Source: Chiloscyllium plagiosum
Lineage: Eukaryota
Assembly: GCF_004010195.1 (NCBI RefSeq)
Contig: NC_057755.1
Location: forward strand, 7,453,312-7,508,607
Length of the DNA stretch: 55,296 nucleotides
Direction: 5' to 3'
In this document: positions 1 through 55,296 of the stretch, piece by piece
Numbering within the stretch: position 1 is the first letter of the stretch
Layout of the letters: every line of letters starts with the position of its first letter
The notes under the pieces: generated by a model
Told to the model about the DNA's origin: nothing
The model's database searches: none
Seen by the model: the letters and a program-made list of their open reading frames with translations, nothing else
Position numbers and translations under genes: made by a program

Positions 1-113
1 GTGCAGAGGAGATTTACCAGGATGTTGCCTGGTCTGGAGGGAAGGTCTTATGAGGAAAGGCTGAGGGACTTGAGGCTGTTTTCGTTGGAGAGAAGAAGGT
101 TGAGAGGTGACTT
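1..113 (+). mobile_element. CR1 LINE ORF2 3' fragment cut by the window edge
   Basis: Translates [37 protein letters not shown], typical of the CR1 ORF2 C-terminal region; abuts an oppositely oriented CR1 tail. Confidence 0.85.
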
Positions 114-3100
114 AGAACATAGAACATTACAGCACAGTACAGGCCCTTCGGCCCTCGATGTTGTGCTGCCTGTCATACTAATCTGAAGCCCAACCCACCT
201 ACACTATTCCATGTACATCCATATGCTTGTCCAATGATAACTTAAATGCACTTAAAGTTGGCGAATCTACTACCGTTGTGGTGACCAGAACTGTACACAA
301 TACTCCAGGTGCGGCCGCACCAGTGTCTTGTACAGCTGAAGCATGACCTCATGGCTCCGAAACTCAATCCCTGTACCAATAAACACCAACACATCATATG
401 CCTTCTTAACAATCCTATCAACCTGGGTGGCAACTTTCAGGGAATTATGCACCTGGACACCGAGATCTCTCTGTTCATCTACACTGCCAAGAATTTTACC
501 ATTAGCCCAGTACTCTGCATTCCTGTTACTTCTTCTGAAGTTAACTACCTCACACTTTTCCGCATTAAACTCCGTTTGCTACTTCACAGCCCAGCTCTGC
601 AGCTTATCTATGTCTCTCTGTAACCCACAACATCCTTCGGCACTGTCCAGAACTCTGCCTACCTTAGTGTCATCTGCAAATGTACTAACCCATCCTTCTA
701 CCCCCACATCCAGGTCATTTATAAAAATGGCAAACAGCAGTGGCCCCAAAACAGATCCTTGTGGCACACCACTGGTAACTGAGCTCCAGGATGGACATTT
801 CTCATCAGCCACCATCCTCTGTCTTCTTTCAGCTAGCCAATTTCAGATCAAATAGCCTACCATGTGGAACCTTATCGAACACTTTACTGAAATCCATACA
901 CACCACATCAACCACTTTACCCTCATCCACCTGTTTGGTCACCTTCTCAAAGAACTCAATAAGTTCAGTGAGGCACGACCTACCCTTCACAAAACCGTGT
1001 TGACTATCCCTAATCAACTTATTCCTTTCCAGATGATTATAAATCCTAGCTCTTATAACCTTTTCCAATACCTTACCCATATCCGAAGTAAGGCTCTCTG
1101 GTCTATAATTGCCAGGGTTGGCTCTACTCTCCTTCTTGAACAAGGGGACAACATTTGCTATCCTCCAGTCTTCTGGCACTATTCCTGTAGACAATGATGA
1201 CATAAACATCAAAGCCAAAGGCTCTGCAATCTTCTCCCTGGCTTCCCAGAGAATCCCAGGATAAATCCCATCTGGCCCAGGGGACTTATCTATTTTCAGA
1301 TCTTCCAAAATTGCTAAAACCTCCTCTTTGTCAACCTCAATCCCATCTAATCTAATGGCCTGTATCTCTGTATTCTCACTAACATTGCCCTTTTCCAATG
1401 TGAATACTAACAAAAAGTATTCATTAAGTGCTTCCCCATGTCCTCAGATTCCACACACAACTTTCCACTACTATCTTTGATATGTCCTAATCTTACTGTA
1501 GTCATTCTTCTATTCCTGATATAGCTATAGAAGGCCTTCTGGTTTTCCTTGATCCTATCCACCAACAGCTTCTCATGTCCCCTCCTGGCTCTTCTTAGCC
1601 CTCTCTTTAGATCTTTTCTGGCTAACTTATGTCACTCAAGCCTCCTAACTGAGCTTTCACACCTCATCCTCACATAAGCCTTATTCTTCCTCTTGACAAG
1701 AGCTTCAACTTCTTTAGTAAACCATGGCTCTCTCTCTCTCTCGACAACTTCCTCCCTGCCTGATAGGTATATACTTATCAAGGACCACAGTAGCTGTTCC
1801 TTGAATAAGCACCACATTTCAACTGTGTCCATCCCCTGCAGTTTCCTACCCCATCCTATGCATCCTACATCTTGCCATCATAATTGCTTTTGCCCCAGTT
1901 ATACCTCTTTCCCTGCGGTATATACTATTCCTGCCCATTGCTATTGTAAACATAACCGAATTATGGTCACTGTCACCAAAGTGCTCACCATCTCCAAGTC
2001 TAACACCTAGCCCGGGTTCATTCCCCAGTACCAAATGCAATGTGGCCCCTTGTTGGCCTGTCGACAGACTGTGTCAGGAAAACCTCCTGCACACATTGGA
2101 CAAAATCTGACCCGTGGGCAGCATGGTGGCACAGTGGTTAGCACTGCTGCCTCACAGCACCAGAGACCCGGGTTCAATTCCCGCCTCAGGCGACTGTCTG
2201 TGTGGAGTTTGCACATTCTCCCCGTGTCTGCGTGGGTTTCCTCCGGGTGCTCCGGTTTCTCCCACAGTCCAAAGATGTGCAGGTTATGTGAATTGGCCAT
2301 GCTAAATTGCCCGTAGTGTTAGGTGCAGGGGTAAGTGTAGGGGAATGGGTCTGGGTGGTGCGCTTCGGCGGGTCGGTGTGGGTTTGTTGGGCTGAAGGGC
2401 CTGTTTCCACACTGTAAGTAATCTACTTCAACTATAGAAATCCCAGTCAATATTGGGGCGGTTAAAGTCCCCCACAACAACTACCCTGTTACTCTCGCTC
2501 CTATCGAGAATCATCTTTGCTATCCTTTCCTCTACGTCTCTGGAACCATTCAGAGGCCTATAGAAACGTCCCAGGAGGGTGACCTCTCCTTTCCTGTTTC
2601 TAACTGTCAGTCCTCAGATGTTATCTCAGCTGCTGTATTACTACCCTTGATTAACAATGCCACACTCTCGCCTCTTTTACCAACTTCCCTGTGCTTGTTA
2701 AAACATCTAAATCCAGGAATCTGCAACAACCATTCCTGTCCCTCCTCTAGCCATGTCTCTGAAATGGCCACAACATCGAACTCCCTGGTACCAGCCATGC
2801 TGCAGGTTCACACACCTTATTCCAGATGTTCCTGGCATTGAACTACACATATTTCAAACCAATATCCTGATTGTCGGTGTCCTCTCACGACCTTGTAAAC
2901 CTATCGCTGACCTCACTACCCTCAACCTCATGTACACTGGAAGAACAATTCAGGTTGCTATTCCCCTTGCTGCATTAGTTTAAACCCTCCTGAAAAGCAT
3001 GAACCAGTAACCCCCCCCCCCCACCCCCGGATATTGGTACCTTCTGGTTCAGGTGAAGACCATTCTGTTTGTAGAGGTCCCACCTACCCCAGAAAGAGCT

Positions 3101-4160
3101 CCAATTATCCAAGAATCCAAAACCCTCCATCCTGCCCCATCCCTGTAGCCATGTGTTCAACTCTGCTCTCTCCCTATTCCTTGCCTCACTAGCATGTGAC
3201 ATGGGCAACAAACCAGAGATAACAACTCTGTCTGTTCCAACTCTAAGCTTAAACCCCACCTCCCTGAATGTCTGCTTTAGTTCCCCATCTCTCTTCCTTC
3301 CTATGTCATTGGTGCCTATGTGGACCACGACTTGAGGCTGCTCCCCGTTCCCCCTCAAGGATCCCAAAAATGCAGAGACATCATGAACCCTGGCACCTGG
3401 GAGGCAACAAGTCGATCATGAGTCTCCCTCATTCCCTCAAAACCTCCTATCTGTCCCCATAGCTATGGAGTCCCAAATGACTAAAGCTCTGCTCCTCTTA
3501 CCCTTTCCCTTCTGAGCAGCAGGTCCAGACTCTGCCTCAGAGACCTGTGCCACATTGCTTACCCCTGGTGTGTCTTCCCCAACAGTATCCAAAATGCTAC
3601 ACTTGTTGTTGAAGGGAACCACCACAGGAGATCCCTGCACTGCCTGCCGGTTCCATTTCCTACTCCTGACGGTAACACATCTGCCTTTGTCATGTGGCTG
3701 TGGAGTAACTACCTGCTCGTAACTCCTCTCAATAACCCCCTCCACCTTCTGAATAATCCGTAGATCATCCAACTCCAGTTCCAGTTCCATAATGTAGTTG
3801 TTGTGGAGCTTAAGTTGGGAGAACTTCCCACAAATGAAATCAGCAGGGACACTATAGGTGACCCTTACCTCCCACATACTGCAGGAGAAACATTCAACTC
3901 TCCTAAACTCCATTCCCACTATTTTAAATTCCCAAACAATCCGCTGAAAAAATGAAACACAAAAGAAAACACTTACCACCTTACTAACTGACGCACAGAA
4001 CTTTTATTTTGGTTAAAGGAGGAGGATGGGTGAGGGACACTACCCGAGTAGTGTTTCAGGTAAAGCAACTGCCACATATGTAATCTTGTGATCAACCTCC
4101 TGCTCAACGCTATCACACTTCCTGCTGCTGGAACAACATTGGCCTTCCTGACTCAGTGCT
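114..4160 (-). mobile_element. Near full-length but internally deleted CR1 (HER1-like) LINE: ORF1 with zinc finger, leucine zipper and SGNH esterase; ORF2 with APE endonuclease and RT
   Basis: 3' tail agaacatagaacat at 114. RT motifs [13 protein letters not shown] and FADDTK (579-815), SPGPDGI and DFSKVFDKVPH (829-1413). Endonuclease VVAISETWL (2607-2798). Esterase VVHIGTND and GLHLN (2975-3367). CFSC-MWEV plus ELELELDDL (3437-3979). Many stops and frameshifts; interrupted by a SINE. Confidence 0.9.
2114..2425 (+). mobile_element. HE1-type tRNA-derived SINE (V-SINE group)
   Basis: A-box tggcacagtgg, B-box ggttcaattcc, central ctgtgtggagtttgcacattctccccgtgtctgcgtggg domain, CR1-like 3' tail; four more copies in the window. 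Confidence 0.9.
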
Positions 4161-4162
4161 AG

Positions 4163-5606
4163 TCATTGACGAACTACTTGGAGAATTAGAGTAACCGGAT
4201 AATCTACAGCTGCTCTCTGAACTTTGTTTGGGTCATGGTATAAATCCCAGTGCTCATATAGCAACTGAGGAGCTGCAGCATGAAACTTAGTTCCAACCCA
4301 AACCAAAAAACCCATAATGACATCCCAATAAACCACATCTGGTTCCATATGCAATAAAACATTAACATTGCACATGATATAAGGAGATTTACTGAAATAA
4401 GCAACAGTAAAATAACATCTTCGTTGGTTCTCCATTTCTGCAGCACTGGGGCTCTCCCCTTTGCTGTGAGCCTGGAGTCTCTTGCGGGCTCTTCTGGTCA
4501 CTAAAATATGTTTGACAGTGAAAATATTGAGAAGCAGAATCAGGGCAAATCGAAGACATGGTGTTATAAAATGGCAGACAAATTAAATTTCTCTCCAAAA
4601 TTCATTGATTGAATATGGATTGTACATCACAAAAACAAAGAAAATTCTTCAGCCAACTTGTTAGCATAAAATACTGAAACATGTTCTTTAAACAACTCAG
4701 CACAGTTACCATTCCTAGAACCAGAGCTGCCACATGCTTGGTACAATATTTAATATTAAATATCTGCCAACAAATGGTTACAAAGTGATCAAAAGTGAAA
4801 GTGACTGTGAATCAGTCAGTAGCTGTAAAGAGGAGGGTAACACATTTTTTGGCTTTCATTAACAGGAGGGTTTAGTTTAAGAGCCATGAAACCTTGTTGC
4901 AGCTCTATAAAACTTTGGTTAGACCGCACTTGGAATACTGCGTCCAGTTCTGGTCACCCTATTATAAGAAAGATGTGGATGCTTTGGAGAGGGTTCAGAG
5001 GAGGTTTACCAGGATGCTGCCTGGACTGGAGGGTTTATGTTATGAAGAGAGGTTGACTGAGCTCGGACTTTTTTCATTCGAGAAAAGGAGAAGAGGGGAC
5101 CTAATTGAGGTATACAAGATAATGAGAGGCATAGATAGAGTCGATAGCCAGAGACTATTTCCCAGGGCAGAAATGACTAACTCGAGGGGTCATAGTTTTA
5201 AGCTGGTTGGAGGAAAGTATAGAGGGGATGTCAGAGGCGGGTTCTTTACACAGAGAGTTGTGAGAGCATGGAATGCGTTGCCAGCAGCAGTTGTGGAGGT
5301 AGGGTCATTGGAGACTTTTAAGAGACTGCTGGGCATGCATATGGTCATAGAAATTTGAGGGTGCATACATGAGGATCAATGGTCGGCACAACATCGTGGG
5401 CTGAAGGGCCGGTTCTGTGCTGTACTGTTCTATGTTCTAACATCAGGAAAATAAACTGTTCCTTATAAACAATTGGGATTTGTCTCAATATCAGGTCAAA
5501 GATAACAACCATTAGATCCACCTCTGCCATGACCAAGAGGTAAAGACTGGCACTTTAGAGATGCTACACTTTCCACAAGACAGGACCACAATTGCCAATA
5601 TGTTAG
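4163..5606 (-). pseudogene. GPR139-like class A GPCR pseudogene (exon 2), split by a CR1 insertion
   Basis: Across frameshifts the minus strand reads NILAIVVLSCGKCSISK..YLLVMAEVDLMVVIFDLILRQIPIVYKEQFIFL, [CR1], ATD*FTVTFTFDHFVTICWQIFNIKYCTKHVAALVLGMVTVLSCLKNMF, LLNIFTVKHILVTRRARKRLQAHSKGESPSAAEMENQRR, LQLLSCYMSTGIYTMTQTKFREQL, YPVTLILQVVRQ*. This is collinear with the intact gene at 43161-44077. The splice acceptor reads cac instead of cag. Confidence 0.88.
4845..5437 (+). mobile_element. 5'-truncated CR1 LINE inserted in the GPCR pseudogene
   Basis: ORF 4894-5358 LYKTLVRPHLEYCVQFWSP...FFTQRVVRAWNALP; ends in ctgtactgttctatgttct tail. Confidence 0.9.
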
Positions 5607-6429
5607 GTGAGAGGAAAGGAAGCAATCAATGACATTAAACATCAAGCTGAGAGCAAAGTTTTCAATTTGCCTGAAGATTTGGTGGGATTTTCAAAATTCT
5701 CAAACCATCTTCTATGCAGAACTTGAGGTGAGGAACATACTCTTGAGTTATCTGCTTCTCTCCCTTGGACTGCCTAGTAGTCATCCATTTCTTATCTGCC
5801 TCCATATTCTTTGCCTGTCGTGTGACCATCCCTTGAAGTGTGCTATCCATGTAACTCTCAGCCTGACAGATATACCAGTGTCTCCAGCCTCCACTCTGAA
5901 ACCCAGAGTGCAAGTTTCTACAGTTTCTTTCTGGATGCAATTGCTTCAAAAGTGATCAGCTCGACACCAGTGGTGCCCTTGGTCTCCTACATATGTCAGG
6001 TCACACATTCCACTCGATCCAACTGAGCTGCCAATTCTTAACTTTTATTTCCTTTCATTAATTTTATTTTGTTTTGGGCTTCTTATCTAACTTTTGTCAT
6101 GTTTTTCTAATAAATCCAATGATATGCTTCTTTTAAATTAATACTTTTTAAAAATTTACAACAATTTCAAAACAGTTATCTAGTAATAGAACTGCACCAA
6201 TCAATGAGCTTACTACAAAAGAATAGAAGAAATATAGAACATCTCTTCCTCATCTTACCCCAAACTCCCTACCCAGCAAACGTCACTTGTTGCGAAGATT
6301 TAACTGAAACACCTCTTTCCACCTTTTCACTGAGTTCTCACTTGAACCACATTCCCAATATACTCTCTCAGGCACCGTAAATTTGGGGCTGTCCCTCCTC
6401 ACTGCTGATTATCTTTCAAACTATTCTGT

Positions 6430-7615
6430 TCCATGTTGTTCCAGATGACTCAATTGCTCTTGGTAGACACGGGTTATTTTTGGCTGTTTGGTAGTGGGGA
6501 GTAGGAAGGGCTGGATGTTGTCAAGGGAGACTGTACACCTCAGCGAAGCCTCATCTTGGCTCTTTGAGGAGGTCTGAAGGTGGTTTTAGCTAATACTGCA
6601 GGGGGAGGGAAACCAGCTCAGGAAGTCGGAGGGAAGGAACACGGTAACATAAACCAAAGGCAGTAGGGGAACGGTAAAAATGGAAGGCAGAGCGATAAAA
6701 GATAAAATCCAAAAAGGGTCACATTACAACATTACTCTAAAAGGGCAATAGAAGTCAAAAAGAAAATGAACCTGAAGGTGCTGCATCTCAATGATAGGAG
6801 CATTTCTAATAACGTGGATGATTTAACGGCACAGAGAGTTATTAATGACATAGAGCAATTGGGATCACAGAGACCAGGCTCCAGCCTGACAAAGGATAGA
6901 ACTCAACATTCACAAACATTCAATCTTCAGGATAGATAGATGGAAAGGAAAGGGGCTCAGTGGAATTTGTTGGTTAAGGAAGAGGTTAACACAACGCTAT
7001 GGAAGGACTTTGGCCTAGACGATGTAGAATCAGTCAGAGTAGAGCTGTGGAAAATTAAACGGAAAAGGAAAGACATTCGTGGGAATTGTGTACAAACCAT
7101 CAAAACAATAGTTGTGCATTTGGGGATTGCATCAAACAGGATATTACAGGTATTGAAGTAAGGGTGTGGCAGTTATGGGGAATTTACTAGGGGTGTGCCA
7201 CAAGGATCTGTTTTGGGACCACTGCTGATTGTCATTTTTATCAGACACAGACATAGGTGGATGGATTAGTAAATTTGCAGATGACACTAAAGTCGGTGGA
7301 GTAGTAGACAGTGTGGAAGAATGTTGCAGGTTGCAGGGGGATTTGGATAAACTGCAGAATTGGGCTGAGAGGTGGCAAATGGAGTTCAATGCAGCTAAAT
7401 GTGAGGTGATGCACTTTGGGAAGAATAACAGGAAGGAAGATTACTGGGTCAGTGGAAAGATTCTTGGTAGTGTGGATGTGCAGAGGGATCTTGGAATCCA
7501 TGTACATAGATCCCTGAAAGTTGCCACCCAGGTGGATAGTGCTGTTAAGAAGGCATACGGTGTGTTAGGTTTCATTGGGGGAGGGATTGAGTTCCGGAGC
7601 CGCAATATCATGCTG
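6430..7615 (+). mobile_element. Decayed CR1 LINE with a large internal deletion
   Basis: Endonuclease remnants (VESVRVEL), then a jump at ~7186 to [10 protein letters not shown] and ISKFADDTKVGG (7229-7687). Confidence 0.8.
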
Positions 7616-7729
7616 CAACAGTTCACCTGCTGGTGTGTGCTAGGCGGTTTCCTTTCCCTTTGCTCAACGACCTATTTGCTGAACTAGCCGGAGGTCAGCT
7701 TTTCAGTAAAACTGAGCCCGGTAAACCCT

Positions 7730-7955
7730 ACCTCCAGATGAGTGTAGATCCTGAGTTTAAATGAATGAGACACAATCTTATTGAAACATATTGGATTCTT
7801 ACGTGGCTCGACAGGGTAAATGCTGAGAGGACATTTTCCCTCATGGGAGTGTCTAGAACTGAACAGAATAAAGAGGCACCAATTTAAGAGTGAGATCAGG
7901 AGAAACGTCTTCTCTCAGAGGGTTGTGAGTCTTTGGAATTTGTTGTCACAGACAG
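7730..7955 (+). mobile_element. CR1 ORF2 3' remnant
   Basis: IKRHQFKSEIRRNVFSQRVVSLWNLL motif. Confidence 0.65.
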
Positions 7956-7959
7956 CTGG

Positions 7960-8712
7960 CACACGCTGCTTGTGTGAGACTGACTTTGCTGCCTCAGCCA
8001 GAACTGGCAGCATTCTAAGTGCAAAAGAAGGCAAGGGGGTGTTGTGCCAGTCCCTGCGTACACAGCCCAGGTGCCGGATAATCTGCAGTGCTCCTACCTG
8101 CCTTACTATCTTTCCAGGCCAGTTCCGGTCAGCAAACATTGGTTTGTTTGTTCTACGTTTTCTCACGTGCTGTTGTCGAGTTAGTGCTGTCTCTTTGCTT
8201 TTCCCAGTGAGAATTGACTCTCTGAGTAACCTGCCTCTGACTCAGTCATTCGTGATAGCACACACGATTCTGTCGCGGCTCCGTGAATCGGAAAATGGCT
8301 GAAACTCACAGTCCTTTGCCTCGTTTTTCCGGTCAGTCACATACGTACCTATCGATTCCGCCTGCCCTTGCAGTCTGATGAAAAGCATGTGCCTTAAATA
8401 CGTCCCGATGATTTTTGTCCTAGCTCACAGTGTTCTCGAAATCTCTCTTTCAAGTCATCAAAATCAAAACGACTGAACCCCGAGATAGCTTCATCCCCAG
8501 CAGCATGCAGCAACGTAGCACAGTTGACCTTCTCTTGTTTTTCTGAAATGTCGCTCGCGAGTAAGAAAAGCTGGTGGGCAGCTACGGTTGCTGCGACTCC
8601 CAAATTCTGACACCATGTGGTGTGATCGGGGCCCGGCGTTGGCGGGAAGGTGCAGCACGCAGCAGGGGTCCGAGGGGATGACATTGAGAGCAAGTGTCAA
8701 GGTGCGCAAGAG
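7960..8712 (-). mobile_element. Ty3/Gypsy LTR retrotransposon 5' remnant (LTR end, PBS, degenerate gag)
   Basis: Minus strand ca-TGGTGTCAGAA (PBS), then LFLLASDISEKQEKVNCATLLHAAGDEA..FREHC and LFIRLQGQAESIGTYVTD..AKDCEF..RDRIVCAI..RGRLLRE, resembling Gypsy gag; runs into a gap. Confidence 0.7.
8605..8615 (-). promoter_or_regulatory. Primer-binding site complementary to a tRNA-Leu 3' end
   Basis: TGGTGTCAGAA directly after a CA dinucleotide and upstream of gag-like sequence. Confidence 0.6.
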
Positions 8713-9212
8713 NNNNNNNNNNNNNNNNNNNNNNNNNNNNNNNNNNNNNNNNNNNNNNNNNNNNNNNNNNNNNNNNNNNNNNNNNNNNNNNNNNNNNNNN
8801 NNNNNNNNNNNNNNNNNNNNNNNNNNNNNNNNNNNNNNNNNNNNNNNNNNNNNNNNNNNNNNNNNNNNNNNNNNNNNNNNNNNNNNNNNNNNNNNNNNNN
8901 NNNNNNNNNNNNNNNNNNNNNNNNNNNNNNNNNNNNNNNNNNNNNNNNNNNNNNNNNNNNNNNNNNNNNNNNNNNNNNNNNNNNNNNNNNNNNNNNNNNN
9001 NNNNNNNNNNNNNNNNNNNNNNNNNNNNNNNNNNNNNNNNNNNNNNNNNNNNNNNNNNNNNNNNNNNNNNNNNNNNNNNNNNNNNNNNNNNNNNNNNNNN
9101 NNNNNNNNNNNNNNNNNNNNNNNNNNNNNNNNNNNNNNNNNNNNNNNNNNNNNNNNNNNNNNNNNNNNNNNNNNNNNNNNNNNNNNNNNNNNNNNNNNNN
9201 NNNNNNNNNNNN
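8713..9212. other. Assembly gap (500 N)
   Basis: Run of n. Confidence 1.
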
Positions 9213-10164
9213 CGCTGCTTGGCTGATTTAGCTGAAATAGATGACTAGGCAAACAACAGAGTTTTCATAAAATGAATGCTGACACATTAATTGACAATTC
9301 GAACAACCATGAACTGCTCACATAAGATGGTAATTTAAGTGAAACAAGAAATCTTTCCCAGGAAATATCGTTGAATTAGCCTCCAGTCAGTCATGTCACT
9401 GTGTTAAGATCTCTTTCCCAAGGAATATCATTGAATTAGCCTGTTGTCAATCATCACACCACGTTGCAAATGTTTGCTCTTTTGTGGTAATTAAGGCTGG
9501 ACTGCCCCTCAAAAACATATAAAATCCTTATGTTTGATTTGTAATTGCACAATTTCGCCACGGTGCAGTTCACCATCTCTGCGTTGCTGGGCAGAATTGC
9601 ATCAGACTGCCTTATCTTATTAAACTGATAACCTTGCTCTTTACAGACCACATTGCGTTGATTCTTTGGCCGACCTCGAGACCTAAAGGTCTTGAATGGG
9701 ATCCAGATCTTCAGATTCACAGTCTATCAATAACACCACTGGGCCTTCGCCTCTCCTATTTTCCTAAAGGTTTCTTTAAAAGGCCCTCAACACTTCCCTG
9801 ATCTTAGCATCATTCACATCCTTCTCCTTGTTGAATACATATAAGAAGTAGTCAATTAAGAATCTTACCAATTTACTCTGGCTCCACTCATGCAATCGGC
9901 CCTTTGCCCTAGAATGGAAAAGTCTGTTCTCTACTTACTTTCTGTCTCCTAACATACAAATAAAATATTTTGAGATTCTCTACAATCCGACTTGTCAAGG
10001 ACAGAGCTTTGTGCTTCCTGTATATCCCACAACAGCTTTGTCTGAATTCACATTCCTAAATATTACATATGTTTCGTTTATCTTTCTGAAATAACATTCA
10101 ATATCATTTATCTACCAGGGTTCCCAAATTTAGTTATCCGCTTCTTTCATCATCACAGGAGAAT

Positions 10165-10860
10165 AAGAACATGGGAACATAAGTAATAGGAGCAGGAGTA
10201 GGCCATCTGACCGGACAAGTCTACTCTTTCAATAAGGTCATGACGTATCTTATCGTGAGCTCAGCTCCATTTACACATCGGTTCACCAGAATCCTTAATT
10301 CCTTTATTGTTGAAAAATCTATATTTATAAAGACAAGCATTCAATGCGGCAGTCTCGACTGCCTCGTTACACCGGGAACTCGAAAGAATCACAATTCTTT
10401 AGGTGTAGAAGTTCTTCCTCAATTCAGGCCTAAATATGCTTCCCTTTATTTTGAGGCTATGCCACCCATTCTGTACTTTCACCCACCCTCAAATGCAACA
10501 TTCCTGCTTCGACCTTATCTATTCCCTTCATAGTCGAATATGTTTCAAGAAGATTCCCCTTCATTGTTCTCAATTCCAATGAGTGCAGTCCCAGTCTACT
10601 TAATCTCTTTTTGTAAGCCAACCCTCCCAAATCAGGAATCAACCAAGTGGACTTCCTCTGCATCCCTTTCAGTGCGGGTACATACCAGTCAAGTTCTCCA
10701 AGTGTGGTCTCAATAGCACCCCACTCAATAAGCATAACCTTCTTATTATAATCTTCATCCTTCTAGCAATGAAGGACAATATTCCATTTGCTTTCTTAAC
10801 TACCTGATGCACCTGCAAACCAATATTTTATGATTCGTATACAAGGATTCCCTGGTCCCT
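10165..10860 (-). mobile_element. CR1 3' fragment (older subfamily)
   Basis: Tail aagaacatgggaacataag; ALKGMQRKSTWLIPDLGGLAYKKRLSRLGLHSLE. Confidence 0.75.
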
Positions 10861-11047
10861 GTTTATGTTTCTTTGCAAAAGGCACCGCAGACTGCCAGAC
10901 CTGCGCTGTGATCAACTGACCTTTTAAAGACTCCCACATGTTAGATGTGAACTTATCCTCAAATACGTTCCTCCAATCTAGTTTTTTTTTAATGGAGCCT
11001 CCATGCAATCTAACATTTTCAATCAAGGACTAGTCTTATCCACATTA

Positions 11048-11134
11048 TCCTGATGAATGGCTCTTGCCTGAAATGACGATTTTCCTGTTCCACGGATTTT
11101 GCCTGACCTTTGTGCATTTCCAGCACCACTCTAA
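11048..11134 (+). mobile_element. Short PLE-terminus insert with a degenerate hammerhead (duplicated at ~12651-12738)
   Basis: ctgatgaatggctcttgcctgaaatgac core; 14-bp TSD tcttatccacatta at 11034-11047 and 11135-11148. Confidence 0.75.
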
Positions 11135-11691
11135 TCTTATCCACATTAATAACAATCTGAATATTTGTGTTTAATTGACCACAGTATCGAAAATGACACC
11201 CCTCCCTATGCCTCCTCCAGTAAAAGGTCGACCTTTTGTGCAGGCGCAGTCGACAATGTCTAGAGCGGCCCAATTACAAAAGGGCCTCCATCTTACCGGA
11301 GCACATCAGACACGTATTCAGCCAACACCAGCTCATTAGTAACTTATGTGATGCACTTGCTTTGATCAGTCTGGGCATTGAGATGAAAAGCAGGATGTTT
11401 ATGATGGAATTGTTGTAAACCATTGCTTCGGGCTCACCCAAGATATTCTGTGCAGGTCTCAATCCACATGATAGGCAGAATGTGATCAATCTGGGGAGGG
11501 TGCAATGGACATTCACCAGTACGGTGTTCTTGCTGGAGATGGCTTGCTTTGGTATAAAGTGGACAGACCTGGATTGTTTTCTGGAGAACAAAGGAATTGA
11601 GAACATAGAACATAGAAAGTTTGTGAGAAGATTTGTCGCTCGGGTGCTGCTCATTGTTGTGGTTCCATTCACTGAGCTGGGAATTTGTGTT

Positions 11692-11731
11692 GCAGACGTT
11701 TCGTCCCCTGTAAAGGTGACATCCTCAGTGC
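11692..11731 (-). ncRNA. Minimal type I hammerhead ribozyme motif (PLE family B, duplicated copy)
   Basis: Minus strand gca CTGAGGA tgtcacct ttac aggggac GAAA cg TC tgc. Confidence 0.7.
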
Positions 11732-13230
11732 TTGGGAGCCTCCTGTGAAGCGCTTCTGTGATCTTTCCTCCGGCATTTGCACTGGTTTGAATCTGCCGCT
11801 TCCGGTTGTCAGTTCCAGCTGTCCGTTGCAGTGGTCGGTATATTGGGTTCAGGTCGATGTACTTATTGATTAAATCTGTGGATGAGTGCCATGCCTCTAG
11901 GAATTCCCTGACTGTTCTCTGTTTGGCTGGTCCTATAATAGTCGTGCAGTCTCGACTGCCTCGTTACACCGGGAACTCCAAAGAATCACAATTCTTTAGG
12001 TGCAGAAGTTCTTCCTCAATTCAGGCCTAAATATGCTTCCCTTTATTTTGAGGCTATGCCACCCATTCTGTAGTTTCACCCACCCTCAAATGCAACATTC
12101 CTGCTTCGACCTTATCTATTCCCTTCATAGTCGAATATGTTTCAAGAAGATTCCCCTTCATTGTTCTCAATTCCAATGAGTGCAGTCCCAGTCTACTTAA
12201 TCTCTTTTTGTAAGCCAACCCTCCCAAATCAGGAATCAACCAAGTGGACTTCCTCTGCATCCCTTTCAGTGCGGGTACATACCAGTCAAGTTCTCCAAGT
12301 GTGGTCTCAATAGCACCCCACGCAGCTGAAGCATAACCTCCTTATTTTAATCTTCATCCCGCCAGCAATGAAGGACAATATTCTATTTGCTTTCTTAACT
12401 ACCTGATGCACCTGCAAACCAATACTTTATGATTCGTATACAAGGATTCCCTGGTCCCTGTTTATGTTTCTTTGCAAAAGGCACCGCAGACTGCCAGACC
12501 TGCGCTGTGATCAACTGACATTTTAAAGACTCCCACATGTAAGATGTGAACTTATCCTCAAATAGGTTCCTCCAATCTAGTTTGTTTTATTTTAATGGAG
12601 CCTCCCTGCAATCTAACATTTTCACTCAAGGACTAGCCTTATCCACATTATCCTGATGAATGGCTCTTGCCTGAAATGACGATTTTCCTGTTCCACGGAT
12701 TTTGCCTGACCTTTGTGCATTTCCAGCACCACTCTAATCTTATCAACATTAATAACAGTCTGAATATTGAATGTTTAATTGACCACAGTATCGAAAATGA
12801 CACCCCTCCCTATGCCTCCTCCAGTGAAAGGTCGATCTTTTGTGCAGGCACAGTCGACAAACAAGGTCTAGAGTGGCCCAATTACAAAAGGGCCTCCATC
12901 TTACCGGAGCACATCAGACACTTATTCAACCAACACCAGCTCATTAGTAACGTATGTGATGCACTTGCTTTGATCAGTCTGGGCATAGAGATGAAAAGCA
13001 GAATGTATATGTTGGAACTGTTGTAAACCATTGCTTCGGGCTCACCCAAGATATTCTGTTCAGGTCTCAATCCACATGATAGGCAGAATGTGATGAATCT
13101 GGGGAGGGTGCAATGGACATTCACCAGTACGGTCTTCCTGCTGGAGATGGCTTGCTTTGGGGATAAAGTGGACAGACCTGGATTGTTTTCTGGAGAACAA
13201 AGGAATTGAGAACATAGAACATAGAACATA

Positions 13231-14603
13231 GAAAGTTTGTGAGAAGATTTGTCGCTCGGGTGCTGCTCATTGTTGTGGTTCTGTTCACCGAGCTGGGAAT
13301 TTGTGTTGCAGACGTTTCGTCCCCTGTCTAGGTGACATCCTCAGTGCTTGGGAGCCTCCTGTGAAGCGCCTCTGTGATCTTTCCTCTGGCATTTGCACTG
13401 GTTTGAATCTGCCGCTTCCGGTTGTCCGTTCCAGCTGTCCGTTGCAGTGGTTGGTATACTGTGTCCAGGTCGATGTACTTATTGATTGAATCTGTGGATG
13501 AGTGCCATGCCTCTAGGAATTCCCTGGCTGTTCTCTGTTTGGCTGGTCCTATAATAGTAGTGTTGTCCCAATCGAATTCATGTTGCGTTTCATCTGCATG
13601 TGTGGTTACAAAGGATAGCCTATCGTGTCGTTTCGTGGCTAGTTGGTGTTCATGGATGCGGATTGTTGCTGACTTCCTGTTTGTCCTATGTAGTGTTTTG
13701 TGCAGTACTTGCATGGGATTTTGTACACTATATTGGTTTTGCTCATGCTGGGTATCGGGTCCTTCGTTCTGGTGAGTCGTTGTCTGAGAGTGGCTGTTGA
13801 TTTGTGTGCTGTTTTGAGTCTTAGTGGTCGCAGTAGTCTTGCTGTCAGTTCGGAAATGCTCTTGATGTACGGTAGTGTGGCTAGTCCTTTGGGTTGCGGC
13901 ATGTCCTCGTTCCATTGTCTTTCCCTTACGCATCTGTTGATGAAATTGCAGGGGTATCCGATTTTGGTGAATGCATTGTATAGGTGTTCTTCCTCTTTTT
14001 GCAGTTCTGGTGTTCTGGTGTTGTGACCCTTTTGAATAGCGTCTTGTTACACCTTCTTTTGTGTGCGTTGGGGCGGTTGCTTTCGTAGTTCAGGACTTGG
14101 TCTGAGTGTGTGGCTTTCCTGAATACATTTGTGGTGAATTCTCCGTTCGGTGTTCTCTGTACCATCACGTCCAGGAATGGGAGTTGGTTGTCATTTTCTT
14201 CCTCTCTAGAGAGTCGGATTCCTGTGAGTGTGGCGTTGAGGATCTAGTGAGTGTTCTCTATTTCTGTGTTTTTAATGATTACAAATGTGTCAACCACATA
14301 TCTGACCCAGAGTTTGGGTTGAATTTGCGGTAAGACTGTTTGTTCTGATCTTTGCATTACCGCTTCTGCAATGAGTCCAGAGATGGGTGAGCCCATGGGT
14401 GTGCTGTTGATTTGGTCATATATTTGGTTGTTGAATGTGAAGTGTGTTGTGAGGCACAGGTCCAGTACTTTGAGTATGCCGTCTTTTTTGATAGGTTCAA
14501 CGTCCTGTTGTTTGTTCTGTATGTCCAGCAGGTTGGCTATTTTTTCTCCGGCTCGGGTTTTGCCGATAGAGGTGAACCGTGCCGTCACATCAAATGAGAA
14601 CAT
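13231..14603 (-). mobile_element. Penelope/Poseidon-type PLE, 5'-truncated (RT + GIY-YIG endonuclease)
   Basis: MFSFDVTARFT, TPMGSPISGLIAE, LWVRYVVDTFVII (14244-14648); FRKATHSDQVLNYES; LPYIKSISE..IVYKIPCKYCTKHYIGQTG (13639-13902); RIHEH..REFLEAW. Confidence 0.9.
13308..13347 (-). ncRNA. Minimal type I hammerhead ribozyme motif (PLE family B)
   Basis: Minus strand gca CTGAGGA tgtcacct agac aggggac GAAA cg TC tgc: complete CUGAnGA/GAAA/UH core, stem I gca/tgc, palindromic ACGU stem III. Confidence 0.75.
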
Positions 14604-16441
14604 AGTATTCCCAGTCAATATTGGGGAGGTTAAAGTCCCCCATAACAACTACCCTGTTACTCTCGCTCCTATCGAGAATCATCTTTGCTATCCTTTCCTC
14701 GACATCTCTGGAACTATTCGGAGGCCTATAGAACCCTCCCAGCAGGGTGACCTCTCCTTTCCTGTTTCTAACTTCAGCCCATGCTATCTCAGTGGATGAA
14801 TCCTCAAACATTATTTCAGCTGTTGTAATACTACGCTTGACTAACAACGCCACACCCCGTCTTTAACCATCTTCTATGTTCTTGCTGAAACTTGTAAATC
14901 CCAGAACCTGTAACAACCATTCCTGTCCCTGCTCTAGCCATGTCTCTGAAATGGCCACAACACCGAAATCTCAGGTACCAACTCATGCTGCAAATTCCCC
15001 AGCCTTACCCCGGATGCACCTGACATTGAAGTACACACATTTCAATCCAACATGCTGATTGCCGGTGCCCACTCGTGAACTTGTAAACCTATTCCCTGAG
15101 CTCATTACGCTCAACCTCCGGTACACTGGAACTGCAATTCAGGATCTCACCCCCATTGCAGCATTAGTTTAAACCCCCCGAAGAGCATTAGCAAATTCCA
15201 CCACCACCCCCAAAATATTGGTACCGGTATGGTTCAGGTGAAGAACATCCACCCCCATTGCAGCATTAGTTTAAACCCCCCGAAGAGCATTAGCAAATTC
15301 CACCACCTCCCCCAAAACTTTGGTACCGGTATGGTTCAGGCGAAGAACATCCGGTTTGTAGAGGTCTATTCTTCCCCAGAAAGAGCTCCAATTATACAAG
15401 AACCCAAAACCATCCTTCATGCACCAACCCTATAGCCATGTGTTCAACTCCTCTTTCTATTCTTCGCTTCACAAGCACATGCTCGGGCAACAAACCAGAT
15501 ACAACAACTCTGTTTTGTCTAGCTCTAAGTTTCCACCCCAGCTCCATGAATTTCTGCATTAGATACCCACCTTTTTTTCCACCTATGTCATTGGTGTCTA
15601 TGTGTACCAGAACTTGGGGCTGCTCCCCCTCCTCTTCAACAATCCCAAAAATATGATCAGAGACAATACAAACACTGGTAACTGGCAACAAACTAATCAC
15701 GAGTCCCTCTGATTTCCACAAAACCTTCTATCTTTCCCTGTAACTATGGAGCCCCAATGACTAAAGCTCTGCGCCATTTCCCTCCTTCCCTTCTGAGCAG
15801 CAGCTCCAGACTCTGCCTCAGAGACCTGTGCCACATTGCTTACCCCTGGTGTGTCTTCCCCAACAGTATCCAAAATGCTACACTTGTTGTTGAAGGGAAC
15901 CACCACAGGAGATCCCTGCACTGCCTGCCGGTTCCATTTCCTACTCCTGACAGTAACACATCTGCCTTTGTCATGTGGCTGTGGAGTAACTACCTGCTTG
16001 TAACTCCTCTCAATAACCCCGTCCACCTTCTGAATAATCCGTAGATCATCCAACTCCAGTTCCAGTTTCATAATTTCGTTGTTGTGGAGCTTGCGTTGGG
16101 AGAACATCCCACAAATGAGATCAGCGGGGACACTATAGGTGACCCTTACCTCCCACATACTGCAGGAGAAACATTCAACTCTCCTAAACTCCATTCCCAC
16201 TATTTTAAATTCCCAAACAATCCGCTGACAAAACGAAACACAAAGGAAAACACTTACCACCTTACCAACCGACGCACATAACTTTTATTTTGGTAAAAGG
16301 AGGAGGAGGGGTGAGGGACACTACCCGAGTAGTGTTTCAGGTAAAGCAACCGCCAAATATCTAATCTTGTGCCCAACGTCCTACTCGACGCTATCACACT
16401 TCCTGCTGCTGGAACAACATTGGCCTTCCTGGCTCAGTGCT
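14604..16441 (-). mobile_element. CR1 5' half (ORF1 + endonuclease), paralogous to ~2435-4160
   Basis: ORF 15697-16260 is nearly identical to 3437-3979; VVMGDFNLPNIDW and FYRPP endonuclease motifs. Confidence 0.88.
15149..15353 (+). repeat. ~100-bp tandem duplication inside CR1
   Basis: ccccattgcagcattagtttaaaccccccgaagagc...aagaacatcc occurs twice in succession. Confidence 0.85.
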
Positions 16442-16443
16442 AT

Positions 16444-16748
16444 TCATTGATGAACTACTTGGAGAATTAGAGTAACTGGATAATCTACAGCTGCTCTCTG
16501 AACTTTGTCTGGGTCATGGTATAAATCCCAGTGCTCATACAGCAACTGAGGAGCTGCAGCATGAAACTTAGTTCCAACCCAAACCAAAAAACCCACAATG
16601 ACATACCAATAAACTACATCTGGTTCCACATGCAATACAACATTAACATTGCACATGATATAAGGAAGTTGACTGAAATAAGCAACAGTGAAATAACAGA
16701 CCGTTGTCGATTCTCCATCTCTGCAGCACTGGGGCTCTTCCCTTTGCT
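16444..16748 (-). pseudogene. Second GPR139-like pseudogene fragment (ICL3-TM6-TM7-C tail only)
   Basis: Highly similar to 4163-4465 (SKGKSPSAAEMENRQRSVISLLLISVNFLISCAM...KFREQL); upstream part deleted. Confidence 0.85.
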
Positions 16749-16799
16749 ACTCCTCACTGCTCATTATCTTTCAAACTATTCTGTTCCATGTTGTACCAG

Positions 16800-19700
16800 G
16801 TGACTCAATTGGTCTTGGTAGACACGGGTTATTTTTGGCTGTTTGGTAGCGGGGAGTAGAAAGGGCTGGATGTTGTGAAGGGAGACTGTACACCTCAGCA
16901 AAGCCTCATCTTGGCTGTTTGAGGAGATCTGAAGGTGGTTTTAGCTAATACGGCAGGGGGAGGGAAACCAGCTCAGGAAGTGGGAGGTTTGCTAGTGCTC
17001 TTGGGGGGCGTTTAAACTAACTTTGCAGGGGCATGGGAACCCAGACTGTAGCTTTAGGGTGCAGGACCTGGAGTGTAGGGAGGTTTGGAACATGGCATCA
17101 TTTTCAAAGGAGGGTGCCTGTAAACAGGAAAGTGGCTTGGAGTGTGTATACTTCAATGCAAGAAGTATACGAAATAAGGTAGGTGAACTTGCAGCGTGGG
17201 GTGGTACCTGGGACTTCGATGTTGTGACTATTACGGAGACATGGCTAGAACAGGAACAGGATTGGCTGTTGCAGGTTCCAGAATTTAAATGTTTGAAACA
17301 GTTATTAATGATTTCGAGTAATTGGGATCACAGAGACCAGGCTCTAGGCTGACACAGGATTGGAACTCGACATCCACAATCTTCAGGAAAGATGCATGGA
17401 CATGGAGAGGGGGTCAGTGGAATGTTGTTGGTTAAGAAAGAGGTTAACACAATGCTAAAGAAGGTCAGTGGTCTGGATGATGCTGAATCAGTATGGGTGG
17501 AGCTGTGGAAAAGAAAAGACATTTGTGGGAATTGTGTACAAACCATCAAACAATAGTTGTGCATATGGGGATTGCATCAAACAGAATATTACAGGTATTG
17601 AAATAAGAGTGTGGCAGTTATGGGGAATTTCAATCTAATGAAACTGGTAGCAATGAGATGGTGGAAGATTTCCTGGAATATATAGGGGATGGTTTTCTCG
17701 ACTAATGTTTTGAGAATCAATGAGAGAGCAAACCATCCGAGACTGGGTGTGGTTTAAGGAGAGGGGATTAATTAGCAACTTTGTGATGGGAGATCCTTTT
17801 GGTAAGCATGATCATACTATGGTTGAATTCTTCATTAAGATAGAGAGTGACACAGTTACATCTGAGACTGGACTCTTGAACTTAAAGTAATCTAACTTTG
17901 ATGGTATGATGCATGGATTGGCTGGGATCAAATATCCAAGGATACTTAAGAGTTTGATGGTGGATAGGCAATGGCAAACAGTTGTAGAACATGTGGATGA
18001 AACTCAACGATTGTGCACCACTATGTTGAAAAGCATAAATCTGGGAACATGGCTCAACCAAGGCTAACAAGGGAAATCAGAGATCGTGTTAAAGAAAATG
18101 AGGAGATGTACAAATTGTTCAGAAAAAAAAAATCAGCAAAACTGAGGACTTGGGGAAATTTAAATTCCAGCAGATGGGTACAAAGGATTTAATTCTGAAT
18201 GAGAAAATAGAATGCAAGTGTAAGCTTGTGGAAAACATTAAAAAAAACCTGAGTGCACATGTTTCTGTCGATATGTGAAAAGGAAAAGGCTGGTGAAGAC
18301 ACGTATGGGTCCCTTGCCGTTAGAGTCATGTGGATCTATATGGAAAACAAAGAGATGGCACACCGGTGGGTCAAATACTTTGGGCCAGTCTTCACTAAGG
18401 ATGAAGCAAATAATCTTCCAGGAATGCTATGGGATAAAGGACCAAACATGAAGGAGGAACTAAATGAAATCCTTAACTGTCAGGAAATGGTATTGGGGAA
18501 TTGGTGGAATTAAAACCCAATACGTCCCCAGGGTCTGATGCTCTGTATCCCAGACCCATCCTTCAAAAACAAAGAGGAGAAAACAAGCAATTACAGACAG
18601 GTTAGCCTGCTACAGGTGATGGGGAAAATGTTGGAGTCAAAGATTACGGATGTAACAACAGACGATGTGGAAAGCTGTGTCAGGATCAGAAGAAGTCTGC
18701 ATGGTTTCACTAACAGGAAACCATGCCCAACAAATCTTGTGTACTTTTTTGTGGATGTAACCAGTAGCGTGGAAAAGGGTGAATCAGTAGCTGTTGTTTT
18801 TCTGGACATTTGACAAAGTTCCACATAACAGATTAGTGAGGAAAGTTAATCCAGATACTTATAGACCAGTGAGCCTTACTTCTGTTACAGGAATGGTTTA
18901 TGAAAGGATTATAAGAGATAAGATTTATAATCATCAAGCAAGGAACAATTTGATTTCAGATAGTCAACATGGTTTCGTCAAAGGCAGGTCATGTCTCATA
19001 AACGTAATTGAGTGTTTAGAGAAGATGACCAAGCATGTAAATGAGGGTAGGGCAGTTGACATGGTTTACATGGACTTCAGTAAAGCCTTTGATAAGGTTC
19101 AACATGGTAGGCTATTGGAGAAAATGCAGAGGCTTGGAATTAAGGGGGATTTAGTAGTTTGGATTAGAAACTGTCTTTCTGAAAGAAGGCAGAAAGTAGT
19201 GGTTGATGGAAAATATTCAGTCTGGAGTCCAGTTACTAGTAGTGTGCCACAAGGATCTGTTTTGGGAACCACTGCTGGTTGCCATTTTTTGGACGTAGGC
19301 ATAGGTGGATGGATTATTAAATTTGCAGATGACACTAAAGTCGGTGGACTGGTAGACAGTGTGTGAGATTGTTACAGGTTGCAGGGGGACTTAGATAAAC
19401 TGCAGAATTGGGCTGAGAGGTGACAAATGAAGTTCAATGCAGCTAAATGTGAGGTGCTGCATTTTTGGAAGAATAACAGGAAGGCCGAGTACTGGGTCAA
19501 TGGAAAGATTCTTAGTAGTGTGGATGTGCAGAAGGATCTTGGAGTTCATGTACATAGATTCCTGAAAGTTGCCACCCAGGTGGATACTGCTGTTAAGAAG
19601 GCATACGGTGTGTTAGGTTTCCTTTGGAGAGGGATTGAGTTCCGGAACCGCAATATCATGCTGTCGCTATACAAAATGCTAGTGCGGCCACACTTGGATT

Positions 19701-20066
19701 ATTGTGCACAGTTCTGGTCGCCATATTTCAGGAAGGTTTGGAAGCATTGGCAAAGATTCAGAGGAGACTTACCAAGATGTTGCCTGCTCAGGAGGGAAGG
19801 TCTAATGAAGAAAGGCTGAGACTTGGGTCTGTTTTCATTGGAAAGAAGAAGGCTCAAAAGGGGCTTTGATGCAGACATACAAAAGGATTAGATAGGGTAG
19901 ACAGTGACCGTCTTTTTCCTAGGATGATGACGTCGGCTTGTACAAGGGGGCATAACTACAAATTGAGGGGTGGTATATTTAAGACAGATGTCAGAGGCAG
20001 GTTCTTTACTCAGAGAGTGGTAAGGGTCTGGAATGCCCTACCTGCCAATGCAGTCAACTTAGCCAC
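16800..20066 (+). mobile_element. Composite decayed CR1 LINE(s)
   Basis: CVYFNARSIRNK and [73 protein letters not shown]. Confidence 0.85.
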
Positions 20067-20305
20067 ATTGTCCGAGAGGTGTTCTCTGAAATATTCCGCA
20101 AGTCGGCAGCCTGTCTCCCCAATATAGAGGAGGCTACATTGGGTGCAGTGGATGCAGTAAATGACGTGTGTGGAGGTGCAGATGAATTTATGATGGATAC
20201 CCAAGGATCCCTTGCGGCCTTGGAGGGAGGTGAGCGGGGAGGTGTTGAACCAGGGTGGATCCATTGGATTGATGCTAATGGTTGATTGGGGATATGTTGG
20301 ACCAT
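20067..20305 (-). mobile_element. PLE GIY-YIG fragment (family A)
   Basis: HVIYCIHCTQCSLLYIGETGCRLAEYFREH, same family as 25042-25491. Confidence 0.8.
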
Positions 20306-20331
20306 GAGTTTACAGAATAAAAGCCTACTGT

Positions 20332-20440
20332 AAACCAGGAACAGAACAGATGTTGCTGGAAAAGCTCAGCAGGTCTGGCAGGATCTGTGATGAAAACTCA
20401 AAGTTAATGTTTTGGGTCTGGAGACCCTAACTCAGAACTG
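20332..20440 (-). mobile_element. Older PLE-terminus insert with a decayed hammerhead
   Basis: ttgctggaaaagctcagcaggtctggcag arm plus gggtc-tgga-gaccc hairpin. Confidence 0.6.
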
Positions 20441-20789
20441 CTGAGGTTACACATTATGCTGATGTACAATTCTGCTGGGGTTGATGGCCCACACTGCTTC
20501 ATGGATGTGGAGTCTTGACGTGTTAGATCTGTTCAAATTTTGTCCCATTCAGCACGGTGATCGTGCCACACAACATGACGGAGTTTATTCTCAACGTGAA
20601 GGTGGGATTTTGTCTCCACAAGGACCAGAGTATTCAATCTTATCATTACTGTCATGTAGCTTGAGATCAGCTAATTTATTCCCTCTTGTTGGTTTCCTTA
20701 TCAGCTGCTGCAGAACCAGTCTAGAAGCTGTGTTCTTTCGGACCTGACCTGCTCAGTCAGGAGTACTGTTCACAGCAGTGCATTTCAAA

Positions 20790-21078
20790 AAGCAGTTAAC
20801 AGTCAACAACAATTGATGTAGGTCTCTAGGCCAGACCAAGTAAGAATGGCAGATTCCCTTCTCTGTCGGTAGCATTAGTGAGCCAAACGGTTTTTTTTTC
20901 TGGCAGTTGAGGATTGGTTCAATGGCATCAGTACATTTTTAATTACAAATCTTTTGTTATTGAACTCAAATTTCACCATCTGTCATGGTGAGATTCAAAC
21001 CCTGTTCCATGGAATATTCGCTGAGTTTCTTCATTTAATAGTTTAGTGAGAATACCATGAGGACCATTGGCTTCCCCT
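20790..21078 (-). mobile_element. Second, decayed tRNA-derived SINE family
   Basis: Minus-strand head ggggaagccaatggtcctcatggtatt with B-box-like gggtttgaatctc; body resembles a common shark SINE as I recall it. Confidence 0.55.
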
Positions 21079-22107
21079 AACCAACATTCCATGTAGTTCC
21101 CAGCATTTCCTTCTTCTCTGAAAGTCTATGTCTATCAATTAAAACCAAGTATACAATATGCCTTCTTAACCACTGTATTCACCAGTTCTAATACCTTAAG
21201 GGATTGGTAGACATGCAGACTGAGATGCCTCTGCTTCCCAAGGCTGGACCATTCAGTGCAGACAGACATCAGCTGTCAGAGCATTCTTAGTGGGCCTTTT
21301 CCTGTGCTGTGCTGTACTGCTCTTTCATTCTTTCATCATGTGCTTCCTTGCCTTATTTTTCCTGCCAAAGTGCATCACATTTAGCACATTTGATTTCCAT
21401 TTGTCACTGACCAGCCCATCTATATCATCCTGTAATCTAAGGCTATCCTCCTCACAATTTACCATCCAACAAATGATCGGTGATTTTCAAATTTATTGAT
21501 CAACTTAACTGTGTTCAAGTCTATATCATATATATAAAGAGGAATGAAACATAAACACAAGTAGGTTACACGGCAGTTTTTTGAGGATATTGGAGAGTCC
21601 TCATTGTGAATAATTTGTGCAGTATTATTAATCCCATATTTAAGGAAGAATATGGTTGCATTAGATATAGTCCTTGATTGTGACTTGGAATGAGTGCACT
21701 TTTGATGTAAGTTTGGACAGACTGGATATGTTTCCAAGAGAGATTTGAAAGAAATATGTTTCGACTTGATTGAAGTTTGTAAGATCCTGAATGGTCTTAA
21801 TAGGCTGGAAACGGAAAGCACACTCTCTCTGCGCAGACCCTCAACCGGGAAATTGCTACTTATTACATAGGCAGAACAACATTCTGTCAGTGCTCATCCT
21901 CTAACAGTGCAGCACTCCCACATTGGTGACCTGACGTCAATGGAACAAAGGAAGAGTTCTGACCTTGTGACTATATTGAATCATTGCTGACAGTACAGTG
22001 TTCCCATTGTATTCACTTCCAGAGCAAGACGCCCTCGCCTCTCACCCTGTCGTATTTATAGAGGCTGCAGTATGTTCACGGTAGAAACAGCTGGGTATGC
22101 CAGCACA

Positions 22108-22396
22108 GGGCAGCAAGATGGCTCAGTGGTTAGCACTGCTGCCTCACAGCGCCAAGAACCCGGGCTTGATTCCACCCTTGGGCCATTGTGTCTGTGTGGG
22201 TTTCCTCCGGCTGCTTCGGTTTTCTCCCACAGTCCAATGATGTGCAACTTAGGTGAATTGGCCATGCTAAATTACCTGTAGAGTTCGGTGCATTAGTTAG
22301 GGATAATGGATCTCAGTGGGTTGCTTTTCAGAGGGTCGGTGCGGGCTAGTTGGGCTAAAGGACCTGTTTCCACACTGTAGGGAATCTAATCTAATC
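22108..22396 (+). mobile_element. HE1-type SINE
   Basis: tggctcagtggttagcactgctgcctcacagc head; (aatct)n tail. Confidence 0.88.
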
Positions 22397-24575
22397 ATTT
22401 ACCACCATAACATGCACAGTTAGGTAGCACAATGACTCACGAGGCTTAGTATAACATTTGCCTTTTTGTAAGGAGAATGACCATGAAGCTAGGGTGACTC
22501 ACTTCAACCACATAAGGATTAATTTCACTTGATGTACTCTGCAATAGATTTGCTCCTGGAGGAACAACATTATTGCACTGGGAACAATTCATGGAAGATT
22601 TATTCGTTTGAATCCTAAATCAGGTAGCTATGAAAGGCACTCCACAAGTGTTATCATGTCAATTGTCATGGCCAGAATACGTACAAAGCGGATGGAGGTT
22701 CAGGGAACATTGTGCTGAGCCCTTGACAGAACACAACTTGCTGGAACTGGTTCTATTATATTTGTACATTAGGGATTTTTGGTCAGCTTGATGCAGAGTC
22801 TATTCCCTGGAGACAGTCACAATCTTTGATAAAGGTGCAAAATGTGACAGTGTAGATCAAAGATGGTACAGATAGCAGAAGGGAAAAGATTTTAGTCACC
22901 GAGCTCAGACTGAAAGAAGGCAATACGACACAAAACAAGAAACAAGGAACAAAGAAATATTACAGCACAGGAACAGGCCGTTTGGCCCGGTAAGCCTGTG
23001 CCGACCCAGATCCTCTGTCTAAACCTATTGCCTATTTTCCAAGAGTCTGTATCCCTTTGCTCTCTCTCCATTCATGTATCGTTCTAAATACATCTTAAAT
23101 GACGCTATCGTGCCCATTTCTACCGTCTCCAATGGCAACACGTCCCTGGAACACACCAACCTCTGCATAAAGAACTTTTCACGCATTATCTCCCCTAAAC
23201 CTTTCCTCTCTCAGTTTGAATGCGTGATCTCTGGTAATTGAGTTCCACACTCTGGGGAAAAAGATTTTTGATGTCCATCCAGTCTATACATAAAACATAG
23301 AACATAGGACAGTACAGCACACAACGGGCCCTTCAGCCCACGATGTTGTGCTGACCATTGATCCTCATGTGAGTTAAACCTAATGTACAAACCCTCAAAT
23401 TTCTCTGACCATATGCATGTCCAGCAGTCTCTTAAATATCCCCAATGACCTCGCTAGCACAACTGCTGCTGGCAACGCATTCCATGCTCCCACAACTCTC
23501 TGTGTAAAGAACCCGCCTCTTACATCCCCTCTATACTTTCCGCCAAACAGCTTAAAACTATGACCCCTCGTGTTAGTAATTTCTGCACTGGGAAAAAGTT
23601 TCTGGTATCAACTCTATCTATGTATCTCATTATCTTGTACACCTCAATAAGGTCCCCTCTCTTCCTTCTTTTTTCCAATGAAAAACTTCTGAGCTAAGTC
23701 AACCTCTCTTTGTAAGATAAGCCCTTCTTTCCAGGCAGCATCCTGGTACAACTCCTCTGAACCCTCTCCAACGCATCCACATCTTTCCTGTAATACGGCG
23801 ACCAGAACTGGACACAGTATTCCAAGTGCGGTCTCACCAAAGTTTTATGGAGCTGCAACAAGATCTTACGGCTCTTAAACTCAACCCCTCTGTTAATGAA
23901 AGCCAAAACACCATATACATTCTTAACAACCCTGTCCACCTGGGTGGTAATTTTAAGGGATCTATGTACCTGCACCCCAAGATCCCTCTGTTCCTCCACA
24001 CTGCCAAGAATCCTGTCTTTAATCCTGTACTCAACTTTCAAATTCCACCTTCCAAAATGCATCCAGGTTGAAATCCATCTGCCACCTCTCAGCCCATCTC
24101 TGAATCCTGTCAATATCCCACTGCAGCCTACAACAGCCCTCCATACTGTCAACGACACCTCCAATCTTTGTGTCGTCTGCAAACTTGCTGACTCATCCAT
24201 CAATCTCCTCATCCAAGTCATTAATAAAAATTACAAACCGTAGAGGCCCAAGGACAGAGCCCTGTGGAACACCACTCACCACAGACTTCCAGGCAGAATA
24301 CGTTCCTTCCACTACCACTCGCTGTCTTCTGTCGACCAGCCAATTCTGTATCCAGACAGCTAAGTTCCCCTGTATCCCATTCCTCCTGACCTTCTGAATG
24401 AGACTACCATGGGAAATCTTATCAAATGCCTTTCTGAAGTCCTTATTCACAACATCCACTGCTCAACTTATCTAGTAACATCCTCAAAGAGCTCAATAAG
24501 ATTTGTGAGGCATGATCAGCTCCTCACAAAGCCGTGTTGACTGCATTTAATCAAGCCATGCTCTTCCAGCTGGTC

Positions 24576-25916
24576 GCTGAAAATGTGTTGATGGAAAAGC
24601 ACAGCAGGTCAGACAGCATCCAAGGAGCAGGCGAATCTCCGTTTCAGGCATGAGCCCTTCTTCAGGAATGAGGAAACTGTGCCCAGTAGGCTAAGATAAA
24701 AGGTAGGGAGGAGGGACTTGGGGAGGGACATTGGAAATGCGATAGGTGGAAGGAGATCAAGGTAAGGGTGATAGGCCAGAGTGGGGTTGGGGTAGGAGAA
24801 ATCAGGAAGAAGATTTCAGGTTAGGAAGGTGGTGCTGAGTTCGAGGGTTTGGACTGAGACAAGGTGGGGGGAGGAGAAATGAGGAAACTGGAGAAATCTG
24901 AGTTCATCCCTTGTCGTTGGAGGTTCCCTAGGCGGAAGATGAGGCGCTCTTCCGCCAACCGTCGTGTTGCTATGGTCTGGCGATGGAGGAGTCCAAGGAC
25001 CTGCATGCCCATGGTGGAGTGGGTGGAGGAGTTGAAGTGGGGTGGTTCAACGAACCCCACCACTAGGGATATATTTCCCTCCCCTCCCCTATCAGCGTTC
25101 CAAAAAGACCACTCCGTCTGTGACTCCCTCGCCAGGTCCACACATCCCACCAACCCAACCTCCACTCCCGGTACCTTCCCCTGCAACTGCAAGAAATGCA
25201 AAACTTGGGCCCACACCTCCCCCTCACTTCCCTCCAAGGCCCATGGGATCCTTCCATATCCGCCACAAATTCACCTGCACATCCACACACATCATTTACT
25301 GCATCCGCTGCACCCGATGTGGCCTCCTCTATATTGGGGAGACTGGCCGCCTACTTGTGGAGCATTTCAGAGAACACCTCTGGGACACCCGGACCAACCA
25401 ACCCAACACCCCATGGCTCAACACTTCAATTCCCCCTCCCACTCCACCAAGGACATGCAGGTCCTTGGACTCCTCCATCGCCAGACCATAGCAACACGAC
25501 GGTTTGAGGAAGAGCACCTCATCTTCCGCCTAGGAACCCTTCAACCACAAGGGATGAACTCAGATTTCTCCAGTTTCCTCATTTCCCCTCCCCCACCTTG
25601 TCTCAGTCCCAACCCTCGAACTCAGCACCACCTTCCTAACCTGCAATCTTCTTCCTGACTTCTCCGTCCCCACCCCCACTCCGGCCTATCACCCTCACCT
25701 TGATCTCCTTCCACCTATCGCATTTCCAATGTCCCTCCTCCAAGTCCCTCCTCCCTACCTTTTATCTTAGCCTGCTGGACGCACTTTCCTCATTCCTGAA
25801 AAAGGGCTTATGCCCGAAACCTCGATTCTCCTATTCCCTGGATGCTGCCTGACCTGCTGCGCTTTTCCAGCAACACATTCTCAGCTCTGATCTCCAGCAT
25901 CTGCAGTCCTCACTTT
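24576..25916 (+). mobile_element. Neptune-like PLE 3' portion (family A) with ~465-bp inverted terminal arms
   Basis: PCNCKKCKT and HIIYCIRCTRCGLLYIGETGR (GIY-YIG) in the centre; arms 24576-25039 and ~25422-25885 are reverse complements; flanks ctcttccagctggtc / ctcttccagatggcc (15 bp, 2 mismatches). Confidence 0.85.
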
Positions 25917-27490
25917 CTCTTCCAGATGGCCATAAATCCTATCCCTCAGAATCTTTTCTAACACCTTGTGGATGAATGTCGTGAGACTGACTGGTCTGCA
26001 ATTGTTGGGGATTCCCCTATTTCCTTTCTTGAAGAGAGGAATTACATTTGCCTCTCTCCAGTCCTTAGGTATGATTCCAGTAAAGAGCGAGGATGCAAAG
26101 ATCTTCACAAGCGGCGAAGCAATCACATTTCTCGCATCCCAAAGCAGCCGAGGACAAATCTGGTCTGACCCTGGCAACTTGTCAATCTTAACTTCTGTCA
26201 ACTCCTCAAACTCCTGAATCTCTATCTGTTCCAGCATGCTTACCTGCTCCTCAATGGTTTCATTCACTACAAGGTCCTTTTTTATTTAGTAAAGACAGAA
26301 GCAAAAAACTCATTTAGGGCTTTCCCTATCTCCTCATTCCTCTCATGAATTTTGTAGGTACCCTCTTCAACCTCTGTCTTTCTAATGAAAATAATCAGAA
26401 TCTACACAGTGTCTCTTCATAGATAGCACCCTCCATACCAGGCAACATCCTGGTGAACCTCCTTTGCACCCACTCCAAAGGATCCACATCCTTTTGGTAA
26501 TGTGGCGACCAGAACTGTACACAGTATTCCAAATGTGGTCAAACCAAAGTCTCATACAACTGTAATATGACCTGCTACCTCTTGTACTAAAATCACTGTC
26601 CGATGAAGGGATGCACTGTATGCCTTCTTGACCACTCTACTGACCTGATTTGCTCTGTTCAGGGAAAAATGGACCTGAACACCCAGATTTCTCTGTACAT
26701 CAATCTTCCCCAGGACGTTTCCATTTACTGTAAAGTTGCTTTTGAATTAAATCTTCCAAAATACATCACCTCGCATTTGCCCGGACACTCTGACAGATCC
26801 CTTCACAATCTGCTACTCCACCAACCTTAGTGACATCTGCAAACTTGCTAATCAGGGCACCTACACCTTCCTTCAAATCATTTATGTGTATCACAAACGA
26901 CAGTGCTGCCATAACGGATCCATTTTGAGAAACTCTCTTCCACTGCTACTATCTGTCTCCTGTTGCCGAGCAAGCTCTTGACTCGATGCAACATCACCTT
27001 TTCATCAGACTACCGTGGGGGGCCTTACCTAACACCTTACCAAAGGCCATGTATATGACATCTATAGCCCTTCCCTCATGAATTAACTTCGTCACTTCTT
27101 CTAAGAATTCTATTAGGTTGGTAAAGCATGACCTTCCCTGCACAAAGTCATCTTGCCTACCACTGATAAGCTCATTTTCTTCCAAATGGGAATAGATACT
27201 ATCCTTCAGTATCTTCTCCAGCAGCTTTCCTACCACTGATATCAGCCTCACCGGTCTATAATTACCTGCATTATCCCTGCTACACTTCTCAAACAAGGGG
27301 ACAACATCAGGAGATTGGCTGCACAGTGGCTCAGTGGTTAGCACTGCAGCCTCACAGCATCAGAATCCCAGGTTCGATTCCAACCTCAGGGGACTGTCTG
27401 TGTGGAGTTTACACGTTCTCCCTGTGTCTGCGTGGGTTCCCGCCCACAGTCCAAAATGTGCTGGTCTGGTGAATTGGCCATGGTAAATTG

Positions 27491-27994
27491 GTTGTCCTGG
27501 TTGGGTCCAAGTTTTGTTGATCGGAACGTAGTCCGGAGTCTGTGCGGGATAAGTCGGTTCTGTAGGCAGGTGCTGAGGAAGGAGATGTGGTTGTGGTAGC
27601 GAGTCTGTTTGAGAATGTGGCTGAAGAGCTTCTGTGCAGAGGAGATGACCTGGGGGGTGCAGTGAGACAGGGACTCACTGAAACCTATGTAGAGGGAGAA
27701 AGAGAGCTTCTTCAAGGAAGGCATCCTTGTAAGATAATTCGCAGTAGGTTGAAATTTTGAGGAGAAAGTGAGGTCTGCAGATGCTGGAGATCAGCGATGG
27801 AAATGTGTTGCTGGAAAAGCGCTTCAGGTCAGGCAGCATCTAGGGAACAGGAGAATCTTCAGGGCATTCCTGAAGAAGGGCTAATGCCGGAAACGTCGAT
27901 TCTCCTGTTCCCTAGATGCTGCCTGACCTGCTGCGCTTTTCCAGCAACACATTTACATCTCTGATCTCCAGCATCTGCAGACCTCACTTTCTCC
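27491..27994. mobile_element. PLE family A insert: minus-strand terminus plus ORF start, joined to an inverted terminus with a hammerhead
   Basis: 13-bp TSD at 27478-27490 and 27995-28007; 97-bp inverted arms 27761-27857 and 27898-27994; minus ORF with HISFLSTCLQNRLIP. Confidence 0.85.
27866..27901 (+). ncRNA. Minimal hammerhead motif (family A)
   Basis: attc CTGAAGA a gggc taat gccg GAAA cg TC gatt; one mismatch each in stems I and II. Confidence 0.6.
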
Positions 27995-28853
27995 CCATGG
28001 TAAATTGCCCACAGTGTTAGGTATATTAGTCAGAGGGAAATGGGTCTTGGTGGGTTGTGCTTCTGAGGGTCGGTGTGGATTGGTTGGGCTGAAGGGCCTG
28101 TTTCCACACTGTAAGGAATCTAATCCAGTCCTGTGGGACCTGCCCTGTGTTTAAGTATGCAGCAAATATATCTGTTAAGGCCCCAGCTATTTCTTCTCTC
28201 ACTTCCCTTAGTAACCTGGGATAGATCCCACTGGGACCTGGGGACATGTCCACCTTAATGCCTTTTAGAATACCTAACACCTCCCCCCTCCTTTTGCTGA
28301 CTTGACCTACAGTAATCAAATATCTGTCACTATCCTCAACATCCCTCATGTCCCTCGCCTCGGTGAACACCGATACAAAGTACTCATTAAGACTCTCACC
28401 CATTTTCTCTGACTCCACAAATAACTTTTCTCCTTTGTCCTTCAGTGGACCAACTCTTTCTCTACTTCCTCTTGCTCCTTATATATGAATCAAAGGCTTT
28501 GGGCTTTTCATTAACCCGGTTTGCTAAAGATACCTCATGCCCCCTTTTATCCCTCTTAGTTTCACGTTTCAGAATGGTCCGACATTCCTGACATTCTTCA
28601 GAAGCTTCGTCTGTCTTCACTGGCCTAAATCTTATGCATGCCTCCCTTTTCCTCTTTGCTAGTCTCACAATGTCACCTGTCATCCATGGTCCCTAATCTT
28701 GCAATTTCTATTCCTCATTTTCACAGGAACATGTCTCTCCTGAACTCTAATCAACCTCTCTTTAAAAGCAATAACAGAAATTGCTGGAAAAGCTTCACAA
28801 GTCCGTCAGCATCTATGGAGAGAAATCAGGTTTAATGTTTGGAGTTGGGAATC

Positions 28854-28865
28854 CAAGATGGCGGC
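28854..28865 (+). promoter_or_regulatory. YY1-type motif at the L1 5' end
   Basis: caagatggcggc 6 bp inside the element start, positioned like the YY1 site of mammalian L1 promoters. Confidence 0.6.
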
Positions 28866-31800
28866 GACCCAGCAAGTCTGAGTCGACAGTGCTCCTCCCA
28901 AGACTTGGGTAAAGTGGGTCGCCCACCCCCCATCACACTCACCAAATCATTTATAATAGTTGTTTAATTTAATTAGTTGCTTAATATTAAACTTAAACAA
29001 TCGAATCTTTAATTAAAATGACAAAAGGGAAGGGAGCCCGCAGCTCTCAGTAGGCAGAACCCCGCTCCTCCACCCTCTCCAGCGGCAGCAGAGGCGTCCA
29101 CAGCCGCCGCGGGGGACTTACATACAGTGACAAGCTTTGCGGAAATGATCTCCAAGCTGGACGCAAAGATCGACGCGTTTATCGAGGAGTCCCGAAATCG
29201 ATGCGACTCACTCTCGGCCGCGCTGCAGAAGCATGACTGAGACATCCAAGAAATCGAGGGCCGAGTCGGTGGGGCGGAGTTAAAGGCCGCGACCTCCGAA
29301 ACTACAGCACAATCGGCCGTGGATCAGGTACGGACTCTCGAGCAGCGAGTCCGGACCTTGGAAAATCATATTGAGACCTCGATAATCGAGGTCGTCGAAA
29401 AAATATTCGTTTGCTGGGTCTTCCCGAACGGGAAGAGGAAGGCCAGCTTACAGCGTTTCTCGACTAGTGGCTGCCACAGCGTTTAAATCTGGAGGCTGGA
29501 TCAGGGCAGGTAAGGGTGAAATGGGCCTACCGGGTCGCAATACGTGGGCCCGGCTCGAACCAGCGCCCACACCCGGTCCTGTTCCAGCTGCAGAGCTACA
29601 GGGAAAGGCAGATACTCCTAGAAGCCTCTAGAAATCTCGGAAAAGACCCCCACGCTATGATCTACAAAGGATCTAAGATCATGCTATTCCAGGACTTTTC
29701 CCCGGCTCTGGTTCGAAAGAGGGAGGCATTCGACGAGGCGAAGAAGCGTTTAAGGGACTTAAATATTCAGTACTCCTTACGCTACCCAGCGACGCTACGC
29801 TTTAACCATGAAGGATCCGTGAATAACTTCGGATCACCAGAAAAGGCTAAGGAATTCTTGGACCCTCTTAGATAAACTGTAAGACATAATGCATGTTGGT
29901 TTTCCTTTCCCCCCACTTTGGTTTATATCCCCCCCTTTATTTTCTCCTACCTTACTGTTTAATATTATCATGGGGGTTGGGGAGAGGGATTTGATTTTAT
30001 CCCCTCCTTGGGGTTGTTTTCTTTTATTATTTTATATATATATGAGGGATGTGTGTATATGTGTGTATGTATGTATGTATATCTATATAAAAGCTGGGGG
30101 GTTTGGTTAATGTTGGATAGGGTTTCCCCTCCCGAGGGGTCTCGGATTGGCCCAGAGGATTATGGTTGATCAGTCGGTTACGTGGTGCACCTGGAATGTC
30201 AAGGGGAGTAATTCGCCAGTCAAAACGAAGAAAATATTATCAAATCTTAAGAAGGAAAGAGTTGATATAGCTCTCCTACAGGAGACACAGCTGCTGGATA
30301 AAGAACACTTGAAATTACAACAAGGTGGATTTCATCAAACCTTTTTTTCTTCTTTAATATCAAAACGGAGGGGAGTTGTTATTCTTGTTCGAAAGAATTT
30401 CCCTTTCAAAATCCTAAAGCAGATAAAAGACGAATCTGGACGATATATCTTGATTAAAGCCCTCATAAATGGAGAGGGATATGGGATTTTAAATTTGTAC
30501 TGCCCCCCGGCACACCCCTTTAAATTTATAACGGAAGCCTTTTCAAAATTGATGGCTTTTGATGCCCCGTCATATAATGATAGGGGAGACTTTAATTGTA
30601 TTATGGATCCGGAAATAGATAGGATTCCCAAGAGTACTGCAGGAGTATCTCCCAGATCTAGATGGATCTGAACAAAGAATTAGGATTAGTAGATGTATGG
30701 AGAAGCCAGAGATTTTTCTTTCTACTCTAATCCACATAAATGTCATACCAGAATTGATATGTTTTTGCCCCCTCGATTTTTCTAAATTCCATATCATCCT
30801 GTAAAATAGGTAGTATAGCAATTTCTGACCACGCTGCTATATATATGGAAACTAAGGCGAGGAACAATGGGACATCCCCTCGGCATTGGCGTATGGACCC
30901 CTTCCTAATGAAAGATAGTAAATTTGTAAAGTACTTCTCTCAAGAATTTAAAACTGTTTTTAGAAATTAATTCAGGTACAGCTAGCAACCCATCAATGAT
31001 GTGGGAGACCATCAAAGCTTACACGCGAGGTTTGATCATCTCCTACCCAGCGACCCAGAAGAAATTGAAGGGAGAACAACAGCGTCTGCTTGAAGCTCGC
31101 TTAAAAGCAGCTGAAACATCATACACTGATAGACCTTCTATTATTGAAGTGCAAAGGATTACAGCTCTTAGGATAGCTCTAAACACTACGCTTACTCAAA
31201 CGACTAAGAGGGAAATATTATTTGCAAAACAAAGGTTATATGAATATGGCGACAAACCGAGTAGGTACTTAGCATTTCTTGCAAGGAAAAAAAAAGACCC
31301 CTCAGACTATTACGTCTATCAAGGAAAGTACGGGTATTTTGACTCATGATCATAAAAAGATTAATGCGATCTTTAGGGAATTTTATTCTCAGTTATATAA
31401 ATCGCAGGATTGTGAAGATAGGATGAGGAGGATGCCTTCATTTTTTAAAAAAATTACCTTTCCAGACCAAATTCCGGAACAAGAATCGGTCCTAAATGCT
31501 CCTCTTACACTCCAAGAAATACTTGATGTAATTAGGCAACTTCAGAGTGGTAAGGTACCTGGCCCAGATGGTTTTCAAGCTGAATTCTATAAAGAATTCA
31601 CAGAAATATTGGCTGGTGCACTTATGGATAGGTATAACTATGCATATAGTCAGGGCTGTCTCCCGTCTTCGCTGAAAGAGGCAAATATCTCTCTTATCCT
31701 TAAAAAAGGAAAGGACCCAGAAGATTGTACATCATATAGACCAATATCCTTGCTAAAGGTAGATCTTAAAATCCTTTCTGAAACGTTAGCATTGAGACTA

Positions 31801-32602
31801 GAAAGGATACTGCCACATATTATAAAGGAAGATTTGACGGGGTATATTAAGGGGGGTAGATAATCCAATAATATTAGAAGCGTTTTGAATATGATTCAAG
31901 CCTGTCATCAGGGAAAGATACCAGGAGTAGTAGTTTCATTAGACGCGGAAAAGGCATTTGATAGGGTTGAATGGCCATATTTGTTATACACATTGGAAAG
32001 GTTTGGCGTTGGATAGGCGTTTACCAAATGGGTCTCAACATTGTATAGTGATCCCAAAGCAGTTGTGGTTACCAATGGATTAGGTTCGGATAGCTTCAGT
32101 GTGGGTAGGGGCTGCCGTCAGGGATGTCCCCTCTCGCCATTGTTATTTACTCTAATAATTGAGCCACTAGCAGAAGCTATACGAGCTGATCCTAATATAA
32201 CGGCCCCGAGGATTGGTACAGGTAAACATAAAATTACCCTTTATGCAGATGATGTTCTTCTATTCCTCAGTAATCCTCTGATGTCCGTACCTCATCAAAT
32301 CCAAGTTATTAATATATTTAGCGCATTCTCAGGCTATAAAATTAATTTACAAAATCGGAGGCTATGCCAATGCATGGCCTTACTATGACACCCCACTTAG
32401 TGGACGGATCCCTTTTTCCCTTTCGCTGGTCCCTGAAGGGCTTCTTATATTTAGGCATTTTATTACTCCAGTATTTGGTCAGTTGAATAAGGCTAATTTT
32501 GTGCATTTACTGGAAAGGATAAGGCAGGACCTCCAGCGATGGGGAGACCTTCCAATTTCCTGGTTGGTAGAATAGCCACTAATTAAAATGAATGTCCTGC
32601 CC

Positions 32603-33554
32603 NNNNNNNNNNNNNNNNNNNNNNNNNNNNNNNNNNNNNNNNNNNNNNNNNNNNNNNNNNNNNNNNNNNNNNNNNNNNNNNNNNNNNNNNNNNNNNNNNN
32701 NNNNNNNNNNNNNNNNNNNNNNNNNNNNNNNNNNNNNNNNNNNNNNNNNNNNNNNNNNNNNNNNNNNNNNNNNNNNNNNNNNNNNNNNNNNNNNNNNNNN
32801 NNNNNNNNNNNNNNNNNNNNNNNNNNNNNNNNNNNNNNNNNNNNNNNNNNNNNNNNNNNNNNNNNNNNNNNNNNNNNNNNNNNNNNNNNNNNNNNNNNNN
32901 NNNNNNNNNNNNNNNNNNNNNNNNNNNNNNNNNNNNNNNNNNNNNNNNNNNNNNNNNNNNNNNNNNNNNNNNNNNNNNNNNNNNNNNNNNNNNNNNNNNN
33001 NNNNNNNNNNNNNNNNNNNNNNNNNNNNNNNNNNNNNNNNNNNNNNNNNNNNNNNNNNNNNNNNNNNNNNNNNNNNNNNNNNNNNNNNNNNNNNNNNNNN
33101 NNNNNNNNNNNNNNNNNNNNNNNNNNNNNNNNNNNNNNNNNNNNNNNNNNNNNNNNNNNNNNNNNNNNNNNNNNNNNNNNNNNNNNNNNNNNNNNNNNNN
33201 NNNNNNNNNNNNNNNNNNNNNNNNNNNNNNNNNNNNNNNNNNNNNNNNNNNNNNNNNNNNNNNNNNNNNNNNNNNNNNNNNNNNNNNNNNNNNNNNNNNN
33301 NNNNNNNNNNNNNNNNNNNNNNNNNNNNNNNNNNNNNNNNNNNNNNNNNNNNNNNNNNNNNNNNNNNNNNNNNNNNNNNNNNNNNNNNNNNNNNNNNNNN
33401 NNNNNNNNNNNNNNNNNNNNNNNNNNNNNNNNNNNNNNNNNNNNNNNNNNNNNNNNNNNNNNNNNNNNNNNNNNNNNNNNNNNNNNNNNNNNNNNNNNNN
33501 NNNNNNNNNNNNNNNNNNNNNNNNNNNNNNNNNNNNNNNNNNNNNNNNNNNNNN
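32603..33554. other. Assembly gap within L1 ORF2
   Basis: Run of n; the two flanks overlap in sequence. Confidence 1.
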
Positions 33555-36192
33555 ATAGCTTCAGTGTGGGTAGTGGCTGCCGTCAGGGATGTCCCCTCTC
33601 GCCATTGTTATTTATGCTAATAATTGAACCACTAGCAGAAGCAGTACGAGCTGATCCTAATATAGTGGCCCCAAGGATTGGTACAGGTAAACATAAAATT
33701 ACCCTTTATGCAGATGATGTTCTTCTATTCCTCAGTAATCCTTTGATGTCCATACCTCGCTTAATCCAAGTTATTAATACATTTAGTGCATTCTCAGGCT
33801 ATAAAATTAATTTTTCAAAATCGGAGGCTATGCCAATGGGTGGCCTTGCTGTGATACCCCGCTTAGCGGACGGTTCCCTTTTTCCCTTTCGCTGGTCCCT
33901 GGAGGGTTTCTTATATTTAGGCATTTTTATTACTCCAGTATTTGGTCAGTTGTATAAGGCTAATTTTGTGTATTTATTGGAAAGGATAAGGCAGGACCTC
34001 CAGCGATGGGGAGTCCTTCCAATTTCCTGGTTGGGTAGAATAGCACTAATCAAAATGAATGTCCTGCTCCGTCTCCTATATCCTATGAGAATGCTTCCGG
34101 TGATGCTGCCGAGGACGGTTTTATGTAAATTATATGGCTGGCTGAGTTCCTTTATCTGGAATCATAGGTGGCCCCTCATTAAGCTGAAGAAGCTACAGCT
34201 TCCACAGGCAAGGGGTGGATTGGACTTCCCAGACTTTAGGAAATATCAGTTAAGTTCCCTATTAAGTTACATCGCTGATTGGGTCTTGTCTGATCCACAA
34301 TCAATCTGGTTGGACATCGAGGCCTCTCAAGTAAAATACCCACTTATTAACCTTTTATTCTCAGACAAGAGGAAAATCATTACAGATCACTGTAAAAACC
34401 CTATAATACTAAATACAATTAAGGCATGGAATATAATGCGGCAAAATGAGGGTAACTCACATAAAACATCCCCCTATACACCGATAGTGGGAGCATGGGG
34501 ATTCCAACCGGGGTTTACAGATGCCACTTTTAAACTCTGGAGATCCAGGGGTACCTCATGTTAAGGGAATCTATTTAAAGATGGGGTCCTGATGTCTTTT
34601 GAACAGCTGCGTCAGAAATTCGGATTACCTAATGGAGACCTATTTCGATACTTCCAAATTCGAGATTATATACAGAAGAAGACTACGTTTAAAGATAGTC
34701 CTTATAAATCAGATAGAGAATGTAGTGTCCAACGACCAGTGGAGGTATCTTCCATCAGTACTATTTATCATTTACTACATGATGAAGTATCGGGAGATAT
34801 GGATAATCTGCTTAAAACATGGGATCAGGATTTGGAACTAGAAATCTCTATAGATATGAAATGATATTTGGGAAAATGCTAGAAGAATTACTATCTGTAA
34901 CAGAACCCAGGCTATCCAGCTGAAGATACTTCATAGGGCCCATGTAGCACCGGTCTGAGTGGCAAAATTTAAGGCAGGAGAATCTCCAATGTGTCCTAAA
35001 TGCAAAATAGAGGTGGGCACTCTTGTACATTGCCAATGGACCTGTCATAAGATTCGTAGATATTGGACTAAAGTAGCAAGTACCCTGACAGAAATTTTAG
35101 GAACAGAAAGTAAAGTGGATCCTGTATCTCTCCTTTTGGGCTTTTCGAACTTTCCCTCCCTGGACACGTACGGGAAGAGACTATTTTCTATTCTTTCTTT
35201 CTGTGCAAGGAAAAATATTTTGGTGAACTGGGTGGCTGAGGGCCCCCCTGGACTTTCAAATTGGCACAGATTAATTATGGAATGTATTCCCCCTTGAGTT
35301 CCTTACAAATATGGTGCACCGAAAGACCGAATTATTTTATAAAATATGGTAGCTTTTCTTGAATTACATAAATACAGATATTTCGGCTATCCTAACAAGG
35401 GCTTTTATTTAATTGAGATTACAAACCTGGCTTGTCCGGGGCCCCTCAGGGGAGGAATCCCGCACGAATATGGGTTTTATTACATCTGATGTTAACACAT
35501 TCCGAGCATGTAAAAGACTTAAATATAAACTCTGGTTATTTGTAGGTTAGATTAGTAGGTAGTTGAGTTTTGCTTTTTGTCTTCTTTTCCATTTTTTTTG
35601 TCTTTTGTTAAATTTTGGCTATTGTATACTTGAGTTAATTGTATATCAGTGTTTATATCTGAGAGTTTTGTTTATTTTTGTAAATTTGTAAAAATGTTAA
35701 ATTTCTAATAAAAATATCTATATAAAAATGTTTGGAGTTGAGTGACCCTTCAACTCATTTTCATTGCACAGTTTATTTTCCCACCGATGCCGTCAAACCG
35801 TCTGAGCTTTTCCAGAAATGTCTGTTTTTGTGTCTGATTTACAGCAAATGCAGATCTTTCAATTTCTACAAGATATAAACTTCAGATACTGAGGTCAAAC
35901 AGGGAAAGTAAATTTGCTATTCCTAGACTTTGTGACTCCTTCAGGGGAACAGGTTTATCGATTACTGTGGAGAGGCCAGATAAATTGAATGTGCTCTAGT
36001 TCGGAAAGCGACCATTGTGCATTGGATTGGAGTGGGATTGTTAAGGGTGGGCGGAGGAGGAGTGGGAGATGTGGTGATGATTTCCCCACAGTGGCTTACG
36101 GTGATTTGGAGATGCTGGTGTTGGAATGGGGTGTATCAAGTTAAAAATTACACAATACCAGGTTAGAGTCCAACAGGTTTAATTGGAAGCAA

Positions 36193-36225
36193 ACTAGCTT
36201 TCGGAGCGTCGTTCCTTCATCAGGT
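36193..36225 (-). ncRNA. Minimal hammerhead motif (family C)
   Basis: Minus strand ac CTGATGA a ggaac gac gctcc GAAA gc TA gt; palindromic AGCU stem III; short stem I. Confidence 0.6.
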
Positions 36226-36488
36226 GGTTGTGGAGGACACAGTTGTAAGACACAGAATTTACAGCAAAAATGTACAGTGTGAAGTAACTGAAATTGAAAA
36301 TACATTGATTGTTTGTTGAGTCTTTCATCTGTCAGAACACCATGATAGTTTAATTTCTTTCATCTGTAAATCAGGAAACTGTTTTTTTAAAGGTTACGTT
36401 CTCAGGTTAAATGTAACAATTGGTGTCAGACAGATAATATGTTGAAGGTGGCCCCCTGTGTTCCCTGTCTGTGCCATAATGTTTAGAT

Positions 36489-36670
36489 NNNNNNNNNNNN
36501 NNNNNNNNNNNNNNNNNNNNNNNNNNNNNNNNNNNNNNNNNNNNNNNNNNNNNNNNNNNNNNNNNNNNNNNNNNNNNNNNNNNNNNNNNNNNNNNNNNNN
36601 NNNNNNNNNNNNNNNNNNNNNNNNNNNNNNNNNNNNNNNNNNNNNNNNNNNNNNNNNNNNNNNNNNNNNN
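36489..36670. other. Assembly gap
   Basis: Run of n. Confidence 1.
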
Positions 36671-37097
36671 GTGTGAGTGTAAAGTCGTCTAAGTCTGTGA
36701 GGGGATGCTGTGGGAGTATGTGTGTGTGTAGGAGTGTGCGCAAGTGTTTATGTGCATGTCTGTATACATGTGTGTATGTGTGTGTGTGTGTCTGTCTGTC
36801 TGTCTGTGTGTCTGTCTGTCTATCTGTCTGTCTGGGGTGGGAGATTGTGAGACTGAGAAAAAGTGCATATGTGTGTGTATGTGAGTGTAGAGTGTCCAGC
36901 TCTGTGAGAGGGTGCATGTGTTTGTTTGTAGGAATGTGTGTGTGTGAGACGGGTGTAATGGATTGTAAGTGTCAGTGAAAGAGAGTATATACGTGTGTAA
37001 AGTGGTCTAAGTCTGTGAGAGGATGCATGTGGGAGTGTGTGTGCCTGTAGGAGGATGTGCGAGTGTTTGTTTGCGAGTGATTGTGTGTGTGTGTGTA
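36671..37097 (+). repeat. Degenerate (GT)n/(GTCT)n satellite inside the PLE 3' region
   Basis: gtgtgt and tctgtctg tracts with a recurring gtctaagtctgtgag..ggatgc unit. Confidence 0.85.
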
Positions 37098-37851
37098 AAG
37101 TGCAAAGGTGGTCGCCTCTAATGTGACATGAACCCAAGGACCCGGTTGAGGCCCTCCCTAAGTTTATGGAAATTAAATCAGTCTCTGCTCAGCTACCATT
37201 CACTGCTGCCTGACCCGTTGTCCACCTTGGAGGATGGTCACCCTAAGGTCTGATGTCGAATGTCCTGGACTGCTGCAGTGTTCCCCATCTGGGAGGGAAC
37301 ACTCATGTCTGTGGATTGTTGTCTCATGCCCATTTATCCGTTGTCGTAGCCTTTTATCGGTTTCCCCAATGTACCATGGCTCATGGCATCCTTGCCTGCA
37401 ACGTATAAGATAGATAATATTGGCTGAGTCACATGAGTACCTGCACGTACACGGTGGGAGGTGTCCCCACCTGTAATGGTGGTATCCATGTCCACACTCT
37501 GACATGTCTTGCAGCACCTACCGTGACAGGGCTGTATGGAGTTGTTCTGAAAGCCGGGCAGCTTGCTCCGCACAATGATCTGCTTGAGGTTTGGCGATTG
37601 TTTAATTTGAGCAGTGGAGGTGTGGCGAAGGTCTTGGCAAGGAGCTCATCCTCATTGATAATGTGTTGCAGGCCACGAAGTTTTTCAGCTTCTGGGAAAT
37701 ACTGTCGGTTGCAGCATGTGTCTGCCTCCTGAGGAGATCATTACTGTTCCTTGCTGTGGCACGTCGGAACTGGTGGTCGATGAGTTGAGCATCATACCCC
37801 ATTCTCATGAAGGCATTCCTGAATACTTTCAAGTGCCCGTCACGTTTTGTT

Positions 37852-38163
37852 TTAGATTGCTTACAGTGTGGAAACAGGCCCTTCGGGCCAACAAGTCTAC
37901 ACTGACCCACCGAAGTGCAACCCACCAGACCCATTCCCCGACATTTACCCCTTCACTTAACACTACGGGCAATTTAGCATGCCAATTCACCTAACCTGCG
38001 CATTTTTGGATTGTGAGAGGAAACCAGAGCACCCGGAGGAAACCCATGCAGACACAGGGAGAATGTGCAAACTCCACACAGTCAGTCGCCTGAGGCGGGA
38101 ATTGAACCCGGGTCTCTGGCGCTGTGAGGCAGCAGTGCTAACCACTTAGCCACCGTGTCGCCA
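37852..38163 (-). mobile_element. HE1-type SINE
   Basis: Reverse complement of 2114-2425. Confidence 0.9.
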
Positions 38164-38945
38164 ACGTTCCTCCTCATCTGAGCAGATCCAGTGTACACGT
38201 TGGGCTTGCCCATAAGGGATGGCTGTTTTAATATGTTTTGTGTGGAAGCTGGAGAAGTATAGTATTGTAAGGTTGTCTGTGTGTTTTGGGGTAGAGTGTG
38301 GTGCTGAGGTGTCCATCCTTGATGGAGATGCATGTGTCCAAGAATGAGACAGACAGTCAAGAGCAGTCCATGGTGAGTTTGATGGTGGGTTGAAGCTTGA
38401 TATCACTGTGTAGATTTATCAGTGATTCCGCGCCATGGGTCCAGAGGAAGAACATGTTGTCAGTGTACCTGGTGTATAATGTTGGATCCTGCAGAGAGAA
38501 GAAGTCTTGTTCGAATCTGTGCATGAAGGTGTTGGCATCTTGGGGTGCAAATTTGATCCCCATGGCTGTTCCATGTGTCTGGACGAAGAACTGGTTGTCA
38601 AAGGTGAAGACATTGTGATTGAGGATAAAGCGGATGAGTTGTAGGACAGAGTTTGGAGATTGGCAGTTGTTGGTGTTGAGTACTGAGGCTGTTATCACCA
38701 TGCCGTCATTGTGGGGGATGCTGGTGTATCACGCTGACACGAGGAATGTGGCGATGATTGTTCGCAGTTTGACTGGTCTGTGGCTGCTGAGTTTCTGTAA
38801 GAAGTCCGTAATATTGCAACAGAAGTTGGGGATACCCTGTACAATAGGTTTCAAGACGCCTTCAACATGGCCGGAGCGATTCTCAGACAGGGTCCCATTA
38901 CCTGATATGATGGGACGTCCTGCTGTGTTGGCTTAGTGTATCTTT

Positions 38946-40345
38946 GGAACATAGGACATCGAAAAGTACAGCACAGAACAGGCCATTTGGCCCATAATAT
39001 GCTGAGGTTTCATCCTAATGTAAAACATAGTAGCTTAACCTACACATCCCTTAACTCACTGCTATCCATGTGCTTGTCTAGCTGTCGCTTATATGTCACC
39101 AATGACTTCACTTCTACCACCACAGCTGGCAACGCATTCCATGCATTCACAACTCTCTGCGTAAAGAACCTTCCTCTGATGTTTCTTTTATACCTTCCTC
39201 CTAATAACTTCAAACTATGAATTGTCATAACAGTCAATACTGCCCTGGGGAAAAGTCTCTGGCTATTGACTCTATGTATTCCACTCATTCTTTTGTACAC
39301 CTTGATCAGGTCTCCTGTCTTCCTCTCTCCAGAGAAAAAAGTGCGAGCTTATTCAACCTTTCTTCATAAGGCAAGCCCTCCAGTCCAGGCAGTATCCTGG
39401 TAAACCTTTGCATTCTCTCCAAAGCCTCGGTATCTTTCCTGTCGTCGGGCCAACAAAACTGGACACCATATTCCAAGTGTGGTCTCACCAGGGACTTGTA
39501 GAGTTGCAGCAAAACCTCACGGCTCTAAAACTCGATTCCCCCTGTTAATGAAAGCCAAAACACTATATGCTTTCTTAACAACCCTATCCACTTGGGTGGT
39601 AACTTTGAGGGATCTATGTACTTGCACACCCAGATCCCTCTGTTCCTCCACACTGCCAAGAATCCTGTCTTTAATCCTATATTCAGCATTCGGGTTCGAC
39701 CTTCCAATATGCATCACTTCGAATTTATCCAGGTTGAACTCCATCTGCCATTTCTCAGCCCAGCTCTGCATCCTTTCTATGTGGGGCTGCAGTCTGCAGT
39801 AGCCCTCTATAGTATCGACGGCACCTCCAACATTTGAGTCATCTGCAAATTTACTAACCCACTCCTCAACCTCATCATCCAAGTCATTATAAAAAGTACA
39901 AAGAACAGAGGCCCAAGAACAGAGTCCTGGGGGACCCCACTCAACACTGACCAGGCAGAATACTTTCCATGTACAACCACTCTCTGCCTTCTGTCAGCCA
40001 GCCAAACCTGAATCCAGATAGCCAAATCTCCCTGTAACCCATACTTCCTGACTTTGTGAATAAGTCTACCATGGGGAGCCGAAACAAATGCCTTACTGAA
40101 GTCCATATTCACCACATCCACTGCTCAACCGCCATCAACATATTTTGATACCTCCTCAAAGAACTCAGTAAGATTTCTGAGGCATGACCTGCCCCTCACA
40201 AAGCCATGCTGACTGCCTTTAATCACACTATGCTTTGCCAAATAGTCATAAATCCTGTCCCTCAGAATGCTCTCCAAAACTTTGCTGACCACAGCTCAGA
40301 GACTGATTGGTGTGTAATGGGCAGGGATTTCCCTATTACCCTTCC
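38946..40345 (-). mobile_element. 5'-truncated CR1 LINE nested in the PLE
   Basis: DFSKAF, GVPQDSVLGP, SKFADDS, LVRPHLEY, FFTQRVVNAWNALP and a 3' tail. Confidence 0.9.
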
Positions 40346-41339
40346 AGAAACGATGAAAAACGTTCACCACCTTGAATGGGAATAGAAGTCACCTTCACGA
40401 GGAGTATGTGGGATGAGGGTGCCTAAGGAACTCTGAAGGACTGGATCCAAAGTCCTGATGAATGTGTATAGTTCACGGGTGTGTTCTTTGGTCGGATCAG
40501 CCGGGAGCTGACTGTAGTGTTCCTGGTTGTTCAGCTGTCGGTACACTTCCTTGCAGTAATTTGTCCTATTCTGAATCACAATGACTCGTCCATTATCTGC
40601 TGGTTTGATGACAATGTTGTGATTGGTTTTGAGAGCCTGGATGGCATTGCGTTGAGAACAGGTGATGTTTTGCTCTACCTTGTGGGTACGGCTGATGAAT
40701 CTGGCATTTATATATTTACTGATGGTTTGAGCAACATGTCAAGGTAATTCATTATAAAATCAACTGCTAATTGATGGAAATATATTTCAATGGATGACAG
40801 TGTTAGGATCAGCGATGTCTTCATACATCATGTGATGAAGCGTATTGAATCTGAAACATGTTGAATAAACCATTCAATCATGGGAGACAGAGCAAAGGTG
40901 GGTAGACTGATGGAGTGAGATCACCTGAGCTTCTCCTGGAGGGAGCCCAAACAGACAAGACTTGTTCAATAGTTCAGTGCTCTGTTGGAAAATGTTGAAT
41001 GGAACATCCCAAGATAAAAAAAAACACAACATCTGACTTCAATAAAACTGAATGGATTCTCTGATGTTAGAATTTTGTTAGTTGTATGGTCGTGTAAGTG
41101 AAGTCCATCTTGGAATTAGGATAAGATCAGTTGCAAACAGACTCCAGCTCTGATAATATACTAAATATGAACAGAGGTCTCCATCCTTCAGGGGATGGAA
41201 TGGGGTTGATTCAATCTCAGCTGTCAAAGATTAGTCACCAGGATTAGTGTCAGCTCTTGGGATCTGCATGCGTAAAAATTCAGAAAAAAGCAACTTGACA
41301 GATATGTCAACTCTGTGTCTCCAAGGAGATTCTGCAGCA

Positions 41340-41346
41340 TATATAA
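41340..41346 (+). promoter_or_regulatory. Candidate TATA box of the GPCR gene
   Basis: tatataa ~70 bp upstream of the ATG at 41417; positional evidence only. Confidence 0.3.
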
Positions 41347-41416
41347 TTCAAGCACCCAGTATGTAACAGATCCTAATCTAATTTGGGCCGATTACTTGTC
41401 CTAGTTCAAGGAGAAG

Positions 41417-41483
41417 ATGCACCGCCCCATTCAGACCATCAGGAAAATATTCTATCTGATCCTTGGTGTGATTGGTGTTCCTG
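41417..41483 (+). CDS. GPR139-like class A GPCR, coding exon 1 (short N terminus + first half of TM1)
   Basis: aagATG, MHRPIQTIRKIFYLILGVIGVP, then donor G|gtaagt (phase 1). Confidence 0.85.
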
Positions 41484-41598
41484 GTAAGTTCCTGCAAACA
41501 TGTTATAACATAGGATGTTTCAATTTGTGTTGGATCGAGCTTCTCTTGTTATCTGTGAGTGACAACATTACACAACTCACTAATAGCCTGGACGGGGT

Positions 41599-41810
41599 GC
41601 GTGTCACTTGGCTCAGTTGGCTGGAACACTGTTTTTGACACAGAGTGATGCCAACAGTTTTGAGTCTGCATGTGCAGAGGTTAATGTGAAGGACTGTCCT
41701 TCTCAATCTCATCCCTCACCCTGAGGCATTGCTCAGTGATCATCAGGATTAAACACCACGAGTCAACTCTATCTCGATCGCTCAGCTAGACTCTGGTGAC
41801 TTGACATCGT
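41599..41810 (+). mobile_element. Decayed tRNA-like SINE in the GPCR intron
   Basis: A-box-like tggctcagttggctgga head; B-box eroded. Confidence 0.45.
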
Positions 41811-41994
41811 TGTCAAAGTTAAATGAAAAGCAATTCTAAACTTGTATGAGGATAATGTCAAATATATTAGTTTTGTACATCTTTATTCTGTTGCCTCAAC
41901 AGTATCCTGTGCTATTACATTGTGGTATCATGTTATTTCATTCTGTGCAGTTGTGTATATGACTAAAGTGTTCGTCAGCATAATTTCTTCATCA

Positions 41995-42124
41995 ATTCCT
42001 AAAGAAAAGCTTATGTTTGAAACATGGACACTCCTGTTCCTCGGATGTTGCCTGACAGGCCGTGCTTTTCCAGCACCACACTTTTAGACTCTGATCTGTA
42101 GTATCTGCAGTCCTCACGTTCTCC
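41995..42124 (+). mobile_element. Decayed PLE-terminus insert (family A) in the intron
   Basis: ttcctaaagaaaagcttatgtttgaaacatg (eroded hammerhead) followed by the gcttttccagca...ctgcagtcctcac tail. Confidence 0.7.
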
Positions 42125-42447
42125 TATGTGATTAAATTGCAAAACGCCATTGGTGTTCCTTGTTTGGGGATACATTCCCAGGCAGAACGCAGTTTAACAC
42201 TGAACCCTAACAACATTGTATTACAAAGTGCGACTTTGCCATTGAACGTGTTTTGGGTGGAGTTGGATGCATAAATTGGAAGCATTAAGCCTGTTAATGC
42301 AATGATCGTTCCATCATTTCAGAAGAAAAAATTCTGAGTTTCCTGGTTTCATTTGCAATTTCATTAAACTTGTTTTGCTACCAAGGATATCTAATCTTCG
42401 GTCGCCCATTTCTGCGGCTATGGGGAATGATTCAAGAAGAATAAGGG

Positions 42448-42650
42448 CTAAAAATGTGTTGCTGGAAAAGCGCAGCAGGTCAGGCAGCATCCAAGGAGCA
42501 GGAGAATCGACGTTTCGGGCATGAACCCTTCTTCAGGGCTCAATTCTCGTCGATTCTTCTGCTCCTTGAATGCTGCCTGACCTGCTGTGCTTTTCCAGCA
42601 ACACATTTTCAGCTAGGATCTCCAGCATCTGCTGTCCTCACTTTCTCCTC
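42448..42650. mobile_element. Palindromic PLE-terminus insert with a minus-strand hammerhead core, in the intron
   Basis: Inverted arms; minus strand CTGAAGA a gggt tcat gccc GAAA cg TC at ~42509-42536; TSD caagaag(a/g)ataaggg at 42433-42447 and 42651-42665. Confidence 0.85.
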
Positions 42651-43160
42651 CAAGAAGGATAAGGGTCTATTACATGAGAAAGTAATGTGAATTTGATAAA
42701 AAGTTCTCCTGTACAGAGGAAATCAGAGTTTAAGATGGAATCAATCATTTTCTGTTCTGCTGCCTAATATTATACAGCACTTGTGCTTCCTGGGAGCAAT
42801 TTATATCAACGTCCCTTTTATATAGAAAGTATTTCAAGCAAAATGTTGTGATGATGGAGCTTTAAAAGAAGCACTGAAGCTGCTGTAGAAATTGCTCAGG
42901 TCTGGTAGCGCCTGTGGAGAGAGAGAAGCAGAGATAAACTTTTACGCTCAGATGTGGCTTTTCTGCAGAACTCTACACAAGCCGAATATGATCCAGTGAG
43001 CTGTCATGCCCGCTAATATCATGGTTATCATTATTTAAATTCAGTCTTGTTTCCGACTCAAAACTTCGAATTGCTAAAGTACAGCATTTGCCACCTAGAT
43101 TCAGGAACGAACATTGTTTTATCAGCAATTTCCAACAAAATTCCTTTCTGTTTCTTCCAG

Positions 43161-44077
43161 TTAATTTATGCGCAATTGTGATCCTGTCCCGAGAAAAATG
43201 CGGAATCTCCACCTGTACAAAGCATTACATGGTTGCCATGGCAACGACAGATCTGCTGTTCGTTATTTTAGAGATCATACTCAGCAAAGTGGAAAATGAT
43301 TATTTCCCGTCAACGTTCCTGAACATCACCTCTGTGTGTCGTGTATGTTATGCCCTACGTCGTGCAATCATCGACTGTTCTGTTTGGTTCAATGTCGCCT
43401 TCACCTTTGATAGATTTGTTGCTATTTGTTGTCAGAAGCTAAAATTGAAGTATTGTACCAAGAAAACTGTGGCTGTGGTTCTAGCGACATCAAGCATTCT
43501 GCTCTGTTTAAAAAACATTCCCATCTACTTTAGATTTAGACATGGAATGATTATTAACCACATGCCATATTATTGTTTTAATTCGAAAGCATATTATGTT
43601 AATCTCTTGTGGAGACGATTTAAATTATTTGAAAAGATTTTAACTCCAATATTCCCATTTGGTTTAATTTTGTTACTCAACACTCTAACAATCAGTCAAA
43701 TTTTCGTGACCAATCGAGTCCGCAAGAGATTGATGTGCCCGAACAAGGGTGAGAATCACAGGGACCCAGAGATGGAGAGCAGAAGGAAATCAATGATATT
43801 ACTCTTCGCCATATCCGCCAATTTCATACTTCTGTGGGTGTGGTACATTTTAGGTTATTTTGGTGTTGCTGATGATATCTTCGATAGTGACGGTGAATAT
43901 ACGTTTAAACGTGTTTCATATATGCTCCGCAATTTAAGTTGCTGCACAAATTCTTTGATTTATGCAGTGACTCTGCCCAAGTTCAGAGAACACGTGATCA
44001 ATGCAGTGAAATATCCACTGAAATTTATTGTTCAGTTTATTAATCGGAAAAGGAGGGGAGGGGAGGTCATAGATTAA
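43161..44077 (+). CDS. GPR139-like class A GPCR, coding exon 2 (TM1 end to C terminus); spliced product 327 aa
   Basis: Acceptor ttcctttctgtttcttccag|TT gives in-frame GVPVN. TM2 AMATTDLL, TM3 C..DCSVWFNVAFTFDRFVAIC, ECL2 Cys, TM5 PIFPF..LLN, TM6 FILLW, TM7 CCTNSLIY, helix 8 KFRE. No internal stop; 67+917=984 nt. Confidence 0.92.
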
Positions 44078-44753
44078 ACTTCAGGTAATGAAACTGATCT
44101 CTTGTGGATCTGATATAAAGGTCTTGAAGGACACAATAATTGCTTTTCACGAAGGGCATTTAAAACTGATGGGTTCGAATTGAATCAGCATCAATTCTGG
44201 AAAATAACAATTTGCAGTGCTCATCAGACAATAATGGAGAGATAAAAGAATAGTGGGTGATGAGCAATGGGAATCTTGTGGGGTATTAAGTGGAATAAAG
44301 CTGGAGCTATTGACCATATTACAGTGTCGGTGTCTCTGAGCCATGTGACGGGGAATCAATCCCAACTGCTCCAGGGCCATATAAAAACATCTCTGAAAAG
44401 TTTGATCGGAAATAAAACAGTGATATGGGTAGGGTGGCTCAGTGAAAAGAAGGATCAGTTTGCATCGGGCATGAGCTGATCGTTCGAAGGTGGGAAAGGT
44501 TTAGGTGGATGTCTCATTGCGTGTTCCATGGTAGCTCAGGAATGGACAGTCAGTCTGTATTCATCCTCCATGGACTGGGATTTCAGCTAATTTCATCTGG
44601 TAAGAAAGTAAATTACTTAGAACATAGGAACATAAATATTCCTGGCAGAGGAGTAGGCCATCTGGCCCCTCGAACCTGCTCCCCCAGCTCAGTCAGATCA
44701 TGGGTGATGTTTTTGTGGCCTCAGCTCCACGTACCCGCCCCCTCACCATCACC

Positions 44754-44873
44754 TGGATTAGTGGTGCTGGAAAAGCACAGCAGTTCAGGCAGCATCCGAG
44801 GAGCAGTAGAAATGACGTTTTGGGCAAACGCCCTTCATTAGGAATACAGCATCCTCAGACATTGTTTTTTACT
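44754..44873 (-). mobile_element. Short PLE-terminus insert with a degenerate hammerhead
   Basis: Minus strand attcctaatgaagggcgtttgcccaaaacgtc; flanks ctcaccat(c/t)acc at 44742-44753 and 44874-44885. Confidence 0.7.
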
Positions 44874-45500
44874 CTCACCATTACCCTTAATTCCTTTACT
44901 GCTCAAACAATGATCTATCTTAACTTTAACAACATTTACTGAGAAAGCCTTCCCTTGATAATTTTAGATGTTTCAATAATAACCACTCTCTTTCTTCTAA
45001 AATAAAATGAATATAATCCCAGTCTACTCAGTCTGTCCTCATAAGCCAACACCCTTAACTCCAGAATCAATCAAGTGAACCTCCTTAAAAAACTCTTCTT
45101 GTGCTAGTACATCCTTTCTCAAGTAAGGAGACCAAAACTGCACACAGTATTCCAGGTGTGGCCTCACCAGTACCATTTCCCACTGCAACATAACCTTGCT
45201 GCTTTTAAACTCAATCCCTTTAGCAATGAAGGACAAAATTTCATTTGCCTTCTCAATTACCTTTTGCACCTGCAGACTAACCTTCTGTGATTCATGCACA
45301 AGGACACCCAGGTCCCTCTGCACAGCAGCATAATGCATTTTTTTAAACCAATCAAGCAATAATCCTTTTTACTGTTACTCCTCACAAAATAAATGACTTC
45401 ACATTTATTAACTTTGTACTCCATCTGACAGCTCACCTAAGCTACCTATGTCTCTTTGCAGAGTTTCACAGTCCTCAGCACACATTGCTCTATGACTCAT

Positions 45501-45806
45501 TAGATTACTTTACAGTGTGGAAACAGGCCCTTCGGCCCAACAAGTCCACACCGACCCGGGGAAGCGCAACCCACCCTAACCCTACATTTACCCCTTACCT
45601 AACACTATGGACAATTTAGCATGGCCAATTCACCTGACCTGCACATCTTTGGATTGTGAGAGGAAACCGGAGCACCCGGAGGAAACCCACACAGACATGG
45701 GGAGAATGTGCAAACTTCACACAGTCAGTCGCCTGAGGCGGGAACTGAACCCGGGAATCTGGCGCTGTGAGGAAGCAGTACTAACCACTGTGCCACCGTG
45801 CCACCC
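45501..45806 (-). mobile_element. HE1-type SINE
   Basis: Reverse complement of 2114-2425; flanked by actcat on both sides. Confidence 0.9.
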
Positions 45807-45956
45807 ACTCATCTTATTGTCTTCCACAAACTTCAATACACATGGCCTTCTAACTCCAAATCATCTATGCAAATTGTGAATAGTTGCAGAACCAACACTG
45901 ATTCCTGAGGCACACCAATAGACAAGGATTGCAAACAGAATAGACCTCATTTATTC

Positions 45957-47040
45957 GCCTCAAAAAGACGGTGCTCGGACCCGACATAGTGCACCAGTTG
46001 GAGGACGCTCAGGTGTGCGGTGGGATCCCGTCCGCGCTCACCCCAGCCCGGACGGAATTTCACATTGGCCCCAAGGTCCCGTACTTCCCGTGGTAGCCTG
46101 TGCCCCACAACCTGAGCCGCTTCCGAAATTTTAATTTTCTCTCGTTTAGGGACGTAAAAAGGAAAGCCCTGTATAGACTGCTGCTGCACACCGTGCACCT
46201 CTTCTCCCTCATCCACCGTCCGGACACGCCTTGGCGTGCCCATTTGACACCGGACAGTGGGGATCCCCAGTGGAGGGCTCTCTACGCGGGAGTCCTCCCC
46301 CTTTCTCTCGGAGATCTGGGGTGGAGGGTGCTGCATGCAGCAGTTCCCTGCAACCGCAGGTTGCGGTGGTTCACGGACTCCCAGCCCAACTGCTTGTTCT
46401 GTGGCGCTGTGGACTCCGTGGACCACGTGTATATTGGGTGTGGGTGTTTGCACTTTTTGATTTCTTAAAAACCTTCTCCTCTGTTTTTGGCTGCACTTCA
46501 GTCCCACGCTCCTGATCTTTGGGCACCCGGTACGGAGGAGGGAGGGCAGATCTGAAGACCTCCTCTCGGGTCTGCCCTGGGCCTGGCCAAACTGGCCATT
46601 AACAGGTCCAGGCAGCGGGCCGTGGAGGGGGTCGTTAGGGCCGACTGCCTGCCCCTCTTCCGCGGTTACGTTCGAGCCCGGGTGTCCTTGGAGAAGGAGC
46701 ACGCGGTATCGACCAATGCCCTGGAGTTGTTCAGGGAGAGGTGGGCGCCGCAGGGAGTGTAGTGCATCATTTCTCCCTCCAATTCTATTTTGATTTAGTC
46801 CCTACCCTCCCCTGCACTGTTTTGATCACACAGCACTGCCCCTTGATGTGAAGGGCAGTGCTTGTCACTGGCCACCCGGGTGTTTTCCTATCTTCCTGGT
46901 GGTGGAAATTGAATAAAGATTCGTGCACTTTGTGTCTTTCACTGTGTCTCACACCTGCACACACACACACACCATGGGTGCTGGGGATAAAATAAGCACT
47001 ACTGCACTTAGGTGGGAGTGTGGGGGTTTAAAAAAAAGAA
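45957..47040 (+). mobile_element. 5'-truncated Tx1-like non-LTR retrotransposon
   Basis: GC-rich; WRALY..LGDLGWRVLH..CLFC..DSVDHVYIGC zinc finger typical of the Tx1 ORF2 C terminus; A-rich end; 11-bp TSD ctcatttattc at 45946-45956 and 47041-47051. Confidence 0.82.
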
Positions 47041-47755
47041 CTCATTTATTCTCACTCTGCTTCCTGTAAGTTAACCAATCCTCTATCCTTGCTAATAAAA
47101 TGCCCATAATGCCTTGCATCTTTATCTTATGCAGCAGCCTTTTGTGTGGGGACCTTCTTGAATGCGTTTTGAAAATATAGCCATTGTACATCTACTGGAT
47201 TGCTGTTGTCCATTTTGTTTGTAATGTCTTGATAGAATTCCAAAAGATTAGTTAAGCATGCCATGTCCATTATGAACCCATGCTGTTTCTGCCCAACGGT
47301 ACAATATATATCCAGATGCCTTGCTATTCCTTCCTTGACAATAGCCTCAAGCATTATGTCAACTGGTCTATAATTCCACACCTTTTGTCGTTCTTCCTTT
47401 TTAAACAGTGACATCACATTTTCTGTTTTCCAACCTGGAAGAACGGACCCAGAGTCCACTGAACGTTGTATGATATATATATGCAATAAGTGCATACGCT
47501 ATTTCTCCCACCATCACTTTTAACACCCTGGCCTGAATTGCATTAGGGCCAGGAGACTTGTCTACTCTTAGCTCCATTAACTTGCCCAACATTATCTCTT
47601 CGTGATAATGATTGCTTCCAGGTCCACACTTACTCTCATCTCTTTGTCAATTTCTGGCGTGTTATTCATGTGCTCCACTGTGAAGACCAACACAAAATAC
47701 CTGGTCAATGCCTTGGCCATTTCATCATATCCAATTACAAAATTCCCCCATCATC

Positions 47756-48105
47756 NNNNNNNNNNNNNNNNNNNNNNNNNNNNNNNNNNNNNNNNNNNNN
47801 NNNNNNNNNNNNNNNNNNNNNNNNNNNNNNNNNNNNNNNNNNNNNNNNNNNNNNNNNNNNNNNNNNNNNNNNNNNNNNNNNNNNNNNNNNNNNNNNNNNN
47901 NNNNNNNNNNNNNNNNNNNNNNNNNNNNNNNNNNNNNNNNNNNNNNNNNNNNNNNNNNNNNNNNNNNNNNNNNNNNNNNNNNNNNNNNNNNNNNNNNNNN
48001 NNNNNNNNNNNNNNNNNNNNNNNNNNNNNNNNNNNNNNNNNNNNNNNNNNNNNNNNNNNNNNNNNNNNNNNNNNNNNNNNNNNNNNNNNNNNNNNNNNNN
48101 NNNNN
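47756..48105. other. Assembly gap flanked by ~700-bp direct repeats
   Basis: Run of n; 47056-47755 matches 48106-~48803. Confidence 0.95.
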
Positions 48106-49284
48106 TCTGCTTCCTGTTAGTTAACCAATCCTCTATCCTTGCTAATAAAATGCCCATAATGCCTTGCATCTTTATCTTATGCAGCAGCCTTTTCTGTGGG
48201 CACCTTATTGAATGCCTTTTGAAAATATAGCCAGAGTACATCTACTGGATTGCTGTTGTCCATTGTGTTTGTAATGTCTTGATAGAATTCCAAAAGATTA
48301 CTTAAGCATGCCATGTCCATTATGAACCCATGCAGTTTCTGCCCAATGGTACAATATATATCCAGATGCCTTGCTAGTCCTTCCTTGACAATAGCCTCAA
48401 GCATTATGTCAACTGGTCTATAATTCCACACCTTTTGTCGTCGTTCCTTTTTAAACAGTGACATCACATTTGCTGGTTTCCAACCTGGAAGAACGGACCC
48501 AGAGTCCACTGAATGTTGTATGATATATATATGCAATAAGTGCATACGCTATTTCTCCCACTATCTCTTTTAACACCCTGGCCCGAATTGCATTAGGGCC
48601 AGGAGACTTGTCTACTCTTAGCTCCATTAACTTGCCCAACATTATCTCTCCGTGATAATGATTGATCCAGGTCCACACTTACTCTCATCTCTTTGTCAAT
48701 TTCTGGCGTGTTATTCATGTGTTCCACTGTGAAGACCAACACAAAATACCTGGTCAATGCCTTGGCCATTTCCTCATATCGAATTACAAAAACCCCCATC
48801 ATCCTCTAAAGGACCAATGTTTACTTCAGTCACTTTTTTTGTTGTTCAGATGAAAGTACGTACCTCTCCTGTCACTGGCTTCTTTGTGTAAATGTTATTG
48901 ACTTTCAGTCACGGAAGTTTGCCTCCGTGGTCGTTCGGTTTCCATTTTCATACCGAAGCTCTCTCTCTCTTATGTTGCCTGACTGTCATTGTTAACATCT
49001 GGCAGATCCAGCTCAGAGGCTTACATCAGTTAGTGGAAGACGAGGTCAAGATGGGGGATCTGGTGTGTCAGAGATGGGGATGAGAAATGGCAGGCGCAGT
49101 CCCATTGCTTTGAGGCTTCTCCGTGACTTCTGTCCTCTACGTGCAAACCGTACCAGGATGATCTGCTCCAAAGGCTCATTGTTCACATTTTGAAACAAGG
49201 TGACACTCCACAAAACACAGACACGGCCTCTCATTGATCCCTCTGTGACAACATGCAATTCCACTACTTGCCTTTCGAAAGGTG

Positions 49285-49553
49285 AAAACTGAAAGAACTG
49301 CAGGTGCCGTAAATCAGAAACAAAGACAAATCGTGCTGGAAAAGCTCAGCAGGTCAGGCAGCATCCGTGAAGAGAAATCAGAGTTAACATTCAGACGAAA
49401 GGCCATNNNNNNNNNNNNNNNNNNNNNNNNNNNNNNNNNNNNNNNNNNNNNNNNNNNNNNNNNNNNNNNNNNNNNNNNNNNNNNNNNNNNNNNNNNNNNN
49501 NNNNNNNNNNNNNNNNTTCTAATCTCCAGCGTCTTGTAGTCCTCACTTTCGCT
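49285..49553. mobile_element. PLE-terminus arms on either side of an assembly gap (N 49407-49517)
   Basis: gctggaaaagctcagcaggtcaggcagcatcc on the left; atctccagc..gtcctcactttc on the right. Confidence 0.6.
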
Positions 49554-50099
49554 TAGATGGGTTTGACTTAGATTGGATTAGTATGAATTAGGTTTGGAAT
49601 AGATTGGATCAGATTGGTTTAAATACTAGAATTGAGAAAGGGGAAAGGAGGATGCAGATGTGGTATTATAAACACACACAAAGAAAACTAACAGATTCGG
49701 GTCATGATTTAATATCAATATATGGTTTAATATTCAAAGAATATTAATAGATTCTGAGCTTGTTGAAAACAAGGCATTGGAAATAGCAAGAAATCCCAAC
49801 AAATGGTAGATTTAAGTGAACTGTGAAAGTTCAATTTCATTGACATGGCAAGTAGCACTGAAATGCAGAGCTAGAAAGGCATGAATAACTTGAATTATTA
49901 GAACAATATTTATATTCGGACAAAATAGAAAGGAGACCATGAAAAACGAACTATCAGAATTAGGAGATATCCAGTCTCAATTGAGCATAGAACATAAAAG
50001 AATGCAGCACAATCAAGGCCATTCGACCCTTGATGTGGCAATCCTTTATCCTGCTCTAAGATTGAATTAATTGACTTTCCATTCAATTTACTATAATCC

Positions 50100-51195
50100 T
50101 TCTGACTATCCAAGAATTGCTTAAATGTCGTGAGTGGTTCTGCCCCGACGTGAAATTAAGTCTCTCCATACTCTTTTGCCATCTTCTTCGAGGATTATAG
50201 CAACAACACCCACATCGTGTGCATCAATGGTCATCGAATACATGAATGGCTTTGCGCAATTGAGTGTTTCTCACACAGGGCAGTGGGGAAAACAGATTTT
50301 AGGCTTTGAAATTCATCCTCACATTCATTCATCCACTAAAAATTTCTGCATTTCTTCAAATCGACAGTCAGTGGAACATCTTTATGAACGGTGTAGGGAA
50401 CATTTCAAAAAGATTTGTTCTCACATCCTACAGGGCTATCTATCCATGTGCAATGGTACGGCCTAGGAATGTTACTTGGGTTTTTGCGAATTCATTGTTA
50501 GCCAGGTCTATCACCAAACTTGTTTCCTGAAGTTGATTCAACAATTCTGCCAGATGCTCCAAATGCTCCCTCCATCTGTGACCAAAGATCACCAGATCAT
50601 TGATGTACACCACATGATCAATTAATTCCAAATTTACCTTAATACTTAATCTTTGAAATGTGGCTTGTGCATTTTTCACATCAAATTGCTTGACTAAAAA
50701 CTGGGTGAAGTCCATTTGGTGACATGAAACATGGAATATCATTTGCTTTTTCAGATAAAGTACCTGTTAACATCCTTTGATAAATCAACATGAGAAATGT
50801 AAGTCGCTTGCCTACCCTTCTCAATACATTCTTCAATTCATGTACATAGGTTACAAATGCTTTGGATTTTCAAAGGTCCACACAAAACTGTTGGATCCCT
50901 TATGGTGAACTCCATTCACTGCAACTCACTTTGATTATGTCACCAGTGAGCATGCTTCCAATCGCTTTTGGAACGTGTGTGAATTTTAGAGAGTTAAGCC
51001 TGTACAGCAGTTGCTTAATTGGAAAAGCACTTCCTATAGCTACATCATACACAATCAGTTTAGTACTTCCTAGTTCAGATAAATTCAGATAAATGTAGTA
51101 CTCCCACAGAGGGAGCCATGAGATTCTCCTGGCACTTTTTGGTGATGTTGATTTTCCTCTGGAAGTGAATTCAACAACTTATTCCAGTTTCTGAA
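50100..51195 (-). mobile_element. Ty3/Gypsy pol remnant (RT-RNase H)
   Basis: FDVKNAQATFQRL..VYINDLVIF..HLEHL..VTFLG (degenerate MPFG/YIDD region); KPF..IDA.DVGV RNase H start. Confidence 0.78.
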
Positions 51196-52174
51196 AATGG
51201 CTTATAAGAGACTTAGAGTCATAGAGATATACAGCATGGAAACAGACCCTTTGGTTCAACCCGTCCATGCCGACCAAATATCCCAACCTAATCTAGTCCC
51301 ACCTGCCAGCACATGGCCCATATATCTCCAAACCATTCCTATTCATATACCCACCCAAATTCCTCTTAAATTTTGCAATTGTACCAGCCTCCACTACATC
51401 CTCTGGCAGCTCATTCCATACACGTACAAACCTCTGCGTGAAAACGTTGCCCCGTAGGTCATTTTTATAGCTTTCTCCTCTCACCCTAAACCTATGCCCT
51501 CTAGTTCTGGACTTCCGATCGCAGAGAAAATAATTTGCCTATTTACTCTATCCGTGCCCCTCATAGTTTCATAAACATCTATAAGGTCACCTCTCAGCCT
51601 CCGACGCTCCAGGGAAAACAACCCAGGCCTGTTCAGACTCTCCCTATAGCTCAAATCCTCAAACCCTGGCAACATCCTTGTAAATCTTTTCTGAACCCTT
51701 TCAATTTTCATAACACCTATCCAATAGGAAAAAGACCAGAATTGCATGCAATATTCCAACAATGGCTGAACCAATGTCCTGTACAGCCACAAAATGATCT
51801 CTGAATTCCGAAACTCAATACTCTGACCAATAAAGGAAAGCATACCAAACGCCTTCTTCACTATCCTATCTATCTGCAACTCCACTTTCAAGGAGCTATG
51901 AAGCGGCACTCCAAGGTCTCTTTGTACAGCAACATTCCCCACGACCTTAACATTAAGTGGAGAAGTCCTGTTAAGATTTACTTTCCCAAAATGCAGCACC
52001 TCGCATTTGTCTGAATTAAACTCAATCTGCCACTTCTCAGCCCATTGGCCCATCTGATCAAGATCCTGTTGTAATCTGAGGTAACCCACTTCGCTGTCCA
52101 CGATACCTCCAACTTTGGTGTCATCTGCAAACTTACTAACTGTACTTCTTACGCTCGCATACAAATCATTTATG

Positions 52175-52353
52175 GAGAAAGTGAGGACTGCAGATGCTGG
52201 AGATCAGAGCAGCAAATGCGCTGCTGGAAAAGCACAGCAGGTCAGGCAGCATCCAAGGAGCAGGAGAAGAAGGGCTCATGCCCGAAATGTCGATTCTCCT
52301 GCTCCTTGGATGCTCCCTGACCTGCTGTGCTTTTCCAGCAACACATTTTCAGC
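52175..52353. mobile_element. Palindromic PLE-terminus insert
   Basis: Inverted arms around a partial hammerhead agaagggctcatgcccgaaatgtc; exact 15-bp TSD tacaaatcatttatg at 52160-52174 and 52354-52368. Confidence 0.9.
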
Positions 52354-53566
52354 TACAAATCATTTATGTAAATGACAAAACGTCGAGGATACAGCATTGT
52401 TTCTTGTGGCACTCCACTGATCACAGGTCTCCAGTCTGAAAAACTTCCCTCCACCACCACCCTCTGTCTTCTACCTTTGAGCCAGTTCTGTACCAAACGA
52501 CTAGGTCTCGCTGTATTCTCTGAGATCTCACCTTGCTAATCAGTCTCCCATGGGGAACCTTGTCAAACGCCTTACTGAAGTCCATACAGATCACATCTAC
52601 CTCTCTGCCCTCATCAATCCTCTTTGTTAATTCCTCAGTAAAATTCAATCAAGTTTGTGAGACATGATTTCCCATGCACAAAGCCATGTTGACTATCCCT
52701 AATCAGTCATTGCGTTTCCAAATACATGTACATCCTGTCCCTCAAGATTCCCTCCAACAACTTGCCAGCACCGACATTAGGCTCACTGGTCTATAGTTCC
52801 CTGGATTTTCCTTACCACCTTTCTTAAACAGTGGCACCACGTTAGCAAACCTCCAGTTTTCTGACACCTCACCTGTGACTATCGATGATACAAATATCTC
52901 AGCAAGAGGCCCAGCAATCACTTCTCTAGCTTCCCACAGAGTTCTAAGGTACACCTGACCAGTTCCTGCGGATTTATTCACCTTCAACCATTTCAAGACA
53001 TCCAGCACTTTCTCCTCTGTAATTTGGACATTTTGCAAGATGTCACCATCTATTTCCCTACTGTCTATAACTTCCATATGCTTTTCCACAGTAAATACTG
53101 ATGCAAAATTCTCATTTAGTATCTCTCCCAATTTCAGCGGCTCCACACAAAGGCCACCTTGCTGATCTTTGAGGGGCCCTATTCTATCCCTAGTTACTCT
53201 TTTGCCCTTCATGTATTTGTAAAAAATCTTTGAATTCTCCTTAACTCTATTTGCTGAAGCTATCTTATGTCCCCTTTTTGCTCTCCTGATTTCCCTCTTA
53301 AATATACTCTTACTTCCGTTAAACTGTTCTAAGGATTCAATCAATCTTTCCTGCCTGTACCTGACATATGCTTTCTTCTTTTTCTTAACCAAACCCTCTG
53401 TTTCCTAAGTCGTCCAGCACTCCCTATACCTACCAGCCTTCCCTTTCATCCTGTCAGGAATATACTTTCTCTGGATTCTCGTTATCTCATTCCTGAAGGC
53501 TTCCCATTTTCCAGCCGTCCCTTTACCTACGAACGCCTGCCCCCAATCAGATTATGTAAGTTCTTG

Positions 53567-53696
53567 AAGGACCTGAAGAAGGGCTAATTCCCGAAACGTC
53601 GATTCTCCTGTTCCTTAGATGCTGCCTGACCTGCTGCGCCTTTCCAGCAACACATTTCCATCTCTGATCTCCAGCATCTGCAGACCTCATTTTGTC
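53567..53696 (+). mobile_element. 130-bp PLE-terminus insert beginning at a hammerhead core
   Basis: CTGAAGA a gggc taat tccc GAAA cg TC; exact 15-bp TSD ttatgtaagttcttg at 53552-53566 and 53697-53711. Confidence 0.9.
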
Positions 53697-53946
53697 TTAT
53701 GTAAGTTCTTGCCGAATATCGTCAACATTGCCCTTTCTCCAATTTAGAACTTCAAATTTTAGATCTGGCATATCCTTTTTCACTATTATTTTAAATCTAA
53801 TAAAATTATGGTCGCTGGCAAAGTGATCCCCCCCTGACACCTCAGTAACCTGCCCTGCCTTATTTCCCAAGAGTAGGTTCAAGTTTTGCACCTTCTCTAA
53901 TAGGTACATCCACATACTGAATCAGAAAGCGTTCTTGTACACACTT

Positions 53947-54045
53947 GTACATTCCTGAAGAAGGGCATGTGCCCGAAACGTCGAATCTCCTGTTCCCTAG
54001 ATGCTGCCTGACCTGCTGTGCTGTTCCAGCAATAAAGTTTCAGCT
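53947..54045 (+). mobile_element. 99-bp PLE-terminus insert
   Basis: Exact 12-bp TSD ttgtacacactt at 53935-53946 and 54046-54057. Confidence 0.9.
53951..53986 (+). ncRNA. Best-preserved minimal type I hammerhead ribozyme motif (family A)
   Basis: ATTC CTGAAGA A GGGC ATGT GCCC GAAA CG TC GAAT: perfect stem I (attc/gaat), perfect stem II, full core, GUC cleavage triplet. Confidence 0.8.
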
Positions 54046-54499
54046 TTGTACACACTTCACAAATTTCAGTCCATCTAACCCTTAACACTGTGGCATTCCC
54101 AGTCAATGTTTGGAAAGTTAAAATCCCCTCCCCTACCACCCTGTTATTCTTCCAGATAGCTGAGATCTCCTTCCAAGTTTGTTTTTCAATTTCCCTCTGA
54201 CTATTATGGGTCTATAATGCAATCCCAATAAGATTAGCATCTCTTTCTTATTTCTCAGTTCCATCCAAATAACTTCCCTGGATGTCTTTCCGGGAATATC
54301 CTTCCTCAGCAGTGTTTTAATGCTATCCCTTATCAAAAATGCCTCTCCCATTCTTCTGTTGCCTCCCTTTCTATCCTTCCTGCAGCATTTGCATCTTGGA
54401 ACATGAAGCTGCCAGTCCTGCTCATCCCTGAGCCACATTGTCCGATTTAATTCTAGCAATGCCAAAATCAGTATCTTCTGAATTTAGTTCTTCACGCTA

Positions 54500-55025
54500 T
54501 GTAGCAAAAATTAACATATTTTGCATTTGGTATCCTTCCCCATCAAAATACCATTTGAACAAAATCACACAACACACTCTGTGTGAGTTTTCCTTCTTTG
54601 TTACATGGGAGTCAAATAATTAGTCTCATTCACTTTTCTTTCAGTTTGGTAAGGCCCACTAAGCCTTGCTTTTAAAGGTTCACCTAACACCGGAAGTAAC
54701 TCTAATAGTTCGTCTCCATGAGCAAAATTGAGACTTTTTGACAGTGTGAGCAATGACAAGAGGCAAAACATGTACCACTGCCAAAAAAAGCCAATTGCAC
54801 AAATCAATGTTTTTGAACGGTTGGGAACTCTTCAATAAGATTTGTTCTGACATCCTATATGGCTATCTATCCATGTCCAATGTTACGACCTAGTAACATG
54901 ACTTGGGTTTTTGCAAACTCAATCTTTGCCAGCTCTATCATCAAACTGGTGTCCTGAAGTTGATTGAACAATTATGCCAGATGCTCCAAATGTTCCTTAC
55001 ACCTGTGGAAGGAAGATCCTGCTCA
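54500..55025 (-). mobile_element. Ty3/Gypsy remnant (RT end fused by deletion to the integrase C terminus)
   Basis: EHLEHLA*LFNQLQDTSL..EFAKTQV matches 50440-50600; LKARLSGPYQ..NYL resembles the GPY/F module. Confidence 0.7.
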
Positions 55026-55029
55026 TATC

Positions 55030-55296
55030 TGGCAGATTGAATATGTTGTCTCATTACCATTACAACAACAATATTAGGATCTGCAAACCATGGTGGACAC
55101 TTACGCTGGGCTAATCTTAGCTTTCCCAGATAGCTGAAGTATTCTCCGACTGGATGGGAACCCTCTTGTCTGTTGATTGCTGTGTTGCGCCCATTCATCC
55201 ATTGCTGTAGCCTCTGCTCAGTTTTCCCAATGGACCATGCTTCAGGGCATCCTTGCCTGCAACGTATGAGATCGACAACATTGGCCGAGTCACTTG
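55030..55296 (-). mobile_element. PLE family C GIY-YIG fragment at the window edge
   Basis: Similar to ~37250-37440 (catccttgcctgcaacgtat..ttggc.gagtcac). Confidence 0.75.

Follow-up and report, generated by a model that had tools for sequence, protein, structure and literature searches.

GPR139 is 70% identical between human and zebrafish, and its gene has two exons (PMC7318219). Rinne et al. (2019, PMC6504862) placed the non-mammalian orphan receptors GPR210A and GPR210B and a third subtype beside GPR139 and GPR142 in gar, teleosts and coelacanth, and a table in PMC5207463 includes an entry named “Orphan 139-like”. Neither article mentions an expansion, and the main text of PMC6504862 contains none of the words “shark”, “Callorhinchus” and “cartilaginous”. 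According to the available part of PMC8514136, the GPR139/142 clade shares ancestry with the MIP, FMRFamide, proctolin and myosuppressin receptors. Sharks have been described as poor in G-protein-coupled receptors (GPCRs) and olfactory receptors despite their large olfactory organs (PMC8455134; PMC10116579); the catshark has 34 V2R/OlfC genes and 4–9 genes in each other olfactory family (PMC10116579).

The window analyzed here, a stretch of 55,296 nucleotides from the genome of Chiloscyllium plagiosum, contains a two-exon receptor gene (41417–41483 and 43161–44077) with GT/AG splice sites and 327 unbroken codons (Table 1). No other host genes were found in the window. Exon 1 ends at 41483 in front of a GTAAGT donor, and the start of exon 2 at 43161 is preceded by a pyrimidine tract and CAG. 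Joined, the exons comprise 984 nt encoding 327 amino acids with a single terminal stop; neighboring acceptor offsets yield 18–22 stops. Exon 1 is backed by homologues with N-termini of near-identical form (P0022 and P0081), and an HMM of the family N-termini matched one place in the window, this exon (E = 3e-7). A sequence-only reading had proposed a clean two-exon, 327-residue 7TM gene, which is borne out by the splice sites, the terminal stop, the homologue N-termini and a Pfam 7tm_1 match. Two further features that it listed were also confirmed in the sequence: the phase-1 intron inside TM1, located between P22 and V23 (hydropathy peak at residues 14–32), and the N-terminus lacking an N-x-S/T site. 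The single sequon is at residue 77, in ECL1.

Table 1. Features of the receptor locus and of related decayed copies in the window.
Feature	Position	Strand	Description
TATA-like box	41340–41346	+	77 nt upstream of ATG; read from sequence; putative promoter role
Coding exon 1	41417–41483	+	67 nt; ATG at 41417; N-terminus and first half of TM1; homologue N-termini, exon-1 HMM
Intron	41484–43160	+	Phase 1, GT-AG, 1677 nt; carries high-copy SINE-like repeats (~41995–42135, ~42447–42650)
Coding exon 2	43161–44077	+	917 nt; from the end of TM1 through the stop codon
Pseudogene, another subfamily of the same family	4198–5622	-	tblastn; stops and frameshifts
Pseudogene exon-2 pieces	5604–5444, 4811–4668, 4615–4418, 4371–4207	-	tblastn
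Repeat insertion splitting the pseudogene	4847–5439		
TM6–TM7 fragment	16447–16751	-	Inside a 1.5-kb local duplicate (15254–16748) of the pseudogene's 3' end

The predicted protein scored 57.4 bits against Pfam 7tm_1 (cut-off 30.5), the only match at E ≤ 1 besides one chance F-box match; no Pfam family of the known vertebrate chemoreceptors (OR, TAAR, V1R, V2R, T2R) was found at that level. An AlphaFold2 model of exon 2 formed a helical bundle (pLDDT 77.7), for which the 50 best Foldseek matches were class A receptors throughout (TM 0.55–0.72). GPR139 was absent from these 50, in a comparison that does not separate class A subfamilies. The class A landmarks include N24 (1.50), D53 (2.50), C82 (3.25), DRF at 106–108, P188 (5.50), W248 (6.48), N286 and Y290, and exon 2 also encodes the ECL2 cysteine and NxxxY; P6.50 and P7.50 are missing family-wide. 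By fold, profile and landmark residues, the predicted protein is a class A (rhodopsin-like) GPCR. Look-alikes in an atlas (score 0.94–0.96), from rotifer, nematode, echinoderm and chordate clusters, including Srw-bearing ones, serve as leads only.

A protein database search returned 2225 matches at E ≤ 0.001. All of the best 120 come from sharks and rays (14 species; 50–65% identity), and 64 of them belong to the horn shark, Heterodontus francisci, representing at least 54–62 distinct proteins at 90–99% core identity. Counted by eye, 35 of the 64 lie on contigs of 74,466,956 nt. No exact match to our protein was among the matches listed, the best being 65% identical, and in 36 of the best 120 database gene models the first exon is wrong. 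Across the 120 members, at ~60% identity, 113 columns are ≥90% conserved. The family thus has the very many paralogues that had been anticipated, and the database matches and the decayed copies in the window agree with the expected clustering and pseudogenes. Literature searches turned up no description of the expansion, in keeping with its having been called uncharacterized. It is not elasmobranch-specific, as had been suggested: a chimaera (Callorhinchus) member is nested inside the family in our trees, which makes the family chondrichthyan-wide, and the root gene is still present in amphibians and in sturgeon. The genes are already catalogued in RefSeq/GenBank, under an automatic GPR139 name that hides the expansion; shark and ray members are called “probable G-protein coupled receptor 139”.

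Relationships were analyzed with a quick 95-row tree and a careful 48-row tree (bootstrap correlation 0.987, slightly unsettled), neither of which included true GPR139 or GPR142 sequences. In the 48-row tree, where the source species is known for all 29 family rows, all 30 chondrichthyan rows group together (92/90), with a set of amphibian and sturgeon receptors, denoted subfamily A, as their sister group (100/100). The same clade and sisterhood had SH-aLRT values of 94 and 99 in the 95-row tree, for which 18 of the 26 representatives were checked (16 elasmobranch, 1 Callorhinchus) and eight were assumed to be chondrichthyan. This position is among GPR139-like orphans. A Latimeria protein (P0232) belongs to a subfamily B, a separate copy of which is retained in sharks at 60–66% identity. 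Subfamilies A, B and C probably correspond to the GPR210A, GPR210B and third subtype and the “Orphan 139-like” entry of the earlier studies.

Subfamily A, with members such as XP_069092602.1 from Pleurodeles, P0281 from Xenopus tropicalis and P0297 from Acipenser, shares the ICL3-end motif and ICL2 with the shark family and has the same short, unglycosylated N-terminus (18/18), although it is only 24–27% identical to our protein. Unlike the shark family, it forms one cluster per species, with 66–74% identity across 20 amphibian rows, and its pocket is frozen and GPR139-like (F3.33, W6.48, K6.51, N7.39). Judged from these sequences, subfamily A is apparently a conserved orphan receptor with one copy per species. 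The short unglycosylated N-terminus is found in both conserved one-per-species relatives, and the TM1 intron position recurs in subfamily B. These features are therefore inherited and common to conserved relatives, and the “chemoreceptor-like architecture” read from them does not stand as a chemoreceptor hallmark.

The database name invites the view that the gene is the shark orthologue of GPR139 or GPR142 and senses Trp and Phe. The best PDB match of the family profile is indeed human GPR139 (E = 8e-15; 57.8 bits, next 37), which is also the nearest characterized relative for the profiles of subfamily A (53.2 vs. 39.8) and subfamily B (70.4 vs. 43.9). By these profile matches, the shark family appears to lie within the wider GPR139/GPR142/GPR210 clade, with GPR139 as its nearest characterized relative. 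It shares the class A fold, W6.48, the absence of proline at 7.50 and the two exons with human GPR139 (PDB 7VUG/9M42) and GPR142, but only about a quarter of the columns match. The shark family differs in C3.25 and the ECL2 cysteine, a longer ECL2 and ICL3 and the lack of P6.50, and it has hundreds of paralogues where GPR139 is one gene. Against the human–zebrafish benchmark (PMC7318219), our protein matched human GPR139 with E = 0.055 over only 123 residues, and a PDB search with the protein itself gave nothing at E ≤ 0.001. When pocket positions were mapped by hand, by alignment to GPR139 and counting from the helix anchors, only one of six was kept: E3.32, F3.33, H5.43, W6.48, R6.51 and N7.38 of GPR139 correspond to R, R, E, W, Y and Y here. 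R6.51 is common to GPR139 and GPR142; the equivalent Y251 is a tyrosine in 78% of the close members. Position 7.50, F in GPR139, is S287 here and T in 98% of the 120 close members. Orthology is almost certainly wrong, as the sequence-only reading had supposed, and aromatic amino-acid sensing, which it cited for the mammalian members, is not supported, given the replaced pocket. The TM3 motif on which it relied (SVW..V.FT.DRF.AIC) is the consensus of the shark family itself, but human GPR139 carries only part of it.

To describe the pocket, we compared the 16 GPR139 pocket positions of PMC8807744 with the other outer TM and the inner TM positions. Expressed as amino-acid rates among paralogues, not dN/dS, the values for pocket, other outer TM and inner TM were 1.68, 0.92 and 0.36 in the 120 close members (P = 0.003) and 1.56, 1.05 and 0.54 in 32 divergent members (P = 0.003). 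The corresponding rates were 0.32, 0.80 and 0.68 in subfamily A (21 members) and 0.40, 1.02 and 0.65 in subfamily B (120 members). The ratio of pocket to other outer TM is 1.5–1.9 in the shark family and 0.3–0.4 in the two subfamilies, and removal of ECL3-adjacent positions gave 1.86 (close), 1.60 (divergent), 0.30 (A) and 0.41 (B). With a broader list of 32 pocket positions, the excess over the outer TM was only 1.18 and 1.21, which was not significant (P = 0.18 and 0.07). Signatures of 12 pocket residues took 104 different forms among the 120 members and three among the 21 of subfamily A. Seven carpet-shark proteins, 62–67% identical to ours, keep 11–12 of its 12 pocket residues, and the median in common over 152 members is five. 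The pattern fits a putative diversified ligand-detecting repertoire, in which different pockets would presumably mean different ligands; relaxed constraint could be the source of part of it. In this copy, R3.32, R3.33, K5.43 and R7.42 stand together with E2.57, D3.37 and E5.42, a pocket for which an anionic or zwitterionic ligand is predicted rather than binding in the Trp/Phe mode of GPR139.

The surroundings of the locus are LINE-rich and contain local duplications; tandem repeats are absent from 37084 to 51074. No exon 1 was found in the window for the pseudogene at 4198–5622 with the exon-1 HMM. Self-blastn aligned 2963–4465 with 15254–16748 at 88% identity over 1511 nt. Two decayed copies are present, as had been noted, but they are not two independent paralogues: the TM6–TM7 fragment sits in a local duplicate of the first, so that there is one pseudogene lineage, of which the second is a partial copy.

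For the intact gene, none of the joints listed for four sequencing runs crossed 41483/43161. One single-cell run covered exon 2 at a depth of 0.17–0.37 and 85% likeness, perhaps with paralogue reads. Contigs from another run (~93% alike and only guessed to be RNA) cover exon 2 from 43159 and the 3' flank, skipping the unique intron and exon 1, which is compatible with, and no proof of, a spliced transcript of a relative. In a contig of a related organism over 43006–43543, seven of 538 letters differ, compared to 31 of 547 in two non-coding pieces (Fisher P = 9e-5). This copy departs from 15 of the 113 strongly conserved columns, where the family median is three and only two of 120 members are as high, and it may therefore be relaxing. 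We consider the copy quite likely to be functional.

Such departures, the pseudogenes and the repeat-rich, locally duplicated setting are what would be expected if the expansion were largely neutral, a compact gene being copied by repeat-driven segmental duplication while most copies, perhaps including this one, drift. Drift does not readily account for 113 conserved columns at ~60% identity, for inner TM positions that change so much more slowly than the pocket, for a subfamily pocket kept across carpet-shark genera, for the greater conservation of the coding part than the flanks in a relative, or for a family that predates the chimaera–shark split. We regard neutral amplification as very improbable.

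The reading that we favor, although it is evenly balanced between right and wrong, is that the family is a repertoire of chemical sensors with a variable outer pocket for different ligands and a shared, conserved G-protein face. A chemical-sensor role is made likely by the predicted pockets, which vary fast while the signalling side stays constant. One ancient GPR139-related gene would have been duplicated repeatedly into a very large cartilaginous-fish family, whose members would bind different ligands through the outer pocket and signal through the common inner face, perhaps to Gq/Gi-type proteins as for GPR139. The ligands may be chemicals from outside the body that sensory cells of the nose, mouth, skin or gut encounter. 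The family resembles the vertebrate chemoreceptor repertoires (OR, TAAR, V1R/ORA, V2R/OlfC) in being large, clustered and pseudogene-rich through birth and death and, with the 16-position list, in its variable pocket and conserved inner face, but it does not belong to any of them by sequence. In rodents, the vomeronasal organ has another such repertoire in its formyl-peptide receptors, and a chemosensory function is attributed to expansions in the wider receptor clade to which the family belongs (nematode srw, Aplysia receptors). Two observations count against a chemosensory role: a catshark top-50 list for “brain and olfactory epithelium” contains no GPCR (PMC11979771), and V2Rs are the receptors on which the nose of the catshark is said to rely. 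A stronger version, tentative and somewhat doubtful, makes this a fifth family of vertebrate chemoreceptors with an evolutionary origin of its own. It would exceed the V2R repertoire in size, would derive from the recruitment of one GPR139-related amino-acid-type receptor >400 million years ago, and would be expressed in olfactory or other sensory neurons with one or a few members in each cell.

Immune receptor families show the same fast-pocket pattern, and in mammals formyl-peptide and Mas-related receptors detect microbial or damage-derived molecules. The shark receptors might likewise serve leukocytes or barrier epithelia: birth-and-death clusters and fast pockets fit equally well, no olfactory evidence was found in the catshark list or in the description of the catshark nose, and the cationic residues of the pocket might accommodate anionic microbial products. 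However, among solved structures the family comes closest to GPR139, which is no chemoattractant receptor (57.8 bits, next 37), the 36 of 120 wrong first exons are a weak hint that reads from the organs usually sequenced give these models little support, and the 4,750 characters available from the supplement of a nurse-shark spleen study contain no GPR139 term. Immune sensing is on the whole unlikely. Endogenous or reproductive ligands (shark peptides, metabolites, or gamete- or pheromone-like signals, all acting within the body) would preserve the peptide-receptor ancestry of the GPR139/142 clade noted above, and the TM3–ECL2 cysteine pair and the modeled β-hairpin-like ECL2 are kept, as in peptide receptors. 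Such ligands usually mean few receptors with fixed pockets, as in subfamilies A and B, and >50 distinct receptors in one species would require a matching expansion of ligands. We know of no such expansion, and this possibility is quite improbable.

The gene described here is one ordinary member, and the interest is in the family. Its automatic GPR139 label conceals >50 distinct members in a single species, a number that challenges the view of sharks as receptor-poor, whatever the tissue. The one-per-species amphibian sister gene makes Xenopus a simple system in which to approach the ancestral ligand, and the frozen and fast pockets together illustrate cleanly how one orphan receptor turns into many. 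Public RNA-seq and catshark tissue that already exists allow the question to be tested directly. If the family were indeed a fifth chemoreceptor family, it would resolve why a large olfactory organ goes with apparently so few olfactory receptors.

The sequence-only reading proposed a two-exon 7TM gene, and its exon boundaries, GT/AG ends and single open frame agree: the joined exons encode 327 residues with one terminal stop, and three adjacent acceptor offsets gave 18–22 stops each. The spliced sequence also recovered the predicted phase-1 intron within TM1 and the N-terminus without a glycosylation sequon; one sequon lies at residue 77, in ECL1. Exon 2 matched Pfam 7tm_1 (57.4 bits), and its predicted structure, a helical bundle (pLDDT 77.7), matched class A receptors on structure comparison. 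The form of exon 1 is mirrored by the N-termini of homologues, and an HMM built from these had one match within the window, at exon 1. LINE-type repeats make up most of the sequence elsewhere in the window.

Coordinates of the receptor gene, pseudogenes and repeats in the window
Feature	Position	Strand	Remarks
TATA-like box	41340–41346	+	seen in sequence
Coding exon 1	41417–41483	+	GTAAGT directly 3'
Coding exon 2	43161–44077	+	preceded by pyrimidine tract and CAG; TAA ends at 44077
SINE-like element in intron	42447–42650		very high copy; internal inverted repeat; copies window-wide; heavy read depth
Decayed paralogue of receptor gene	~5622–4198	-	tblastn; stops, frameshifts, repeat insertion 4847–5439
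TM6–TM7 piece of paralogue	16751–16447	-	tblastn
GDSL-like lipase domain match	2978–3415	-	33 bits; adjoins pseudogene; duplicated in 15.3–16.7 kb copy
Long LINE-type element	29468–35297	+	broken by stops and N gap; endonuclease 30111–30668, reverse transcriptase 31273–34561
Near-identical tandem local duplicate	10349–13562		1.6 kb, 95%
Near-identical local duplicate	47056–48803		700 nt, 96%
Near-identical local duplicate	32090–34067		514 nt, 93%

Two pseudogenised paralogues had been reported. Broken copies are indeed present, but they are not independent: the TM6–TM7 piece sits in a 1511-nt local duplicate, 88% identical to the region of the decayed paralogue, and there is thus one pseudogene lineage. 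Its best matches are the database proteins P0145 and P0155, and by sequence it is placed in another subfamily than the receptor gene. The adjoining GDSL-like domain is presumably the ORF1 esterase of a LINE. The 700-nt and 514-nt duplicates both flank N gaps and may therefore be assembly artefacts.

When exon 2 was searched against a protein collection clustered at 90%, 2225 entries matched at E ≤ 0.001, of which the best 120 were listed, so that 2225 is not a family count. All of these 120 (the close set) belong to 14 species of sharks and rays, with 50–65% identity, and nearly all carry the name 'probable GPR139'. Heterodontus francisci supplied 64 of them, which form at least 62, 61, 60 and 54 groups at 99, 97, 95 and 90% core identity, respectively; the many paralogues anticipated earlier were thus found among the best 120 matches. 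A profile search of 50% representatives gave 132 at E ≤ 1e-30, and 18 family representatives were identified (16 elasmobranch, one from Callorhinchus milii and one without a name). Many public family models lack the short first exon (e.g., P0052, P0060, P0071 and P0123), and their N-termini match LINE sequence present in the window; counts and trees from such models therefore need curation.

The receptor protein had no PDB match at E ≤ 0.001 and reached E = 0.055 against human GPR139. GPR139 is 70% identical between human and zebrafish (accessible text of PMC7318219). Since a profile of the shark family ranks GPR139 first among solved receptors (57.8 bits vs. 37 for the next), we consider the kinship real but distant. 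The residues named for agonist and Trp/Phe binding in GPR139 are, by helix position, E3.32, F3.33, H5.43, W6.48, R6.51 and N7.38 (accessible text of PMC8807744); with positions placed by hand from the profile alignment, the receptor keeps W6.48 alone of the six, and has R, R, E, Y and Y at the others. Furthermore, the shark family has C3.25 and an ECL2 cysteine, whereas GPR139 lacks a cysteine at the aligned TM3 position. As the earlier reading supposed, it is hardly conceivable that the receptor gene is the GPR139 orthologue.

The closest non-shark relatives are two conserved subfamilies, A and B, each with one protein per species according to match listings rather than genome counts. A comprised 20 amphibian rows (frogs, salamanders and a caecilian; 66–74% identical), one per species label, and a sturgeon protein at 46%; four shark-family proteins followed at 32–33%, and no amniote or teleost member was among the 25 matches in the A search. 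B included coelacanth, ray-finned fishes, amphibians, turtles, squamates and three sharks (60–66% identity), with no bird or mammal names among the best 120 matches listed. Two B models bear names fused to TMEM183A, which suggests that TMEM183A is a neighbour gene. Amphioxus proteins were placed further out than A and B. In a 48-row IQ-TREE tree, 30 chondrichthyan rows formed a single clade (support 92/90), sister to A (100/100), with B separate (100/100). The chimaera protein was nested within the shark family, and the receptor gene fell in a group with proteins of whale shark and bamboo shark (100/98). A 95-row quick tree agreed. We infer that one gnathostome gene, still single in amphibians and sturgeon, would have multiplied in cartilaginous fishes before the chimaera–shark split. 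In the accessible texts, three non-mammalian subtypes are described (GPR210A, GPR210B and a third) with cartilaginous fish absent (Rinne et al. 2019, PMC6504862), an 'Orphan 139-like' group is tabulated without detail (PMC5207463), and GPR139/142 are linked to protostome peptide receptors (PMC8514136).

Site rates were estimated family by family on fixed trees, with 16 GPR139 pocket positions as the pocket set. Rates for pocket, other outer-helix and inner-helix positions were 1.68, 0.92 and 0.36 in the close set (permutation P = 0.003) and 1.56, 1.05 and 0.54 in the divergent set of 32 remoter members (P = 0.003); ICL1 and ICL2 were also slow in the close set (0.40 and 0.35). In A and B, it was the pocket that changed most slowly of all the classes (0.32 in A and 0.40 in B, against 0.80 and 1.02 for other outer-helix positions). 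With positions beside the variable ECL3 removed, pocket/outer ratios were 1.86 (close), 1.60 (divergent), 0.30 (A) and 0.41 (B). A broader list of 32 pocket positions gave 1.18 and 1.21 for the close and divergent sets, not significant but still far above A (0.40) and B (0.46). Distinct 12-residue pocket signatures numbered 104 in 120 close members, 3 in 21 for A and 39 in 115 for B. A (P0231, P0278–P0297) keeps F3.33, W6.48, K6.51 and N7.39, a GPR139-like pocket, and is a candidate amino-acid sensor. In B (P0232, P0241, P0302–P0419; from sharks up to turtles and squamates), 100% of rows carry R6.51, a residue that has been described as peculiar to GPR139/GPR142. Because these residues are kept in A and B, a GPR139-like pocket was likely ancestral and then remodelled in sharks. 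Seven carpet-shark proteins of the receptor's own subfamily (62–67% identity) have 11–12 of 12 pocket positions in common with it, the median across 152 members being 5.

A fast pocket, a slow inner face and a pocket held within the receptor's own subfamily are expected of many receptors that would be tuned to different ligands while all using one signalling route, and it is very probable that the shark family is such a repertoire of diversified ligand detectors. That its members serve endogenous ligands seems improbable, and neutral amplification of the copies we regard as at least as improbable. Any ligand class proposed for the window receptor is a prediction from charge only.

The open frame, good splice sites and kept pocket favour function of the window copy. 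Contigs of a related organism differed at 7 of 538 positions over 43006–43543, a stretch including 155 intron letters, vs. 31 of 547 in non-coding pieces (P = 9e-5); two repeat-overlapping pieces were omitted, and with them (47/868) the outcome was unchanged. Against function, of the 113 columns that are strongly conserved the receptor departs at 15, where the median for the family is 3 and 2 of 120 members are as high. On balance, we think the copy probably functional.

The architecture had been read as chemoreceptor-like, which does not hold. Of the models with short N-termini, a sequon occurred in 4 of the 63 from the close set, none of the 18 from A and one of the 52 from B, so that the close set shares its sequon-poor short N-termini with A and B. 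Breaks in the gene models immediately ahead of the TM1 asparagine, seen for 36 of the 120 members in the close set and for 21 of the 120 B proteins, point to the same intron position in these two groups; none of the 21 A models has such a break. The GPR139 gene also has two exons (PMC7318219, accessible text). The short N-terminus and TM1 intron thus appear to be inherited, and are therefore no evidence for chemoreception.

The pocket pattern is silent on the cell type used. No reads crossed the receptor splice junction among the joints listed from one single-cell run of unstated tissue, 2% of its reads being examined, and exon 2 depth was 0.17–0.37 at 85% likeness. In catshark, nearly all olfactory neurons are Go- and TRPC2-positive and V2R labelling is sparse, at 0.7–5.9 cells per mm (Syed et al., PMC10116579, accessible text). 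By analogy with V1Rs, which fit neurons of this kind, a class A family might conceivably operate there. In the accessible portion of the catshark genome paper (PMC11979771), no GPCR is reported among the 50 leading genes of brain and olfactory tissue, and the family is not mentioned. Nor was a mention found in the accessible portions of the whale shark genome main text and 24 supplements, the bamboo shark paper (PMC7677710), the zebra shark preprint, the Squalomix preprint on tandem arrays or the nurse shark spleen supplement (PMC10529500). The literature searched, in which subscription journals are thinly covered and beyond which further supplements may list these genes, yielded no description of the expansion. 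An immune repertoire is unlikely, though less so than neutral amplification or endogenous ligands, and a chemosensory role in the broad sense has about an even chance. The receptor gene is real and likely functional, and belongs to a large repertoire of chondrichthyan receptors that is apparently undescribed and appears to derive from a GPR139-related orphan.

What the first reader, a model, noticed from the sequence alone, without database searches (positions are those of the whole stretch)
53947..54045. Tiny (~90-200 bp) mobile inserts consisting almost entirely of a hammerhead ribozyme plus a short tail
Seen: a 99-bp insert with an exact 12-bp TSD starts 4 nt before a fully paired minimal hammerhead (53951-53986). 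Related short inserts occur at 11048, 12651, 41995, 42448, 44754, 52175 and 53567, with older relatives at 20332, 28765/35741, ~42870 and 49285. Where TSDs are readable they are 12-15 bp. The same sequence forms the terminus of the GIY-YIG-coding piece at 24576-25916. Established: PLEs carry minimal type I hammerheads with a palindromic stem III thought to act as dimers (Cervera and de la Pena 2014). Inference: a very abundant SINE-like, ribozyme-bearing PLE derivative whose 5' ends repeatedly fall at the ribozyme boundary; density here is roughly one per 4-5 kb.
Basis: partly seen in the sequence, partly recalled or inferred. Interest (0 to 1): 0.7.

Follow-up and report, generated by a model that had tools for sequence, protein, structure and literature searches.

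The report
Hammerhead-headed Penelope retroelement stubs in shark
The short inserts are real but are not a separate mobile family: they are 90-130-base copies of the ribozyme-bearing leader of a known kind of jumping gene (a Penelope-like element), and most begin at the front edge of the ribozyme motif, likely because the copied RNA itself starts there.

Summary
Observation confirmed. 53947-54045 is a 99-bp insert with an exact 12-bp TSD and a minimal type I hammerhead motif; 8 of 9 independent family loci have 12-15-bp TSDs. Corrections: the 4-bp stem I comes from a substitution seen in only this copy, copies show no covariation, and the five 'older relatives' are another family. The module is the pLTR end of a Neptune-type (GIY-YIG) Penelope-like element in a shark. 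One arm (27857-27491) runs through the tail into the first 78 codons of the ORF, so hammerhead plus tail is the element's mRNA leader. 3' ends fall at two sites about 33 nt apart, the known PLE tail. 5' ends are clustered: 8 of 13 arms start within 8 nt at the hammerhead's front edge, 3 near the cut, 2 far upstream; read depth in three of four public runs laid rises from that edge. Best reading: internally primed PLE reverse transcription runs off the RNA's 5' end. A separate SINE lineage is not supported. No RNA start or cleavage was shown. Solo PLE hammerheads are published, and this scan noted the same stubs on many other pieces of this genome. New member of a known kind; interest 0.3.

The parts
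53947..54045 (+). 99-bp insert: 3 nt not from the element, then module m52-147 (hammerhead motif plus short end)
53935..53946 (+). left copy of exact 12-bp TSD
54046..54057 (+). right copy of exact 12-bp TSD
53951..53986 (+). minimal type I hammerhead motif; core 53955-53961, stem II 53963-53974, GAAA 53975-53978, palindromic ACGU 53978-53981, predicted cut after 53982
53567..53696 (+). single-arm insert m56-180 after 5 extra nt; exact 15-bp TSD (53552-53566, 53697-53711)
52175..52353 (.). head-to-head pair: minus arm m87-180, plus arm m59-146/147, 3-nt overlap at the junction; exact 15-bp TSD
44754..44873 (-). older subfamily arm from m53 (44845) with 28 extra nt at its 5' side; 12-bp TSD with 1 mismatch
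42448..42650 (.). head-to-head pair: minus arm m56-145, plus arm m81/83-183, about 10 nt between; 15-bp TSD with 1 mismatch
41995..42123 (+). older single arm m53-180; no TSD found
27491..27724 (-). first 78 codons of the PLE ORF; ATG at 27724, 37 nt after the tail end
   Evidence: aligns from position 1 of an N-terminal profile of 79 full-length PLE proteins, E 2.3e-14
24574..25916 (.). long head-to-head insertion: minus arm about 465 nt ending at m146, plus arm about 880 nt ending at m177-180; 13-bp TSD with 1 mismatch
25053..25478 (+). frameshifted remnant of the linker (CX2-5CxxC-type, last Cys codon changed) and GIY-YIG endonuclease with the CxxC inside the core
25887..25919 (+). 33-nt 'tail' between the two 3' end sites
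   Evidence: loose ends behind 25919; joint 25919 back to 25887 in 7 contigs of X1 and 1 of X10; window arms
11048..11135 (+). older subfamily single arm from m55, 13-bp TSD; lies in a tandem duplication
12651..12738 (+). duplicate of the 11048 insertion, not an independent event

Best explanation
The inserts are short copies of the hammerhead-plus-tail module that lies just upstream of the ORF start of a Neptune-type Penelope-like element, likely made by the element's own protein when it nicks a target, primes reverse transcription inside its mRNA at one of two tail sites, and runs off the RNA's 5' end, which is predicted to lie at the front edge of the hammerhead. Shown: the module is shared with the GIY-YIG-coding piece; it precedes the ORF's ATG by 37 nt; TSDs are 12-15 bp; 3' ends fall at two sites about 33 nt apart; 5' ends cluster at m52-59. 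From published work on another PLE: priming at two internal sites that bound the tail, and extension of both target strands. Inferred: an RNA 5' end near m52-53 (a transcription start, or a trimmed end); head-to-head pairs made from two cDNAs, one on each nicked strand, joined with microhomology or filler. The stubs would be dead-end by-products; long copies would need priming at a downstream pLTR of a read-through RNA. The hammerhead is predicted to be inactive as a monomer and not needed to make the main 5' end, because that end lies about 30 nt upstream of the cut site.
For: Same module ends both arms of the GIY-YIG piece. Minus arm 27857-27491 reads module, tail, 37 nt, then an ORF that aligns from residue 1 to an N-terminal profile of 79 full-length PLE proteins (E 2.3e-14; best unrelated frame among 325 targets E 0.078), inside one exact 13-bp TSD. 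3' ends: 6 of 13 arms at about m144-147, 6 at m177-183, 1 in the ORF (my tally); loose ends behind 25919 in 971 of 3805 laid reads of X21, 2027 contigs of X1 and 1422 of X10, with low agreement of the clipped letters (0.36-0.46), and a 33-nt tail repeat joint. 5' ends: 8 of 13 arms at m52-59, 3 at m81-87, 2 long; 8 of the 10 arms that reach m59 stop by m52, binomial P 2e-10 to 1.4e-4 for assumed truncation rates of 0.5-3% per nt. Depth in X21 goes 242, 848, 1643, 2050 over the bins from 25761, a 3.5-fold step at 25791; contig depth in X1 and X10 is flat upstream and climbs 6-fold from that bin on. 93% of laid X21 records run on into unlike sequence. A polymerase blocked by the fold would meet it at m85-88 first, not after m57 (inference). 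Frangieh 2024 (PMC11167929): internal priming at two sites bounding the tail, both strands extended, hammerhead mutants do not change insertion. Schostak 2008 (PMC2377424): Penelope has an internal promoter and starts in the upstream pLTR.
Against: No RNA 5' end was seen: table 6 lists no place where many molecules begin, and X21 is a poly(A) single-cell library read on both strands, so it mostly samples copies inside host transcripts; X22 laid 0 reads. No loose-end row at m52-59 is among the 18 rows shown (2420 not shown), so the genome-wide edge is known only to a 30-nt bin. The rise in contig depth is spread over three bins, partly from reference mismatches, an older subfamily and a second family sharing m100-135. 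X21 depth also rises 1.3-1.5-fold per bin over the 120 nt upstream, so ordinary truncation contributes. Starts are spread over 8 nt, and only 1 of 8 has a G just before the element, so there is no cap signature. The Inr-like TCATTCC at m51-57 is weak evidence: that pattern occurs 1.1 times per 100 nt in the window. In D. virilis the start lies well upstream of the hammerhead, with an intron between (PMC2377424, PMC4209133). The 8-nt window was chosen after seeing the data and n is 13.
Confidence: 0.68

Rival explanations
1. A separate non-autonomous, SINE-like family: one or a few short master loci are transcribed from the hammerhead edge and mobilised in trans by the PLE protein.
For: Large excess of the module over the PLE body (about 6-fold in DNA contigs, about 20-fold in X21); fixed 5' edge; each short copy's nearest neighbour is as close or closer among short copies, by 0-2 sites. 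Non-autonomous PLE derivatives are published (MRC1 in PMC8557442; retrozymes in 10.64898/2026.07.22.740005).
Against: ORF-linked arms nest in both sub-lineages of short copies and no site marks short copies only (53 sites, low resolution); a short arm is paired with an arm that enters the ORF; 3' ends are the parent's two sites; there are 10 short but only 3 ORF-linked arms, which biases nearest neighbours to short ones.
Confidence: 0.12
2. Ordinary steep 5' truncation of a longer RNA, with the pile-up caused at integration: pausing at the ribonucleoprotein or fold, or preferred joining at the ATT/TTCC letters of the hammerhead edge.
For: PLEs are heavily 5'-truncated (PMC8557442); X21 depth already climbs 1.3-1.5-fold per 30 nt upstream; junctions show microhomology and filler; PAc cuts at ATT (PMC11167929).
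Against: No arm among 13 ends in the roughly 370 nt upstream of m52; contig depth in X1 and X10 is flat there; stops come after the fold has been copied.
Confidence: 0.14
3. The ribozyme cuts the template and so sets the 5' ends (retrozyme-like monomers released by self-cleavage).
For: 3 of 13 arms start at m81-87, around the predicted cut, one exactly at m85; the copy population carries the intact core (G at 25801 in 608 of 636 X21 reads; G at 25821 in 923 of 1106).
Against: The main class keeps the whole core and starts 26-33 nt upstream of the cut, so it was copied from uncut RNA; one arm starts 2-4 nt upstream of the cut; no tandem units; the predicted catalytic dimer (-14.5 kcal/mol) is less stable than a non-catalytic dimer (-26.4); Frangieh 2024 found no reads ending at the cut in Anolis.
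Confidence: 0.06

Closest known systems
Solo minimal hammerheads (min-HHR) of truncated metazoan PLEs (Cervera and de la Pena 2014, PMC4209133)
   Same: Type I core, unpaired base before stem II, G10.1-C11.1, palindromic 15.2-16.2 with no loop 3, weak stem I, location in the pLTR; mostly single dispersed motifs, some paired on opposite strands 100-700 bp apart.
   Different: Stem II is 4 bp, not 7-8 as in Schistosoma; sharks are not named in the parts I read; that text does not map insertion ends or report a 5' pile-up at the ribozyme edge.
Insertion architecture of EN+ PLEs, Neptune clade (Craig 2021 PMC8557442; Arkhipova 2013 PMC3846280; Schostak 2008 PMC2377424)
   Same: C-terminal GIY-YIG with internal CxxC, CX2-5CxxC-type linker, 5' truncation, adjacent inverted copy, 30-40-bp optional tail, TSDs, pLTR and tail reaching towards or into the ORF start.
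   Different: Here most insertions are reduced to the 90-130-nt module; TSDs are 12-15 bp against 8-10 bp in the Adineta passages read; targets are not microsatellites.
PAc (Poseidon of Anolis carolinensis) internal initiation (Frangieh 2024, PMC11167929)
   Same: Two 3' end sites bounding a tail, downstream of a pLTR hammerhead near the ORF start; both-strand extension would explain head-to-head pairs.
   Different: Different clade; in PAc the ORF starts at stem II and priming is inside the ORF, here the ATG lies 37 nt past the tail; the text read does not discuss run-off stubs.
Non-LTR retrozymes (10.64898/2026.07.22.740005; PMC7229834 seen as listing only)
   Same: Short non-coding type I hammerhead sequences related to PLE pLTRs, with dispersed monomers; one chondrichthyan was among the genomes surveyed.
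   Different: Retrozymes are defined by head-to-tail tandem units; these are single or head-to-head with TSDs and carry weak stem I.

Membership tests
EN+ Penelope-like element (Neptune type) | C-terminal GIY-YIG endonuclease with two cysteines between GIY and YIG | tested here: met
   25216-25488 frame: IIYCIRCTRCGLLYIGETG, Pfam PF01541 E 0.004 (below the curated cut-off), 76% to P0002 over 58 aa
EN+ Penelope-like element (Neptune type) | CX2-5CxxC linker upstream of the endonuclease (Neptune/Nematis, absent in Poseidon) | tested here: met
   Window frame reads CNCKKCKTW with the last Cys codon changed; P0002 has CHRRNCKTC; 75 of 91 full-length relatives carry the motif. Neptune versus Nematis was not separated by an RT tree.
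EN+ Penelope-like element (Neptune type) | Telomerase-like RT in the same ORF | tested here: inconclusive
   This family's RT is not in the window; the link runs through P0001/P0002 (84% and 76% to the window's EN piece) and their 91 long relatives
EN+ Penelope-like element (Neptune type) | pLTR with optional 30-40-bp tail, inverted 5'-truncated partner, TSD | tested here: met
   33-nt tail, 4 head-to-head loci, TSD at 8 of 9 loci
Minimal type I hammerhead of PLEs | CUGANGA, extra base, stem II, GAAA, palindromic stem III, NUH, short stem I | tested here: met
   All present at 53951-53986; core intact in 4 of 14 aligned rows
Minimal type I hammerhead of PLEs | Covariation in stems I and II | tested here: not met
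   3 pairs with two-sided change, reached by 65 of 500 shuffles; covariation score reached by 106 of 500. Few, neutrally decayed copies; low power.
Minimal type I hammerhead of PLEs | Self-cleavage as a dimer | not testable with these tools
   Needs a bench assay; folding does not favour the catalytic form
Independent SINE-like non-autonomous family | Own lineage with diagnostic changes absent from the autonomous partner | tested here: not met
   ORF-linked arms nest among short copies (13 arms, 53 sites)
Independent SINE-like non-autonomous family | Own promoter or small-RNA-derived head | tested here: inconclusive
   All but 0-28 junction nt derive from the PLE module; no promoter assay, and no tRNA scan was run
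Non-LTR retrozyme | Head-to-tail tandem units each with a hammerhead | tested here: not met
   0 of 9 loci are tandem; 93% of laid X21 records run on into unlike sequence
Non-LTR retrozyme | Circular RNA form | not testable with these tools
   No suitable library; no end-to-start joint among the 15 joints shown (185 not shown)

The most novel reading that the evidence does not exclude
Shark PLE insertions are a fossil record of the element's RNA ends. Stubs that start at the hammerhead's front edge mark the transcript start, and in head-to-head pairs one cDNA comes from an uncut RNA and the other from an RNA cut by the ribozyme, as expected if a protein dimer brings two RNAs together and lets the dimer-dependent hammerhead cleave in vivo. 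All 3 short head-to-head pairs here have one arm at m52-59 and one at m81-87.
Probability: 0.2. Interest if true: 0.65.

Novelty: new member of a known kind. Interest (0 to 1): 0.3.

Why it matters
What PLE hammerheads do in vivo is open: they cut poorly in vitro, and mutating one did not change insertion in the only reconstituted system. A genome with very many TSD-bounded stubs gives both cDNA ends at base resolution, so it can test where the template RNA starts and whether any templates were cut by the ribozyme. It would also explain the published excess of solo hammerheads as run-off by-products of internal priming rather than random decay. For annotation, these stubs should be filed under their parent PLE, not as a new SINE. 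The element class, the ribozyme and the architecture are all known.

Tried and rejected
Rfam scan: no hammerhead model matched; the 7 hits are microRNA models on the head-to-head hairpins and simple repeats. No whole genome is held for this window, so no genome-wide end map or consensus could be made. An exact-pattern scan of metagenome contigs found 0 loci. No RNA holder was listed for 50000-55296. X22 laid 0 reads, which is no test; no molecule-start peak in X21. Covariation among copies is not above shuffles. Folding: the whole 99-nt insert prefers an alternative hairpin that hides the core, and the homodimer prefers a non-catalytic duplex. Spliced-leader explanation rejected: no AG before m52 and the extra 5' letters are not shared among copies. 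Cap signature not seen (1 of 8). The source of the 28 extra nt at 44846-44873 was not found in the window. A profile search with the ORF N-terminus (ticket) was still queued and gave no result; answered that question. Lunse 2017 is not held. Dfam and Repbase could not be consulted, so the family may already have a library name.

Full report
Numbering. 'm' positions number the module on window 25740-25920 (m1 = 25740). The hammerhead core CUGAAGA is m57-63, stem II m65-76, GAAA m77-80, the predicted cut m84|85.

1. The observation. The insert 53947-54045 is 99 bp and sits between exact 12-bp repeats; 3 of 300 random boxes of the same size gave an exact repeat that long. It holds 3 nt that are not from the element, then m52-147. 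The motif at 53951-53986 has every position of a minimal type I hammerhead, with the cut predicted after C53982. A strict scan found 2 such motifs in the window and none in 50 of 50 null sequences. Rfam has no matching model at E<=1. BLAST finds all the named relatives at 76-92% and one more locus at 27491-27994. After merging 11048 and 12651, which lie in a 94.7% identical tandem duplication, there are 9 independent loci with 13 arms; a fragment at 49518 was left out because an N gap cuts it. Eight of the 9 loci have 12-15-bp TSDs. The fully paired stem I is a private change: A at m87 occurs in 1 of 14 aligned rows. The core is intact in 4 of 14 rows, and only this copy also has both stems complete. 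Covariation is not above shuffles. The five 'older relatives' share about 35 nt with this family, resemble each other further, and lack a scannable core and a convincing TSD.

2. What it is. The host is a shark-like genome: the closest proteins are labelled Chiloscyllium punctatum (84%, 76%) and Hemiscyllium ocellatum (86%). The piece 24574-25916 is a head-to-head insertion with a 13-bp TSD. Its plus arm holds a frameshifted GIY-YIG domain with the internal CxxC and a CX2-5CxxC-type linker, which Craig 2021 gives as the mark of Neptune and Nematis. Both arms end in the module. At 27491-27994 the minus arm reads module, tail, 37 nt, ATG and 78 codons inside one exact 13-bp TSD. That frame aligns from residue 1 to a profile of the first 220 residues of 79 full-length PLE proteins (79 of the 91, those of 850-1000 aa) at E 2.3e-14; the best unrelated frame among 325 targets scored E 0.078. 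The module is therefore both the end of the pLTR and the leader of the ORF-bearing RNA.

3. The ends. By my tally' ends fall at about m144-147 (6 arms), m177-183 (6 arms) and inside the ORF (1 arm). In public runs laid on 25131-26030, the strongest loose end shown in X1, X10 and X21 is behind 25919 (2027 contigs, 1422 contigs, 971 of 3805 reads), with low agreement among the clipped letters, and a joint from 25919 back to 25887 shows the 33-nt tail repeated. This is the known 30-40-bp PLE tail, which Frangieh 2024 tied to two internal priming sites. 5' ends are m52, 52, 53, 53, 55, 56, 56, 59 (8 arms), m81-83, 85, 87 (3 arms) and two long arms. Eight of the 10 arms that reach m59 stop by m52; for assumed truncation rates of 0.5-3% per nt the binomial P is 2e-10 to 1.4e-4, with the window chosen after the fact. 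In X21 raw reads the depth by 30-nt bin from 25761 is 242, 848, 1643, 2050; in X1 and X10 contigs it is flat over the body and climbs about 6-fold over three bins from 25791. These depths are not copy numbers. X21 depth also rises 1.3-1.5-fold per bin upstream, no row at m52-59 is among the 18 loose-end rows shown, no molecule-start peak was listed, and X22 laid nothing. The reads show that most copies carry the intact core letters where this reference is mutated (608 of 636 and 923 of 1106 X21 reads).

4. How it likely works. The PLE protein would bind its own RNA near the ORF start, nick the target with a 12-15-nt stagger, and prime at one of the two tail sites. On an RNA that begins at the hammerhead's front edge the enzyme runs out of template after 95-130 nt, and the stub is joined with microhomology or filler. 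If both nicked strands are extended, two stubs meet head to head. Long copies need priming at a downstream pLTR. Internal priming and two-strand extension come from in vitro work on another clade; the RNA 5' end is inferred. Stops after the fold, not before it, argue against simple pausing. An Inr-like TCATTCC lies at m51-57, but that pattern is common (1.1 per 100 nt), only 1 of 8 junctions has a cap-like G, and D. virilis starts further upstream, so a trimmed rather than capped end remains open. The ribozyme does not set the main 5' end, which is about 30 nt upstream of the cut. Folding gives no support for activity of this copy: the 99-nt insert prefers another hairpin, and the catalytic dimer scores -14.5 against -26.4 kcal/mol for a non-catalytic one. 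All 3 short head-to-head pairs have one arm at the edge and one near the cut. That may record cleavage, or merely trimming to a microhomology; one of the three starts upstream of the cut and one can also be read as an internal deletion.

5. SINE or stub. Over 53 shared sites, short-short distance averages 8.4 (45 pairs) and short-long 7.6 (30 pairs), and the three ORF-linked arms fall in both sub-lineages of short copies. With the parent's 3' ends and architecture, this argues against a separate master. The test is small.

6. Literature seen. PMC4209133: parts 1-2 of 4 (results, discussion); it reports thousands of mostly single min-HHRs 'probably related to truncated PLEs' and opposite-strand pairs. 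PMC11167929: parts 1-2 of 4; its supplementary PDFs 1-2 gave only figure labels, and Fig. S2 (genomic end coverage) may bear on whether 5' clustering is already shown. 10.64898/2026.07.22.740005: part 1 of 5, passages, Discussion; supplements closed. PMC8557442, PMC3846280, PMC6765202: passages only. PMC2377424: part 1 of 4 and passages. Lunse 2017: title in a reference list only. Seven searches listed no paper on shark PLE hammerheads or on 5' ends at the ribozyme edge; subscription papers, Dfam and Repbase were not searchable. Inr consensus and hammerhead numbering are recalled. The scan's own notes hold 147 hammerhead entries for this genome, several with the same reading; my reading was noted before I saw them, and they are not independent support.

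7. Verdict. Real, abundant and well explained as stubs of a Neptune-type PLE. New member of a known kind, interest 0.3. The unpublished-looking detail is the 5' wall at the hammerhead edge with direct evidence that the module is the mRNA leader; it needs RNA end mapping.

Noticed in passing
window 11728 (-) and 13344 (-); 13639-14648 (-): A second PLE family with its own hammerhead motif (CUGAGGA core, longer stem II, ACGU palindrome) beside GIY-YIG and RT fragments that show no Cys linker, so Poseidon-like.
   Followed up: partly
window 36223 (-); 37239-38728 (-): A third hammerhead type (CUGAUGA core, GAAAGCUA) near RT and GIY-YIG fragments 31-40% identical to P0002.
   Followed up: partly
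window 20330-20407 (-), 28773-28840 (-), 35782-35865 (+), ~42870 (-), 49285-49387 (-): An older related family that shares only about 35 nt with the finding's module; no intact core or TSD. The 20330 piece lies 85 nt from a GIY-YIG fragment at 20069-20245.
   Followed up: partly
window 10600-11945 and 12197-13561: Tandem duplication, 94.7% identical, that carries both the 11048/12651 insert and the Poseidon-like hammerhead region.
   Followed up: partly
window 27858-27864, 42538-42548, 52266-52268: Junctions of the three short head-to-head pairs: each joins an arm starting at the hammerhead edge to one starting near the cut, with 3-nt microhomology or 7-11 nt of filler resembling nearby element sequence.
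   Followed up: partly
window 44846-44873: 28 extra nt between the TSD and the element's 5' end, with no source found in the window.
   Followed up: partly
window 42992-44077 (+): Open frame of 361 aa, a rhodopsin-family 7-TM receptor (PF00001, E 3e-15), flanked by the 42448 and 44754 inserts.
   Followed up: partly
protein P0011: A Hemiscyllium protein named 'mucin-2-like' begins with the N-terminus of this PLE ORF (E 3.8e-33 against the PLE N-terminal profile), so the name looks like a mis-annotation.
   Followed up: partly
window 27350-27490 and 27995-28100: The 27491 insertion splits a short repeat that looks like a shark tRNA-derived SINE (recalled resemblance, not tested).
   Followed up: no
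window 8713-9212, 32603-33554, 36489-36670, 47756-48105, 49407-49516: Five assembly gaps of N; the last cuts a module fragment at 49518.
   Followed up: no
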